A stretch of DNA of 64,000 bases from Limnobacter sp. (GTDB lineage: Bacteria > Pseudomonadota > Gammaproteobacteria > Burkholderiales > Burkholderiaceae_B), in the NCBI RefSeq assembly GCF_036405155.1, contig NZ_DASWYD010000010.1:53118-117117 (forward strand), given 5' to 3'. A model generated the notes under the pieces. That model was not told the origin of the DNA and did no database searches. It was given only the letters and a program-made list of their open reading frames with translations. Below, in pieces: positions 1 to 64,000 of the stretch. The translations under genes were made by a program, and so were the position numbers. Numbering within the stretch: position 1 is the stretch's first letter; the number at the start of each line of letters is the position of its first letter.

Positions 1-70
1 GTGGGCTGTTTGACATCAGCGTTCCGCCAGAGGGCATCACCCCCTATTCGCGGTTCTGAATGGGGTTGGC

Positions 71-1462
71 ATGATTCAAAACACCGACGCCGGCGTGTAT
101 GCGATCCGATCTGCCAATGCGCAGGGCACTGCCCAGGGCATGGTGCAGGGGTGGTTGCGGCAAGACCCGGACTTTGGGGCCATTCGGGGTTGCCTGTGGA
201 TGACAGCCAGCCCGCAAGGCCGTGTGCGCAGCTTCCTGCAGCCTTACCTGCAGAAACGCTCGTCAGCACCCAAGGGACTGGATGTGGTGTCGGTTCGGCA
301 TCTGCTGGCCCGGGAAGGCGGCGAGGAAGGGGTCAAGCAACTGTGTCGGTCCTTGAACAGCCTGGTGGTGCTCAAACCCGGCCTGGTCATTCTGGAACAC
401 CCAGACTTGTGGTTTGACCATGGGGACGCAGAATTGTCAGCCTTGAACCCGCTGTTTCAGATGCGGTTGATGCAGCGCTGGGCACGGTATGCCCACTGCA
501 AGGTGCTGTTGTGCATTGAAGGAGAAATCCCCCATTGGTGCGCCTTCGCCGATGGCTTGGCCGAGCTGGATGAACGCGGCGAACCCGAGTTTTTGCCTTG
601 GTGGCCGGTGGGCAAAGGCGCATTTCAATCCGCCCTTTGGAACCCCAATGAACACACCGCTGAGCTGGCCTGTGTGGTGGTTCGGGAACAGGACTGTGGC
701 AGTCTTCAGCAATTGGGGCACACCGTACACAGCGCTCGTTTTAATGCAGACAGCCCCTTGCGCATTTTGGTGCAACTGAACAACCCTGACACCTTGACCG
801 ATGCATCGGTGTTGTTGAGGTTGGGGGCTGATGAGGTCACACTGCCAGCCCAGGCCAACAACCTGCAGCCCGTGACAGGCGCCGTGATGACCCCGGCGTT
901 GATTGACGATACCCAAGGCTCGTTGTTCAGTCGGGATCTGCACGAAATTTTCATGCCGGGCCAGTTGTCCCTGTTGTCCAACCATGCATTTGCGCGGTTG
1001 GGCCTCATGATGCTGGGCGTGGCCAGCCATTGGGACATGCAGTGCACCATCACGCGCCTGTCGCTGCAAGGACACATCACAGCCCAAACAGCCATGAAGC
1101 TGGTCAATTTCGGTGAAGCGGCCTGCATGTTCACTGCAACCCGAGAGGCCATTTATCTGATGAAATTGTGGTCTCAGACTCCGACCGATACGCATTTGAG
1201 CGAATGGCTGGACCAATGCTTTCGAGAGCGAATTCCAGTGATTGCCAGCGGGCATGTGCACGTGGTGGACGCAACAAGCCAAGCCGACTTGCTGGCAGAC
1301 CTGGAGGGTGAGCTGGAACCCATTGCGCCGGAAATGCTGATGACCGACGCACTGAATACCCCCGAGCAATTGGCCGAGGTGTGGTCTGACACGAACAACA
1401 TCCACAACAATCGCCCTTGGGGGCAACGCATGCTGTATTGGTCGCAGGAACAGGTGAAGTGA
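71..1462 (+). CDS. bcsE: BcsE-like cellulose biosynthesis protein (putative c-di-GMP-binding GIL-type)
   Basis: 463-aa ORF directly upstream of bcsF-like, bcsQ and bcsA; its stop overlaps the next start by 1 nt. Segments such as RILVQLNNPDTLTDASVLLRLGADEV and ACMFTATREAIYLMKLW resemble the central and C-terminal parts of enterobacterial BcsE as I recall them. An in-frame stop at 11-13 prevents upstream extension, so the N-terminus is shorter than in E. coli BcsE. Confidence 0.5.
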   Translation: MIQNTDAGVYAIRSANAQGTAQGMVQGWLRQDPDFGAIRGCLWMTASPQGRVRSFLQPYLQKRSSAPKGLDVVSVRHLLAREGGEEGVKQLCRSLNSLVVLKPGLVILEHPDLWFDHGDAELSALNPLFQMRLMQRWARYAHCKVLLCIEGEIPHWCAFADGLAELDERGEPEFLPWWPVGKGAFQSALWNPNEHTAELACVVVREQDCGSLQQLGHTVHSARFNADSPLRILVQLNNPDTLTDASVLLRLGADEVTLPAQANNLQPVTGAVMTPALIDDTQGSLFSRDLHEIFMPGQLSLLSNHAFARLGLMMLGVASHWDMQCTITRLSLQGHITAQTAMKLVNFGEAACMFTATREAIYLMKLWSQTPTDTHLSEWLDQCFRERIPVIASGHVHVVDATSQADLLADLEGELEPIAPEMLMTDALNTPEQLAEVWSDTNNIHNNRPWGQRMLYWSQEQVK

Positions 1463-1674
1463 TGATGAATTGGTTGATATTGGGTGCAATCGGCCTGCTG
1501 GCGGGCATCCTGTTCTCCGTGTGGCTGATTAACCGCTTGCTCAAAGTACCCACTGCACGGGTCTGGCTGTCCGATTGGGCCAACTGGAGCAACAACCAAA
1601 TTCCCGATGGCTGCTATCAAATGGTTCGGCATGGCAAATGGGTTGCCCATGCGGACCACAGCGAGGACACATGA
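1462..1674 (+). CDS. small single-pass membrane protein, BcsF-like by size and position
   Basis: Internal ATG of ORF 1417..1674 gives a 70-aa product, MMNWLILGAIGLLAGILFSVWLINRLL..., with one N-terminal TM helix. It overlaps the bcsE-like stop (TGATG) and the bcsQ start (ATGA). The position between bcsE and the other bcs genes matches bcsF. Confidence 0.4.
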   Translation: MMNWLILGAIGLLAGILFSVWLINRLLKVPTARVWLSDWANWSNNQIPDGCYQMVRHGKWVAHADHSEDT

Positions 1675-2408
1675 TCACGATCGCCCTGATTTCCAGCATT
1701 GGCGGCGCAGGCAGGACCAGCCTGGCCACGGCGCTGGCTCACCACATGAGCCTGCTGGGCCGGTCCGTACGCTTGGTTCAACTCGACCCCAAGAACAACC
1801 TGCCTTTTCAGCTGGGCTTGAATTCACCCGCCGAGCGGGGCGTTTTTCAAGCCGTGCAGCACCAGCTGTCCATGCTGGACATTCAATTGCCGGTGGATGC
1901 ACCGTTTCAGGCCTGCGCATTCGGCAACACCACGTTGTCGCAGCTGTGCAGTTTTGAACACCAGTTGGTTGACAACCCCCAAAGCCTGACCACCGCCCTG
2001 TTTCGCGACACCCAGGCTGGTGTGATTCAATTGCTGGACCTGCCGGCCTGGCCCAGCGCGATGGCCAATGCAGCGCTGTCATTCACAGACTTGAACCTGG
2101 TTTTGTTGACACCCGACACCCATTCCGTGCTGGGCATCGACCCTTTGCTGCCGCATTTGCTGCGCAGCCGCGGCGCATCGTATTTTTTGATGAACCGGTT
2201 TGACTCCACCAAAGTGCTGCACCTGGACCTGTGGACCCTGTGCAAAACCAAGCTTGGGCACCGCCTGCTGCCGTTCTATCTGCACGAAGACCAAAGCCTG
2301 CCCGAGAGCACGGCCGCTGGCACACCGCTGGGAGCATACGCGCCAAAGTCGCAGTTGCTGGAAGATCACCAGAAACTGGCCAACTGGATTGACGCGGAGT
2401 TGACATGA
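1671..2408 (+). CDS. bcsQ: cellulose synthase operon protein BcsQ (MinD/ParA-family ATPase)
   Basis: Internal ATG at 1671 gives MITIALISSIGGAGRTSLATALAHH..., a deviant Walker A typical of BcsQ/YhjQ. ATGA overlap with the bcsA start. Confidence 0.8.
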   Translation: MITIALISSIGGAGRTSLATALAHHMSLLGRSVRLVQLDPKNNLPFQLGLNSPAERGVFQAVQHQLSMLDIQLPVDAPFQACAFGNTTLSQLCSFEHQLVDNPQSLTTALFRDTQAGVIQLLDLPAWPSAMANAALSFTDLNLVLLTPDTHSVLGIDPLLPHLLRSRGASYFLMNRFDSTKVLHLDLWTLCKTKLGHRLLPFYLHEDQSLPESTAAGTPLGAYAPKSQLLEDHQKLANWIDAELT

Positions 2409-4906
2409 GCGCCGCGCACACCGCCCTGGAACGCGTCCTGGTCCGCATCGAACTGTTGCTGGACCTGCGGACCTATCCCAATCTGGGCTTGTTCCAGCGT
2501 TTCAAACGGATTTTTTTGTCGATGTGGCTTCGCCCGGACAGCCTCAATGCACTGTCCAGCGACGCCAGTAACCCCTCAAGGCAGTCTGCAGTTGGCTTGA
2601 TTGGGCGAATGGTCGGCGCGGCGGTGCACGATCTGTTTTACCCGGTGATTTGGCTCTACAACACGCTGCTTCGCCAACCTTACCGTATTGCCCGCAACCG
2701 CACCGGCAAGGGTGTCGACCGCCTGGCCCAAACCATTCAACTGGAACGCCGGGTGAACAACATCAGTGCCGTGGTGCAAGCATCACGCCCCATTCGCTGG
2801 CTGTTGGGTTTTACAGCGTTGGTGTCTTTCCTCTTCACGGCCCAGGCCTCATTGCCCATTGCCGGGCAGTGGATGTTCATTCTGGTGTGCTATTTGCTGG
2901 CCATGGCCTTCAAGCGCTTGCCCGAACGCTTTTCACACCTGTGCCTGATGGCACTGACGATTTTGGTCTTGGCCCGGTATGTGTTTTGGCGCTTCACCAG
3001 TTCGCTCGACCTGAACAGCGGTATTGAACTGTTTCTGGGCTACACCCTGGTGGTGGCTGAAGCCTACACTTGGCTCATTCTGATTTTCGGATTCATTCAA
3101 ACCGCATGGCCACTGAAGCGTCGGCCTTTGCCCTTGGACCTGAATTTCGCCGAATGGCCCACCGTCGATATTTACATTCCCACCTACAACGAACCGCTAT
3201 CGGTGGTTCGGCCCACGGTCTACGCCGCCAAGGGCATCGACTGGCCAGTGGACAAGGTGACGGTGTACATTCTGGACGACGGCCACCGCCCCGCCTTTGA
3301 AGAATTCGCACGACAGGCAGGCGTGGAGTACATTTCGCGGCCCGACAACTCGCACGCCAAGGCTGGCAACATCAACTATGCGCTGCGCCAAACCCATGGC
3401 CAGTACATTGCGATTTTTGACTGCGACCACATTCCCACCCGTTCATTTCTGCAAACCAGCATGGGTTGGTTCCGCCGCGACCCCAAGTGCGTGCTGGTGC
3501 AAACACCGCACCACTTTTTCTCGGCCGACCCATTTGAACGCAACTTCAACTTTTTCCGGCAAATGCCCAATGAGGGCTCGCTGTTCTATGGCCTGATTCA
3601 GGATGGCAACGACTACTGGAATGCCTCATTTTTCTGCGGCAGCTGTGCCGTGATTGAGCGCAAAGCCCTGTTGGAAGTCGGTGGCATTGCGGTCGAAACG
3701 GTCACGGAAGATGCGCACACCGCACTCAAGTTGCACTCACTGGGTTATCACAGTGTGTACCTGAACAACATTCAGGCAGCAGGCCTGGCGACCGAGACCC
3801 TGGCCGGGCACATCGGTCAGCGCATCCGCTGGGCGCGGGGCATGGCGCAAATTTTCCGGCTGGACAACCCGATGTTCAAGAAGGGGCTCAGCTTCTTCCA
3901 GCGCATTTGTTATTCCAATGCCATGTTGCATTTCTTCTATGGCATTCCCCGGCTGATCTTCCTCATCATGCCGCTGGCCTATTTGTTCTTCGAGTTTCAC
4001 CTCATCAACTCGGCCGCGTTGACCATTCTCAGCTACGCGTTGCCACAGCTGATGATTGCCAGTTACACCAACTCCATCATTCAGGGCAAATACCGCCGCA
4101 GCTTCTGGTCGGAGGTGTATGAAACCGTGCTGTCGTATTACATTGTGCTGCCCACCACCCTGGCATTCATTAACCCTCGCTTGGGCAAGTTCAACGTGAC
4201 GGCCAAGGGTGGCCTCATCGACAAAAGTTATTTTGATGCCAACATTGCCAAGCCTTACCTCATTCTGCTGCTGGTCAATTTGATTGGTTTCGCGGTTGGC
4301 CTTGGCCGCCTGTTTTTCTTCAACACCCATGAAGTGGGCACCGTGCTCATGAACCTGCTGTGGTGCGGCTTTAACCTGGCCATTTTGGGCGCAGCGGTCG
4401 GTGTGGCCACCGAGTCCATTCAAAAGCATGTGCACCACCGGGTCCGCATGATCATGCCTGCATTCCTGCGTCTGCCAGGTGGCTACACATTGAGTTGCCA
4501 CACCGAAGAATATTCAGCGGCGGGCCTCACACTGGCCGTGGGCGAAACTGCAGGGCTGCGGGCGTTCAGCGACGTGCAGGTGGGCCTGCACCGTGGTGAC
4601 CGGGAATTTTTATTCCCGGCCAAATTGATCCCTGTGGATGCGGAGCGTGTGGAAGCACAGTTCAGCAACCTCACCCCCGAACAGGAGGCCCAACTCATTC
4701 AGTGCACCTTTGGCCGTGCCGATGCCTGGTTGAACTGGCAGGAAGACGAAACACGGGACCGTGCCTTGGGTGGCCTGAAAGACGTGCTCAAAAAAGGTGG
4801 CATAGGCTATGTGCGCCTGTTTGCCTGGCTCAACGAGATTGCCCGGGCGGTGACCAACCGCCTGCTGGGCAACCAAGACCAGGCCGAAAACTGGGAGCGA
4901 CGCTGA
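2405..4906 (+). CDS. bcsA: cellulose synthase catalytic subunit BcsA (GT2 with C-terminal PilZ domain)
   Basis: 833 aa and multi-TM. Carries the GT2 motifs DCDH, QTPHHF, TEDAHT and QRIRWARG (QxxRW). The C-terminal PilZ-like region has HHRVR followed by a beta-rich segment. Confidence 0.95.
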   Translation: MSAAHTALERVLVRIELLLDLRTYPNLGLFQRFKRIFLSMWLRPDSLNALSSDASNPSRQSAVGLIGRMVGAAVHDLFYPVIWLYNTLLRQPYRIARNRTGKGVDRLAQTIQLERRVNNISAVVQASRPIRWLLGFTALVSFLFTAQASLPIAGQWMFILVCYLLAMAFKRLPERFSHLCLMALTILVLARYVFWRFTSSLDLNSGIELFLGYTLVVAEAYTWLILIFGFIQTAWPLKRRPLPLDLNFAEWPTVDIYIPTYNEPLSVVRPTVYAAKGIDWPVDKVTVYILDDGHRPAFEEFARQAGVEYISRPDNSHAKAGNINYALRQTHGQYIAIFDCDHIPTRSFLQTSMGWFRRDPKCVLVQTPHHFFSADPFERNFNFFRQMPNEGSLFYGLIQDGNDYWNASFFCGSCAVIERKALLEVGGIAVETVTEDAHTALKLHSLGYHSVYLNNIQAAGLATETLAGHIGQRIRWARGMAQIFRLDNPMFKKGLSFFQRICYSNAMLHFFYGIPRLIFLIMPLAYLFFEFHLINSAALTILSYALPQLMIASYTNSIIQGKYRRSFWSEVYETVLSYYIVLPTTLAFINPRLGKFNVTAKGGLIDKSYFDANIAKPYLILLLVNLIGFAVGLGRLFFFNTHEVGTVLMNLLWCGFNLAILGAAVGVATESIQKHVHHRVRMIMPAFLRLPGGYTLSCHTEEYSAAGLTLAVGETAGLRAFSDVQVGLHRGDREFLFPAKLIPVDAERVEAQFSNLTPEQEAQLIQCTFGRADAWLNWQEDETRDRALGGLKDVLKKGGIGYVRLFAWLNEIARAVTNRLLGNQDQAENWERR

Positions 4907-6640
4907 ATGCTGCCCTGGAACCTCTACTTTCTGATCAAGCTGGGCCTGTACCTGGGCGGTGTGGCGCAACTGGAAGGTTGGATGAACCTCGCCTTGTTTG
5001 CCGGACTGGTGTTGACCAACCCGGTGAAGCGGTTTGCGGGCCGCTGGGCAGGCTTGCTGCGAGACCTCCTCTTCGCTGGCCCGGCCATTGCGCTGCTGCT
5101 GCATGAACTGGGGCTGGTGGTGTCGTGGGCCCTGCTGGATCAAATTCGGCAACTGTTTGGTTTTTCGCTGGGCTATTTGTGGGAACTGGTTCGCCGGTCG
5201 ATTGCCCCCTGGATGCTGTGGAGCGCCCTGGGAGCCTACCTGACCGTGCGCGTGCTGGACCGCTACCTGCGCACCAGCACCTGGGTTTTTTCTGCGTTGG
5301 TGGCGGTTAGTGCATACCAATTGGCATGGCTGGGGCACGATGGCGACAACGACACCGACGATGAGCAAGCCGTGAAGGCAGGCAGCTGGCTGGCCCGAGA
5401 AAATCTGTCACCCGCCGAACTGCTGGCCTTGGGACAAGTGGATTACCAGCGTCTCAAAGTGGCTCGGCACGAAGAACGCATCGCTAAAATCCGGGACAGT
5501 GCCAACAACACCGATGGACCCGACGCCATTTTGAACGGCTTTTTTGAACGGCAAAAAGCCTTGCTACCCGCTGCACTGCATGCCACACCGGTGCCACCCG
5601 ACTTCGACCTGGTCTTCCTGCAAATCTGCTCACTGTCGTGGGCAGACATGCAAGTGGCCCGGCAAACCCAGCACCCGGCTTTGCGCAATGCCGATTTTGT
5701 GTTCGAGAACTTCAACTCCGCCACCAGCTATTCAGGGCCGGCCGCCATTCGCCTGCTGCGCGGCCGCTGTGGCCAACCACGCCACGACGCCCTGTACCAA
5801 CCCACCGAAGACAGTTGCTACCTGTTTGGCCAGCTTCACAACGCCGGGTTCTCGATTGAAGTGGGCTTTAACCACAACGCCCTGTTTGAGAACTTCAGCA
5901 AGCTGGTGTTGAACAACCTGGGCAGCCAGGCCGACCAGCCAGTGCCCTACAACAGCGTGCCCACCGGGGTGGTGGCGTTTGATGGCAGCAGTGTGGGACG
6001 GGATGGCGACTACCTGCGCACCTGGTGGATGAAACGCCAGGAAAGCGGCAAGCCGGCTGTGGCGCTGTATTACAACACCATCACGCTGCACGACGGCAAC
6101 CGCATTCCGGGCAACGACCAAAACAGCCTGGCCACCTACCCGCTGCGGCTGGAGCGCCTCTTGAACGACATTCAAAGTGTGGTGGGGGACATCCGCAAAA
6201 GTGGACGAAAGGCACTGGTGATGGTGGTGCCGGAACACGGCGCTGGTTTGTCGGGCGAGTACGGCCAACTGGTGGGGCTGCGTGAATTGCCCACCCCTGC
6301 CATCACCAAAGTACCCGTGTTTGGTTATTGGGTTGGCCCCAAAACAGGGGGTGACATTCCCCAAAAAACAGCCGACCCCGCAGCCCCGAGAGGGCCTGCG
6401 CTGGTGCGCCAACCGTCCAGCTACACGGCGCTGAGCGAGCTGGTGAACCGCTGGGTGAACGCCACACCGGAACAACGGCAAAACCCCAACTGGACCACAT
6501 TGACAGCCGACTTGCCGACCACACGACTGGTGTCCCAACAGGGCAACATCACCGTGATGGAGAGCAAGGATGCGTACTGGCTGAAAGCGCCGGGTGTTGA
6601 GTGGCGCACACTGGGCCCGGTCAACAAGCTCACGCCGTGA
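4907..6640 (+). CDS. bcsG: cellulose phosphoethanolamine transferase BcsG
   Basis: 577 aa. The N-terminal TM region MLPWNLYFLIKLGLYLGG and the block FENFNSATSYSGPAAIRLLRGRCGQPRHDALYQPTEDSCYLF closely match E. coli BcsG as recalled (FKNFNSATSYSGPAAIRLLRASCGQ...). Also has VVPEHG. The start abuts the bcsA stop (TGAATG). Confidence 0.9.
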   Translation: MLPWNLYFLIKLGLYLGGVAQLEGWMNLALFAGLVLTNPVKRFAGRWAGLLRDLLFAGPAIALLLHELGLVVSWALLDQIRQLFGFSLGYLWELVRRSIAPWMLWSALGAYLTVRVLDRYLRTSTWVFSALVAVSAYQLAWLGHDGDNDTDDEQAVKAGSWLARENLSPAELLALGQVDYQRLKVARHEERIAKIRDSANNTDGPDAILNGFFERQKALLPAALHATPVPPDFDLVFLQICSLSWADMQVARQTQHPALRNADFVFENFNSATSYSGPAAIRLLRGRCGQPRHDALYQPTEDSCYLFGQLHNAGFSIEVGFNHNALFENFSKLVLNNLGSQADQPVPYNSVPTGVVAFDGSSVGRDGDYLRTWWMKRQESGKPAVALYYNTITLHDGNRIPGNDQNSLATYPLRLERLLNDIQSVVGDIRKSGRKALVMVVPEHGAGLSGEYGQLVGLRELPTPAITKVPVFGYWVGPKTGGDIPQKTADPAAPRGPALVRQPSSYTALSELVNRWVNATPEQRQNPNWTTLTADLPTTRLVSQQGNITVMESKDAYWLKAPGVEWRTLGPVNKLTP

Positions 6641-6657
6641 GCCCGAGGAGGAACACC

Positions 6658-6861
6658 ATGGCAGAATTTGACCCCGACTCGCCGCCCGCTTTGTTCATGC
6701 CACCTGTGGACATGGCGCATGACATTTACGCGCTGTCAGCACAATTGGAAGGCTTTGACCACAACCTGTACCAAGACATTCAACAGGACCAGGCGGTGTA
6801 CGATTCGTTCCAGCGCTGGCCCTACCTGTTCACCCTGGCCCTGGCCAATCGGGACGAATAA
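6658..6861 (+). CDS. bcsR: BcsR-like small protein (DUF2629-like)
   Basis: 67-aa product from the internal ATG at 6658, preceded by GAGGAGG at 6644-6650. The C-terminal FQRWPYLF resembles the RWPLL motif of E. coli BcsR/YhjR. Confidence 0.5.
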   Translation: MAEFDPDSPPALFMPPVDMAHDIYALSAQLEGFDHNLYQDIQQDQAVYDSFQRWPYLFTLALANRDE

Positions 6862-6882
6862 GCCAGGGCGTTTGAAAGGGCA

Positions 6883-8313
6883 TCAAGCCGCTTTTTGCCG
6901 CCCCACCGGCTGGGGCACCGCGCTGGGAATGCCCGCAGCCACCTCCAGCTCGACCAAACCCTGCTCAAGGAAGTGCAGCAAGCGCTGCATGGAGGGCATG
7001 GTGCGGCGGCAGGCAATCAAACCAAATTCCAGCTTGCCGTTGTAGCTGTTGAGCGTGATGTTCAGCGCGTGGCCGTCCAGCACAATGGACACGGGGTAAA
7101 CACCGTCCACCTCGGCACCGTTGTAATACAGCGTGTGCTTGGGCCCAGGCACGTTGGAAATCACAATGTTGAAGGCCTGCAATTTGGGTGCAATGCCCGT
7201 CAGCAGGTTCACACCGCTGATGCCCATCATGGTCGCCACATAATTCATGATTTCGGTTTGCGTCATGTTGGCAAACCGTTCCTTGGAATGGTTCACCGAG
7301 CGCGAAATTTTCTCAATGCGCTCCACCGGGTCTTCGGTGTCGGTGCCCAGGTTGGCCAGCAGCAGCGCCACATGGTTGCCTGTGGCCGAATCGTCTTTGC
7401 GCAGCGACACGGGCACCATGGCCACCAACGGGCGGGCGGGCAAGGCATTCAGTTCGCTCAAGTAAGACCGCAACGCCGAACCGCACATGGCCAGCACCAC
7501 ATCGTTCAAAGTCATGTTCAGGCCTTCCGCGCAGGCCTTGATGCGCTCCATCGACCAGCTTTGCGCGGCAAACCGGCGCGATGCGGTGATGCGCCGGTTC
7601 AGCACGCTGCGCGGGGCCTGAATCACCGACACAAAGTCGGGGTCGGCAACACTGGTTTGCCACAGCGAACGCCCCACTTCCTTCAACACCTTGGGCAGGC
7701 TGCTGAGTTGCGAAGTGGCGCCTTGCAAAGCCTGGCGCGCTGCCGTCAGCAGGTTTTCGGTCGAAGCCGAACGCCCCCCTTGACTTCCATTGGGGCGCAA
7801 ATTGCCATTGGCCCAGAAAGGTGGCAAATCCATGATTTCCGCGTTCTCGGCCATGGAACGTTGCAGCATTTTCATGCAAGCCACACCATCCACCAAGGCG
7901 TGGTGCACCTTCATGTAAAACGCCACACGACCATCCTCCAGGCCATCAATCACATAGGCTTCCCACAGGGGCTTGGCCCGGTCCATCATGTTGGCATGCA
8001 GCTTGGACACCAACTCCAGCAGCTCACGAATGCGGCCCGGCTTGGGCAGCGACATGTGGATGAAATGCGCCTCCAGGTCGAAGTCTTCATCCTCGGTCCA
8101 GAACCACATGCCCAAGCGGCTCACCAAACGCTGGTTAAACGGTGCCACGGGCTGCGTATGTTCGCGCATGCCAGCCACCACCCGCGCCACATAGTCTGAT
8201 GCCTTTTCGTTCTTGGGTGGTTTGAGCAAAATCAATCCACCCACATGCATGGGTTGGTTGCGGCGCTCCAGCCACAAAAAGAGCTGGTCATTGGGGGTGA
8301 GGGCTTTCATCAT
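6883..8313 (-). CDS. wax ester synthase / diacylglycerol acyltransferase (WS/DGAT)
   Basis: N-terminus MMKALTPNDQLFLWLERRNQPMHVGGL and the catalytic HHALVDG (HHxxxDG) motif; about 476 aa. The ATG at 8313 or 8310 is preferred over the TTG at 8325. Confidence 0.85.
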   Translation of the reverse strand: MMKALTPNDQLFLWLERRNQPMHVGGLILLKPPKNEKASDYVARVVAGMREHTQPVAPFNQRLVSRLGMWFWTEDEDFDLEAHFIHMSLPKPGRIRELLELVSKLHANMMDRAKPLWEAYVIDGLEDGRVAFYMKVHHALVDGVACMKMLQRSMAENAEIMDLPPFWANGNLRPNGSQGGRSASTENLLTAARQALQGATSQLSSLPKVLKEVGRSLWQTSVADPDFVSVIQAPRSVLNRRITASRRFAAQSWSMERIKACAEGLNMTLNDVVLAMCGSALRSYLSELNALPARPLVAMVPVSLRKDDSATGNHVALLLANLGTDTEDPVERIEKISRSVNHSKERFANMTQTEIMNYVATMMGISGVNLLTGIAPKLQAFNIVISNVPGPKHTLYYNGAEVDGVYPVSIVLDGHALNITLNSYNGKLEFGLIACRRTMPSMQRLLHFLEQGLVELEVAAGIPSAVPQPVGRQKAA

Positions 8314-8403
8314 GTCTCCGCGCAAATTGTTGTCGTTGTGGTGTTCTGTTTAAACGGGTACTTCATTGGAAGGCGGTTTGGATGCAAGCCCACCCATCAA
8401 CCC

Positions 8404-9213
8404 TTAGCGAATTTGGCGCTGGGCAAACGGCATGGCGGCGGCCTCACGCTTGCTGTGCTTGGCCACCGAGATGCGCTGGTTTTTAAAGCCCAGCAATCGG
8501 CGTTGCCAGCGGCGCTCCTGCGTCAGGTTGGCACTTTGGTCGATGCCCCAAATGCGCTGTAACATGAACTTGCTCGCTGCCACCGAATCGGGCGAGCGGC
8601 TCAAAATTTCCGCAATCAAGGCATCTGCACGGGCTTGGGGGTCAGCCTCCACATGGGTGACCAAACCCAGCGTTTTTGCATCGTCGCCATTGAGCATGCG
8701 CCCTGTCATGGTCAACTCTTTGGCCACATCCAGCGGCAACAGCTCCCGCAGCAGCGCACCACCGCCCATGTCGGGCACCAAGCCCCATTTCGCCTCCAGA
8801 ATGGACAACACCGCATCGGGTTGACACACCCGAATGTCTGCACCCAAGGCCAGTTGCAAGCCCGCGCCAAAACAATTGCCGTGGATCACCGCAATCACCG
8901 GCACGCCCAAGTCGCGCCAACCGGTGCTCCAGCTTTGGAAAATGTTGCGCATGGGCAGCCACAGGTTGGCGTACATCACCGCCGCTGTTTTGGGGTCGGA
9001 AATCACCGACTTCACATCTAGACCCGCGCAAAAGGAAGGCCCTTCGCCCTTTAACACCACAGCCCGCAAGGTTTTCACAGCGGTCAAATCTTTTTGGGCC
9101 TTGCGCATGGCCTTCAGCATGGGCCAGTCCACGCCATTGTGCTTCTCGGGCCGGTTGAGCAGCACCGTTGCCACGGTGCGTTCGGCGTTAAAATTGATCA
9201 GAATTCGGTCCAT
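8404..9213 (-). CDS. enoyl-CoA hydratase/isomerase (crotonase) family protein
   Basis: 269 aa with VATVLLNRPEKHNG, FCAGLDV and GNCFGAGLQLALGADIRV, which are typical crotonase-fold motifs. Confidence 0.85.
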   Translation of the reverse strand: MDRILINFNAERTVATVLLNRPEKHNGVDWPMLKAMRKAQKDLTAVKTLRAVVLKGEGPSFCAGLDVKSVISDPKTAAVMYANLWLPMRNIFQSWSTGWRDLGVPVIAVIHGNCFGAGLQLALGADIRVCQPDAVLSILEAKWGLVPDMGGGALLRELLPLDVAKELTMTGRMLNGDDAKTLGLVTHVEADPQARADALIAEILSRSPDSVAASKFMLQRIWGIDQSANLTQERRWQRRLLGFKNQRISVAKHSKREAAAMPFAQRQIR

Positions 9214-9305
9214 GCGGCTGTTGGCTCCTCGGTTTTGTCGTAGGCTTGCTGCCCTTTGTTGTTGAGCACAGTTTAACCCCGGCCTTGCCCGCCTTCCAGC
9301 CTGTC

Positions 9306-9920
9306 ATGAAGTCACCCTTGAAACAATTTGTCACCCCGGCCAATGCCGCCAAACTGATCGCCATCCTTCTGGCCCTGGCGGGCTACTCCATCAGCCCCAT
9401 CGGTCCACTGTCGGGCGCACAGTCCCAACGCGAACAAGCCGACAAAGGCACTGTGTACGAAGGTCGGGTGGTGCGTGTGGCCGATGGCGACACGGTGAGC
9501 GTGGTGGACATGCATGGCGCCCAACACAAGGTGCGGCTGTTTGCCATTGACGCCCCAGAGTTGAAACAAGCCCACGGCAGCCAGTCTCAGGGTTGGCTTG
9601 CCGACCAGGTGTTGAACGAAACCGTGAAAGTGAAGGTGGTGGACCGCGACCGCTACGGCCGTGAAGTGGGCACCCTCTTTAAACCCGGTGAGCCTTGTGA
9701 CCAAGCCCTGTGCCCCAACGACACAGACCTGAACCTGCGACTGGTTGAAGAAGGCCACGCCTGGTGGTATCGCGATTACGCCAAACACCAAAGCCGGGAG
9801 GACCGGCAGCGGTACAATCGCGCAGAAGACAACGCCCGCGAACAGCGCCATGGGCTTTGGGCACGGCCAGAACCCCAAGCGCCTTGGGCCTGGCGCGCCG
9901 AAAACCGCCGAACCGATTGA
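9306..9920 (+). CDS. secreted thermonuclease (staphylococcal nuclease-like)
   Basis: Internal ATG gives a signal peptide, MKSPLKQFVTPANAAKLIAILLALAG. SNase motifs VADGDTV, VRLFAIDAPE, DRYGREVG and EGHAWWY are present. Confidence 0.85.
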   Translation: MKSPLKQFVTPANAAKLIAILLALAGYSISPIGPLSGAQSQREQADKGTVYEGRVVRVADGDTVSVVDMHGAQHKVRLFAIDAPELKQAHGSQSQGWLADQVLNETVKVKVVDRDRYGREVGTLFKPGEPCDQALCPNDTDLNLRLVEEGHAWWYRDYAKHQSREDRQRYNRAEDNAREQRHGLWARPEPQAPWAWRAENRRTD

Positions 9921-9937
9921 CCGTAGACCCCTTTGCC

Positions 9938-10369
9938 ATGACCGCCCCACGCCACACCGACACCCAAGGACGCCCCCTGCTATACACCAGCCAGATACAA
10001 CTGCGCTGGGGCGATGTGGACCAACTCGGCCACATCAACAACACGGTGTACTTCCGGTGTTACGAGCAGGCCCGGGTGGAGTGGATCGACCTCTATCCGC
10101 AAGCCCTGGACGGCAACCCGGCCTATGTGGTGATTGTGCACACCGAGTGCAGCTTCCTGAAAGAGCTAAAGGCACCAGGCACCGCCGAAGTGCGGATTTT
10201 TGCCGGTGAATTGGGGCGCAGCAGTTTGGTTCAGCATTATGAACTGCGCCGCACCGACGACCCTGCCACAATTTACGCCACTGGCAGCGCCAAAATGGTG
10301 TGGGTCAGCCCCGAGACAGGCCGCTCTACCCCCGTGCCCGACCGCTTCCGGCAAATCATTACAACTTAG
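9938..10369 (+). CDS. acyl-CoA thioesterase, hotdog fold (YbgC/4HBT-like)
   Basis: Internal ATG at 9938. The product has RWGDVDQLGHINNTVYFRCYEQARVEW, the typical 4HBT motif. Confidence 0.8.
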   Translation: MTAPRHTDTQGRPLLYTSQIQLRWGDVDQLGHINNTVYFRCYEQARVEWIDLYPQALDGNPAYVVIVHTECSFLKELKAPGTAEVRIFAGELGRSSLVQHYELRRTDDPATIYATGSAKMVWVSPETGRSTPVPDRFRQIITT

Positions 10370-10478
10370 AACGCATCTTCAGTTTTGTGTATTGTCACCC
10401 GCTGGTTTTATTGTTACATTGAACACTGTCACCTTTAACCGTGGCAAATAACAAAAGCACCTGTGTAGGAGTCAAACC

Positions 10479-11399
10479 ATGAAGAACATCATCCCTGTAC
10501 GCCGCGACGTGAAGGTCAACCTGCCGGAAGACAAAGTCAGCGACTGGCACGAAAAAGGTCGCCATGTGACCCATTTCATGAATGCCCTGTCGATCTTTTT
10601 CCCGGCCGGCGAGCGCATGTTCATGGACGCCGTGCGCGCCTACCGCGACGACATCACCGACCCCGAATTGAAAAAAGCCGTGGTGGCCTTTATTGGTCAG
10701 GAAGCCATGCACAGCCGCGAGCATGTGGAATACAACGAAATTCTGGACCGTGCTGGCCTGCCAGCCTCCAAACTCGACAGCTTCCTGTGGAGCTTTTTGA
10801 GCTTCATCAAAAAACGCCTGGGCCGCAAACTGACGCTGGCCGGCACCATTGCCCTGGAACACTACACCGCCCTGATGGCCGACCAGTTGCTGCGCAACCC
10901 CGAGGTGTTGGGCGTGAAGTCGGAGCAAGCCTACAAGGACATGTGGACCTGGCACGCCCTGGAAGAAACCGAACACAAGGCCGTGGCCTATGACGTGTGG
11001 AACCATGTGATTCCCAACACCATGTTCAACCGTTTCCTGCGCCGCTTCGCCATGGTGTTGGCCACCGCGATTTTCTGGCCGCTCGTGGGTTATTTCCACA
11101 CCCGCCTCGTGTTGGCCGACAAGGCCACCAAGGGCACGCACTTGAAAGGTTTCTGGACAGTCACCAGCATGCTGTGGGGCAAGAAAGTGGGTGTGCTGCG
11201 CAACCCGGTGGTCAGCGGCGAATTCACCGACTACTTCAAGGCCGACTTCCACCCCTGGATGCACGACAACAGCCAGTTTTTGGAACGCATTGACGGCTTT
11301 GTGAAGCAGGTGGAAAGCTCAGGCCGTGCGCCCAATGAAGAACTGCAACAGGCCATTCGCAGCCGGATGAACAGCCAACTGAAGGCCAGCGCCGCCTAA
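10479..11399 (+). CDS. predicted metal-dependent hydrolase (PF10118-like)
   Basis: 306 aa with AGGAG at 10467-10471. FMNALSIFFPAGERMF and IGQEAMHSREH resemble the predicted metal-dependent hydrolase family. Confidence 0.65.
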   Translation: MKNIIPVRRDVKVNLPEDKVSDWHEKGRHVTHFMNALSIFFPAGERMFMDAVRAYRDDITDPELKKAVVAFIGQEAMHSREHVEYNEILDRAGLPASKLDSFLWSFLSFIKKRLGRKLTLAGTIALEHYTALMADQLLRNPEVLGVKSEQAYKDMWTWHALEETEHKAVAYDVWNHVIPNTMFNRFLRRFAMVLATAIFWPLVGYFHTRLVLADKATKGTHLKGFWTVTSMLWGKKVGVLRNPVVSGEFTDYFKADFHPWMHDNSQFLERIDGFVKQVESSGRAPNEELQQAIRSRMNSQLKASAA

Positions 11400-11415
11400 A
11401 CACGGTGTGCACTCA

Positions 11416-11444
11416 AACAGGGGCGATGCTTCATCGCCCCTGTT
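11416..11444. terminator. bidirectional stem-loop between convergent genes
   Basis: Perfect 13-bp stem AACAGGGGCGATG / CATCGCCCCTGTT with a 3-nt loop, followed by CGTCTTTGTG on the + strand. It overlaps the last codons of the minus-strand transporter gene. Confidence 0.6.
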
Positions 11445-12558
11445 CGTCTTTGTGCAAACCCTGCTGATAGTAGGCACTGGCTTGGTAAGCGGATAGCAAA
11501 TGCTGGTACACCACCTTGGCAATGGCCGCCAGGGGTAGGGCCAAAAACACCCCCACCAGCCCAAACAAGGCACCAAAAAATGCCAGGGCAAAAATCACTG
11601 CCAGGGCTGACAGGCCAATCTTGTCACCCACCACCATGGGCGTGAGGAAAAAGCCTTCGATCAGCTGGCCCGACACAAACACCAGCAACACCCACACAAT
11701 CGGCCACAGGCCCTGCAACTCCAGCGCGGATGTCAACACGGCCACCACCATCGCCACGGTCAGGCCCAGGTAGGGCACGATCGACAACAAACCCGCCAAG
11801 ATGCCAATCGCCCAACCACTCTTCAAACCGGCCAGGCTCAAACCCACCGAGTAATACACGCTGAGGAAGGCAATCACAATGACCACGCCTTTGACGTATT
11901 CGCCCAGCACCTCATCCATTTCCCGCAACAAGGGCGAAAACCGCTTCCACACATGGGGCGGAAAAAACTGTTTGGCATTGCTCGACATTTGCAACCAGCC
12001 GGGCAAAATAAACAGGGTGGAAATCACGGTCAATGAAAGAAAGCCGGTAATGCCCAACACCGATGCAGAACCCGAGCGCACCAGCGCCGTGCTCAGTTCC
12101 GCCAGTGAGGCCCGGTTTTCCTTCATCAACAACGCCACCTTGGCACGGAAGGTGTCTGAATCCATGGCCCAATTCCAGCCAAAAGTGCTTTGAAGCCAGG
12201 GCAACACAGTTTGCTTGATGTTGAGCAGCAACTGCGGCAGGTTGTTTTCAATCAGTTCCAGCTGGGTGTTCACCACGGGAATGAACAACAAGCCAAAGCT
12301 GAGCAACACCACCACCAACACCAAAAACGTGAGCACTGCGCACAGCGGCAAAGGCAGTCGCCCGCGCAGTTTTTTGTAGACCCAACGGCTGGGGTTGGCC
12401 ATGAGGTACGCCAGAATGAAGGCCGCCACAAACGGCGCCAGCACACTCCACAAGGCGACCAACCCGCCCAGCACCAGCGTCAAAGTGAGCAACAGGCCCC
12501 AGTGACGCACATAGAATTGGCGCACCAGGTCAGACAAGGCAATCTTGGGGTTTGTCAT
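11431..12558 (-). CDS. AI-2E family transporter (PerM/UPF0118)
   Basis: Multi-TM protein from the internal ATG at 12558 (MTNPKIALSDLVRQFY...). The C-terminal region FGALFGLVGVFLALPLAA is typical of the AI-2E family. Confidence 0.8.
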   Translation of the reverse strand: MTNPKIALSDLVRQFYVRHWGLLLTLTLVLGGLVALWSVLAPFVAAFILAYLMANPSRWVYKKLRGRLPLPLCAVLTFLVLVVVLLSFGLLFIPVVNTQLELIENNLPQLLLNIKQTVLPWLQSTFGWNWAMDSDTFRAKVALLMKENRASLAELSTALVRSGSASVLGITGFLSLTVISTLFILPGWLQMSSNAKQFFPPHVWKRFSPLLREMDEVLGEYVKGVVIVIAFLSVYYSVGLSLAGLKSGWAIGILAGLLSIVPYLGLTVAMVVAVLTSALELQGLWPIVWVLLVFVSGQLIEGFFLTPMVVGDKIGLSALAVIFALAFFGALFGLVGVFLALPLAAIAKVVYQHLLSAYQASAYYQQGLHKDEQGR

Positions 12559-12574
12559 GCACACCGCTCCGTTT

Positions 12575-13459
12575 TCAGACCCGGGCCCGCAAGACCAGGG
12601 CAATACCCGCCAAGGTCAGCACCATGGCCACCCACACATGCGCCTCAAAAGGCTCGCTCAACAGCACAATGCCGGCCACCGCTGCCAGCACCGGCACCGC
12701 CAACTGAATGCTGGCGGCTGAACTGGTGGGCAAGCGGGGCAATACCTTGTACCACACGGCATAGCCCACGCCACTGGCCAGGCAACCCGAGGCCAACGCC
12801 AGCACCAAGCCACCCCAGGTGGGTGGCAAGCCCGGCGCAACCACCACCACCGAATGCGCCCACCACAGCACGGCAATCAGCAGCGCCGAGCGCCAAAAAT
12901 TACCACCCGTGTCAGCCAGCGGAAAGCGGGACCCACGCCCCACAATCGAATACACCCCCCAGGACAAACCAGCCCCCGCCATGGACAACACGGCCCACAC
13001 CGAGTCTGGGTGCTGGGCCTTGGGTGCCAACAACACCATCAGCCCCAGCGCGGCCAAGGCCGCCCCCACCGCCCGCCAGCCGCGCAGGCGGTCACCCCGA
13101 AAAGCAGCATAGGCCAACATGCAAAACTGCACCGCTGCAAATTGAATGAGCGCCCCTGTGGCGGTGTTCAATTGCACATAGGCCAGCGAAAACAGAATGG
13201 CATACGCAAACAGCGACAACGCCCCTGCCCAAGACCCTGCCTGCCACACGGTGGGCGCGGCGGGCGACCCACCGGGCACACCCCACACGCCCAACAACAC
13301 CACCAGCGTGACCGCGCCACTGACCAAGCGGACGGCGGTAAAGGTGAAGGGATCAATCTGCCCCATGCCCAAAGCAGCGCGGCACAACAGGGAATTGGAG
13401 GCAAAGGCCAGCAGGACGAACGCCAGCCAGATTAGTGTGGATACTTCAATTTTTTTCAT
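12575..13459 (-). CDS. EamA/DMT family transporter
   Basis: About 294 aa with 10 predicted TM helices and a duplicated EamA-like architecture. The ATG at 13459 is preferred over the GTG at 13465. Confidence 0.8.
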   Translation of the reverse strand: MKKIEVSTLIWLAFVLLAFASNSLLCRAALGMGQIDPFTFTAVRLVSGAVTLVVLLGVWGVPGGSPAAPTVWQAGSWAGALSLFAYAILFSLAYVQLNTATGALIQFAAVQFCMLAYAAFRGDRLRGWRAVGAALAALGLMVLLAPKAQHPDSVWAVLSMAGAGLSWGVYSIVGRGSRFPLADTGGNFWRSALLIAVLWWAHSVVVVAPGLPPTWGGLVLALASGCLASGVGYAVWYKVLPRLPTSSAASIQLAVPVLAAVAGIVLLSEPFEAHVWVAMVLTLAGIALVLRARV

Positions 13460-13516
13460 GTCCACAAGTTACCATCCTTTCACACAATTCCAACATCGAG
13501 ACAGAAGGATTTCCCC

Positions 13517-14755
13517 ATGCAGATTCAATTGCGCGACCCCTTGGTATTGCCGTGTGGCGCCACCCTGCCCAACCGCCTGGTGAAGGCCGCCATGAGCGAA
13601 GCCCTGGGCACCACCGACAACCGGGTGACCGAGAAACTGGTGCGCGTGTATGAACGCTGGTCGGCTGGCGGCATCGGCATGAACATCACCGGCAACGTCA
13701 TGATTGACCGCCGCGCAAGGGCAGAGCCTGGCAACGTGGTGATTGAAGACGACCGCGACATGCCCCTGCTGAAAGCCTGGGCCAAAGCAGGCCAGTCCCA
13801 CGGCGGGAAAATCTGGGTACAAATCAACCACCCCGGCAAGCAATGCCCCAAGGGCATGAACAAAGAGACGGTGTCCCCGTCCGCAATCCCCTTCCGCAAA
13901 GACCTGCAAATGATGTTTGCCACACCGCGCGCTCTGGAAGAGTCTGAAATTCTGGACCTGATCCAGCGCTGGGGCCGCACCGCCCGCATTTGCAAGGAAG
14001 CGGGTTTTGACGGTGTGCAAATTCACGGCGCACATGGTTACCTCATCAGCCAGTTTTTAAGCCCGCTCACCAACCAGCGCACCGATGCCTGGGGTGGCAG
14101 TTCTGAAAACCGCCGCCGTTTTGTGTTGGCCGTCTATGACGAGGTGCGCAAGCAGGTGGGCCCCGACTTCCCTGTCGGCATCAAATTGAACTCGGCCGAT
14201 TTCCAGCGTGGTGGCTTTAGCGAGGAAGAGTCCCTGGCGGTGATTGAAGAATTGACCGCACGCGGCATCGACTTGGTGGAAGTGTCCGGCGGTACCTATG
14301 AAGCACCCGTGATGACCGGCGCCACCCAACCCAAGAAAGACAGTACCGTGAAACGCGAAGCCTATTTCATCGACTTCACCGAGAAAGTGCGGGCGCGCTG
14401 CAAAGTGCCCCTGATGCTGACGGGCGGGTTCCGAACAGTGGGTGGCATGAAGCAGGCGCTGAACACCGGTGCGGTGGATGTGATTGGCCTGGCCCGCTCC
14501 ATTGCCATTGAACCCGAATTGCCCAGCCGCTTGCTGGCTGATCAAGAAGCCCAGTACCCAGTAAAACCGTTGATCACCGGGGTGAAGGCAGTGGACAATT
14601 CCGGCTTGCTGGAAATTCAGTGGTACACCCGCCAGATTCACCGCATGGGCAAGGGGAAAAACCCGGTGCCCAACGAGCATCCACTGAAGGTGCTGTTTTT
14701 CTACCTGATTGAAAGCAGCTGGGGATTGTTCAAGTCCCGTCGCTTGCGGGCTTGA
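13517..14755 (+). CDS. NADH:flavin oxidoreductase (Old Yellow Enzyme / 2,4-dienoyl-CoA reductase-like)
   Basis: 412 aa with LPNRLVKAAMSE, WVQINHPG and HGAHGYLISQFLSPLTNQRTD, which are OYE TIM-barrel motifs. Confidence 0.85.
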   Translation: MQIQLRDPLVLPCGATLPNRLVKAAMSEALGTTDNRVTEKLVRVYERWSAGGIGMNITGNVMIDRRARAEPGNVVIEDDRDMPLLKAWAKAGQSHGGKIWVQINHPGKQCPKGMNKETVSPSAIPFRKDLQMMFATPRALEESEILDLIQRWGRTARICKEAGFDGVQIHGAHGYLISQFLSPLTNQRTDAWGGSSENRRRFVLAVYDEVRKQVGPDFPVGIKLNSADFQRGGFSEEESLAVIEELTARGIDLVEVSGGTYEAPVMTGATQPKKDSTVKREAYFIDFTEKVRARCKVPLMLTGGFRTVGGMKQALNTGAVDVIGLARSIAIEPELPSRLLADQEAQYPVKPLITGVKAVDNSGLLEIQWYTRQIHRMGKGKNPVPNEHPLKVLFFYLIESSWGLFKSRRLRA

Positions 14756-14767
14756 TGTGTTTGGCTG

Positions 14768-14784
14768 GGCTCACGGCGTGAGCC
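14768..14784 (+). terminator. hairpin GGCTCAC-GGC-GTGAGCC downstream of the OYE gene
   Basis: 7-bp GC-rich stem followed by TATTTA. A nearly identical hairpin occurs at 21691-21706. It may be a terminator or part of, or a target for, the repeat that follows. Confidence 0.4.
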
Positions 14785-14797
14785 TATTTAGTTGATT

Positions 14798-15225
14798 GCC
14801 CCCCAGCAACACCGGAAGCCCGGTCCGAACGCCCCCCGAAGGTAAAGGTTGCCCCGCGCACTCGAACCGGACCGATAACTCGCGCCGATGGCGCTCAGAC
14901 ATCTCGGTCCGTGTGTTCGAATGCTGTGCGGGTCAAACCGATCGGGGGGCTGACTGTTCGGCACCGGGCATACCGGTATTGCTGGGGGGCGAAAAGACTC
15001 GGTGCAATTTGGTGGCACCGTCACTGCGGCATGCGCGGTTGACCTCCCCTGCAGCGACAGTCAGGGCCATTGGCCCGAGCGTGCCAAACAGGTGCGGTGG
15101 GCACAGCCGCCAGGCTGGCCCAAAGGTCGATCCCGACTCGCTGTTTGGAGGGGCGACCTTAGCGATCGTGCGGCTCAGCGAGGGAAATACCAATGGACCG
15201 TCGCCAAGGGCGAGGTAACCGCGCT
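14798..15225. repeat. structured intergenic repeat, copy A (candidate ncRNA or ORF-less mobile element)
   Basis: About 428 bp, highly similar to 21765-22174. The 5' half folds as a long rod with four helices: 14798-14815/14973-14990, 14818-14823/14964-14969, 14825-14830/14956-14961 and 14831-14839/14942-14950. An inner helix pairs 14862-14874 with 14905-14920, capped by an apical hairpin at 14882-14894. No credible ORF; the overlapping ORFs are similar between copies only at the nucleotide level. Confidence 0.75.
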
Positions 15226-15280
15226 GCGCCGCAGCCCACGCGCCTTGATTGAAGCGGTCTCGAAATGTCGCGACTACAAT

Positions 15281-16054
15281 TCAATCCTTGTAATCCGCCG
15301 CCACCCGATCCAATTTCCGCAATAACGCCGGCCACGCAATATTGCCACCCGCACTCAAAGTCACCTTCTCAGCCGCCGCTTGAATACCCGCCACAATGCG
15401 TGGGTCCACCTGAATCAGCGCGCCGCCACTGCTTTGCGCCTTCACCTGGATTTCACACGACCGTTGCAAAAAGAACATACGCAAAAACGCATCCGCCACC
15501 GTTTTATCGCAGGTCAGCAATCCATGGTTGCGCAAGATCATGCTGCAGGTGTTGCCCAGGTCTGCCACCAAACGCACTTTTTCTTCCGGGTTCAATGCAA
15601 TGCCTTCGTAGGCGTGGTAACTCAGGCCCGACATCGGAAACAGCGAATGCTGTGAAATCGGCAGCAGTCCGTCCTTCTGTGTCGACACCGCCACGCCATC
15701 CACGGTGTGCAGGTGAATCACGCAGTTGGCGTCTTCACGGGCTTCGTGAATGGCGCTGTGAATGGTAAAACCAGCCGGGTTGATCTCATAGGGGCTGTCC
15801 ATCACCTTGCGCCCCTGCAAATCAACTTTGACCAGGCTGCTGGCCGTGATCTCTTCAAACAACAAACCATAGGGGTTGATCAGGAAGTGATGTTCCGGCC
15901 CCGGCACACGGGCAGAGATGTGGGTGAACACCAAGTCATCCCAGCCATACATGGCCACCAGGCGGTAACACGCAGCCAGGTCCACGCGCATGCGCCATTC
16001 TTCGGCGCTCACGTGTTCACGCAGTGAGTGGGTGTTGGGCAATGGTGCATTCAT
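15281..16054 (-). CDS. class II aldolase/adducin family protein
   Basis: 257 aa preceded by GAGGAGA. DLAACYRL, THISARVP and NCVIHLHT are typical of this family. Confidence 0.85.
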   Translation of the reverse strand: MNAPLPNTHSLREHVSAEEWRMRVDLAACYRLVAMYGWDDLVFTHISARVPGPEHHFLINPYGLLFEEITASSLVKVDLQGRKVMDSPYEINPAGFTIHSAIHEAREDANCVIHLHTVDGVAVSTQKDGLLPISQHSLFPMSGLSYHAYEGIALNPEEKVRLVADLGNTCSMILRNHGLLTCDKTVADAFLRMFFLQRSCEIQVKAQSSGGALIQVDPRIVAGIQAAAEKVTLSAGGNIAWPALLRKLDRVAADYKD

Positions 16055-16205
16055 GGTGTCTCCTCAGTCGTTGCTTTGGTTCAGTGTATCAGCCCGCCGC
16101 CACCCCCAAAATCGGTCAGGCGACACACCAAACTTTTCGGATTGATTCCTGTGGAAAATCGGCGCAATCTTGCCGGTAAACAATCTGTCAACAAGAGGGT
16201 ATTCC

Positions 16206-16886
16206 ATGCACGCCAAGGTCAAACCGTTTCCCAATGACCGCGCCGTCGACAACGCCCGCCAGCAGTTTCGCGCAGAGAACATTGCACCTGGCTATCGGGG
16301 TGAGTGGCACCTGGCATTCACCTGCACCTTGGCCTTGGCCGTGATCATCGGCAGCGGCATGGCCTTGCATGCCGTGCATGCCTTGGAGTGGCTCACCGTT
16401 CCCATCACCTGGTTGTACGCCAACTTTGCCGAATGGGCGGGCCACCGGTTTGTCATGCACCGCCCCGTCAAAGGGCTGGGGCTGGTGTATCGACGCCATG
16501 CCTTGCAGCACCACCGTTTTTTTACTCACGATCACATGGAAATCGACAACACACGGGACTTCAAGGCGGTGCTGTTTCCGCCCGTGTTGGTCAGCTTCTT
16601 TGTGTGCGCTTTTTTTGCGCCCATCTTCGCCATGTTGGCTTGGGCACTCAGCCTGAATGTGGCACTGCTGTTTTTACTCACGGGCATGGCGTACTTCGTG
16701 AACTATGAATTGTTCCACTTGGCCTACCACTTGAAAGAAGACCACTGGGTGCACCGCCTGCCCGGCTTTCACCGCCTGGCCCGGTTGCACACCACCCACC
16801 ACGATCAACGGTTGATGGCGCACAAAAACTTCAACATCAGCTACCCATTGACCGACTGGCTGATGCGAACTTGGGACAGGCGGTGA
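16206..16886 (+). CDS. fatty acid hydroxylase / sterol desaturase family membrane protein
   Basis: Histidine boxes HRFVMH, HALQHH and HTTHH, with 3-4 TM helices. The internal ATG at 16206 is preferred. Confidence 0.75.
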   Translation: MHAKVKPFPNDRAVDNARQQFRAENIAPGYRGEWHLAFTCTLALAVIIGSGMALHAVHALEWLTVPITWLYANFAEWAGHRFVMHRPVKGLGLVYRRHALQHHRFFTHDHMEIDNTRDFKAVLFPPVLVSFFVCAFFAPIFAMLAWALSLNVALLFLLTGMAYFVNYELFHLAYHLKEDHWVHRLPGFHRLARLHTTHHDQRLMAHKNFNISYPLTDWLMRTWDRR

Positions 16887-16905
16887 GTATCCGCAATCTG
16901 GGGAA

Positions 16906-17430
16906 TCAGAACGCGTAAGTGGCGGTGAGCGCAAAGCCATCGGCCTGGCTGCTGCCACGGTCATACAGGGCTTCGTAGCCAGCACGCACGCTGTAAGGTC
17001 CGGTTGAATACATCACACCGGCGCCGTAATTCAGTGAGCCTTTGTCATCTTTAAAGCCCACGCCATTGGCACGCCCTTTGAACGAGGCATAGCCGTAACC
17101 CAGGGTGCCGTACAGCGACCAGTTGTGAGCAGTCAGCGGCAGTGTACCCAGCACATTGGCGCCGATGTACGAGTCCACTTCCAGGCTTGAAGCACCGAAG
17201 GTGTCGTCATTGATGCCCGCACCAATTCGGCCTTCCACAGCCAGGTTGGGGTTGATTTTATACCCGAGAATGGCCGACAGCATGTCCACGTTGGCCTTGA
17301 AGCCGGGGGCAGAGTCGGTGGTGAGGTCGAGGTTGTTGTAGCCCACGCCCGCATAAATGCCTTCGGCCATGGATGACGTGCTAAACGCCATGGCCACCAG
17401 CGCAGCCGTACACAGTGCAATCTTCTTCAT
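16906..17430 (-). CDS. outer-membrane beta-barrel protein (OmpW/OprF N-domain-like)
   Basis: Signal peptide MKKIALCTAALVAMAFSTSSMA, alternating beta-strand pattern and terminal ...LTATYAF. AAGGAG lies upstream of the ATG at 17430. Confidence 0.8.
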   Translation of the reverse strand: MKKIALCTAALVAMAFSTSSMAEGIYAGVGYNNLDLTTDSAPGFKANVDMLSAILGYKINPNLAVEGRIGAGINDDTFGASSLEVDSYIGANVLGTLPLTAHNWSLYGTLGYGYASFKGRANGVGFKDDKGSLNYGAGVMYSTGPYSVRAGYEALYDRGSSQADGFALTATYAF

Positions 17431-17529
17431 GAGTGCTCCTTGAAGTGTGGATGATTGGAGCACTGACAACGCGATAAACCGTGATCGGTTTACAGACTAG
17501 AGGATTTCCACACCCTGCCCATCAGCCGG

Positions 17530-18438
17530 TCAACCATGCCCTGCCGGGTTCTCCAGCGCGCTTAAACCCGCCGCCAGCAAAATGAGGGCACCACCTGCCG
17601 CCACTTGCAGGGTCAGGCTTTCGCCCGCAAAAGCAATCGCGCTGGCCGTGGCAAACACCACTTCCGACAACATCACCACCGCCGACACATTGGCGGGCAA
17701 ACGAGAAGCCCCATACTGCAAACCATGGTTGGCCAACAACAGCGACGCCGCAAAACCCAACAACACCCACAGACCGGCAACACCCGGCCATGCGGGCAAG
17801 GGTATGGCCGCCATCGAACTGCTGGGCAACATGCCCAAACCCAGCGCCACGGCGGCAGGCACCAACACGCCGCCCACAAACATCCCCAACAGGCGAGCCT
17901 GGGCACTGGCGGCTTTTTGATGGCGAAGCAGGGTGTTGTTGAGCGCAAAAGCGGCGCCACCCATCAAGCCCAACCACTCACCCAGCGCACTGGGCCACGG
18001 GAAACCAATCTGCCCCGGTGGGCTTAACACCAGCGCAGCACCGGCCAGGGCCATGCCAATTCGCAACGCCACCCGCAAGGTGAGGGGCTCATGCAACACA
18101 AAGCGGGCCAGCAAAGCGGCCCACACCGGCATGAGATAAAACAGCAGCACCACACGGATCACGTCGGCAATGGTCACGCCCCAGTTGAAGCCCACCATCG
18201 TGGTGCCCGCCGCCAAACCCAACAACCACAGGGCTGGGTTGCGGGCATACTCCTTCAAGGCAGCCGGGGAAAACATCGCGATGGCAGCCGTTCCCAACAG
18301 GTAAGTGGCTGCAGAGGCCCACAGGGCATGCAAACCCAACCCTTGCAAGGTGCGCAAGGGCCACCAGGAACATCCCCACACCAACGCATTCAACACCAAT
18401 GCCAAATACGGCAGGGCGCTGCGCGGGTTGTCAGCCAC
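17530..18438 (-). CDS. EamA/DMT family transporter
   Basis: 10-TM protein. The GTG start at 18438 overlaps the stop of the upstream reductase gene (GTGGCTGA). Confidence 0.75.
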   Translation of the reverse strand: MADNPRSALPYLALVLNALVWGCSWWPLRTLQGLGLHALWASAATYLLGTAAIAMFSPAALKEYARNPALWLLGLAAGTTMVGFNWGVTIADVIRVVLLFYLMPVWAALLARFVLHEPLTLRVALRIGMALAGAALVLSPPGQIGFPWPSALGEWLGLMGGAAFALNNTLLRHQKAASAQARLLGMFVGGVLVPAAVALGLGMLPSSSMAAIPLPAWPGVAGLWVLLGFAASLLLANHGLQYGASRLPANVSAVVMLSEVVFATASAIAFAGESLTLQVAAGGALILLAAGLSALENPAGHG

Positions 18439-19441
18439 AGTTGACCACCACACGTCCCTGCAATTGGTTGGCCAGCACCTGGCGTGCGCCGTCCAATGCA
18501 TTGCGCAGGCTCACTTCGCGAATCATGAAGTCCAGGTCATGCTCGCCCAATGCCTGCGCCAACAAGCCCCAGGCACGGTCCCGCTCAGCATGGCTGCGGT
18601 ACACACAGTTAATGCCACACAAGGTGATGCCTCGCAAAATGAACGGTGCCACCGTGGCGTTAAAGTCCATGCCTTGAGCCAAGCCGCAAGCCGCCACCAC
18701 ACCGCCATAGCGTGTTTGTGCGCAGGCATTCACCAGGGTGTGGCTGCCCACACTGTCCACCACCGCTGCAAACTGTTCTTTCTGCAAGGGTTTGCCGGGT
18801 CGGGACATCGACTCCCGGTGGATGAGGTGGGTGGAATTCAGGCCCAAGCGGGCAAAATGCGCTGCCGCAGACTCGGACACCGGGGCGCCTGTGGCATCAA
18901 TGGAACCGGTCAAGCCCACCACCTCGTAGCCCAGGTGGTTGAGCAACAAGGTGGCCACCGTGCCCACACCACCACTCACGCCGGTGACCAGCACAGGCCC
19001 ATCCCCGGGTTTGATGCCATGGTCTTGCAAGGCCATGACGCACAAAGCGGCTGTGTAACCTGCGGTACCCAGCGCTGCCGCCCAACGGGCACTGCGCCCC
19101 TCGGGAATGGGGGATACCCAAGCCGCCGGCACGGCCACCTTCTCGGCCAGGCCGCCCCAATGGGTTTCGCCCAGACCCCAGTCATTGACCTGGCACACCG
19201 TGCCCACCGGCCACTGCGGCGCATTCGACGCCAACACGCGTCCCACGGCGTCAATTCCATGCACCATCGGGTAGGTCCGCGCGATGGGTGCTGTGTGGGT
19301 GAGTGCCAGCGCATCCTTGTAGTTCAGGCAGCTGTAGAGCACCTCCAGCACCACCTCTTGGCCTGCCAGCTGGGCTTCATCCAGCGCCAAAAACTCCGCT
19401 TCGGTTTGTTCTTTGTTGTGAGATATCCAACCTCGGGTCAT
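18431..19441 (-). CDS. MDR-family NADPH:quinone/acrylyl-CoA reductase (YhdH/AcuI-like)
   Basis: The ATG at 19441 is preceded by AAGGAGA. VVLEVLYSCLNYKDALALT and VLVTGVSGGVG match the YhdH/AcuI subgroup. Confidence 0.8.
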   Translation of the reverse strand: MTRGWISHNKEQTEAEFLALDEAQLAGQEVVLEVLYSCLNYKDALALTHTAPIARTYPMVHGIDAVGRVLASNAPQWPVGTVCQVNDWGLGETHWGGLAEKVAVPAAWVSPIPEGRSARWAAALGTAGYTAALCVMALQDHGIKPGDGPVLVTGVSGGVGTVATLLLNHLGYEVVGLTGSIDATGAPVSESAAAHFARLGLNSTHLIHRESMSRPGKPLQKEQFAAVVDSVGSHTLVNACAQTRYGGVVAACGLAQGMDFNATVAPFILRGITLCGINCVYRSHAERDRAWGLLAQALGEHDLDFMIREVSLRNALDGARQVLANQLQGRVVVNCG

Positions 19442-19554
19442 GCCGTTTGTCTCCTTGCACAAGCACCGCAATCATCGCACAAACCCGACCCCTCATTTGC
19501 AGGCTGCAGCCGGCTTCAATACACTGGCGGTTTATCCAGACCCAACCCACTGTC

Positions 19555-20346
19555 GTGCGCAAACCCACTGCCAAAAGCCTCATCCTCGACCTCTTGCTGG
19601 CCAACCAAGGCCAACCGATTTCCGCCAAACAAGCCATTGCGGCCTGCGGCATCTTTGACATCAGCGTGAACAACACCCGGGTGGCTTTGGTGCGGCTGTC
19701 CGCCGAAGGCCTGGTGGAATCGGCCGGACGGGCCATGTACCAGTTGACCGAAGACGCACACACCCTGGCCGACGATGTGGCCACCTGGCGTACCCGATCC
19801 AAACGCATCCGGGCTTGGGACGGCACTTTTATTGTGGTACAGGCCGAGAAGCTGTCGCGCAACGAGGCCAAACAGCAACGGGCCCGCGCCCGGGCGCTGC
19901 TGATGTTGGGTTTCCAGCCCTTGAACGAGCACCTGTTCATTCGCCCCAACAACATTGAAGACAGCCTGGAAGCGGTGCGCAAGCGCTTGTACAAGCTGGG
20001 GCTTGAAAAAGACGCCCCGGTGTTTGGCGCCCAGCAGTTCGACACCGACACCGCCAAACGCATCACCAAGCTGTGGAACCCTCGGGAACTTGAACAAACC
20101 TACAGCGCTCAAACCAAAAAAATACGCACTTGGCTGGATCGTTATCAAGACCTGGAGACGGAAGAAGCCGCTCGGGAAAGCTTTTTGATGGGCGGCGCTG
20201 CCATCAAGCACGTGGTTTACGATCCATTTTTACCATCGGAGTGGTTGGACACCGCCGCGCGGGACGTCTTTTTGGCCACGGTGGACGAACTGGACCGTGT
20301 GGGCATGGGCATTTGGACGGCGCTGTGGCAAAGCCAGTCAATCTAG
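19555..20346 (+). CDS. PaaX-family transcriptional regulator
   Basis: RKPTAKSLILDLLLANQGQPISAKQAIAACGIFDISVNNTRVALVRLSAEGLVE is a PaaX-type winged helix. Start uncertain (GTG at 19555). Divergent from the reductase/EamA pair. Confidence 0.65.
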   Translation: MRKPTAKSLILDLLLANQGQPISAKQAIAACGIFDISVNNTRVALVRLSAEGLVESAGRAMYQLTEDAHTLADDVATWRTRSKRIRAWDGTFIVVQAEKLSRNEAKQQRARARALLMLGFQPLNEHLFIRPNNIEDSLEAVRKRLYKLGLEKDAPVFGAQQFDTDTAKRITKLWNPRELEQTYSAQTKKIRTWLDRYQDLETEEAARESFLMGGAAIKHVVYDPFLPSEWLDTAARDVFLATVDELDRVGMGIWTALWQSQSI

Positions 20347-20430
20347 AGTAAATGCTCATCCGAAAACTGACCGAGGGCGTATAAACTCCATCCACACCAT
20401 TTACTGCTACGCAACATCGGGCCGGGCATC

Positions 20431-21678
20431 GTGAAAAAGCTTTTTAAAACAGCACTCAAGATCAATGAAATTGCTGCCAACACCGCAACCAATGCTGCGG
20501 ACTGGCTGTTTCGTAAAGACATCCTGATCCAGTCGGGCAAAACCGAGTATCAGGTGATTGCTGAAGAATTGCCGATGCGGGTTCGCTACTACGCGCCCGA
20601 TGCACAAACGCCGCATGCCAGCCTGGTGGACGGGGAAGAGGAAACACCCCCACAACGGCAACACCCCATTCCGCTGGTGCTGGTGCCGCCACTGGGCGTG
20701 ACCACCGAAACCTTTGACCTGATGCCCGACCGCAGCCTGGTGAAGCACATGGTGCAGGCGGGTTTTCGGGTGTACCTCATTGATTGGGGCAAGCCAGAGC
20801 GCAAGCACGCACACCTGGGGCTGTACGACTACAGCCACGACATGATGGGCTCGGCCCTGCAAAGCATTCGCCAACACAGTGGCTCGCAGGAAGTGTCACT
20901 CTTTGGCTGGTGCATGGGCGGTTTACTATGCCTGCTGTATGCCGGTTACGGTGAAGACAAAGCCGTTCGCAACTTGGTGACCGTGGCCAGCCCCATCGAC
21001 CTGCGCAATGGCAAAAACATCATGAGCTACGCGTCCAACACGCTGAACGTGATTGCGCGGTTCATTCGAAAGTACAGTGAATTCCGTCTGGACAACATCA
21101 ACCCGGCCCTGTTCAGCCCACCCGGCTGGATGGTGAGTCTCGGTTTTAAGTTAACAGCCCCGGTGGCCAGCATCACCACCTATTGGGACTTGTTGACCCG
21201 CCTGTCGGACCGGGAGTTTGTGGAGCAACACACCACCACGGCCGACTACCTGAACAACATGATGCTGTACCCCGGCGGCGTGGTGCGCGACTTCATGGTT
21301 CGCTTCACCGTGGACAACAAGCTGGCCAAAGGCAACATGAAAATTGGCGAGAAGCAGACCGGGCTGTCCAACATTGAATCCAACTTCCTGGTGTTTGCCG
21401 GCGAAACCGACCACCTCGTGCCCGCCAGCATGGCCAAGCAAAGCCTGAAGTTGGTGGCTTCCAAGGACAAAACCTTCATGCTGGCGCCCGGTGGGCACAT
21501 GGGGGTTATTTTGGGCAGCAAGGCCGTGTCGCATGTGTGGCAAATTTCAGCCGAGTGGCTGCGCGCCCGTTCGCAAGTGCCGTTGGCGGCAGTGAAAACC
21601 ACTGCGGCAGCGGAGCCTGTTGCGGCCAAAGCCAAGCCCAAAAGCCGGAAGCGGGCGGAGAGCAAAAAAGCAGCTTGA
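20431..21678 (+). CDS. alpha/beta hydrolase, PHA synthase (PhaC)-like, with Lys/Ala-rich C-terminal tail
   Basis: The lipase-box variant with cysteine, FGWCMGG (G-x-C-x-G-G), is characteristic of PhaC. 415 aa. The C-terminal tail is AAVKTTAAAEPVAAKAKPKSRKRAESKKAA. GTG start. Confidence 0.65.
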   Translation: MKKLFKTALKINEIAANTATNAADWLFRKDILIQSGKTEYQVIAEELPMRVRYYAPDAQTPHASLVDGEEETPPQRQHPIPLVLVPPLGVTTETFDLMPDRSLVKHMVQAGFRVYLIDWGKPERKHAHLGLYDYSHDMMGSALQSIRQHSGSQEVSLFGWCMGGLLCLLYAGYGEDKAVRNLVTVASPIDLRNGKNIMSYASNTLNVIARFIRKYSEFRLDNINPALFSPPGWMVSLGFKLTAPVASITTYWDLLTRLSDREFVEQHTTTADYLNNMMLYPGGVVRDFMVRFTVDNKLAKGNMKIGEKQTGLSNIESNFLVFAGETDHLVPASMAKQSLKLVASKDKTFMLAPGGHMGVILGSKAVSHVWQISAEWLRARSQVPLAAVKTTAAAEPVAAKAKPKSRKRAESKKAA

Positions 21679-21690
21679 GTGTTTTGATCG

Positions 21691-21706
21691 GGCTCACGGC
21701 GTGAGC
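21691..21706 (+). terminator. hairpin GGCTCACGGCGTGAGC downstream of the PhaC-like gene
   Basis: Same sequence as the hairpin at 14768-14784. No clear U-tract. Confidence 0.35.
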
Positions 21707-21764
21707 TTGATCCGTGCCGATTCATTTGCCCCTCAGCAAGGCCGGTAGCAGGTGCCTGTTTATT

Positions 21765-22174
21765 ACCCCCCAGCAATACCGGTTGCCCGGTCCGAACGCC
21801 CCCCGAATGCAAAGGTTGTCCCGCGCCCTCGAACCGGACCGAGAACTCGCCACTGCGTGGCTCAGACATCTCGGTCCGTGTGTTCGAATGCTGTGCGGGT
21901 CAAACCAATCGGGGGGCTGAATGTTCGGCACCGGGCACACCGGCATTGCTGGGGGCATGACACCGAGTCGTTTAGCGGCCTGTGCGGTTCACCTCCCCTG
22001 CAGCGACAGTCAGGGCCATTGGCCCGAGCGTGACAAGCAGGCGCGGTGGGCACAGCCGCTAGGCTGGCCCAAAGGTCGATCCCGACTCGCTGTTTGGAGG
22101 GGCGACCTTAGCGATCGTGCGGCTCAGCGAGGGAAACACCAATGGACCGTCGCAAAGGGCGAGGTAACTGCGCT
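21765..22174. repeat. structured intergenic repeat, copy B
   Basis: About 410 bp, collinear with 14798-15225 and diverged only in a central segment of about 50 bp. The apical hairpin at 21849-21861 (GCCAC-TGC-GTGGC) differs from copy A (GCGCC-GAT-GGCGC) by two compensatory pair changes. Confidence 0.75.
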
Positions 22175-22273
22175 AGCCCCGATCTGCCACCAAAATGCTC
22201 CGTTCAACATCACACCCCAAAAAAACAAAACCCTCCACTCGGGAGGGTTCTGCACTTCAGCACTGCCAACCGA

Positions 22274-23314
22274 TTACTTCACGGCAATCGCTTTGCCATC
22301 GGCTGTTTTCATGCCTTTCCAGGAAGCTTCAATCAGCTTCACTGTGGCGTCAGGAAGAGGTACATAGTCCAGGTCTGCAGCCAGCTTGTCGCCTTTGGCG
22401 TAAGCCCAGTTGAAGAACTTCAACACTTCCGCCGCCTTGGCGCCGTCGGCCTGCACCTTGTGCATCAGGATGAAGGTGGCGCCGCTGATGGGCCAAGCGC
22501 TTTTGCCAGGCTGGTTGGTAAGAATTTCATAGAACTGTTTGCTCCAGTCAGCGCCGGCAGCAGCGGCCTTGAAGTGCTCGTCGTCGGGCTGCAGGTATAC
22601 GCCATCTTTGTTCTGCATTTGTGTGAATGTCAGCTTGTTTTGCTTGGCGTAGGCATATTCCACGTAGCCAATGGAGCCTGGCAAGCGCTGTACAAAAGCG
22701 GACACGCCTTCGTTGCCTTTGCCACCCAAGCCCACAGGCCACTTCACGGCCGTGCCTTCACCCACGCTGTCAGCCCACTCTTTGCTCACTTTGCTCAGGT
22801 AGTTGGTGAAAATGAAGGTGGTGCCCGAACCATCCGCACGACGAATCACACCAATGGCCTGGTCAGGCAGCTTCACGCCGGGGTTCAGGGCTGCAATCGC
22901 GGGGTCATCCCATTTGGTGATTTTGCCCAAATAAATGTTGGCCAATACTTCGCCATTCAGTTTCATTTGTCCGGGGGCGATGCCCGCCAGGTTGACCACA
23001 GGCACCACACCACCAATCACGGTGGGGAACTGCTGCAGGCCTTTGGCCTCCAGGTCGGCGGGCTTCAAGGGCATGTCAGACGCACCGAAATCCACGGTTT
23101 TGGCATCAATCTGCTTGATACCGCCACCAGAGCCGATGGATTGATAGTTGAGTTTGTTGCCGGTTTCCTTGCTGTAGGCATCGGCCCACTTGGAATACAC
23201 GGGGGCTGGGAACGATGCGCCAGCACCGGTGATTTCAGCGGCTTGTACAGAAGCGAAGCCCAGCGCCAATGCGCTTGCGGCTACGACTGTGGATACGGTT
23301 TTCAGGTTGAACAT
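22274..23314 (-). CDS. pstS: phosphate ABC transporter substrate-binding protein PstS
   Basis: Signal peptide [25 protein letters not shown], then [17 protein letters not shown] and the GSGGG motif, typical of PstS. Confidence 0.95.
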
Positions 23315-23471
23315 AATGACCTCTCTCTTGAAAGTACGTTCATGATGCATTCTGAATATTTCATCTGTGTGACAAACATAATATTTTCATGAATGCAACA
23401 AAGCCACACCAGTGTGCCTGAAAAGGCATTGATGTGGCTTTGTAAATTCAGCCTTCAAAAAAACAAGAGGA

Positions 23472-24248
23472 TCAGCCAAAACGGCCTGTGATGTAGTTCT
23501 CGGTCTCTTGCTTGCGCGGCTTCAGGAAAATCTGGTCCGTCACGCCAAACTCCACCAACTCGCCCAGGTACATGTAGGCGGTGTAATCGGACACACGGGC
23601 AGCCTGCTGCATGTTGTGGGTCACAATCACGACGGTGTAGTCTTCTTTCAGCTCGGTGATCAGCTCTTCAATGCTGGCCGTGGAAATGGGGTCCAGCGCC
23701 GAGCAGGGTTCGTCCAGCAACAACACCTCGGGTTTGATGGCAATGCCGCGGGCAATGCACAAACGCTGCTGCTGGCCACCAGACAAACCGTTGCCACTTT
23801 GGTGCAGTTTGCTTTTCACTTCTTTCCACAGCGCAGCCTTGGTCAGCGCCCATTCCACGCGCTCGTCCATTTCGCCTTTGGACAGCTTTTCAAACAGGCG
23901 CACACCAAACGCAATGTTTTCGTAAATGCTCATGGGAAAGGGCGTGGGCTTTTGGAACACCATGCCGATTTTGGATCGGATCAGCGCAATGTCTTTCTTG
24001 GTGGTCAGCAGGTTTTCACCGTCCAGCAGAATTTCACCCTCGGCGCGCTGCTCGGGGTACAGCGCATACATTTTGTTGAAAATGCGCAGCAGAGTGGACT
24101 TTCCACAACCCGACGGGCCGATGAAAGCGGTCACCTTCTTTTCGGGAATTTTCAGGTTCACATTCTTGAGTGCATGAAAATCGCCGTAGTAGAAGTTCAG
24201 GTTGTTCACTTCCAGCTTGATGCGCTCAAGGGTGGGGGTGTTCATCAT
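23472..24248 (-). CDS. pstB: phosphate ABC transporter ATP-binding protein PstB
   Basis: Walker [10 protein letters not shown], signature LSGGQQQR, Walker B LLLDEP; 258 aa. Confidence 0.97.
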
Positions 24249-24269
24249 CGCAATTCGCCTAAGACAGGA

Positions 24270-25187
24270 TTATTTGGAGTTCTTCAACAAGGCCCGAGCC
24301 ACCACATTCAACGCCAGCACACCGAGGGTGATGAGGAACACACCGGCCCAAGCCAGCTGCTGCCACTCCACAAACGGGCTTAATGCAAAGTTGAAAATGG
24401 TCACCGGCAAACTGGCCATGGGCTTGCTCATGTCGGTGTTCCAAAACTGGTTCGACAAGGCCGTGAACAGCAGGGGGGCCGTTTCACCCGCAATGCGGGC
24501 GACCGACAGGAGCACACCCGTCAAAATACCGGCGTACGACGCTCGCACGGTGATCGACAGCACCATTTTCCATTTCGGCGTGCCCAAGGCATACGCTGCT
24601 TCACGCAGGGCCGCAGGCACCAGCTTCAACATGTTCTCGGTGGTGCGGATCACAATCGGAATTTGCAACAGGGCCAGGGCCACCACACCGGCCCAGGCCG
24701 AGAAATGCCCCATGCGCGAGACCAACACGGCGTACACAAACAGACCGATCACAATCGACGGTGCTGACAGCAAAATGTCGTTGATGAACCGAACCACGGA
24801 TGACAACTTGTCGTCCTTGCGGCTTTCGGCCAGGTGTATGCCAGCCAGAATGCCCAGCGGCGTGCCCAGCAGTGTGGCAAAACCCACCATCAACAAGGTG
24901 CCTGTAATGGCATTGGCCAAGCCACCGCCCGCGGTGCCGGGTGGCGGCGTCATTTCCGTGAACAGGTTCAGCGACAAACCGCCAATGCCCAGGGTGATGG
25001 TGGTGTACAAAATCCAGATCAGCCAGAACAAGCCAAAGGCCATGGCCAGCATCGACAGGGTCAGGGCGAGCAGGTTGATCATGCGACGCTTGCTCTGCAT
25101 GCGGGACTTTTGCTGGTCGCGCTTGCTGAGTTTGCTATCCGGCTCTGCGGGTTTGGCGTGTTTCATCGGGTCTACCGTGGAGGCCAT
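24270..25187 (-). CDS. pstA: phosphate ABC transporter permease PstA
   Basis: 305-aa permease with the EAA-like motif LREAAYALG, immediately downstream of pstC. Confidence 0.93.
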
Positions 25188-25190
25188 GGT

Positions 25191-26141
25191 TCACCGCCCG
25201 TTGCTGGACAGGCGTGCCAGCAGAATCTTGGAGGCGACCAGCACCAGGAAAGTGATCAGGAACAAAATCAAACCCAGCTCCATGAGTGCAGACGTGTGCA
25301 AGCCAGGAGAGGCTTCGGCAAATTCATTGGCCAACGCCGAGGTGATGCTGTTGCCGGGCGAAAACAGGGAAATGTCGTTGAGGTAGTTGGTGTTGCCAAT
25401 CACAAAAGTGACGGCCATGGTTTCGCCCAAAGCACGCCCCAAGCCCAGCATCACACCACCAATCACGCCCACTTTGGTGTGGGGCAGAATAATTTTCCAG
25501 ATCACTTCCCACGTGGTGCAGCCCATGCCGTACCCAGCTTCCTTCAGCATCACCGGGGTGACTTCAAACACGTCCCGCATCACGGCCGAAATGTAGGGAA
25601 TGATCATGATGGCCAGAATAACCCCGGCACACAGCAAGCCAATGCCGATGGGCGGGCCAGCAAACAGGTTGCCAATCACCGGCACTTTGCCCAAGGTGGC
25701 GCCCAGCGGGGCTTGCACGTATTTGCCAAAAATGGGCGCAAACACCAAGAGACCCCACATGCCATACACAATCGACGGCACAGCAGCCAGCAGCTCGATG
25801 GCCGTGCCCAAAGGGCGGCGCAGCCAGGGCGGCGCCAACTCGGTCAAAAACAGCGCAATGCCAAAGCTGACCGGCACAGCGATGATGAGCGCAATCAAGG
25901 AGGTGACCAGGGTGCCATAAATGGGCACCAAGGCGCCGTAACTGTCATTGGGAGGGTCCCAATCGGCCGTCAGCATGAATTGCAGGCCAAACGCCTTGAT
26001 GGTGGGCCAACTGGCCACAAACAGCGACACGATGATTCCGCCCAACAGCAGCAACGTCAGGGCAGCCGAACCGGCTGTCAATATCCCGAACAGCGTGTCT
26101 CCACGTTTGCTGGGCGGGCGGATGGTCGATGTGTTGGACAT
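25191..26141 (-). CDS. pstC: phosphate ABC transporter permease PstC
   Basis: Permease from the internal ATG at 26141 ([15 protein letters not shown]...), with the EAA-like motif LKEAGYGMG. Confidence 0.93.
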
Positions 26142-26201
26142 GTTGTAAACCAGAAATTTTGGGTGGATTCTGTCGCAGGTTGCCAAGCATACCCCAGCTT
26201 T

Positions 26202-26219
26202 GTGACAGAACCATGACAC
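26202..26219 (-). promoter_or_regulatory. Pho box (PhoB binding site) upstream of pstC
   Basis: The minus strand reads GTGTCAT-GGTT-CTGTCAC, two 7-nt direct repeats spaced 4 nt apart. This matches the CTGTCAT-N4-CTGTCAT consensus and lies about 60 nt upstream of the pstC ATG. Confidence 0.6.
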
Positions 26220-26258
26220 AAAAAAGACAAAAATGTAAACCGGCTTTGCCCCCGAATT

Positions 26259-28271
26259 TTAAGCCTTGTTGGGTTTCATGAATGTGATGGGAAACACCGA
26301 TGGCGGCGGACTTTGAAAAATATCCCGCCGCATTTTGCCCATGATGTGCATTTCGCAAGGCTTGCAATCAAAGCGCAGCGTGTATTTTTGGTCTCCATTG
26401 ACCAGCACCATGGGCTCGGCCTTCACCTGCCCCTGCACGCCTTTCACGCCCTTGGCCTGCTTGGGGCACAGGTTGAATGAAAACCGCAGGCAGTGCTTGG
26501 TGATCATCACCGGCACCTCGCCCGGCTCCTCATGGGCCTCGTAGGCCGCTGCAATCATGTCCACGCCATGCTCGCGATAAAACTCACGCGCCTTGTCGTT
26601 GTACACATTGGCCAAAAAGCTCAGCGACTTTTCCGGGTATTGCACAGGCGGGTCAACCGGCACCTTGCGGGCGGGTCGAACCCAGGCTGCCAGACGGGCG
26701 GCGTCCAGGCGCTCAATCGCGGTACGGCGCAGTTGATTGATGACCGACGCCTGCACAAACCAGGGCTGCGACAATTCCACCTCCAGCCCCAACGCCGTGT
26801 AGTGGGTGTTACCCAGCTTGCCCAATTGGGTGCGAAGGTTGTCGACCGCCCGCTCGGCCTGCTGCGCCAACGCCAGCTCGGCAGGCTGCTCCACCGTCAC
26901 GGTGGTGCCATCTTCATCGGTCAGCGCCAGCGTCAACCCTGTCACCGCGCCTGCGGCATCGCGCAGTTCGCCCAAGCGCATCCACAAGCCCATTCGCCGC
27001 TCGGCACTGTCTTTGGTCAAGGCCATGTCCCAGGCATGGTCCCGGTTGCGGTGCACCGGCAAACCGGTTTTTAAACCGGTGTAGGTGGCAATCGGGTCCT
27101 TCGGGAAAATGCGGTACACCGACACACCATCGCCTTGCTGGGCTTTGCCACCCCGTGAAGGCCCTGAGGCCAGCAACTCGGCCCTGTTCACCTGCACACC
27201 CACCACCTCGCGCTTGTGCATGAAGTTCAGGCCGTCGCCGTTGTTCAACGCGTCCCGGGTCTCCACATCAAAACTCTTGTCGCCCACAGCGACCACATGG
27301 CCAACCGGCAGGCCGATGTATTTTGGCGAATCGAACGCGCCAATGTCCACCTTGCGCCCACTGGCGAAATAATCGGTCGAACCCCGGTGGAAGTTGCGGT
27401 CCGGGTCGGGGCGGAAGTAATGCCGGGTTGTGCCGCTTGAGGAACGCACAAACTCGCCACGGTTTTCCATGATTTCATCGAGCAAAATGCGGTAATGGGC
27501 CGTGATGTTTTTCACATAGGCCATGTCCTTGTATCGCCCTTCAATCTTGAAGGAGCGCACACCCGCATCAATCAGGTGCTCCAGGTTGCCGCTCTGGTTG
27601 TTGTCCTTCATGGACAGCAGGTGCTTGTCGAAAGCGACCACAGCGCCGCTGGCGTCTTTCAGGGTGTAGGGCAACCGACAGGCCTGGGAACAATCACCGC
27701 GGTTGGCACTGCGACCGGTTTCTGCATGGCTGATGTAACACTGGCCTGAAAAGGCCACGCACAACGCACCATGAATAAAGTACTCAATCGTGGCTGAATC
27801 GCCCACTGCGGCGTGCACCGCGGCCACGTCGGGTATGGTGAGTTCGCGGGCCAACACCAACTGGGAAAAGCCGCTGTCGGCCAAAAACTTCGCCTTGTCC
27901 ACGGTGCGAATGTCGCACTGCGTGCTGGCGTGCAGCTGGATGGGGGGAAGGTCCATCTTCAACAACCCCATGTCCTGAATAATCAGCGCGTCCACACCGG
28001 CGTCGTACAACTGCCAAATCAGCTTGCGGGCCTCTTCCAGTTCGGCGTCGTGCAAAATGGTGTTCAGCGTGGTGAAAATCCGCACGCGGTACTGGTGTGC
28101 AAACTCCACCAGTTTGGCAATGTCGCTCACACTGTTGGACGCATTGTGCCGGGCGCCAAAAGTAGGGCCGCCGATGTACACCGCGTCTGCCCCATGCACA
28201 ATCGCTTGGCGACCAATCTCGATGTCTCGCGCAGGCGACAGCAACTCCAGCTCGTGTGGCAACAAACTCAT
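26259..28271 (-). CDS. peptidase U32 family protein (long YdcP/RlhA-like form)
   Basis: 670 aa. The N-terminus LELLSPARDIEIGRQAIVHGADAVYIGG... is typical of U32, with a C-terminal extension as in the roughly 650-aa YdcP class. Confidence 0.8.
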   Translation of the reverse strand: MSLLPHELELLSPARDIEIGRQAIVHGADAVYIGGPTFGARHNASNSVSDIAKLVEFAHQYRVRIFTTLNTILHDAELEEARKLIWQLYDAGVDALIIQDMGLLKMDLPPIQLHASTQCDIRTVDKAKFLADSGFSQLVLARELTIPDVAAVHAAVGDSATIEYFIHGALCVAFSGQCYISHAETGRSANRGDCSQACRLPYTLKDASGAVVAFDKHLLSMKDNNQSGNLEHLIDAGVRSFKIEGRYKDMAYVKNITAHYRILLDEIMENRGEFVRSSSGTTRHYFRPDPDRNFHRGSTDYFASGRKVDIGAFDSPKYIGLPVGHVVAVGDKSFDVETRDALNNGDGLNFMHKREVVGVQVNRAELLASGPSRGGKAQQGDGVSVYRIFPKDPIATYTGLKTGLPVHRNRDHAWDMALTKDSAERRMGLWMRLGELRDAAGAVTGLTLALTDEDGTTVTVEQPAELALAQQAERAVDNLRTQLGKLGNTHYTALGLEVELSQPWFVQASVINQLRRTAIERLDAARLAAWVRPARKVPVDPPVQYPEKSLSFLANVYNDKAREFYREHGVDMIAAAYEAHEEPGEVPVMITKHCLRFSFNLCPKQAKGVKGVQGQVKAEPMVLVNGDQKYTLRFDCKPCEMHIMGKMRRDIFQSPPPSVFPITFMKPNKA

Positions 28272-28367
28272 GATTTTGTGAAGAATTTTCAGGAAGGGTG
28301 CCCATTATTCCAAAAACAGGCCCCCAGGGAAAGCAAAACCGTTGAACGCCGCTTCAAAGCACTCGAC

Positions 28368-29240
28368 TTACAGCACCCAGTAGAGCGCCATGGGTACAAA
28401 AATAAGGCTCATGAGGTTGCCCACCATCACCATGGACGCCACCTGGTGCGGGTTTTGGCCGTATTGCTCGGCAAACACATAATTGAGTACAGCCGGCGGC
28501 AAGGCGCCAAACACAATCAGCATGGCCGCATGCCCGGCCGACAAGGGCAGCAACCACACACACAAGCCGGCAAACACAAGGCCAGTCAGCGGACACACCA
28601 CCCCGGCAATCACACCCAGGCGAACATCCGAAAAATCCGCCTGAACCAGCCGAACGCCCAATGAAAACAGCAACAGGGGAATGGACACATCGCCCGTCAT
28701 CTTGATGGCGAAGTACAGGGGCTCCCACACCGGCACCTGAAACACACTCACGGCAAACCCGGCGAGCGAAGCCACAATCACCGGCTCTTTCCACAAGGTC
28801 CACAAACGGGCATGGGGACTCAACATCCAGGTGCCCAGCGAATAGTGCAAGGTGTTGCTCACCAAAAACATCATCACGGCGGCTGGCAGGGCCTCATTGC
28901 CAAAGGCCAGAATGGCCAACGGCAGGCCCATGTTGCCGCTGTTGTTGAACATCACTGGGGGTACGAATGTTTTCCAGTCGACTCTCAACAAACGCGCCAC
29001 CGGCCATGCCAGCAGCCCCGAGCCCAGCACCACGATGGCAGCGCCAGCCGCCAACACACTGTAGGCTTCCAGGTCGAATGTTTTGCTGGCCAGCGCTGAA
29101 AACACCAGGGCTGGCACAAACACGTCCATGTTCAACTGGTTGGCAAAACGCATGTCGGGCCGCTTGGCCCGTCCGTACCAATAGCCCAGCGCCACCACGG
29201 CAAACACCGGAAAAATCACGGAAACAATGCGAATGAACAT
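28368..29240 (-). CDS. AEC (auxin efflux carrier) family transporter
   Basis: 290 aa, 8-10 TM helices, N-terminus MFIRIVSVIFPVFAVVALGYWYGR typical of the AEC family. Confidence 0.75.
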   Translation of the reverse strand: MFIRIVSVIFPVFAVVALGYWYGRAKRPDMRFANQLNMDVFVPALVFSALASKTFDLEAYSVLAAGAAIVVLGSGLLAWPVARLLRVDWKTFVPPVMFNNSGNMGLPLAILAFGNEALPAAVMMFLVSNTLHYSLGTWMLSPHARLWTLWKEPVIVASLAGFAVSVFQVPVWEPLYFAIKMTGDVSIPLLLFSLGVRLVQADFSDVRLGVIAGVVCPLTGLVFAGLCVWLLPLSAGHAAMLIVFGALPPAVLNYVFAEQYGQNPHQVASMVMVGNLMSLIFVPMALYWVL

Positions 29241-29350
29241 GGCGCAGGCGAGGCTGAGTTGTCAGTGAATGAACCAAAGCGCGCAGTGTACTGCAAGCGC
29301 CCCCGGAAAACGATCCGGGTTTTCAGCGGAGGGGCTGCAACCGCAACACC

Positions 29351-30241
29351 TCAAGCCACTGCGGTGGCAAACAGGGCTTTGATAGCGGGGTGCTCCATGT
29401 TCCGGGGGTGCGTGAACGCGTAATACTCCTCCAGCACACCCTCCACATCGCCCAGGTATTCCACCGATGTACCCCGGGCATAGTCTTCCATCAGCAGGGC
29501 CGGTACGGCAAACAGCCCCAGTCCGGCCCGCCCAAAGGTGTCCAGCAAGGCCAAGTCATCAAACTCTCCCACCACCCGCACCGAAATGCCTTCCGTTTCC
29601 AGCCAATGTTCCAGCTTCATGCGCAACACATTGTTGCGCGAGGGCATCAGGAAAGGCGCGCCCTGAAGGCTTTTGGGGAAATTGCTCCGCTTTTCGGCAC
29701 ACAAGGCAGCACTGCCAAAAATACGCACGGGGTAAGCCAACAACTTGGCCACTTGCAGGTTGGCTGTGCCTTGGCCACCGGGCCGTTCGGCCAACACCAA
29801 GTCAATGTTGTGCTGAATCAGCTCGGCACACAGCGCTTCAAACCGACCTTCGGTGCACACCAAGCGCACCGGGCGCTTCAGCGCCAGCACGGGCTCAATC
29901 ATGTGGAAGCTCACTGTTTTGGGCAGGGCATCAGCAATGCCCACCGACAAGCGCAGGGTGTAGTCCAGCTCCTCATCTTCCAGGCTGTCGGTCAATTGCT
30001 CACCCAACTGGAAAATTTGGTCGGCGTAGCGCAGCGCAACCCGACCCGCCTCAGTCAAGCCCAAGCCGCGCCCCACGGGCTGAAATAGCGATCGCCCCAG
30101 AGACTGCTCCAACTGCGCAATCTGGCTGGACAGGGTTTGAGCCCGCAACCCCAGCCGCTCCGCCGCTGCGGTCAGGCTGCCGGTTTTGGCCACCATCCAG
30201 AAATAGCGCAGGTGGTGAAAATTCAAGTCGGTCAGTTTCAT
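29351..30241 (-). CDS. LysR-family transcriptional regulator (NhaR-like)
   Basis: The N-terminal [43 protein letters not shown], resembles the NhaR subgroup. Divergent from htpX. Confidence 0.85.
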
Positions 30242-30360
30242 GCCCAAACCCTTCGATTAAATCGATTATTTCTTCATTTTTTATTCTATTTATTCTGGCT
30301 AATTCGTCAACTAGACTCAAAGCTCATTTTTCCGTTCTCCAAAAGGACTGCACGAACACC

Positions 30361-31239
30361 ATGAAACGCATTGTTTTGTTCCTGGCCACCAACATCGCCA
30401 TCATGTTGGTCCTTGGCATCACCGTCCACCTGCTGGGCCTGAACCAATTCATGGCCGGCGGGCAACTCAACCTCACCATGCTGCTGGGCTTCTCGGCCGT
30501 GCTGGGCTTTGGCGGTTCATTCATCAGCTTGTGGATGAGCAAGACCATTGCCAAATGGAGCACTGGCGCCCAAGTCATTGACCAGCCCCGCAACGACACC
30601 GAACGTTGGTTGGTGCAAACCGTCGACCGCCTGGCACGCCGGGCCAACATCCCCATGCCCGAAGTCGCCATATTTGAAGGCGCCCCCAACGCATTTGCGA
30701 CCGGGCCCAGCAAATCCAACAGCCTGGTGGCGGTCAGCACAGGCCTGCTGCAAAGCATGTCGCGGGAAGAGGCTGAGGCTGTGCTGGCGCACGAAGTGGC
30801 GCACGTGGCCAACGGCGACATGGTCACCCTCACGCTGATTCAAGGCGTGGTCAACACCTTCGTGTTTTTCATTGCCCGTGTGGTGGGCTTTTTGGTGGAT
30901 CAAGCCCTACGCAAAGACGACGAGGAGTCCACCGGACAAGGCATGGGCTACTTCATCACCGTGATCGTGATGGAAATCACCCTGGGCATCTTGGCCTCCA
31001 TCATCGTGATGTACTTCTCACGCAAACGGGAATTCCGGGCCGACGCCGGTGCCGCGCAGTTGATGGGCCAACGTCAACCCATGATCAATGCCCTGAAGCG
31101 CCTGGGTGGTTTGCAGTCTGGTGAGTTGCCCTCGCAAATGGCGGCTTCCGGTATTTCAGGAAAAGGCGGTGTGATGGCCCTGTTCAGCAGCCACCCACCG
31201 ATTGAAGAACGCATTGCTGCCTTGAGCACACAAGGCTAA
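30361..31239 (+). CDS. htpX: zinc metalloprotease HtpX (M48)
   Basis: [19 protein letters not shown]..., [10 protein letters not shown] (HExxH), four TM segments and the SSHPP motif. The upstream part of ORF 29467.. is antisense to the LysR gene and is not used. Confidence 0.95.
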
Positions 31240-31323
31240 AACGAACATACAACTTGGTTTTGCCCTTTGCCGTGGTGGGTTGCCGGACCTGCCGCGGCGC
31301 TTTTTTTCCAGTGTCCAAACTGC

Positions 31324-31866
31324 TTAAAACAACACCCGGCGCGCGGTCCAGTAATGCCGCTTCCAATACGTTTCATCCAAGTTGTTCAAGGTCACCCCCT
31401 CGCTGGTGGACGCATGCAAAAACCAGCGCGAACCCAGGTAAATGCCCACATGGTTGCTGCGGCGCCCAGTCTTGAAAAACACCAAGTCGCCGGGCTGCAT
31501 GGCCTCTTGAGCCACATCAAACCCCACATCGGCTTGCTGTTCGGTGGTGCGGGGCAGGTCCAGGCTCAGGCGTTGAGCCAGCGTGATTTGGGTGAATGCT
31601 GAGCAGTCCACGCCTTGTCGACTGGTTCCGCCCAAACGGTAGGGCGTGCCCTGCCAGGCTTTCAACTGCTCCAGCAGCGCTTCCTGAACGGTTCTCAGTG
31701 GCCCATCGGCCGGTGCAATCCGGGCGCCCTTGGGCAAGCGCTCGCCATCCATGGTCATGCCAGGCTTCAAACTCGAACAAGCGGGCAACACCGAGGCACA
31801 AGCCAGACCAACCAGCAACCACCCTGCACAGGCAGTGCTACGCAAAACGTCTTGAGTCCGCCTCAA
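31324..31866 (-). CDS. NlpC/P60 (C40) peptidoglycan endopeptidase lipoprotein
   Basis: GTPYRLGGTSRQGVDCSAF (catalytic Cys) and NHVGIYLG (His). Lipobox-like LPACSS. The probable TTG start at 31866 overlaps the upstream stop (TTGA). Confidence 0.75.
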   Translation of the reverse strand: MRRTQDVLRSTACAGWLLVGLACASVLPACSSLKPGMTMDGERLPKGARIAPADGPLRTVQEALLEQLKAWQGTPYRLGGTSRQGVDCSAFTQITLAQRLSLDLPRTTEQQADVGFDVAQEAMQPGDLVFFKTGRRSNHVGIYLGSRWFLHASTSEGVTLNNLDETYWKRHYWTARRVLF

Positions 31867-32210
31867 ACCACAGCCCTGCGCTCGGAGAACCGCAGCAACC
31901 CTTTGGCAAACCGGTACACCAGCCAAATGCACAGCACCCAGTACAACAGGAAGCCAACACCCACGACAAACAACAACAAGGCGGCAGCAAACCACACCAT
32001 GCCGATCCAGAAGGTTGAAATCAGCCAGCGGTAGTGGCTTTCGTAAATCGTGCCCACAGCTTCTGGGCGCTTGATGTAACAAATCACCAACGCGATCAGG
32101 ATGGGAACAAAGGCCGTGAAAATGCCGAGGGCGCCCAACAAATAGGCCACCAGCACAATCGTGCGGTTGCTGTCTTCACGGGGATCCGGGAGGTCATTCG
32201 ATGTGTTCAT
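31863..32210 (-). CDS. small membrane protein (DUF4870-like)
   Basis: 115 aa with three hydrophobic helices. Translationally coupled to the NlpC/P60 gene. Confidence 0.55.
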   Translation of the reverse strand: MNTSNDLPDPREDSNRTIVLVAYLLGALGIFTAFVPILIALVICYIKRPEAVGTIYESHYRWLISTFWIGMVWFAAALLLFVVGVGFLLYWVLCIWLVYRFAKGLLRFSERRAVV

Positions 32211-32648
32211 GCCAAGGCGTCGGTGTTGTACAAACCTGATGGTAAATCAAGCGGGGACCAGTGATGAAACCCGAACACGACTCCAGTGGTTTTGTGGCTT
32301 GACGCCCGTGCAAATTGGAGTAAACACTCCAATCGAAACGACTGTTAACATGCTGATTTACAAGTGTTTTATTGACATCGAACGCTGTCAGCATTCGAAA
32401 TTTCCGTTACTCATCAGTAACATTAAGCAGATGATTTGATTGTTGAATTCCCCGCTTTGAAAATATCGCTTGCCAGTTTAACAACAGGCGTATCTGCGTC
32501 TAACCCCTGTCAACGACACGCCAAAAACAAGGGTTTTAGGTTTTTTACCACGCTTGTCAGGGCTAACCCTCTCCCCTACACTGCACTGAGCAGTCCGTCG
32601 ATTTACACCACATACAACAACATTTACCCCTTTCGGGAGACAGTTGAC

Positions 32649-35120
32649 ATGCGTCTCGTTTCATCCGGCTTCATCCCCGGCTTCACTGCTGCGACCCTGC
32701 TTGCAGCCCTGACTTGGGCACCTGTGGCCCAAGCACAAACAGCAACATCCAATTCAGCCACCAAAATTGAGAAAAAAACCGGCTTGGTGGATGTGAGCAA
32801 GGAGTACTGGCCCGAAGCCGGCAAATACCCGGTGCCCAACACCCCTTACCAACACACCCTGCGCTCGGTGTCGCTGGAGGACCTGGCCAAGCGCAATGTG
32901 CTGCCCTTGGGCATTTACCAGGGCACCCCACAACTGAATGCCAACAAGGACTGGTACGAGAAAAACTTCTACGCCACCCTGGCCGCAAAAAAAGTGTGGA
33001 ACCCAGGCACCAGCCCCAAAACGCACCAGTTCCAGGGCCCCATTACCTGGAAATACGAACCCATTCCCCAACTGCCTCCCCCACCGTGTGACCAGCCCCA
33101 ACCCACTGGCTACGACGCCGAGGGTTGCCGCTATGTGAACACCCTGTTCAAAGACGTGGAAGCCAAAGACCCTGCCAAGGCCAAACAACTGCGCGAGCAG
33201 GTGCGTCGTGGTCGAGACGTTTGGTTCAAAGGCACCTTTGGAAACCAGGACGAGCCTTACCTGCACTTCGCCCGCGCTGCGGGTGGACAGGACAAAATCT
33301 GGTACCCCTGGCTGGACACCCGTGAGCGCAAGCACCGCTTCACCAAGTACGGCCTGATCAACGACCCGGACTGCACCGAGGGCGATGCCTCCACCAACTG
33401 GTGGGACAAGTGCCCCGACCCGCACAGCAGTGGTGTGTTGGGCTACCGCCGCTACTACGCCGACCCGGTCAAGGACGAAAAAACCGGCAAGGTGGTGTTT
33501 GACCCGCAAACCTCCCCCTACCGCAAAGACGAATTGCAGAAAAACATGCGTTATGTGGTGGGTCACCCCTGCGTGCAGTGCCACGTGGGCATCGACCCCA
33601 CCAACCCACCGAAAGACCCCAACCAACCGCGCTGGGAAAACCTGTCGGCCACGATTGGTAACCAACACATTGTTCAGCCCTTGATGTTCTTCCAGGGCAC
33701 CGACCATGATGCCGTGGTTCGCCAAGTGCTGAAGGCCGGGCGCCCTGGCACCATTGACACCTCGCTGGTGGCCAATGACTTCCAGAACAACCCGGGCACC
33801 CAGAACAACATCATGGACTTCCAGAACCGCCGGGTTTTTGAACATGTCATGAAGGACCCCGTCACCGGAGAAATCAAGAAAGGCCTGACACAGCACGTGC
33901 TCAAAGGCGGCGAAGACTCGGTGGGTGATCGCTTGGCGCTAATCCGCGTGTACGTCAACATCGGCATGTGCACCGAAGAATGCTGGGCCCCCAACTTCCC
34001 AACACCGGGCAAGTTGTTTGGTAAAAAAGCCAGCCAAAGCCCGTTCTCCATCAAACAGTGCGCCGCCGAATGCGAGCCCTGGAACTACGCGGACGCGAAA
34101 ATGGAAGACTTGGCTGCATTCCTCATCACCGGTGGCCCCACTTACCTGGGCAATGCAAAGGATGTGGATGGCTCAGCCGGCTTGAAGTATGTGGACTTCA
34201 GCAAAGTGCCCCAAGGCCGCAAAGTGTTTGCCCGTGAATGCGCCAGCTGCCACTCCTCCAAAGTGGCCCCGGAAAACATTCGCCGTGACAAAGTCGCACT
34301 GGAACGTTTCTATGACGGCCATGTGTTTGGTTCAGAGCAATTCTGGAAATACGAATTCACCGACGAGGAGCGCAACTCGGCCAAGTTTGTGGCGCAGTAC
34401 ATGGCCAAGGACGACAAAGGCAACTTGCGTCCCAAACAGTTCGCCAAAGATGGCGTGTTTGGTCAGGACTGGCTGGGCAATGATGAGCTGACGCCCTTCC
34501 ACGAAATTGGTACCAACATGTGCCGTGCCCTGCACGACAACCACAACAAGGGCCACATCTGGGAAGAGTTTTCATCGGAAACCTACAAGCAACGCAAAAG
34601 CCCAGGCAAGGTGGATGTGACGATCAACCGCATGGTGCCCGGCTTGGGCGGCACCAAAGTGGGCGAACGTGAAATCACGGGTGGCCCTGGCTACCTGCGC
34701 AACATCAGCCTGCTGTCCGTGTGGGCCACCGCACCCTTCCTGCACAACAATGCGATTGGTGAAATGCCCGTGCAAAAAGACGGCACGCCCGACTCGACCG
34801 TGGCAGGCCGCATCAAGGCCTTCGAGCAAGCCTTTGATGAATTGATGATGAGCGACGACCCCAAGGTCAAGCCATCGCGTCCGGTGAAAATTTCCACCAC
34901 CGACACCGACATCAAACTGGCCCTGCAAGAAGACCAGGGTGGCCTGGTCAAACTGCCAGTGAAGAAGGGCACGGAAATTGGCAAGTTCACCAGCAGCGAC
35001 CCGCACCACCCACTCACGCAAAAGTGCGATGATTTGGTGGAGAACAAGGGCCATCAGTTTGGCGTATCACTCTCAAAGGACGAAAAGCGCGCCCTGCGTG
35101 AATTCTTGAAGTTGATGTAA
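32649..35120 (+). CDS. secreted di-haem c-type cytochrome, cytochrome-c-peroxidase-like C-terminal region
   Basis: The ATG at 32649 follows GGGAGA. Signal peptide MRLVSSGFIPGFTAATLLAALTWAPVAQA. CxxCH motifs at nt 33570-33584 (CVQCH) and 34239-34253 (CASCH). LRNISLLSVWATAPFLHNN resembles the LRNVALTAPYFHDG motif of bacterial di-haem peroxidase/MauG proteins. Confidence 0.75.
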   Translation: MRLVSSGFIPGFTAATLLAALTWAPVAQAQTATSNSATKIEKKTGLVDVSKEYWPEAGKYPVPNTPYQHTLRSVSLEDLAKRNVLPLGIYQGTPQLNANKDWYEKNFYATLAAKKVWNPGTSPKTHQFQGPITWKYEPIPQLPPPPCDQPQPTGYDAEGCRYVNTLFKDVEAKDPAKAKQLREQVRRGRDVWFKGTFGNQDEPYLHFARAAGGQDKIWYPWLDTRERKHRFTKYGLINDPDCTEGDASTNWWDKCPDPHSSGVLGYRRYYADPVKDEKTGKVVFDPQTSPYRKDELQKNMRYVVGHPCVQCHVGIDPTNPPKDPNQPRWENLSATIGNQHIVQPLMFFQGTDHDAVVRQVLKAGRPGTIDTSLVANDFQNNPGTQNNIMDFQNRRVFEHVMKDPVTGEIKKGLTQHVLKGGEDSVGDRLALIRVYVNIGMCTEECWAPNFPTPGKLFGKKASQSPFSIKQCAAECEPWNYADAKMEDLAAFLITGGPTYLGNAKDVDGSAGLKYVDFSKVPQGRKVFARECASCHSSKVAPENIRRDKVALERFYDGHVFGSEQFWKYEFTDEERNSAKFVAQYMAKDDKGNLRPKQFAKDGVFGQDWLGNDELTPFHEIGTNMCRALHDNHNKGHIWEEFSSETYKQRKSPGKVDVTINRMVPGLGGTKVGEREITGGPGYLRNISLLSVWATAPFLHNNAIGEMPVQKDGTPDSTVAGRIKAFEQAFDELMMSDDPKVKPSRPVKISTTDTDIKLALQEDQGGLVKLPVKKGTEIGKFTSSDPHHPLTQKCDDLVENKGHQFGVSLSKDEKRALREFLKLM

Positions 35121-35122
35121 AC

Positions 35123-36901
35123 ATGGCAAAACGAACACGGGTTTGGATGGCCTTGGCCACTGTGGTGGCAGTGGCTGCCGGGTGGAACTGGATGCGGGAT
35201 GACCAGGCCCGCAGCCAGGCCAGTGTGACTGCGCTGGCCAAGGTGGCGGACAAAACTGATCCACACCTCGCGCTCAGCGCCACGGTGCTGGCCGACGGCG
35301 ACCTCCCGCCGGAAGGCACCCGCTCCCTGTTCGACCATGTGGCCGCCCAAAACGGTGGCGTGCCTTACCCGTTCCCCAAACTGATTGAAGCCCTTCAAAA
35401 AATGAACCCGGAGGGTGCTCCCCCTGTGGCGGTGATGCTGCCCCATGGGCGGTCCTTGTTGAAAGGCCAGGCCGATGATGCACACCCCCGGGTACTGCTG
35501 GCTGCCGACTTCCAGGCGCCCAACACACCGGCTGCATTGGGGGTGAACGCGCGGGGCCAGTTGTTTTTGGGCTTTGTTGAAAACGCCAATGAAATTGAAG
35601 TGCTCAGCTACAACGAAGCGGCAGGCCGTTACGAATTTCAATTGGTGCAAGACTATTCGGCAACGGGTGCGCGCAAGCTGGTATACGCCCGTCGGCAAAT
35701 TTGCCTGACCTGCCACCAAGGCGGTGCGCCCATTTTTCCGCAACGCCCCTGGAACGAGACCAACGCAGCCCCCGACACAGTAGAAGCCATGCTGCGCGCC
35801 CGCACCAAAGCCGGGCTGGACACTCAAACTTACCTTGGCTTACCCTTGCAGAACACACTCAGTTCGCCCGAGCGGTTTGATGAACTGACCGATGTGGGCA
35901 ATTTCTTCGCGGCCACCCAAAAGCTGTGGCTGGATGGCTGTGGCGACCAAGGCAATACATCGGTCGATTGTCGAAAAACCATGCTCAAATTGGCGCTGCA
36001 ATACAAGGTGCGTCCGGGCGAGTTCAAAGAAGAGGGGGCGCTGGTTGCACGTTTAAAAACCCTTCAAGCCAAAGCCTTGGGCGACCGCACCATCGCGGTG
36101 GCCGAGTCTGACCTCACCAACCGCGACCCGGTGGCAGAGCAACAAGGCATCAAGGGCTGGTGGCGCAACCTCACCACTGCACGCATTCAACTGGGCGATG
36201 GCGCCAAAAACAACGAAGACCTGGAAGCCTTTGACAAGCTGCCCAAGCTGCCTTTGGCGCTGGACCCGCTCACCAAACGCGCCCCCAAACGAATCCTGAC
36301 CGCTGCCAATATTGATGGTGCCTACGGCTTGGCCAGCCTGCTGACCGAAAGCGATGTCAACACCCTGATGGAAGCAGCCAACTGGCAATTCGACAACCTG
36401 GCCAATGCAGTGGACAAGCTGCCCGACGCCCTGTTTCAGGCCAAGCCCTTTGAACGGGCCAAAACGGTTCAGGCCTTGATGAAAAGTCCGGAATTGCCCA
36501 AGGTACGCAGCAATGGCCCGGTTCAACTGGCGTATGTGTTCACGGATGTCAGCGACATGTCGCCACCCATTGCCACTGGCGTTCCCCCGCTGCAATTGAA
36601 AGCAGGCTCATCGCTTGAGCCTTTTGAAACCTATTGTTTCTCGTGCCATCGCGGTAACCCAGCCAAGCGCCTCAACTTCATGGGCGCGGACAGTGAAGAC
36701 AAAGTACTGGCCCAAATGCGCGACAAAACCGAAATTCGGGACGCGCTGGACTGGGAACGCTATGAGGGCACCGAGAAGGCGTCGATGCTGATGCCACCCC
36801 GAGATTCAAAACAATATGCCCTGCTGGTTGAAGACCAGAAGAAAAACCCCAAGCTGCGAGAACAGATGCGGGCTGTCGTGCCCAGCCTGTTCGGCTTCTA
36901 A
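35123..36901 (+). CDS. membrane-anchored or secreted di-haem c-type cytochrome, unknown family
   Basis: 592 aa with an N-terminal hydrophobic segment, VWMALATVVAVAAGW. CxxCH at 35702-35716 (CLTCH) and 36635-36649 (CFSCH). Starts 2 nt after the upstream stop. Confidence 0.7.
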   Translation: MAKRTRVWMALATVVAVAAGWNWMRDDQARSQASVTALAKVADKTDPHLALSATVLADGDLPPEGTRSLFDHVAAQNGGVPYPFPKLIEALQKMNPEGAPPVAVMLPHGRSLLKGQADDAHPRVLLAADFQAPNTPAALGVNARGQLFLGFVENANEIEVLSYNEAAGRYEFQLVQDYSATGARKLVYARRQICLTCHQGGAPIFPQRPWNETNAAPDTVEAMLRARTKAGLDTQTYLGLPLQNTLSSPERFDELTDVGNFFAATQKLWLDGCGDQGNTSVDCRKTMLKLALQYKVRPGEFKEEGALVARLKTLQAKALGDRTIAVAESDLTNRDPVAEQQGIKGWWRNLTTARIQLGDGAKNNEDLEAFDKLPKLPLALDPLTKRAPKRILTAANIDGAYGLASLLTESDVNTLMEAANWQFDNLANAVDKLPDALFQAKPFERAKTVQALMKSPELPKVRSNGPVQLAYVFTDVSDMSPPIATGVPPLQLKAGSSLEPFETYCFSCHRGNPAKRLNFMGADSEDKVLAQMRDKTEIRDALDWERYEGTEKASMLMPPRDSKQYALLVEDQKKNPKLREQMRAVVPSLFGF

Positions 36902-36917
36902 GCCAGAAGGAGTCCCC

Positions 36918-37709
36918 ATGTTTCAAAGTACCCTGCAGCCCGCTTTGCGCAAGCTTGGCCTGTCTGCTGCACTGCTGGCCCTGTCCATGACTGCGGCACA
37001 AGCCCAGCCACTGTTTGCCAATTTGTACAAACAACAATATGGCTACGCCCCCGCCTGCACCGCCTGTCATCGGGACGGTGGCGGCTCCCCATTGAACAAC
37101 TTTGGCAAGCAGTTCAAGGACGCAGGCGAAAGCCTGGCCGCCTTCACCAAAATTGCCGACCTGGATGCCGACGGCGATGGCTTTAAAAACGCTGTAGAAG
37201 CCATGGCCAAAGCCAACCCCGGCGTGAAAGAATCCACACCCAACAACAAAGGGGCATGGTTGGACATTTCCAGCCTGATTCCCAAAGAGGTGCAGGACCA
37301 GTTTCCGGATGTGAAGGAATACTTGCCACGCGATGCCTTCCTGACCCCACAAGACATTGAGCGGGCCAAGGGCATGGGTGCAGTGCTCAGCCAGAAGGAC
37401 GACAACACCATTTACATACCGCTGAAGGACAAGCGCCCCGCTGGGGCGGCCTTGATTTTTCCGGCGGAGTACCAAGGCAAAGCCTTTTTCCTGATGCTGG
37501 TCACCGATCGGCAATTGACCATCACCAGCGTGCAGCCCATCAACACCCGCCAGGTGAAAGAGGCCGCCAACCCAGCGTTGTATGGCGGCTTCAAAGGCCT
37601 GGCGCTGGACAAGCTGACTGGGGGTGATGGCAAAGACCTGAAGGCTGCCGTGGCCAATGCGGTGAAGAAAGCAGGTACTCTGGTGTTTGTCCGATTGAAA
37701 ACCGCCTGA
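36918..37709 (+). CDS. secreted mono-haem cytochrome c with degenerate FMN_bind-like C-terminal domain
   Basis: AAGGAG lies upstream of the ATG at 36918. Has a signal peptide. CTACH at 37056-37070, an Asp-rich DLDADGDGF loop, and a C-terminal FFLMLVTDRQLTITSVQPINTRQ...LTGGDGKDLKAAVANAVKKA that resembles an FMN-binding domain lacking the usual S/T flavinylation motif. Confidence 0.65.
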   Translation: MFQSTLQPALRKLGLSAALLALSMTAAQAQPLFANLYKQQYGYAPACTACHRDGGGSPLNNFGKQFKDAGESLAAFTKIADLDADGDGFKNAVEAMAKANPGVKESTPNNKGAWLDISSLIPKEVQDQFPDVKEYLPRDAFLTPQDIERAKGMGAVLSQKDDNTIYIPLKDKRPAGAALIFPAEYQGKAFFLMLVTDRQLTITSVQPINTRQVKEAANPALYGGFKGLALDKLTGGDGKDLKAAVANAVKKAGTLVFVRLKTA

Positions 37710-37731
37710 TAACACGGCAGGGAGTTGCAAC

Positions 37732-38553
37732 GTGCTGAAGTGGATTCGACAAGCCGGGTTGATGTTGATGCTGTCCCTGGGCCTTGGGTTTGGCGCCAAC
37801 CTGTGGGCAGCAGGCTCAACAGCTGAGCCTGCAACCCCGACCAACGCCGACGCATCCTTCGATTTCTTCAGCGACAAGCCTGTTGAAAGTCAGGATGTGG
37901 TGGTGATTCCGCCCGAGCAGTCCCATTGGATTACGGTGGGTGGCCCCATCGCCCTGCTGCTGTTCGGCGGTTTGATATTGTGGATCACGAAACTGCTCAT
38001 CCCGTTTGACAAGCACTCGGTGGACATCAACCTGCGTAACTTTCCACCTGCTGCAAAGCGGGGCATGGCCATTGCTGTGGTGCTGTTTGGCATTGCATTT
38101 GCATTTGGCGCCAGCGAAATTTGGTATCAGATGCAATTTTTTGGCAGCTCGGCAGAATTCATCAAGGCCATGTCACTGGGCAAACTGATCGTGATGACCC
38201 ACGCCCACCTGTTCGGCTTCACCACCGCCTTTTTCATCGTGGGCATTCCGTTCTCGATGCAGTTCAACCACATCCGCCTGTATCAGTGGATTTTCCCCAT
38301 TGGCCTCACAGCATCCCTGATTGATGTGATGAGTTGGTGGGGCATCAAGTACATCGCCAACTCGTTCGAGATGGTGTCGATGGTGTGCGCGCTGCTCTTC
38401 TCGGGTAGCTACCTGTGGATGCTCATCGGCTTGCTGCGCACGCTGGCATTCCCGGAAGTGATTTGGGCATCCGACAAAGACCGTGCCTTGCGTGCTGAAG
38501 AGCTGAAACGCAAGAAAGCCGCCAAGCGGGAATTTCGGAAGTTTTTTAATTGA
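37732..38553 (+). CDS. integral membrane protein with conserved-looking His pair (THAHLFGF)
   Basis: GTG start 8 nt after GGGAG. Signal/anchor segment plus about 5 TM helices and a Lys/Arg-rich C-terminal tail. Last gene of the cytochrome operon. Confidence 0.6.
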   Translation: MLKWIRQAGLMLMLSLGLGFGANLWAAGSTAEPATPTNADASFDFFSDKPVESQDVVVIPPEQSHWITVGGPIALLLFGGLILWITKLLIPFDKHSVDINLRNFPPAAKRGMAIAVVLFGIAFAFGASEIWYQMQFFGSSAEFIKAMSLGKLIVMTHAHLFGFTTAFFIVGIPFSMQFNHIRLYQWIFPIGLTASLIDVMSWWGIKYIANSFEMVSMVCALLFSGSYLWMLIGLLRTLAFPEVIWASDKDRALRAEELKRKKAAKREFRKFFN

Positions 38554-38634
38554 TCGTGTCTGGGTGATGACTCCAAAGCCGAGTTTCTCACCCAGGCTGC
38601 TGCGCTGGTAACCTCTCAACCTTCATCGGGTTGA

Positions 38635-39165
38635 ATGAGGCTACCCATGCCCCCCGCATTCCAATATTCAAAGTCCCGTTTTTCATGGCTGTTTGCGCCA
38701 GCCGTCTTGGTGTTGTGCGCACTCCCATTTCGTTCCGCGGAGGCGTTTTTGTTCAAAAAATATGTGTATTGCTCTCCCATGGTTGGAGAAGTCCATTGGG
38801 CTGGAAAACCCCTCCCGGGCCTCATCATCAAGCGCACTTTGAAAAGTGGTGGCTTTAAAGGTGGGCGCTACGACGATGAAACGGTGACAGATTCATCGGG
38901 GCACTTCGAATTGCCTGTTGTTGAAAATCGCCGCTTTGTCACACCCGATTTTTTTTCAGCAAATCCGCAAGTCTCACAAAGCGTAAAAACCTCGCTGGAT
39001 GGTGTGGATTATTACCTTTGGTCTTGGTCCATCAACCAATTTGAATTGGGTGCCGAAGGATTTGGAAAACGGATGTTTTTTGATTGCGACCTATCCATCC
39101 ATGAACTGATTGGCGGGACCCCATTGGTGAAATGCACAGTATCCGGAAGAAAGACCTATGAATGA
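38635..39165 (+). CDS. secreted protein with carboxypeptidase-regulatory-like beta-sandwich (candidate lipase immunity/partner)
   Basis: Signal peptide ...WLFAPAVLVLCALPFRSAEA. GKPLPGLIIKRT...TVTDSSGHFELPVV resembles the CarboxypepD_reg fold. The stop overlaps the lipase start (ATGAATGA). Confidence 0.55.
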   Translation: MRLPMPPAFQYSKSRFSWLFAPAVLVLCALPFRSAEAFLFKKYVYCSPMVGEVHWAGKPLPGLIIKRTLKSGGFKGGRYDDETVTDSSGHFELPVVENRRFVTPDFFSANPQVSQSVKTSLDGVDYYLWSWSINQFELGAEGFGKRMFFDCDLSIHELIGGTPLVKCTVSGRKTYE

Positions 39166-40351
39166 ACTTAACCCAGCCTCGGTTTATGAATTCGCGCGTC
39201 TGGGCTACGAGGCAAAGACATGTGATCAAGCTGAGCTAACGCGGCAGCTTCGTACATTCCCCCATTTGAAACTGGAGGCCAACTCGACAACCATCCTCAC
39301 CGGCGCTGCTGGCTTTAAATCATCCACCCTCAGTGGGTTCGGCTTCTGGGTTGAGCTGGGTGGCGCTCGTCAGGGGGAAGTGGTTCTGGCCACACGGGGC
39401 ACCATGGACAGCTGGGCAGACATCGAAACGGACATGGATTTTCCGTGTGTCTTGGGCCCAACCGGTCATCCAGTCCACCAAGGGTTTCAAAACACCTTTC
39501 AAAGCTACGTGCAGCAAATTGAGCACCTCATTCACCAACGGGGTCCCAACCGCAGACCCAAAGCCATTCACTGCATCGGTCACAGCCTGGGAGGGGCATT
39601 GGCAAACCTGAACGCCGCGGCATTCAATGAACTGGGGCTAACCACCTACCTTTACTCATTGGCGGCACCGCGCGTGGGGCGCTGGACCTATGCAGAGCAT
39701 TTGAGCGGTTCGCTACCGGCAGCTCGGATCAGACGGATTGCAAACCAATCCGACGTTGTCACCATGGTCCCCTGTTTTCCCTACATGCACGCGCCCTATC
39801 AACATGGCCATGTTCTGCTGGACGGCAGTATGTTTAAAATCAGTGCCAACCAACACCGCCTGGGTGTTGGTTACACCAGCATGAAAAACCGAAGCTGGGA
39901 CCAACTTCTGCGTGACACGCAAGGCAAACAGGAATTGTTGAAACAGCGATTGACCGGCGCATTGAGTGCAGGTGACGGCTTTATAGAGGGCCTAAGCCGT
40001 TTCACTGGTGCTATGTTTTCAGGTGAGTTGTTGAATGTACTAAGCAATGCCCTCCACCTGCTCATGAAGAGGGCTGGCGTGGGTGGATTGACATCTGTGC
40101 AGTTTTTCGGCACAGGCGCATTTACCACGCTGGATCAAATTGCTGAAATCCTTTGCAGCTATGCCCGGGGGGCAGCCAAAGCCACTCAACAAGTGAAGCT
40201 TTGGCTGAATGGCGTGATGGCTTTCTTGGGAAGAACCGGACAAGCGGTGGCCGATGCCTCCATCGGCACCATCCGCTATGTATTCAACCTATTGCGCAAC
40301 GCCTTGGAACAATTGGCGAAACAGGCCCTTCAAAAAGCCCAATCACTTTAA
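39158..40351 (+). CDS. class 3 lipase family protein (candidate Tle2/TseL-like effector)
   Basis: Nucleophile elbow IHCIGHSLGGALA and downstream NQSDVVTMVP (Asp). No signal peptide. The helical C-terminal region of about 150 aa is of unknown function. Confidence 0.75.
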   Translation: MNELNPASVYEFARLGYEAKTCDQAELTRQLRTFPHLKLEANSTTILTGAAGFKSSTLSGFGFWVELGGARQGEVVLATRGTMDSWADIETDMDFPCVLGPTGHPVHQGFQNTFQSYVQQIEHLIHQRGPNRRPKAIHCIGHSLGGALANLNAAAFNELGLTTYLYSLAAPRVGRWTYAEHLSGSLPAARIRRIANQSDVVTMVPCFPYMHAPYQHGHVLLDGSMFKISANQHRLGVGYTSMKNRSWDQLLRDTQGKQELLKQRLTGALSAGDGFIEGLSRFTGAMFSGELLNVLSNALHLLMKRAGVGGLTSVQFFGTGAFTTLDQIAEILCSYARGAAKATQQVKLWLNGVMAFLGRTGQAVADASIGTIRYVFNLLRNALEQLAKQALQKAQSL

Positions 40352-40764
40352 TAACCGCCGAGCTTGGCGAACTGAACCACCCAGTACGCCGCAATGCCCC
40401 ACTGAACCACAAAGAATGCAAAACGTGCCTGCACAGCGATGTTGCTGGTTGAAATGAGGTGCACGGTGGACTGCAACACGCGGGCCCCCAACAGGATGCA
40501 CGCCAAGCCGTCGGTCACGCTGGTGTTGCCGGTGGCCAAGGCCAACAGCAGCGGGCCTGCCAGGTATGGAAAGCCTTCGTACATGTTGGCGTGTGCGCGG
40601 CACAAACGCTGGGAAAACGGGCTGACGTCAGCGCCATCTGGGCTATAACTGTTGGCAGGGCGTTTGGTGAAGGTGGTCAGCCCAGCGCGGATCAACCAAA
40701 TCATGCCGAGTAAAACCAAATACCAGGCAATCAAACCATTCAATGCCAAGGCTGTGTTGCTCAT
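40348..40764 (-). CDS. MAPEG-family membrane protein
   Basis: 138-aa product from the ATG at 40764, preceded by AAGGAGA. Four hydrophobic helices and RAHANMYEGFPYF-like motifs. The 3' end overlaps the lipase gene by 4 nt. Confidence 0.55.
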   Translation of the reverse strand: MSNTALALNGLIAWYLVLLGMIWLIRAGLTTFTKRPANSYSPDGADVSPFSQRLCRAHANMYEGFPYLAGPLLLALATGNTSVTDGLACILLGARVLQSTVHLISTSNIAVQARFAFFVVQWGIAAYWVVQFAKLGGY

Positions 40765-40820
40765 GCTGTCTCCTTGTTGTGTGTATTGAGCAAAATTAAC
40801 AGCCTGTAGCATAGCGGTTT

Positions 40821-43800
40821 TCAGGGGTTGCAGGTCAAATCACTGCCTCCGCCATCGCACGATACAGGCCGCATCAATTCTCCGGTGCCTTCTGTGGCCG
40901 GTCGCCCAGGCCCCACTTCCATCACCACCCCGTTGATCACCCGGTTGGTCACGTTCTCGGTGCGCACCACAGACAAGGTTTGTTCTTGCCGTGCCAGCAC
41001 CAAGGCACCCTGTGCAGAAATCAGTGCCGCCGATTCCTGCGGGGACAGCAGCAAGGACCCGTTGTAACTGACCGGAATTCGAGTCAAGTCACGGGCACCA
41101 TCGTAAAAGAATGCATACACGCCCGGGTTGTCCGGACCGGACAAAAACACCACCTGCCCGGGCAACTGGGATGCGCCGTTGTGTGGCAGCACCGTGACGT
41201 AGCCCCCAAGGCCCTTCCGGCTGGTTTCCCCCACCGACACGGCGATGGCTGTTCCCGCCGCATTGGCGTTGCCACCACCTGCGCCAAAAGGGTAAACCTG
41301 GCTGGCGCCCAGGCGGCCACCTTGAACGCTTGGAATGGACAAGGTCAACCCGGGGAAGGATGCCTGCACCCCCGCGGCGGTGTCGTTGTAGGGCAAGCGC
41401 GCACGGATTTGACTACCAGCCGCCGTGCTCAAGCCGGCAGAGGCAATGGCCACCATGTCGGCCTCAACACCAGCCCCATCTACGGACAGGGGTGCTGCGT
41501 TTTGCACACTCGCAAGGCTCAAGCCTTGATCGGGCCGGTAAGAATACGCTTCACCAGGAGATGAACCCGCCAACACCGTCAAACTGCCCGCGATGTCATT
41601 CATTTGATTCAAAAACACCGACCCATTGCCAGGTGTCCTGAAGCCGAGTCGGCTACCGGCCTGTGTTCGAATGGTTCCACCAGTTTGCTCAATCACCGGT
41701 GCTGCAACGTCGATACGGCCCAGGCCCGTGGTGGGCTCTACAGCGTCCTTTCCGGAATACACGTCCAGCGTTGCTGGCAGCTTGAGCGCAACATTCGCCG
41801 ACGACAAGGGTTGTGGAATGCCACGCGCCACAAAATTCAGTTGACCGGCACCCAAGGCCACGTTGCCATTCAAGCGGAGATTGCGCTCCACCTCCACAGT
41901 GCCACCAGCATCCAGCGCAAGCTGCCCCAGCGTCAAATCGCCCTGCGCCTTCAAGTCCAGCCGGTTGGCGGTCACATGCACATCGGACCCAAATTGATTG
42001 TTGTCACCGGTCAAGTCCACAACTCCGCCGACCGCATGGATGGTGGTTTGCCCGTCCACATGAACCTGTCCACCCTGGCTCACCGATTGAGCCTGAATCG
42101 TCAGTGCACCTCGGACCGTACTGTCACCCAATTGAAGCGCAGTGGCTTGCACCTGTGCATCGCCCTGCGTGTTCACCGCCAAAGGTCCATTCCACTGTGT
42201 GGCGTTCACTGTCAGCGAGGGTTGGTTGGATACAGAGGCTTCACCCTGGCCCACCAAAGTCAAGGTGCCATAAATGGCATTTTGTGGGTGATCCAAGTGA
42301 ATGGCCGATGCCTGAATGGTGGCATCCCCCCAGTGCACACCATTGTTTGGACCGGTGTTCTGTTGAACCTGGCTGGCCATCACGTTCACAGCGCCTTGAA
42401 CTTTGCTGTTGGCCAAACTGAGTTGATCCGCTTGCACGGTCAGCGATCCACCCACCTGCCCACCCAACGTCAGGTTTTCGCCCTGCACGTGCAAGTCATT
42501 TTGATCACTGAGCGTCGCCACCGCTTGAACGCCTCGGGTATTGCTCACCAACACCGTCTGTTTGAAATCGTTCTGGGCATTGTTCAGATTCACCTGGTTC
42601 GCGTCCAGCGCGGCAATGTCAACGGTCAGTGCACTTTTTTGCGAAATGGACTCGGCCTTTGCAGTCAACTGACCAATCCCGCCAGTGCTGTCAAACACCA
42701 CGGCCCGTGCATCCAGCACCGCCTGTTGCAGGCCGTCCGAATGCAATGTCAACACACCGTCTGCCTTGGCGTCCAGGTGACTCACCTGTGTGCTGATCAA
42801 CGCCACATCGCCACGGGCATTGAGTGTCAAGTCGTGCGCACTGGCCTCCACGGTTCTGGCTTGCGTTTGCAACGCCAGCATATTTTGGTCTGTGATTTGC
42901 ACACGGTCTGCCGTCACACTGACCACACCGCCAAAATCATTCCGTGCATTGGTCAGTGCCACCGTGTTGGCCACCAGGGTGGTGCCGCCTGCCACCACCA
43001 AGGGTGCTGTTTGCACAATGCTGCCTGCTGTGACGTCCAGTGTTTTAAGGGGCCCAGTGGCCAAGGTGGCCTCGCCTGCAGTGCGCAGTTTGAGCGAATC
43101 GGCTTGACCACGCACGGTCAGGCTGCGCTGCGAATTCAACGCGACATCGGCGCCCTGCACGGTAACCTCACTGCCCAACCGGTTTGCAGCGTGCTGCAAG
43201 TCGATGCGCTGCGCATCAAACTGACTGGAGCCACCCACAACCAATGGGCCCACTTGCCCGATCGATTGGGGGGCGCTGACCCGCAGTGTGGACCCGACCT
43301 GGCTTTGGCCCAGCGTGATTTGATCGTCACCAACCAACTGCGCACTTTCTGCAGTCAGGGTCACGGTGCCCCCCCAATGGTTGTCCGCTCGTGTCAGTTC
43401 AACGGACTGACCCTTGAAATCGGCAGAACCCCGCGACTGTACAACACCAGCCTGTGAAATGTTTCCCGGTGTTTGCACAGACCATGCATCGGCCTGCCCT
43501 CGCAACAACAGGTCGGACTGGGCAGCCAGTGCAACAGTGCCGGCATCCACCACAACGGGTCCGGTCAACTGGTTTTGCGTGTTCGACAAAGCCACCTGCG
43601 CCGCTTGCAAGGTCAAGGGCCCAGCCACTGTGAATGCGCCGTTTTGCGCCAGCCGTTGCGCACCCAGGGTTGTGTCGCCCAGGGTGTTTAAACCGCCGGT
43701 ACCCACGGTCAGGGTGTTGCCGGAATGGGCGTCCAAGGTGTTGGTTGTGCCGCTGACAGAATAGGACGATGTGCTGTCCAGCTTCGCCTGTTGGGTGTTC

Positions 43801-45332
43801 AACTGGACATTGCCCAGCCACTGGTTGCCCAAGTGTTGCAGAGTGACCGAGTGGGCCTGCAGATTGCTGTTTCCGCTGACCCGCAATGCACCCTGTTGGT
43901 CGATGGCTTGGTTGGTCTTCACCGTCAAACTGCCCACCGTGGTGGCATTGAAGTGAACCGAATCGGTGGATTGCACCGTGAGTGAATCCGCCTGAACCCC
44001 CAGCTGCAACGCTTGATTGGCCACCACATCCACCTGGCCAGCATTCACGGTCAAACCACCGCTCACCACCGGGTTGGCCAACTGAACACGCCCCGTGGCC
44101 GCCAGGTTCGCATCGTTGGCGGTCAGGTTAACCTTGCCAGACCATGTGTTGTTGGCATTGGCCAATGCGACTTGGTCGGCCGACACCGTGAGATCGCCGC
44201 CAATCGACAAGGCAGCATTGTTGGACATCGATTGCGAGACGGCCGACTGTGAGACTGTGTTTGCTGCAAACACCACATCGCCATCCACTGTCAAGCCGGT
44301 TGAGGCGATGGTGAGGTGTTGAGCACGGACCTGCACATGATCTGCCGTTCCGCCCAGTTGCACATCGCCTTGGGCTGTTAGTTGCGCACCACCGCCTGCA
44401 AGATTGACCCCCCCCTGAAACTGGTTTTGTGCATGGTCCAAGGTGAGGGCATTGGCTGTAAACGTTGCAGGGCCAGCCACATGGACCGCTTGGGTCTGAC
44501 CGACCAAGTCGGCCTGAACAGACAAGGCCCCATCGACCGTACCGGCCAGCATGATCTGGTCGCCCTGCGCAACCAGCGCTTGCGCTTGCGTCACGCCGGC
44601 CGTGTTGATCACACTGGGATTGCCATGGGCATTGCTGCGGGCCACCAGCATCACGGTGCCATCGGGCGCATTGATTTGCCCCAACTGCTGAATAAAGGCC
44701 TGCTCATGTCCTGCGTCCACCTGAAAGGCGATGAAGTCCCCCTGCAGGTTGGCAGTGACCGCACTGGCTGCCAACAGGCTGACTTGCCCACCGGGGCTGG
44801 TGCGCAAGGTACCCGTGTTCGACACGCTGGGGGCAACAAAGACCAGTTGTTGCCCCTCAATCACACCATCCACTTGAATGCTGCCCGCGTTTTTATCGGC
44901 AGTCAGCGTTAGATTGCCCTGTTTAACAGGCCCCTGCGTGTCCAGCGTAGAGGCCACCAAAGCCCCCACACTGACTTGGGCATTGGGCCCAAACACAATG
45001 CCGTTTGGATTGATCAAAAAAACGCGACCATTGGATTTCAATTGGCCAAAAATGTTGGACGCTGTGCTGCCTGTGACCCGATTGAGCATCACCGCCTGAC
45101 CATCCGGCTGAACAAACTGAACTGTTTCGCCTTCGGGCACCGAAAAGTTTTTCCACAACACCGTCGCCACTGGCGTGTCGGCTTTCTGATTCACCAGCAG
45201 GGTGTTTTTGACCGAGGTGTCCAGCGTGACGCCACCCCCAGGGTTGGCCTGATATTCGGGCAAGGCCAGCGCGGCACCGGAACAGGTCCACAACAGGGCA
45301 GCGGCCAGGGGCTTTCGCTTGAATGCGCGCAC
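40821..45332 (-). CDS. two-partner secretion exoprotein (TpsA, filamentous haemagglutinin-like adhesin; CdrA-like C-terminus)
   Basis: GTG at 45332, 9 nt after GGAG, gives the signal peptide (M)RAFKRKPLAAALLWTCSGAALA. TPS-domain motifs NTLLVNQ and FLINPNGIVFGPNAQV. Many beta-helical repeats of about 100 aa. TAAG at nt 41370-41381. C-terminal CDGGGSDLTC at 40830-40859. Confidence 0.9.
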   Translation of the reverse strand: MRAFKRKPLAAALLWTCSGAALALPEYQANPGGGVTLDTSVKNTLLVNQKADTPVATVLWKNFSVPEGETVQFVQPDGQAVMLNRVTGSTASNIFGQLKSNGRVFLINPNGIVFGPNAQVSVGALVASTLDTQGPVKQGNLTLTADKNAGSIQVDGVIEGQQLVFVAPSVSNTGTLRTSPGGQVSLLAASAVTANLQGDFIAFQVDAGHEQAFIQQLGQINAPDGTVMLVARSNAHGNPSVINTAGVTQAQALVAQGDQIMLAGTVDGALSVQADLVGQTQAVHVAGPATFTANALTLDHAQNQFQGGVNLAGGGAQLTAQGDVQLGGTADHVQVRAQHLTIASTGLTVDGDVVFAANTVSQSAVSQSMSNNAALSIGGDLTVSADQVALANANNTWSGKVNLTANDANLAATGRVQLANPVVSGGLTVNAGQVDVVANQALQLGVQADSLTVQSTDSVHFNATTVGSLTVKTNQAIDQQGALRVSGNSNLQAHSVTLQHLGNQWLGNVQLNTQQAKLDSTSSYSVSGTTNTLDAHSGNTLTVGTGGLNTLGDTTLGAQRLAQNGAFTVAGPLTLQAAQVALSNTQNQLTGPVVVDAGTVALAAQSDLLLRGQADAWSVQTPGNISQAGVVQSRGSADFKGQSVELTRADNHWGGTVTLTAESAQLVGDDQITLGQSQVGSTLRVSAPQSIGQVGPLVVGGSSQFDAQRIDLQHAANRLGSEVTVQGADVALNSQRSLTVRGQADSLKLRTAGEATLATGPLKTLDVTAGSIVQTAPLVVAGGTTLVANTVALTNARNDFGGVVSVTADRVQITDQNMLALQTQARTVEASAHDLTLNARGDVALISTQVSHLDAKADGVLTLHSDGLQQAVLDARAVVFDSTGGIGQLTAKAESISQKSALTVDIAALDANQVNLNNAQNDFKQTVLVSNTRGVQAVATLSDQNDLHVQGENLTLGGQVGGSLTVQADQLSLANSKVQGAVNVMASQVQQNTGPNNGVHWGDATIQASAIHLDHPQNAIYGTLTLVGQGEASVSNQPSLTVNATQWNGPLAVNTQGDAQVQATALQLGDSTVRGALTIQAQSVSQGGQVHVDGQTTIHAVGGVVDLTGDNNQFGSDVHVTANRLDLKAQGDLTLGQLALDAGGTVEVERNLRLNGNVALGAGQLNFVARGIPQPLSSANVALKLPATLDVYSGKDAVEPTTGLGRIDVAAPVIEQTGGTIRTQAGSRLGFRTPGNGSVFLNQMNDIAGSLTVLAGSSPGEAYSYRPDQGLSLASVQNAAPLSVDGAGVEADMVAIASAGLSTAAGSQIRARLPYNDTAAGVQASFPGLTLSIPSVQGGRLGASQVYPFGAGGGNANAAGTAIAVSVGETSRKGLGGYVTVLPHNGASQLPGQVVFLSGPDNPGVYAFFYDGARDLTRIPVSYNGSLLLSPQESAALISAQGALVLARQEQTLSVVRTENVTNRVINGVVMEVGPGRPATEGTGELMRPVSCDGGGSDLTCNP

Positions 45333-45347
45333 GATGAAAATCTCCAA

Positions 45348-47051
45348 TCAGAAGTTGTAGGTGACGGTGGCAAACAGGCGAGGGGTTTGCACCTTTGGGT
45401 CGGACTTGGGCTGCCCCTGAAGTGGCCAAGCCACACTCACATTGAGTGCAAACTGTCGGGTCATGTCCCACGACCAGGAAAAGCCATACCCGGCCAGTTC
45501 ATCCAGATTGTTGAAGCCCGATGGGCGTCCCGATGCATCGTTGCGATGGTGTACACGCCCCTGGTCGTAGAAGGCGTTCAATGACATGTTCCGACCAGCC
45601 TCGCCCAACCAGGCATGATTCAAAATGTGCCGAAGCTCCAGCGTGGCCAACGTACAGGTGTCACCCGCCGCCTCGCCTTGTGCAAAAGCGCGCACAGCGG
45701 TCGATCCACCCAAGGCACATTGGTCGCTGCTGTCCAGGTTGTCGTAGGCGTCCTGGCCGCGAACATGCGCCCACAGCATCCACTGACCGGCAATCAGGGT
45801 CTGCAAACGGGACAGGCTGTATTGACTGCGCAGTGACCGGGGTTCATCGTCCAGACCAAAGGGGCGGCCTGCCGGATAAAAAGTTTTGCTTTGCTCAAGC
45901 GTCCAGTTGAAAAAACTCAAGCCGCCACCGAAGGCGGCATCCCGTGCATCGCCGGAGAGGGCCAACCGAAGACTGTCAATGGTTTTTCGGGTCTCCAAAC
46001 CTGCCAGCGATTGTCGATCGGTCAGGGTGCGATGGTCCTGTCCAGCCAGTGCAAACAGGTTCAGGTTTCGGGATCGAATGAGCGGATACAAACCAAACAC
46101 ACCCACGGTGCTGGCATCCCCATTCAGGCCCAACGGAAAATCATTGTTGTTCAGTTGATAATGAACGGTGGATGCATTGAGCCCCAATTTAAAGCCATCG
46201 GCACCCACCGGCACGGTGTAACCCAACAGTGAAAACTCCAGACCACCGGTGTCCGATTGCAGGTGGCTGAACGACAATGAATCGCCCAACCCCAGAGGGC
46301 TTTCCCAATATCCGGAGAGCGTGGCGCGATTGCTGCCCGCGTAGCGCGAGCCATTGGCATCCAGCGCCAAGCTGCCTGACAACACTTCACCTTGGGAAGG
46401 CATGGCCACCAACACGGCAGTGCCGGGTTGATCGCCTGGTTTCACCGCAAAGCGGACATGGACTCCACGCAGGTCATTGAGCAAGAACACTACGCGCTCT
46501 ACCTCAGACACGCGAATGATTTGACCGGGTTTCAAGGCATTGAGGTGTGCTTCAATCACACTGCGTTTTACACGGAGCTCCTCCGCAGGCCACTGCACTT
46601 CCACCTTTTCCAACACGCCGGGCAGTACCTGTATGCGGACCACGCCATTGCTGACGTTTTGCGCAGGCAGATAGGCATAGGCCAAATACAGTCCAAGGTC
46701 GCGTTGCAAATAGGCAGTGACCACCTGAACCGCATTGGACAAGTCCTCGAAATGACGCCCCTTCCCCGTGTACGCTTGAAGTTGTTGGTGCAGGGCTTCA
46801 CTGTCCGCTGGTGCGTAGCCCACAATCTCAAAACGCTCAACGTCCACCGACACGTCGCTCAATGGTTTGGCCAGCTCCGGCGACACACTGGCCGGCAAAG
46901 CGGCTGAATGGTCAGACTCCGCAGGGCGCCCACGCTGTTCCTGCATGGGCATGGACTCGTTGAGCAGCGACGCTGGCGTGCTGACCTGTGCACCGGCCAA
47001 GGACTGCCATCCAATGCCTGCACACCCCAATAACACCGTCAGTAAACGCAT
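45348..47051 (-). CDS. TpsB outer-membrane transporter (ShlB/FhaC/HecB family)
   Basis: 567 aa with a signal peptide, a POTRA-like N-terminal region, a beta-barrel and terminal ...FATVTYNF. Located directly upstream of the TpsA gene. Confidence 0.9.
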   Translation of the reverse strand: MRLLTVLLGCAGIGWQSLAGAQVSTPASLLNESMPMQEQRGRPAESDHSAALPASVSPELAKPLSDVSVDVERFEIVGYAPADSEALHQQLQAYTGKGRHFEDLSNAVQVVTAYLQRDLGLYLAYAYLPAQNVSNGVVRIQVLPGVLEKVEVQWPAEELRVKRSVIEAHLNALKPGQIIRVSEVERVVFLLNDLRGVHVRFAVKPGDQPGTAVLVAMPSQGEVLSGSLALDANGSRYAGSNRATLSGYWESPLGLGDSLSFSHLQSDTGGLEFSLLGYTVPVGADGFKLGLNASTVHYQLNNNDFPLGLNGDASTVGVFGLYPLIRSRNLNLFALAGQDHRTLTDRQSLAGLETRKTIDSLRLALSGDARDAAFGGGLSFFNWTLEQSKTFYPAGRPFGLDDEPRSLRSQYSLSRLQTLIAGQWMLWAHVRGQDAYDNLDSSDQCALGGSTAVRAFAQGEAAGDTCTLATLELRHILNHAWLGEAGRNMSLNAFYDQGRVHHRNDASGRPSGFNNLDELAGYGFSWSWDMTRQFALNVSVAWPLQGQPKSDPKVQTPRLFATVTYNF

Positions 47052-47158
47052 TGCTCAATTCCCGAAAAACGCAAAAGTTGCATTCAACAACAAGGGTGCC
47101 GAAACAACGAATGGCATCGTTGGATCAGCATCAACCTGCTGAACTAACCCATACCCGC

Positions 47159-47923
47159 CTATGCGGATAGCCGAACCAACAAGGTGGTGAGGTTGTCTGC
47201 ACGCCCGGCTGCGCGCCTGCGCACCACGTCGTGCAAGTGCTTCACGGCGCTTTCAGCGCTGGGGGTGCATGCAACGATGGCAGCCAGTTCCCCGTCGGTC
47301 ACCTGTTCCCATACACCATCCGAGCACAGCGCAAACCAGTCGCCAGGCTGCAAGGGGGCGTTGCACTCATCCACTTGAATCGCCAAGTCGGCGGTGGGTT
47401 GACCCAATGCGCTGTAGAGGGTGTTTCGGCTCACGGTCGACCAGTCACCTGGATGATCTTGTTGCCACTGCAACACACTGTGGTCGCGTGTTTTGAAAAC
47501 CACGCGCCCAGCCTGCCCCCAATACAAGCGCGTGTCGCCCACATGCACCCACGAAGCCATTGGGGCCTGCAGGTCGATCATCAACATACACACGGTGGAA
47601 TGCATGTCCGACAAGGCGGGATTGAGAATCTGCTGGGTCAACACTTGCTGATTGCAATCCCGTACCCAAGCCGTCAAAGCGGTCCGCGCAGGCACCTTGT
47701 GCACATCGGGGCAGTGCGTCAGTGCCATGTCGACCACCAGTCGAGCAGCAGCCTCGCCACCGCGATGTCCGCCTGCACCATCGGCCACCACCCCCACAAA
47801 TTGCCCAGACTGAACATGCCAAACCACGGCATCCTGATTGCTGGGCCGATCGCCTTGCTCACTGAGGGCATAGACATCAAGCTCAAGCTGTGCGCCTTTG
47901 CTCCACTGCACAGTGTGTTCCAC
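47159..47923 (-). CDS. pppA: PP2C-family Ser/Thr phosphatase PppA (T6SS-associated)
   Basis: RPSNQDAV and VVADGAGGHRGGEAAARL are PP2C motifs. GTG start. Adjacent to the fha gene. Confidence 0.85.
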   Translation of the reverse strand: MEHTVQWSKGAQLELDVYALSEQGDRPSNQDAVVWHVQSGQFVGVVADGAGGHRGGEAAARLVVDMALTHCPDVHKVPARTALTAWVRDCNQQVLTQQILNPALSDMHSTVCMLMIDLQAPMASWVHVGDTRLYWGQAGRVVFKTRDHSVLQWQQDHPGDWSTVSRNTLYSALGQPTADLAIQVDECNAPLQPGDWFALCSDGVWEQVTDGELAAIVACTPSAESAVKHLHDVVRRRAAGRADNLTTLLVRLSA

Positions 47924-47926
47924 CGG

Positions 47927-64000: not shown

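Follow-up and report, generated by a model that had tools for sequence, protein, structure and literature searches.

A gene-less palindromic element with two long hairpins recurs at several intergenic sites in Limnobacter

Here we describe a gene-less element of ~450 bp, built around two long hairpins, which occupies several intergenic sites in Limnobacter and which reads, on comparison with known systems, as a palindromic intergenic repeat of the ERIC/Correia/MITE-like kind; in behaviour it comes closest to ERIC, and we claim membership of none of these groups. Two copies lie in the window, by which we mean the whole stretch of 64,000 nucleotides that was analysed. The explanation that we favour, and to which we would give an even chance of being right, sees them as members of a new family of gene-less palindromic intergenic repeats, restricted to Limnobacter, which is copied as DNA and whose + strand hairpins may be retained for the benefit of mRNA 3' ends. 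No Rfam family, collection search or paper that we found describes the element; the kind itself is familiar.

Copy A (about 14767-15234) occupies the whole gap between two convergent genes, an Oxidored_FMN (OYE) gene upstream (13517-14755, + strand) and a class II aldolase gene facing it (15281-16054, - strand), a position given correctly in the initial annotation and confirmed by the coordinates of both genes, which leave a gap of ~525 bp without a conserved ORF. Copy B (about 21690-22175; the repeat as first located spans 21758-22174) sits in the convergent gap between an alpha/beta hydrolase gene, which precedes it, and a pstS-like gene, which faces it; the spacing from copy A, start to start, is 6.95-6.97 kb. 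Each copy lies directly past a stop codon, the adjoining genes are unrelated between the two sites and both copies share one orientation in the window. The element has the orientation of its upstream gene in all three cases (3/3) where that gene is known. That a second copy exists about 7 kb away, and in the same kind of context, had been recognised before and stands, but to call it near-identical was too strong: overall identity between copies A and B is 86.7%, with 89% for the 5' rod and 95% for the 3' module, their linkers differ by an 18-nt indel and copy B has an additional 44 nt at its 5' side.

The high self-complementarity that had been read from the letters is supported by folding. 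The minimum free energy (MFE) of 14750-15230 reaches -268.7 (+) and -268.9 (-) kcal/mol, as against averages of -208 (+) and -197 (-) for dinucleotide shuffles (z -9.3 and -10.4), and none of 100 shuffles folds as well as the native sequence. The element is modular. A small hairpin comes first and is followed by up to two partial units of the 5' arm, or by none; then come the 5' rod, a variable linker and the 3' rod. Across the family the 5' rod measures ~195 nt and the 3' rod about 130-215 nt, the latter with a conserved core of ~125 nt plus a variable apical insert. The architecture is not the rod-plus-pseudoknot-like one suggested at the outset; instead there are two modules, and the 3' half is a second, self-contained rod.

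The OYE protein assigns the window to Limnobacter (Burkholderiales) and, at 98% protein identity, has its nearest genome in L. humi NBRC 111650, in which the element is present at both orthologous sites (A and B) with a different deletion in each. The insertions thus predate the split of the window species and L. humi. At L. humi site A the segment equivalent to window 15103-15173 is missing, and L. humi site B has lost the linker together with the 5' rod's 3' arm; both deletions leave the core of the 3' module intact. In other Limnobacter species the OYE and aldolase genes of site A are either separated by a small cytochrome c gene or have no gap at all, which identifies the element as a clade-specific insertion. 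The OYE/aldolase gap of these other species had been considered as a diverged homologue and was rejected, since it holds the small cytochrome c gene.

More distant relatives came from collection searches. A degenerate 34-nt core pattern gave a single metagenome match, the contig L037, which carries a diverged 3' module downstream of a desaturase gene, and blastn revealed a truncated copy in a MAG (SMAG_U1345; L025:7697-7736) between a paaX-like gene and a hydrolase gene, a site that differs from that of copy B. Both relatives match the 3' half only, and each lies at the end of its contig; in the window species, too, Logan contigs stop inside copy A. The family occupies four different intergenic sites, spread over at least three lineages of Limnobacter, and the view of it as an ORF-less, structured element with multiple sites, already taken in the initial annotation, holds. 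It is rare and probably has a low copy number per genome: the 64 kb of the window contain two copies, and a further 21 kb of L. humi contain none. An exact 22-mer from the 3' insert had no match in any GTDB representative genome, not even in that of L. humi, which was missed owing to one mismatch at site B and the deletion at site A. No match was obtained with an exact 22-mer from the rod among metagenome contigs, with the degenerate 34-nt core pattern among viral contigs, or by blastn at a distant setting in plasmid and phage collections. The loci around orthologues of the flanking genes held no new copies, and nhmmer together with a covariance model of the 3' module, run over ~670 kb of Limnobacter loci, returned known copies only. 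Two further matches in the window (61781-61803 and 62148-62176) lie inside a Ser/Thr kinase gene and were dismissed as chance; likewise, insertions at L011, L012 and L014 and a foldback at L044 were rejected as homologues, their local alignment scores being within the shuffle range. A search of the literature for Limnobacter repeats found nothing.

The intergenic gaps of Limnobacter hold several foldback repeat families, and in the same kinds of gaps. There is a long-TIR MITE of Limnobacter at L014:19342-20010, in a paaX/hydrolase gap where many contigs break, and our element shares intergenic hot spots with it; a GTAG-headed Limnobacter foldback sits past a desaturase gene.

At its 5' side the element begins with a small hairpin of 18 nt, H0, which lies on the + strand 12 nt past the OYE stop codon in copy A (14767-14784, GGGCTCACGGCGTGAGCC) and 12 nt past the alpha/beta-hydrolase stop codon in copy B (21690-21707, + strand, GGGCTCACGGCGTGAGCT); it is common to these two and L. 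humi site A and is missing at L. humi site B. Here, between the OYE gene and the element, copy A shows a hairpin (14766-14786) that resembles a terminator and runs into a T-rich tail. Partial 5'-arm units occur upstream in three of the four copies, namely copy B and both L. humi copies; the one in copy B (21729-21752, + strand, CCCCTCAGCAAGGCCGGTAGCAGG) repeats the first ~25 nt of the rod arm. No tandem-repeat array was detected by TRF at the element's 5' end.

The 5' module itself, to which no strand is assigned, is an interrupted rod of ~195 nt with about 76-78 pairs in copy A (14796-14992) and a rod at 21765-21956 in copy B. In the MFE structure of copy A, 14796-14809 pairs with 14979-14992 and pairing then continues inwards, so that the rod, the inner helix and the apical hairpin at 14882-14894 are located where the first reading of the sequence had set them. 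The apical hairpin, likewise without assigned strand, is GCGCC-GAT-GGCGC in copy A and GCCAC-TGC-GTGGC in the other three copies, which amounts to two compensated stem changes. Apart from these two, the 5' rod has compensated changes at 6/189 and 19/176, a few in all. Decay of the 5' rod is evident in L. humi, where site A no longer pairs at six or seven positions and site B has lost half of the rod. The linker that follows in copy A (14993-15023, no strand assigned) is shorter in copy B, and both L. humi copies have lost it. The idea that the 5' and 3' modules might be paralogues of one another was abandoned, as the score of their mutual alignment falls within the shuffle range.

The 3' module is found on the + strand at 15024-15234 in copy A, where it forms a self-contained rod of ~210 nt (the covariance model matches 15031-15226), and at 21980-22175 (+) in copy B, again by a covariance-model match, with the outermost 3' extension truncated relative to copy A and L. 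humi site B. We derived a consensus fold with RNAalifold from five 3' modules, and one fold is kept across all five. Its outer stem P1 joins 15033-15050 with 15207-15224 and is extended by 15024-15030 with 15228-15234; P2 (GCGAC 15054-15058 with GTCGC 15200-15204) is invariant across the five sequences; P3 is long-range and includes CCATTGG 15067-15073 paired with CCAATGG 15190-15196; and P4 is a hairpin at 15081-15095, all on the + strand. The variable apical insert (15103-15173, + strand) is present in copies A and B and at L. humi site B, deleted at L. humi site A and replaced in L037 by a 16-nt hairpin. Internal loops of the consensus fold measure about 5 nt at most, and no intrinsic terminator was found past the 3' module.

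Support for this fold comes from covariation. P1 in L037 is almost wholly different in sequence and yet retains its pairing, P3 covaries (CAATCTG/CAGATTG in L037 for CCATTGG/CCAATGG) and 93.8% of the cells in the 3'-module consensus are paired. Compensatory double changes affect eight pairs as compared with 2.0 +/- 1.2 in shuffles (0 of 500 reach eight) and 0-2 in slid controls; all eight derive from a single lineage split, that of L037 versus the rest, and thus represent few independent covariation events. In addition, template-switch 'correction' of DNA quasi-palindromes could mimic covariation. Two pairings that had been proposed for the 3' half give way to the consensus fold. That of CCCCTGCAGCGACAGTCAGGG with CCCGACTCGCTGTTTGGAGGGG is absent from the MFE structure and cannot belong to a conserved fold, since its 3' partner lies in the insert (15103-15173) that is missing at L. 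humi site A and in L037. The local hairpin GGGCC-ATT-GGCCC is not a conserved pairing either; its CCATTGG pairs instead over a long range with CCAATGG and does so with covariation.

The two modules differ in the strand they prefer. Read on the + strand, the 3' module has G.U at 11 pair positions and A.C at 4, and its MFE is better on the + strand in five of five sequences. In contrast, the 5' rod folds better on the - strand in three of three sequences; the 5' module of copy A does so by 7-12 kcal/mol. Given these opposite preferences, a single transcript does not account for both modules.

Identity between the window and L. humi is 85-91% in the four modules and 55-74% in the sequence immediately flanking the element, with 65% at 4-fold degenerate sites and 85-90% in the neighbouring genes. 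Together with the compensatory changes and the + strand G.U excess, this conservation well above the flanks leads us to narrow the proposal of a structured RNA, made initially for the element as a whole, to the 3' module, which is best read as being constrained as RNA or as single-stranded DNA. Within L. humi the two rods share 96.7% identity, as opposed to 88-93% with their orthologues, and the two apical inserts of the window are 98.8% identical; that paralogues are sometimes closer to each other than to orthologues points to gene conversion within a genome.

Coding capacity is lacking. We found no conserved ORF, no reading frame is open in both copies and the substitutions have no codon periodicity, on which grounds a coding role was rejected; a six-frame pseudo-protein search, aimed at spurious ORF calls on homologous elements, gave no protein relatives. 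Nor did the element resemble a known RNA, in agreement with what had been concluded by eye: Rfam 15 had no match at gathering score in the whole window and, at E<=10 over 14650-15350, returned a single spurious Enterovirus CRE (16.7 bits with a cutoff of 46), and ARAGORN found neither tRNA nor tmRNA. Neither copy has a sigma-70-like promoter. The sequence upstream of the 3' module is not conserved: here it is linker, which L. humi has lost, and in L025 and L037 it bears no relation to that linker. A Pfam scan of 40 of the ORFs in the window detected no transposase, reverse transcriptase (RT), integrase, TnpB, IscB, IS110 or Y1 domain, and the precomputed Pfam annotation of loci around orthologues of the flanking genes (a set that does not include L003-L037) held no mobility or nuclease domain.

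How might such an element arise and persist? Under our favoured explanation it would be copied as DNA to few intergenic sites by an agent acting in trans, copies within one genome would exchange sequence by gene conversion, and survival would be confined to convergent gaps just past stop codons, where an insertion is presumably harmless. The 3' module, and in the window genome also the 5' rod, would then owe its retention to a need for the + strand to adopt a long and stable hairpin, the likeliest setting being read-through RNA from the upstream gene. As a 3'-end structure, the hairpin may block 3' exonucleases or be processed by RNase III or RNase E, and it may insulate the two convergent genes from each other. 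Transcription, the strand used, an effect on mRNA and the mode of mobility are what we infer here from sequence. Several observations speak against this explanation: the terminator-like hairpin at 14766-14786 could limit read-through from the OYE gene, the 5' rod decays in L. humi, the modules favour opposite strands, no intrinsic terminator comes after the 3' module, the composite is devoid of terminal inverted repeats, the copy number looks low and the covariation stems from one lineage split.

Different origins have to be weighed against it. The 3' module could be a stand-alone, trans-acting structured ncRNA with the 5' rod as an accessory. It might work as a regulatory sRNA, or it might be the orphaned scaffold or guide of some nuclease or recombinase whose gene lies elsewhere in the genome, resembling either the omega-RNAs of TnpB/IscB or the bridge RNA of IS110. 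A conserved core of ~125 nt, helices that covary and an apical insert whose variation is tolerated are typical of functional RNAs; the + strand G.U excess, the conservation well above the flanks and the sparing of the core by both L. humi deletions fit as well, as do the low copy number of a dispersed family and the fact that sequences just outside the 3' end differ between copies. We nevertheless regard it as unlikely, given that such an RNA would have to do without an Rfam match, a sigma-70-like promoter, conserved sequence upstream of the module or a terminator at its 3' end, that no TnpB, IscB, IS110, Y1 or RT domain turned up in the 40 ORFs scanned or the annotated loci and that loops of about 5 nt at most are too small for bridge-RNA guides. 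It is with similar reserve that we entertain the more specific claim of an undescribed class of structured ncRNA (core ~125 nt, P1-P4) under purifying selection, spread as a low-copy mobile cassette and acting in trans, not as a passive 3'-end hairpin; we doubt it, too.

The same hairpins might be recognised in single-stranded DNA and not in RNA, if the element were a non-autonomous transposon that an HUH (Y1) transposase moves as ssDNA, as happens with IS200/IS605 PATEs and with RAYT-mobilised REPINs. To our minds this scenario is improbable. In its favour are a composite without terminal inverted repeats or a clear target-site duplication, a strand-asymmetric hairpin stability (G.T pairs being tolerated in ssDNA as well), the common orientation of both window copies and the partial 5'-end units before three of the four copies, which repeated insertion at a preferred target would leave behind. 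Another Limnobacter foldback begins with GTAG, as REPs do, and TTGAT-like motifs sit at module boundaries of copy A (14752, 14792 and 15245). TTGAT, however, is not significantly enriched (three found versus ~0.8 expected, the rate across the window being 1.4 per kb per strand), nor do the L. humi copies preserve it, so we dropped it as a target motif; it lends no support to a PATE. Moreover, subterminal hairpins of IS200/IS605 ends and REPs measure roughly 20-40 nt, far below the 130-215 nt seen here, strand preference is opposite in the two modules, the ORFs and loci scanned yielded no domain of a Y1 transposase or RAYT, and conservation of orthologous copies between species is unexpected for inactive selfish relics. 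That the element is a functionless relic altogether, be it a segmental duplication of local origin or junk DNA in decay, with a self-complementarity of no consequence, is the reading we disfavour most and consider very improbable. Only two copies in the window, 7 kb apart, L. humi copies with deletions and broken pairs and the rarity of the element in public data (one match from pattern scans of genome and metagenome collections, the L. humi copies having been reached via protein) would suit a relic; it is hard to square with four different sites in at least three lineages, unrelated genes adjoining the two copies, modules that are 85-91% identical between species next to flanks at 55-74%, eight base pairs with compensatory changes and deletions that spare the core.

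If our favoured explanation of palindromic repeats copied as DNA holds, a well-delimited modular family would be added to the poorly catalogued palindromic intergenic repeats of Betaproteobacteria, and a reason would be at hand for Limnobacter assemblies breaking at these loci. Small as it is, the family may serve as a compact test case for whether selection on RNA structure or DNA-level processes cause the retention of repeats, as it offers orthologous copies in two species, gene-converting paralogues and a distant relative with compensatory changes. Should the 3' module turn out to be a trans-acting RNA, it would found a new RNA class, for which a covariance model to search complete genomes has already been built.

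Among known systems, neither integron attC sites nor retron ncRNAs fit. On direct reading, the rod ends CAGCAAC ... GTTGCTG misfit the attC core RYYYAAC ... GTTRRRY, the rod (~195 nt) exceeds the 57-141 bp of attC and the upstream genes are syntenic Limnobacter core genes; a retron (msr-msd) would call for an RT domain, of which there is none near either copy or in the 40 window ORFs that were scanned. The bridge RNA of IS110 has two large guide loops and an adjacent DEDD recombinase gene, neither of which is seen here, and internal loops of about 5 nt at most are too small for guide loops of that type. With orphan omega-RNA scaffolds (HEARO/IscB, IS605-orfB/TnpB reRNA, PATE) the element shares a structured non-coding module of several hundred nt, multiple copies without an adjacent ORF and flanks that differ between copies. 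It differs from them in having two simple rods in place of a multi-stem fold with pseudoknot, no conserved target/TAM motif that we could find, no associated nuclease gene among the window ORFs scanned and no match to Rfam, which we take to contain HEARO and IS605-orfB models. On these grounds, the absence of TnpB, IscB, IS110 and Y1 domains from the 40 ORFs scanned and the small loops included, the HEARO/omega-RNA-like interpretation that had been floated initially lacks support from the window and the annotated loci.

REP, BIME and REPIN sequences are similar inasmuch as they are extragenic palindromes past stop codons, form strand-specific hairpins and may stabilise mRNA 3' ends. A REP, however, spans about 20-40 nt and a REPIN about 100 nt, and they have a conserved GTAG head and a link to RAYT. 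Modules of ~195 and 130-215 nt, starting with CCCCCCAGCAAC and GCGCGGTTGACC, have no GTAG head, and neither a RAYT gene nor a Y1 domain was found among the ORFs and loci scanned. MITEs (including Correia/NEMIS) are likewise dispersed intergenic sequences of a few hundred bp that do not code for protein, form foldbacks and make assemblies break; lack of a conserved ORF and dispersal over four sites in at least three lineages agree with this. The initial annotation had considered a MITE; one in the strict sense is not what we see, though. A search for inverted repeats of >=40 nt with an exact seed of 14 nt found none that connects the two outer ends of the composite, each module alone being an imperfect inverted repeat, and there is one candidate target-site duplication, a single case: TTGATTG in copy A, just before the 5' rod (14792-14798) and at 15245-15251 on the + strand, which has a 7/8 match at L. 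humi site B, whose left repeat also resembles the repeated 5' unit and for which there is no clean empty site. The copy number looks low, unlike a typical MITE burst, and no parent IS is known. An element whose terminal inverted repeats are bound by transposase should show the reverse of the pattern found here, where the interior is conserved and the outer stem covaries.

The closest parallel is to ERIC/IRU, the 127-bp imperfect palindromes of Enterobacteria. It is one of architecture and behaviour only and draws on what is generally known of ERIC. The Limnobacter element is 3-4x longer, consists of two tandem rods plus a small hairpin and belongs to one betaproteobacterial genus. What both have in common is that they are gene-less imperfect palindromes in intergenic positions near gene ends, that their size variants arise by insertion or deletion at a fixed internal site with pairing kept across diverged copies, that copy number can be low and that no known transposase is associated with them.

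In most Limnobacter species the gap between the OYE and aldolase genes is occupied by a gene for a class I cytochrome c of about 105 aa with a CAICH motif (loci L003-L016 and L024-L026, e.g. L012:11242-11605), while in the window species and L. humi this gap (window 14756-15280) holds the repeat element and lacks the cytochrome c gene. Neither the gene nor the element is present there in loci L006 and L023. Within the element, the two modules prefer opposite strands (window 14796-14992 vs 15024-15234): the 5' rod is more stable on the minus strand by 7-12 kcal/mol in all three sequences, and the 3' module on the plus strand by 2-14 kcal/mol in five out of five. On the metagenome contig L037, the element carries a tandem duplicate of its 3' arm (CGCCAAGGGGCTTGGCCCCGGCG) 21 nt downstream (L037:1320-1385, minus strand), much as copy B of the window and the two L. 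humi copies are preceded by partial duplicates of the 5' arm. Partial duplication of an end appears to be a trait of the element family.

Between the paaX-like gene and the hydrolase gene, Limnobacter carries a distinct MITE (L014:19342-20010; L011:12331-13020; L012:18096-18555; L024:8168-8449; L060:10876-11010). Its terminal inverted repeats, about 75 nt long, start with CTGAAAACC, and we found no significant similarity between this MITE and the element studied here. Several Logan assembly contigs (L055-L059, L061) terminate within this MITE, which is therefore probably high-copy; at the same site on the MAG contig L025, just a remnant of about 34 nt is left. As for the window and L. humi, their paaX-like/hydrolase gap of 84 nt (window 20347-20430; L. 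humi locus L021:16773-16870) is 94% identical and includes TAGAGTAAAYSCTCATCCGAA, which is kept across Limnobacter. This gap probably functions as an operator or promoter.

Genes elsewhere in the window (1575-6640 and 40821-60736) include a cluster for cellulose synthesis (BcsQ, a BcsA-like GT2 with a PilZ domain, BcsG) and encode a two-partner secretion pair that consists of a 1508-aa TPS-domain protein and a ShlB-type transporter. These are followed by type VI secretion genes (FHA, VgrG, OmpA-family, TssK/VasE, IcmF/TssM) together with genes for a PP2C phosphatase and a Ser/Thr kinase. With at most 2 mismatches, the window has 11 matches to the hairpin motif GGCTCA-N5-TGAGCC (1736, 6627, 14768, 21691, 31563, 36605, 37813, 42077, 51803, 59300, 62160), where shuffles predict 0.34, and at least two matches (6627, 62160) lie within coding sequence; the motif may be REP-like or may reflect codon usage. 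A further foldback, of about 190 nt, sits between the desaturase gene and rpmG in two other loci (L044:11270-11450; L051:2620-2800). It begins with GTAGCAGCGTTACCC or GCAGCAGCGTTACCC, and the L044 copy, which ends in GCAACGCTGCTGC, folds equally well on both strands. This desaturase/rpmG foldback resembles a REP or REPIN.

Follow-up and report, generated by a model that had tools for sequence, protein, structure and literature searches.

Two copies of a repeated element lie in the window, by which we mean the whole 64-kb stretch of DNA analysed here. Copy A is found between a gene for an OYE-type flavin oxidoreductase (+ strand) and a gene for a class II aldolase (- strand), and copy B has an alpha/beta-hydrolase gene (+) upstream and a gene for a PstS-type PBP_like_2 protein (-) downstream. 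The gap that holds copy B is convergent, which bears out its placement in an earlier sequence-only reading of this region; the items that this reading described are all present in the sequence, at or near the positions where it had put them. Copy A extends over 14799-15234 and copy B over 21729-22195, with the parts listed in Table 1, and their mutual identity is 87-95%. A repeat search of the window matched 15026-15225 with 21975-22174 (200 nt, 95%) and 14791-14988 with 21758-21955 (198 nt, 89%), and comparison of copy A with copy B by BLAST gave E = 2e-151. The alignment also agrees with the earlier claim that the two copies are collinear except for a central segment: the linker alone differs, with ~41 nt in copy A and ~24 nt of unrelated sequence in copy B.

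Table 1. Parts of copies A and B and the adjoining 17-nt hairpin, in positions of the window
Feature	Position	Strand	Description
Copy B 5′ sub-repeat unit	21729..21765	+	DR1 CCCCTCAGCAAGGCCGGTAGC (21729-21749), then a spacer with TTTATTA at its end; repeats the first ~21-24 nt of domain 1 in degenerate form
Copy B domain 1	21766..21955	+	190-nt imperfect rod hairpin; base CCCCCCAGCAATACCGG pairs with CCGGCATTGCTGGGGG
Copy B domain 1 apical hairpin	21849..21861	+	GCCAC-TGC-GTGGC
Copy B variable linker between domains	21956..21979	+	
Copy B domain 2	21980..22178	+	~200 nt; closing helix CUGUGCGGUU/AACUGCGC, helix stack leading to a three-way junction, two hairpins; covariance model 210.6 bits
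Copy B degenerate 3′ tail	22179..22195	+	exact 3′ boundary uncertain
Copy A domain 1	14799..14989	+	
Copy A domain 1 apical hairpin	14882-14894	+	GCGCC-GAT-GGCGC
Copy A linker	14990..15030	+	includes CTGCGGC (15024-15030), pairing with GCCGCAG (15228-15234)
Copy A domain 2 and 3′ strand of the extended closing helix	15031..15234	+	covariance model match 15031-15229, 215.6 bits
17-nt hairpin, outside the element	21691..21707	.	GGCTCA-N5-TGAGCC, 13 nt past the hydrolase stop codon; twin at 14768-14784

The hairpin in the last row of Table 1 had been proposed as the element's own end or as its insertion target. It reads GGCTCACGGCGTGAGCC at 14768-14784, 14 nt ahead of the first C of copy A, and GGCTCACGGCGTGAGCT at 21691-21707, 58 nt ahead of position 21766. 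With at most one mismatch, GGCTCA-N5-TGAGCC occurs 12 times in the 64-kb window compared to 0.25 expected. Among ~27 GGCTCA sites on the + strand, TGAGCC follows exactly 5 nt later in 8 and at none of the other spacings up to 34 nt; the GGCTCA hexamer alone is not over-represented, and the loops of the motif vary. Most instances are far from the elements, and seven or more fall within likely genes, where two different reading frames are represented. The motif was seen upstream at just five of the element loci examined, namely A and B in the window and L037, L040 and L052 in Limnobacter humi. At the L. humi ortholog of copy B, the element occurs without the motif, and a different small hairpin takes its place. 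These results leave the proposed role as an end or a target unsupported, since the motif is so frequent, often within ORFs and mostly remote from the copies; the hairpin is common and unrelated to the element, the kind of outcome that the sequence-only reading had itself named as refuting. GGCTCA-N5-TGAGCC is an independent genome-wide motif and no element end, at most one among the many stem-loops that adjoin copies. REP sequences are closer in size to this motif than to the element, but the motif also occurs inside ORFs. REP/BIME (20-40-nt palindromic units, often clustered, with RAYT) was likewise rejected as an identity for the element itself, which has ~430 nt and two large domains.

Anatomy, context and distribution of the repeat unit

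Alignment of all copies shows a family unit of ~0.43 kb without an ORF, which consists of optional 5′ sub-repeats, domain 1, a variable linker, domain 2 and a short 3′ tail. Each sub-repeat, of ~35 nt, repeats the initial 21-24 nt of the hairpin in degenerate form (consensus CCCCCAGCAACACCGGTAGCC) and ends with a T-rich spacer of 12-15 nt. Copies have 0-3 sub-repeats and most have 1-3, with a start-to-start spacing of 34-37 nt; the arrangement of copy B recurs at L045, L048, L044, L043, L040 and L040b, and copy A is unusual in that it has no 5′ sub-repeats. The extra 5′ copy that the sequence-only reading had noticed in copy B, GCCCCTCAGCAAGGCCGG at 21728-21745, is thus indeed present but is a family-wide feature and not special to this copy. 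Across the copies, the linker is 10-50 nt long and occurs in several unrelated versions. The 3′ tail in other copies is approximately TGCCGCAG-TCAA, and in many of them it pairs with the CTGCGGC of the linker, which lengthens the closing helix of domain 2.

The limits of the unit were read from L045 and L048, the closest pair of L. humi copies. Between the first C of the hairpin and the last nucleotide of the closing helix they share ~96% identity, which falls to ~65% in the sub-repeat region, and farther out the two are unrelated. Since the identity stops at these limits, the conserved unit runs from helix base to helix base. When the 5′ end was aligned locally with the reverse-complemented 3′ end in 12 copies, no consistent terminal inverted repeat emerged. 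Ahead of the unit, the last 4 nt follow A-Y-W-G loosely, and TCAA terminates some of the 3′ tails. In addition, the elements encode no protein: mechanical ORFs inside the copies have no Pfam match, the longest of them has no homolog in the protein database, which contains no spurious gene calls from the element, and copies differ from each other by 1- and 2-nt indels, which are not multiples of 3.

All-against-all comparison of the flanking ORFs at ~22 copies, with Pfam searches of the neighbours, found no recurrent neighbour and thus no linked protein gene. The neighbours are unrelated and include HsdR, a class II aminoacyl-tRNA synthetase, an MFS transporter, GshA, FolP, FlhA/FlhB, PntB, a response regulator and a TetR regulator. 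In most cases a copy follows a co-oriented gene, 15-65 nt past its stop codon, and the gap is usually convergent; at 9 or more of 16 loci, the element is preceded by a stable terminator-like stem-loop whose end is 3-22 nt away. The co-orientation with the 5′ neighbour carries little information, because it is automatic in a convergent gap. The exceptions to this placement are L051, L053 and L055, two of which lie by gene starts and one antisense between flhB and flhA. No sigma-70-like promoter was detected within copy A or copy B or ahead of them.

Searches with Rfam 15 gave 0 matches in the whole window at gathering thresholds, and at E ≤ 10 copy B, copy A and one type 2 copy (see below) gave noise only, at 9-22 bits, far below gathering. 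Every Rfam 15 family, with 6S, tmRNA, RNase P and the self-cleaving ribozymes included, was rejected as an identity for the element in the lack of a match near the gathering score. Group II introns of class C have a similar size (~0.4 kb without their ORF) and lie in the sense orientation just 3′ of terminator stem-loops. The element is likewise ~0.4 kb long and sits in the sense orientation 3′ of such stem-loops, so that it might be taken for an ORF-less intron of this class or for another known ribozyme that targets terminators. This identity is effectively refuted: Rfam shows no match to domain V/VI or to D1-D4 at E ≤ 10, the architecture is a rod and a three-way junction instead of six domains around a wheel, and no reverse transcriptase is encoded nearby.

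The same searches bear on whether the element is a trans-acting guide or scaffold RNA whose orphan copies serve an unlinked nuclease or recombinase, like the OMEGA RNAs of IscB/TnpB or the bridge RNAs of IS110, with the flank acting as the guide. HEARO/omega RNAs are also known in many ORF-less copies, and the element resembles such RNAs as a multi-copy, ORF-less unit with a structured + strand and covariation, with boundaries at helix ends, variable flanks and copies that would be read through from outside. However, three copies searched at E ≤ 10 showed no Rfam match to HEARO, IS605-orfB or others, no IscB, IsrB, TnpB, DEDD recombinase or recurrent gene is present at the ~22 loci, and we saw no sign of recent homing or mobility, all of which makes a guide RNA of this kind very unlikely. 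A bridge or seek RNA of IS110/IS1111 in particular was rejected, with no DEDD recombinase, no ORF in any copy and no recurrent neighbour.

In L. humi NBRC 111650 the element is present at 20 or more distinct loci, compared to two copies in the window. The OYE protein of the window and its counterpart in L. humi NBRC 111650 share 98% identity, compared to 79-88% with the counterparts in other Limnobacter species. GTDB species representatives (n = 185,579) were scanned with an exact 25-mer, a 20-mer of domain 1, a degenerate 24-mer of domain 2 and a gapped three-anchor pattern. In these genomes the exact 25-mer had zero matches, and the exact 20-mer matched 12 L. humi loci and two loci in other taxa, L042 and L049; the latter were read and dismissed as chance matches in coding DNA of unrelated taxa. 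The degenerate domain 2 pattern and the gapped pattern matched L. humi alone. The element patterns were not found in JGI metagenomes or IMG/VR, and blastn found no copy in PLSDB plasmids or GenBank phages. The covariance model of domain 2 detected no further copy in the window and none in ~140 kb of other Limnobacter species, an amount of sequence too small for exclusion. Logan short-read contigs that carry the exact OYE, aldolase and PstS proteins of the window all stop 35-65 nt inside the element, and since they break there, those environmental samples also contain the element, as a repeat. Taken together, the family was found only in the Limnobacter humi lineage.

Conserved fold of the two domains

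Copy B folds far more stably than shuffled sequences, with -238 kcal/mol (z = -9.5) on the + strand and with -231 kcal/mol (z = -7.6) on the - strand. The consensus of domain 2 was obtained with RNAalifold from a MAFFT alignment of 16 copies, and it has 70 pairs in a helix stack that leads to a three-way junction with two hairpins. In these 16 copies, 94.5% of the cells form standard pairs, and 18 of the 70 pairs (63 cells) have changed on both sides. As a control, the 3′ partner was slid by 1-3 columns, which left at most 8 both-side pairs and ~30-41% pairing; in addition, 0 of 500 shuffles matched the observed values. Smaller alignments of domain 2 gave the same outcome.

The changes in domain 2 include a split of the copies into type 1 and type 2, by which seven pairs change in two helices ~120 nt apart. 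The helix CCAUUGG/CCAAUGG becomes CAAUCUG/CAGAUUG, and CCCGAGC/GCGAGGG, with a tandem G-A, becomes the fully paired CAAAACC/GGUUUUG. Moreover, one of the junction hairpins exists in at least four compensated versions, and the other is GGUCGA/UCGACC in most copies and GUUUCG/CGAAAC in L062. These compensations arose independently, in separate helices and in different sets of copies. The unpaired part is conserved as well, with 26 of 57 unpaired columns invariant, in several blocks. G-U exceeds A-C in domain 2 by 65 to 10 cells and by 18 to 9 pair positions, which shows that the + strand is the folding strand. A further pairing, of the domain 2 loop CUCGCUG with CAGCGAG, was dropped after the mosaic copies L051 and L052 were found not to keep it.

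Domain 1 has 71 pairs, with 93.8% of the cells paired in 13 copies. It is more conserved than domain 2, and its strand bias is weak (33 G-U, 19 A-C); 5 pairs have changed on both sides, two of them apical. The apical pairs are those from which the sequence-only reading had argued for selection on structure. The compensatory change that it saw there is real: two adjacent pairs switch with pairing kept in every copy, as CG/AU in 10-11 copies and as GC/CG in 2-3, the carriers of the latter state being winA, L044 and L038 (3 of 14 copies). When the comparison is extended to the other genomic copies, the substitutions are pair-preserving. The switch has two states and so is possibly a single event, and without any selection it could have come from a template-switch mutation in a long quasi-palindrome; taken alone, it is weak evidence for selection on structure. 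The argument for such selection is nevertheless supported, chiefly by the covariation in domain 2. Taken together, these results show that the fold is conserved by compensatory change, with the main case made by the long-range helices of domain 2.

A conserved fold could also act as DNA. In that case the element would be a single-stranded DNA or cruciform structure recognised by a transposase encoded elsewhere, like the non-autonomous palindrome-associated derivatives of IS200/IS605 type, and RNA would be irrelevant. Domain 1 is a near-palindrome with little strand bias, hairpins and not terminal inverted repeats mark the ends, as in single-strand transposons, both termini are occasionally duplicated in tandem, and copies adjoin other hairpins; even the strand bias is compatible with this reading, since G-T wobble occurs in DNA too. 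In contrast, a three-way junction of ~200 nt with conserved junction nucleotides and 18 covarying pairs far exceeds any known transposase-binding hairpin. The small hairpins at the two ends of the element differ from each other in sequence, and no gene for a Y1 or other transposase adjoins any of the ~22 copies. We regard action as DNA as possible but doubtful.

Orthologous copies, constraint and turnover

In L. humi, loci L040 and L046 form one continuous stretch that is syntenic with 13.4-30.2 kb of the window, and orthologs of copies A and B are found there. Since both copies have orthologs in L. humi, their insertions predate the split of the lineages. The aligned parts of the orthologous elements are 85% identical between the window and L. 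humi, compared to 65.6% identity at four-fold degenerate sites of four flanking genes (n = 640). The sub-repeat and spacer are 62% identical between the orthologs, which is about neutral, and the remaining intergenic flank is ~30-60% identical, with only ~30% when the conserved region at the pstS terminator is set aside. The higher identity of the orthologous elements relative to four-fold sites and to the flanks shows that the element core is constrained.

The individual copies are dispensable. About half of the L. humi copies are derivatives with an internal deletion or truncation, and this includes the orthologs of A and B, each of which has lost ~90 nt; one of these two deletions is flanked by 8-nt direct repeats, CTGTGCGG. 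Such dispensability is hard to square with purifying selection, unless only a few copies are selected and the others receive their sequence by gene conversion. A and B share derived states that are absent from all L. humi copies, the ortholog of B included, among them a compensated change of a G-C to an A-U pair (CCCAAAGG...CCTTAGCG), and these shared states point to gene conversion between copies within the genome. In addition, L051 and L052 are mosaics, with some helices of type 1 and others of type 2, which shows that copies recombine. These findings would fit together if selection acted on the family, or on some of its copies, and conversion carried their sequence to the rest.

In L023 (L. 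litoralis) and L006 (a Limnobacter MAG), the OYE and aldolase genes abut, with neither the element nor the hairpin between them; these empty sites are from distant species with unalignable flanks. No empty/filled polymorphism or target duplication was found, and both window copies have orthologous positions in L. humi.

Occupation of the same sites in two species, together with evolution about two times slower than at four-fold sites, would also be expected of a domesticated cis module at gene 3′ ends, which could serve as a bidirectional terminator or insulator or as a barrier to 3′ exonucleases that stabilises the upstream mRNA. The location of the copies, mostly in convergent gaps just past stop codons, fits such a module, and between copy A and the stop codon of the aldolase gene (15281-16054, -) there is no terminator that belongs to this gene. 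However, the loss of ~90 nt from each of the L. humi orthologs of A and B does not suit it, a simple barrier needs no conserved three-way junction with invariant unpaired blocks, and some copies are by gene starts or antisense in the flhB-flhA operon. We consider a cis module of this kind unlikely.

Interpretation and relation to known systems

Our preferred reading, to which we give a probability of about 50% from the sequence comparisons above, is that this family of dispersed elements is non-autonomous, acts through its folded + strand, probably as RNA, and was spread by machinery encoded elsewhere. The active form would be a single-stranded + strand molecule, most likely an RNA transcribed by read-through from the gene upstream, given the lack of a detectable promoter. 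In the ancestor of the clade, the family may have been spread by unlinked machinery that recognised or needed the fold. After the species split, the copies would have stayed in place, with gene conversion among them and occasional loss of internal segments. At present, the element would probably form a large stable RNA structure at gene 3′ ends that acts as a barrier or insulator between convergent genes, and dedicated regulation of any single gene is probably not its role. The near absence of strand bias in domain 1 and the copies that lie beside gene starts or antisense in an operon run against this dispersed-element reading. We also considered a more novel proposal, in which the family is a new large (~0.4 kb) two-domain trans-acting RNA gene under purifying selection in two Limnobacter species. 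Its RNA might guide an unlinked nuclease or recombinase or serve as its scaffold, or it might be catalytic and have driven its own dispersal to sites just 3′ of terminator stem-loops; we hold this to be distinctly unlikely.

Bacterial interspersed repeats are usually short palindromes or MITEs, with structure that follows trivially from inverted repeats. In this family, covariation, strand bias and slower-than-synonymous evolution are the mark of a functional folded strand, yet there is no Rfam match and no linked protein. If the active form is RNA, the family would be a new class of large structured RNA tied to a mobile or formerly mobile element, and it is a tractable case, with a cultured type strain, L. 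humi NBRC 111650. If it is not RNA, the family would be a clean example of how structure-dependent repeats persist and homogenise. On the practical side, the element interrupts short-read assemblies of this lineage at every copy.

With classical MITEs the element shares that it is small, non-coding, ORF-less, multi-copy, dispersed and non-autonomous. It differs from them in that its ends are not mutual inverted repeats, no target-site duplication was identified, and its internal long-range helices covary, which transposition as double-stranded DNA does not need. The HEARO/OMEGA RNAs of IS200/IS605 are similar in being structured over several hundred nucleotides and present in many copies, many of them without a protein gene, and in having structure-defined ends without terminal inverted repeats. 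Unlike them, the element has no Rfam match and no adjoining IscB/TnpB, and its copies are old and fixed in position.

Like ERIC/IRU, Correia/NEMIS, RPE, bcr1 and SMAG, the family is lineage-restricted, ORF-less and multi-copy. ERIC-type repeats are imperfect palindromes in transcribed intergenic DNA near gene ends, with the fold kept and the copies dispensable, and in these respects the element is alike. When compared by description and not by sequence, it is 3-4 times larger than ERIC-type repeats and without terminal inverted repeats of the whole unit, and it has a second, non-palindromic multi-helix domain of ~200 nt with strong covariation. In behaviour the family is closest to ERIC-type repeats and to ORF-less HEARO/omega copies, and by the tests run it is a member of neither group. 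What sets it apart among structured bacterial interspersed repeats is its large non-palindromic domain with covariation support.

Length changes and possible sequence exchange among copies

Copies A and B of the element, which lie 7 kb apart, share CCCAAAGG...CCTTAGCG, with a compensated A-U pair, together with CTGTTTGG (window 15124-15164 and 22073-22113). All of the Limnobacter humi copies, including the ortholog of copy B, have CCCAGAGG...CCTCAGCG and either CTTTTTGG or TTTTTTGG instead. Since copies A and B have these states in common and differ in them from every L. humi copy, these results suggest that the two window copies have undergone gene conversion with each other.

In L. humi, the orthologs of the two window copies each lack approximately 90 nt internally. 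In the copy B ortholog, the two occurrences of an 8-nt direct repeat (CTGTGCGG) delimit the deletion exactly, which suggests that the segment was lost by slippage or by a microhomology-mediated event.

The terminal pieces of the element are multiplied in tandem in some copies. At two L. humi loci, the last ~30 nt are present three times (L054:1900-2010, - strand) and the GCGCAGTG tail is doubled (L037:3610-3650). Window copy A has no 5′ sub-repeats, compared to three in its L. humi ortholog (L040:1000-1066).

Coordinates of the features discussed
Feature	Location	Strand
L. humi orthologs of copies A and B	L040:1266-1390 and L046:1-60	
8-nt direct repeat CTGTGCGG	window 21892-21899 and 21980-21987	
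Aldolase gene	window 15281-16054	-
GGCTCA-N5-TGAGCC sites (17 nt each)	window 1736, 6627, 14768, 21691, 31563, 36605, 37813, 42077, 51803, 55231, 59300, 62160	

Gene context and assembly breaks

Between the stop codon of the aldolase gene and copy A (15235-15281), there is no terminator-like site of the gene's own, and the first strong structure past this gene on the - strand is formed by the hairpins of copy A. In L. humi, a heavily rearranged copy (L055:2474-2761) lies antisense between flhB and flhA in a flagellar export operon, and two others (L051 and L053) lie beside folP and gshA at their start codons; thus, the preference of the element for gene 3′ ends is not absolute.

All of the Logan short-read contigs that encode the exact flanking proteins (L001, L002 and L056-L061) stop 35-65 nt into the element, whichever flank they enter it from. 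In at least eight sequencing runs (SRR114491xx and SRR186713xx series), the assemblies of this lineage are broken up by the repeat.

The GGCTCA-N5-TGAGCC motif

The palindrome GGCTCA-N5-TGAGCC occurs 12 times in the window compared to 0.25 expected, and the hexamer on its own is not enriched there. The spacing is exactly 5 nt at every site, with a variable centre.

A third sequence in the window that resembles the stop codon and hairpin preceding copies A and B lies at 62142-62175 (GCTGAGGATGTGTTGCCGGGCGCACCGAGTGAGC; 68% identity to 14750-14783), with no element downstream.

Several sites lie within likely genes, where the two reading frames used give LAxxxSL and GSxxEP. One site overlaps a stop codon, and two lie 13 nt past stop codons. 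The motif is a candidate protein-binding site, uptake-like signal or hairpin signal.

Follow-up and report, generated by a model that had tools for sequence, protein, structure and literature searches.

Four tightly packed, co-oriented genes (g1–g4) on the + strand of a Limnobacter genome, at positions 32649–38553 of the window (the whole 64,000-nucleotide stretch that was analysed), form one conserved unit and belong to an uncharacterised system that no known pathway explains. The first gene encodes what we presume to be the catalytic subunit, a very distant RoxA-like secreted di-haem enzyme of the oxygenase-type CCP superfamily. We tentatively read the four products as a membrane-tethered periplasmic redox complex built around this enzyme and acting on a lipid-derived substrate, while putting the odds of this reading at somewhat below even.

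A conserved four-gene operon

The genes of the operon and three elements upstream of it are listed below.

32331..32349, + strand, conserved motif AATCGAAACGACTGTTAAC, putative regulator site
32406..32421, + strand, 16-bp palindrome GTTACTCATCAGTAAC, putative regulator site
32554..32582, + strand, sigma-70-like promoter TTGTCA-17-TACACT, 5' of g1 (consensus scan)
32649..35120, + strand, g1, 823 aa (ORF call)
35123..36901, + strand, g2, 592 aa (ORF call)
36918..37709, + strand, g3, 263 aa (ORF call)
37732..38553, + strand, g4, 273 aa (ORF call)

The gaps between the genes measure 2 nt (g1/g2), 16 nt (g2/g3) and 22 nt (g3/g4), and the 2-nt gap suggests translational coupling of g1 and g2. This layout, given in a preliminary description of the DNA, was borne out by gene calls made independently for identical contigs in public data, with 823, 584, 263 and 273 aa for g1–g4 and a disagreement solely at the g2 start, shifted by 8 codons. 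The haem counts given there were likewise correct, with two CxxCH motifs in g1, two in g2, one in g3 and none in g4. All haem Cys and His residues of g1–g3 are invariant among 58 to 74 distinct homologues, and Sec-type signal peptides were recognised by inspection in g1, g3 and g4.

The g1–g4 set is kept together in approximately 160 bacterial species. All four genes were found in the same order in 66 of 80 related genome loci; 13 of the remaining 14 were cut by contig ends and one lacked g1. Counting only informative loci, 66 of 67 keep the strict g1-g2-g3-g4 order. They span three orders, with representatives in Limnobacter, Nevskiales and Pseudomonadales, and their flanks are unrelated, differing between Limnobacter, Nevskiales and Perlucidibaca. 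Conservation among the loci is highest for g1 (58–98% identity), compared with 39–95% for g2. The four genes had been described as lacking a recognisable pathway context; they are co-conserved beyond this genome and match no known operon, and no characterised pathway for them was found via curated Pfam/NCBIfam families, PDB relatives or papers. MAPEG and Lipase_3 genes adjoin the operon in this Limnobacter lineage, but these lipid-related neighbours are lineage-specific and not conserved along with it, and the downstream DUF6795 and Lipase_3 genes lie outside the module. No metal genes were found beside the operon in any lineage whose flanks were inspected. Many of the MAGs that supplied the loci were recovered from sand filters and groundwater.

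Upstream of g1, the core AAAC..TGTTAAC of AATCGAAACGACTGTTAAC is invariant in 7 of 7 Limnobacter upstream regions. The palindrome (GTTAC-N6-GTAAC) is present in four of these seven (the window, L005, L009 and L008) and degenerate in L018. The core CTTG of the promoter -35 element is invariant in the 7 aligned Limnobacter loci, with TTGTCA intact in 4/7, and the -10 element TACACT is intact in 6/7, with one mismatch in L008.

A distant RoxA-like di-haem protein

The motifs on which the placement of g1 draws are as follows.

33570..33584, + strand, haem motif 1 CVQCH, residues 308–312, invariant in 58 sequences
34239..34253, + strand, haem motif 2 CASCH, residues 531–535, invariant in 58 sequences
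34734..34751, + strand, MauG-type motif PFLHNN, residues 696–701
35049..35120, + strand, tail GH802QFG...ALREFLKLM, counterpart of RoxA GGH641DF...ALIEYIKTL

No curated family threshold was passed by g1. The model NF040606 (di-heme-cytochrome C peroxidase) matched residues 514–703 (E = 1.2e-11, 44.6 bits), covering only model positions 292–446 of 524 and not reaching the cut-off of 150 bits; it matched 41 of 41 g1 family members, all below threshold. Sub-threshold matches among the same 41 members were found to RoxB (28) and to Pfam RoxA-like_Cyt-c (35; residues 688–701 in g1), and the RoxA NCBIfam model matched only three of them (E ~4e-3). The g1 sequence itself scored 17.9 bits with the RoxB model and 15.5 bits with the RoxC model, and the equivalog cut-off of 900 bits for NCBIfam RoxA/RoxB/RoxC (NF050033, NF050034 and NF051462) was not reached. 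PF03150 (CCP_MauG) gave no match in g1 at E<=1 and matched none of the 41 members at E<=0.05. In a Foldseek search, the top and only sizeable match of the g1 model was RoxA 4b2n; this match was weak (E = 0.015, probability 0.51) and its TM values of 0.26/0.32 fall short of the ~0.5 same-fold criterion. The model is only moderately confident (pLDDT 72.9) and loop-rich, with 54% coil.

The peroxidase/MauG-like signature that had been noticed in g1 is real and can be described more precisely as RoxA-like. The motif LRNISLLSVWATAPFLHNN at residues 683–701 is present and conserved. Within it, PFLH699NNAIG keeps the P, H and N of P-[YF]-x-H-N-[GS]-S-V-P, and GSVP is absent. The protein has three colinear motifs in common with RoxA, namely CASCH, which is identical to the pentapeptide of the RoxA C-terminal haem motif, PFLHNN, which keeps part of the RoxA MauG-type motif, and the C-terminal GH...ALREFLKLM; the RoxA counterparts are CASCH394, PYFH517NGSVP and the GGH641 sixth-ligand tail (PMC6311187). 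The two haem motifs of g1 are spaced by 223 aa, as against 199 aa in RoxA and 235/245 aa in PA2078/PA2077 (PMC4496055). Approximately 32% of g1 positions are at least 97% conserved among 58 sequences from three bacterial orders.

By analogy with RoxA and CCP (PMC6311187), the CVQCH haem (H312) is presumed to be the active-site haem. H802 is invariant among homologues, and because the g1 tail corresponds to the GGH641 motif of RoxA, it is presumably the sixth ligand of haem 2, which would then be bis-His. The tail was aligned to RoxA through rhizobial di-haems (phmmer c491 vs 4b2n, 2.2e-6), and hhalign related g1 to the rhizobial RoxB-like di-haems (A1 vs A8) with 85% probability.

The closest detectable outgroup of g1 is a 929-aa rhizobial protein with 30% identity over ~490 residues (phmmer 5e-51), and such g1-like genes were found on 21 rhizobial plasmids. 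There they belong to an uncharacterised operon with the order OYE-type flavin reductase, di-haem, membrane protein, di-haem, g1-like, GMC oxidoreductase and patatin-like phospholipase (R. leguminosarum J3P71_RS31070-31040; S. fredii AB395_RS33070-33100). The partners are two RoxB-like membrane-anchored di-haems and a 143-aa membrane protein, with g2, g3 and g4 absent. Judged by sequence, g1 has distant relatives in lipid-enzyme operons. The C-terminal tail motif is kept in the rhizobial g1-like protein; H629, H632 and H699, invariant in the target family, are missing and the MauG-motif His is replaced by Leu, so the chemistry of the rhizobial proteins may differ.

The accessory proteins

The haem motifs of g2 (CLTCH at 194 and CFSCH at 505) are 311 residues apart, in line with the distance of about 310 given earlier. 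Its AF2 model is confident (pLDDT 81.7) and has an N-terminal helix at residues 2–24, a membrane helix that would anchor the protein. Foldseek returned nothing from the PDB below E = 0.8, and a PDB profile search returned nothing. Invariant residues include H72, H198, H509, M520, M557 and M582; the invariant M557-P-P lies 48 residues C-terminal of H509, a spacing that we take to resemble that of small class I cytochromes, and g2 is presumed to be an electron relay.

The single haem motif of g3 is CTACH at residue 47. The Asp-rich loop DLDADGDGF pointed out earlier is present, and D83, D85, D87, G88, N91 and E94 are invariant; the loop (D83–E94) is TSP3-like, with PF18884 not listed for g3 itself and a PF18884 TSP3-type Ca-binding repeat scoring 29.1 bits (cut-off 25) in the fused g3 homologue P0374. 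The preliminary description had also assigned to g3 an FMN_bind-like domain in which TGGDG replaces the usual flavinylation motif. The domain assignment held only in part: Pfam FMN_bind (PF04205) had no match in g3 even at E<=1, whereas one distant g3-like protein gave a weak partial match below the cut-off (E = 2e-3), and the C-domain may be a degenerate FMN_bind-like one. The replacement is no feature of the g3 family, in which TGGDG is not conserved; nor is any flavinylated S/T-G-A-T-like motif.

The g4 protein is a member of PF27139 (Aq_1264_TM), with a precomputed match for the identical protein P0241 and all 120 listed homologues. Besides its signal peptide, g4 has four to five hydrophobic helices in the hydropathy profile. 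The His pair of THAHLFGF, singled out earlier as possible ligands, is well kept even at 20–25% identity, H157 being invariant and H159 nearly so. Judged by hydropathy together with the positive-inside rule, the conserved residues (H157-x-H159, D198, W202, W203, K206, E213 and S216) would lie at the periplasmic face. Direct evidence of a quinone site or cofactor in g4 was not found, an observation that counts against a wire model.

P0374 and P0405 each combine a g3-like and a g4-like domain in a single protein. As separate genes, the two are neighbours in 11 of 20 distant loci, and the other loci are mostly contigs of 1.5–6 kb. The distant relatives have neither g1 nor g2; g3 and g4 make up a separable unit of older origin. 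These uncharacterised modules also encode an RnfG-like FMN_bind protein and an outer-membrane protein of porin-like type, and in some cases a class I cytochrome c. In L088/L089 they are flanked by copA-copB on one side and a Cu-type P-type ATPase on the other; in L102 the neighbours are a CsoR-type repressor and an efflux protein of the outer membrane, and in L085 the neighbour is ChrB_C. The remaining distant loci inspected have unrelated neighbours. The location of some of these modules in copper-resistance loci points away from a lipid reading.

Working model and alternative explanations

Gene order and co-conservation, the haem motifs, the homology of g1 to RoxA at the level of motifs, the fusion and adjacency of g3 and g4 and the g2 membrane helix are observed; that the proteins form a complex, that it connects to quinone, what class of substrate it acts on and which way electrons run are inferred. 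In the reading that we favour, g1 would be the enzyme, with the CVQCH312 haem as its active site and the CASCH535 haem bis-His through H802. The di-haem g2 would be held to the membrane by its N-terminal helix, and the mono-haem g3 would sit on the four- to five-helix membrane protein g4. Together, g2, g3 and g4 would act as a wire from g1 to the inner membrane, most simply to the quinone pool; this is suggested by M557-P-P and the N-terminal helix of g2 and by the fusion of g3 and g4 in distant relatives. The accessory chain might supply electrons, for reductive activation or peroxide reduction, or remove them. The substrate would probably be hydrophobic and lipid-derived, for instance an isoprenoid or unsaturated acyl chain, or the hydroperoxide of one, because the rhizobial g1-like operons hold lipid enzymes and MAPEG and Lipase_3 genes adjoin the Limnobacter operon. 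Since the characterised RoxA, RoxB and PA2077/78 need no partners, the three accessory proteins argue against a simple dioxygenase.

Among the alternatives, a split quinol:peroxide oxidoreductase, modelled on E. coli YhjA or on a cytochrome c551/CCP pair and spread over four proteins, would draw electrons from quinol and hand them on via g4/g3 and then g2 to g1, where periplasmic H2O2 or organic peroxide would be reduced. It needs exactly an electron-supply chain, g1 belongs to the di-haem CCP superfamily, and g2 would be membrane-anchored like the extra haem domain of YhjA (PMC10301912). We nevertheless consider it unlikely, as PF03150 matches none of the 41 family members at E<=0.05, the C-terminal haem of g1 appears bis-His (H802) like that of RoxA and not His/Met like those of CCPs, RoxA has no peroxidase activity (PMC6311187), and the low reported potentials of the RoxA haems (PMC4496055) imply that ubiquinol, should g1 resemble RoxA, would have to reduce it against the potential gradient. 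Less probable again is metal handling, with g3/g4 and their redox partners g1/g2 oxidising or reducing periplasmic Cu(I)/Cu(II), Fe or Mn at a site formed by the H-x-H/D/E/WW face of g4. The conserved g4 residues are all typical metal ligands at the predicted periplasmic face, the modules in L088/L089, L102 and L085 lie near copper/CsoR/ChrB_C genes, and sand filters and groundwater yielded many source MAGs; yet g1 and g2 are missing from these metal-linked loci, the neighbours at the other distant loci inspected are unrelated, and metal genes flank the target operon in no lineage.

It is about as improbable, or slightly more so, that g1 works by itself as a dioxygenase, as RoxA and PA2077 do, with g2–g4 as an unrelated electron-transfer unit in the same operon. 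Partner-free action of the characterised relatives would fit, as would the occurrence of g3/g4 without g1/g2 and of rhizobial g1-like genes without g2–g4, but the order kept in 66/67 informative loci from three orders with different flanks, and the coupling suggested by the 2-nt g1-g2 gap, argue otherwise. A MauG-like role, in which g1 would modify neighbouring g2 or g3 to produce a protein-derived cofactor or cross-link, draws on the MauG-type motif in g1 and on the fact that genes of MauG-type di-haem enzymes (MauG and MbnH) lie beside those of their protein substrates. We give it very little credence, as g1 lacks a PF03150 match and is the most conserved of the four proteins, which is unusual for a maturation factor, and the operon holds no candidate quinone-cofactor enzyme.

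To our knowledge, large RoxA-like di-haems are known for only three activities: they cleave rubber, dioxygenate oleate or isomerise hydroperoxides, in each case without partners. A strongly constrained g1, encoded with its own cytochromes and membrane protein, would widen the known roles of the RoxA scaffold. The operon also offers a first lead on what the Aq_1264_TM family does, and likewise for a 590-aa di-haem fold without a solved relative. A bolder form of the favoured reading, to which we assign roughly one chance in four, is that g1, unlike any RoxA-type di-haem enzyme before it, is wired directly into the respiratory membrane through g2 and the haem c/Aq_1264_TM pair, so that oxidation of a hydrophobic substrate, or reduction of lipid hydroperoxide, in the periplasm is coupled to the quinone pool. 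If true, this would be an extracytoplasmic lipid redox system of a new kind, with g2 and the haem c/Aq_1264_TM pair as previously undescribed wire components. The hosts occur commonly in groundwater, in sand filters and in communities that degrade hydrocarbons, which would give ecological relevance to a role in the turnover of lipids, hydrocarbons or peroxides.

Comparison with known systems

Di-haem CCP and MauG resemble g1 in carrying two haems in one secreted polypeptide with an electron-accepting C-terminal haem domain. The sixth ligand of that haem is Met in CCP and Tyr in MauG, and these enzymes also have a Ca2+ site and a bridging Trp; g1 is twice their size and its C-terminal sixth ligand is probably His, going by the tail motif. 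The quinol peroxidase YhjA, a membrane-anchored tri-haem protein with a CCP_MauG domain, shares with the proposed g1–g4 chain the idea of a membrane-linked electron supply (PMC10301912). It bears three haems on one polypeptide, whereas those of g1–g3 are spread over three proteins without a CCP_MauG domain. The PF27139 modules show the same pairing or fusion as g3/g4 and keep the H-x-H...D..WW..K...E..S signature down to ~25% identity, but differ from the operon in lacking g1 and g2 and in having FMN_bind and porin-like genes.

PA2077/PA2078 (the P. aeruginosa oleate-diol synthase, 'FadCcp') are periplasmic RoxA-like di-haems that act on unsaturated fatty acids, and are set beside g1 by published description only (PMC4496055). 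They form a two-gene operon of paralogous enzymes and, unlike g1–g4, come without accessory cytochromes or a membrane protein. RoxA and RoxB (Steroidobacter cummioxidans, 4b2n) are, like g1, large, loop-rich, secreted di-haem c-type proteins, and the tail GGH..F...AL.E(Y/F)(I/L)K(T/L)(L/M) with the sixth ligand is common to them and g1. RoxA cleaves polyisoprene with an O2-bound ferrous haem, an active-site F317 and an inter-haem W302. Its MauG-type motif reads PYFHNGSVP, compared with PFLHNN in g1, which is ~150 residues longer and carries 10 additional invariant Cys. The extracellular RoxA needs no redox partners for its activity, whereas g1 always comes with g2–g4.

Gene organization and conservation of the operon

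The ORF list and a script agreed on four closely packed genes on the forward strand:

32649-35120, +, gene 1 (g1), 823 aa, di-haem protein
35123-36901, +, gene 2 (g2), 592 aa, di-haem protein
36918-37709, +, gene 3 (g3), 263 aa, mono-haem protein
37732-38553, +, gene 4 (g4), 273 aa, membrane protein

The intergenic gaps of 2, 16 and 22 nt (g1/g2, g2/g3 and g3/g4) given in the preliminary description were confirmed, and its CxxCH counts (2, 2, 1 and 0 in g1 to g4) were borne out; its overall account of the operon was essentially right. The haem residues of g1 to g3 are all invariant among 58 to 74 distinct homologues. GGAG-type ribosome-binding sites lie upstream of g1, g3 and g4. Gene calls on identical public contigs were 823, 584, 263 and 273 aa. 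Only the start of g2 is in doubt, being ambiguous by eight codons, and the Limnobacter humi orthologue, 95% identical to g2 of the window, is annotated as 592 aa. The GC content is unremarkable. The host is a Limnobacter, and g4 is identical to a protein from a Limnobacter MAG.

When a g4 alignment was searched against 185,579 species genomes, 162 of them proved to carry a relative. The order g1-g2-g3-g4 was colinear in 66 of the 80 best loci, while contig ends cut 13 and one (L080) had no g1 within 10 kb. Hosts were Limnobacter and other Burkholderiales, many genera of Nevskiales, and Pseudomonadales including Perlucidibaca, and flanking genes varied between the Limnobacter/Burkholderiales, Nevskiales and Pseudomonadales lineages. 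Identity to the window proteins was 58-98% for g1, 39-95% for g2, 46-91% for g3 and 49-82% for g4, and approximately 32% of g1 positions were at least 97% conserved. No curated family threshold was reached by g1, and PDB sequence and profile searches with the four proteins returned generic CxxCH matches or nothing. A literature search found no papers on 'Aq_1264' or on Limnobacter or Nevskia cytochromes. The operon is real and conserved, and it is uncharacterised.

Several loci departed from this layout. In L080 (positions 1-10657, an Ectothiorhodospiraceae MAG), g2 to g4 were present; an 886-aa ORF downstream of g4 was considered as a substitute for g1 and proved unrelated, with a spermine-synthase-like domain. 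A gene for a ~210-aa YdjM-like membrane protein was inserted between g1 and g2 in L001 (12524-13156) and about 10 other Nevskiales loci. Colinearity was also interrupted in L074:2940-9144 and L057:6846-10001, that is, by a 6-kb insert between g2 and g3 in one Nevskiales MAG (peptidase S15, amidohydrolase and TetR) and a 3-kb insert between g3 and g4 in another. HIT, FA_hydroxylase and a 660-aa SDR/FAR-like gene recurred as neighbours in Nevskiales only and were judged inherited synteny.

Upstream and downstream regions

A sigma-70-like promoter (TTGTCA-17-TACACT, 32554-32582) is conserved among seven Limnobacter loci, as are two further upstream motifs, which may be sites for a regulator:

32331-32349, AATCGAAACGnnTGTTAAC, upstream of g1
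32406-32421, palindrome GTTACT-N4-AGTAAC, upstream of g1

No convincing intrinsic terminator was found 3' of g4. Directly after g4, DUF6795 and Lipase_3 genes (38635-40351) overlap by 8 nt. They were rejected as an extension of the operon, being confined to the L. humi lineage and found in no other loci; given the T6SS FHA, PP2C and two-partner-secretion genes nearby, they may be a lipase effector/immunity pair inserted after g4. A MAPEG-family membrane protein gene (40348-40812, -) is convergent with the operon, and in L. litoralis (L007:10752-11171) a MAPEG gene likewise follows g4 directly. Further along, 40821-47051 (-) encodes a two-partner secretion pair, namely a 1508-aa TPS-domain/DUF5649 exoprotein and a 567-aa POTRA_2/ShlB transporter, with Pfam assignments taken from identical Logan contigs. 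Cellulose synthesis genes bcsQ, bcsA (GT2 plus PilZ) and bcsG occupy 1575-6640 (+). The 833- and 577-aa ORFs at 2405-6640 were rejected as a second g1/g2 copy: they are BcsA and BcsG, alike in size alone.

Partner proteins encoded by g2, g3 and g4

The AF2 model of g2 was confident (pLDDT 81.7, pTM 0.74), with an N-terminal helix at residues 2-24. Foldseek against the PDB gave nothing below E = 0.8, and the PDB profile search found nothing. Invariant candidate haem ligands are H72, H198, H509, M520, M557 and M582. M557-P-P, 48 residues after H509, appears to resemble the ligand loop, Met-Pro-Pro, found in small class I cytochromes.

In g3, no invariant His or Met was found besides H51, so its haem is predicted either to be five-coordinate or to take a ligand from elsewhere. 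Its Asp-rich loop is invariant. The FMN_bind-like domain previously ascribed to g3 was not detected there and survived only as a weak partial match in a distant homologue, while the TGGDG sequence, read earlier as replacing the flavinylation motif, is not conserved.

The g4 protein belongs to PF27139 (Aq_1264_TM), a small family of 97 clusters at 50% identity with E<1e-3 among 1.8 billion representatives. H157, D198, W202 and W203 remain invariant even among relatives with 20-25% identity, and H159, K206, E213 and S216 nearly so; judging from hydropathy and the positive-inside rule, all these residues would sit where helices 3 to 5 reach the periplasm. Several relatives of ~500 aa fuse a g3-like N-terminal part to a g4-like membrane domain. 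Of the 20 metagenomic loci recovered through distant g4-like proteins, 11 had a detectable g3-like gene, adjoining or ~2 kb off, and most of the others were contigs of 1.5-6 kb. Neither g1 nor g2 was detected in any of the 20. These distant modules repeatedly included a porin-like protein and an RnfG-like FMN_bind protein, with a class I cytochrome c in some cases. The g4-like and porin-like genes overlap by a few bases in several loci. Relevant here are P0425 (595 aa) and L085:9025-10852: in one family member, the g4-like inner-membrane domain runs on into a porin-like C-terminal region whose last residue is aromatic, which is either a real, odd fusion or an artefact of a frameshift or of gene calling.

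Rhizobial relatives of g1

A tblastn search against plasmids identified 21 rhizobial plasmids encoding a g1-like protein of 929-1032 aa (30% identity to g1 over ~490 residues plus the C-terminal motif; phmmer 5e-51); g2, g3 and g4 had no match in the plasmids. The operon is conserved at L105:3430-15781, L106:3417-15794 and L107:8068-15883 on rhizobial plasmids. Its gene order in Rhizobium leguminosarum and Sinorhizobium fredii is:

1, NADH:flavin (OYE) oxidoreductase
2, membrane-anchored di-haem protein (PYLHNGSVP)
3, 143-aa membrane protein
4, second di-haem protein
5, g1-like protein
6, GMC oxidoreductase
7, patatin-like phospholipase

Both di-haem proteins preceding the g1-like protein (itself di-haem, 929 aa) are RoxB-like and membrane-anchored, with PYLHNGSVP. 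In Mesorhizobium, a gene for a 1562-aa GMC protein comes after the g1-like gene. This context is lipid-oriented, in line with the substrates of characterised RoxA-like enzymes, and the operon seems a candidate for a bacterial oxylipin or lipid-oxidation pathway, here in plant symbionts. It is apparently new to the literature; a search on its gene set found no paper describing it. H629, H632 and H699, invariant in g1 of the target family, are not conserved in the rhizobial protein, and the chemistry of the two subfamilies may differ.

Relationship of g1 to RoxA

The rubber oxygenase RoxA (4b2n) was the sole large Foldseek match of the g1 AF2 model (pLDDT 72.9, pTM 0.77; 34% helix, 11% strand, 54% coil), and a weak one (E = 0.015, TM 0.26/0.32); PDB sequence and profile searches with g1 gave generic cytochrome c matches only. 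Below the curated thresholds, g1 residues 514-703 matched NF040606 ('di-heme cytochrome c peroxidase') over the C-terminal half of that model at 1.2e-11, and the segment ~688-701 matched RoxA-like models. The pattern held across the g1 family: NF040606 was matched by all 41 members, Pfam RoxA-like_Cyt-c by 35, RoxB by 28 and the canonical CCP_MauG domain by none. The hallmarks of RoxA are CSACH195, CASCH394, PYFH517NGSVP and H641, the sixth ligand of the C-terminal haem (PMC6311187). Three matching features occur in the same order in g1: CASCH535; PFLH699NN, a partial match that shares P, H and N with the RoxA motif and lacks GSVP; and the C-terminal tail VENKGH802QFGVSLSKDEKRALREFLKLM, which aligns gaplessly, at the extreme C-terminus, with RoxA GNDNGGHDFTQSLTDSERWALIEYIKTL. 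The tail correspondence is supported through the rhizobial RoxB-like di-haem proteins: one of them matches 4b2n at 2.2e-6, and the g1 family aligns with them in hhalign with 85% probability (E = 7e-6). The haems of g1 are spaced 223 aa apart, compared with 199 aa in RoxA and 235/245 in PA2078/PA2077, the oleate-diol synthase pair of Pseudomonas aeruginosa (PMC4496055), a spacing that fits the oxygenase branch. Taken together, these results place g1, as a highly diverged protein, in the RoxA-like branch of the di-haem peroxidase superfamily; it belongs to no characterised family.

Proposed role and alternative explanations

The reading with the best support is a periplasmic complex tethered to the membrane. 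In it, g1 would be the enzyme, a di-haem protein of RoxA-like type, g2 would act as a di-haem relay anchored in the membrane, and g3/g4 would form a separable haem c/membrane unit of older origin. The activities of the sole characterised relatives, the rhizobial context and the lineage-specific neighbours (MAPEG, Lipase_3) point to a substrate class that is probably lipid-derived and hydrophobic. A peroxidase or a reductively activated oxygenase requires electrons. Flow towards ubiquinone would be equally plausible if the g1 haems were as low in potential as those of RoxA (PMC4496055). The earlier guess, a periplasmic oxidant-detoxifying or substrate-oxidising module exchanging electrons with the membrane protein, is a reasonable hypothesis.

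Rival readings are a quinol peroxidase, a MauG-like maturase, a stand-alone dioxygenase and metal redox handling. Distant g3/g4-like modules are found with copA-copB on one side and a Cu-type P-type ATPase on the other (L088:4524-17968 and L089), beside a CsoR-type repressor and an outer-membrane efflux protein (L102:1229-7026), and beside ChrB_C (L085:5864-10852), which hints at a metal-related role for Aq_1264_TM; neighbours of the other distant loci are unrelated to metals.

The operon combines an enzyme of the di-haem peroxidase/oxygenase superfamily with partners that are novel and dedicated to it. A specialist would find it surprising that a well-predicted di-haem protein such as g2 has no PDB match, and that a RoxA-like enzyme is always accompanied by cytochromes and a membrane protein.
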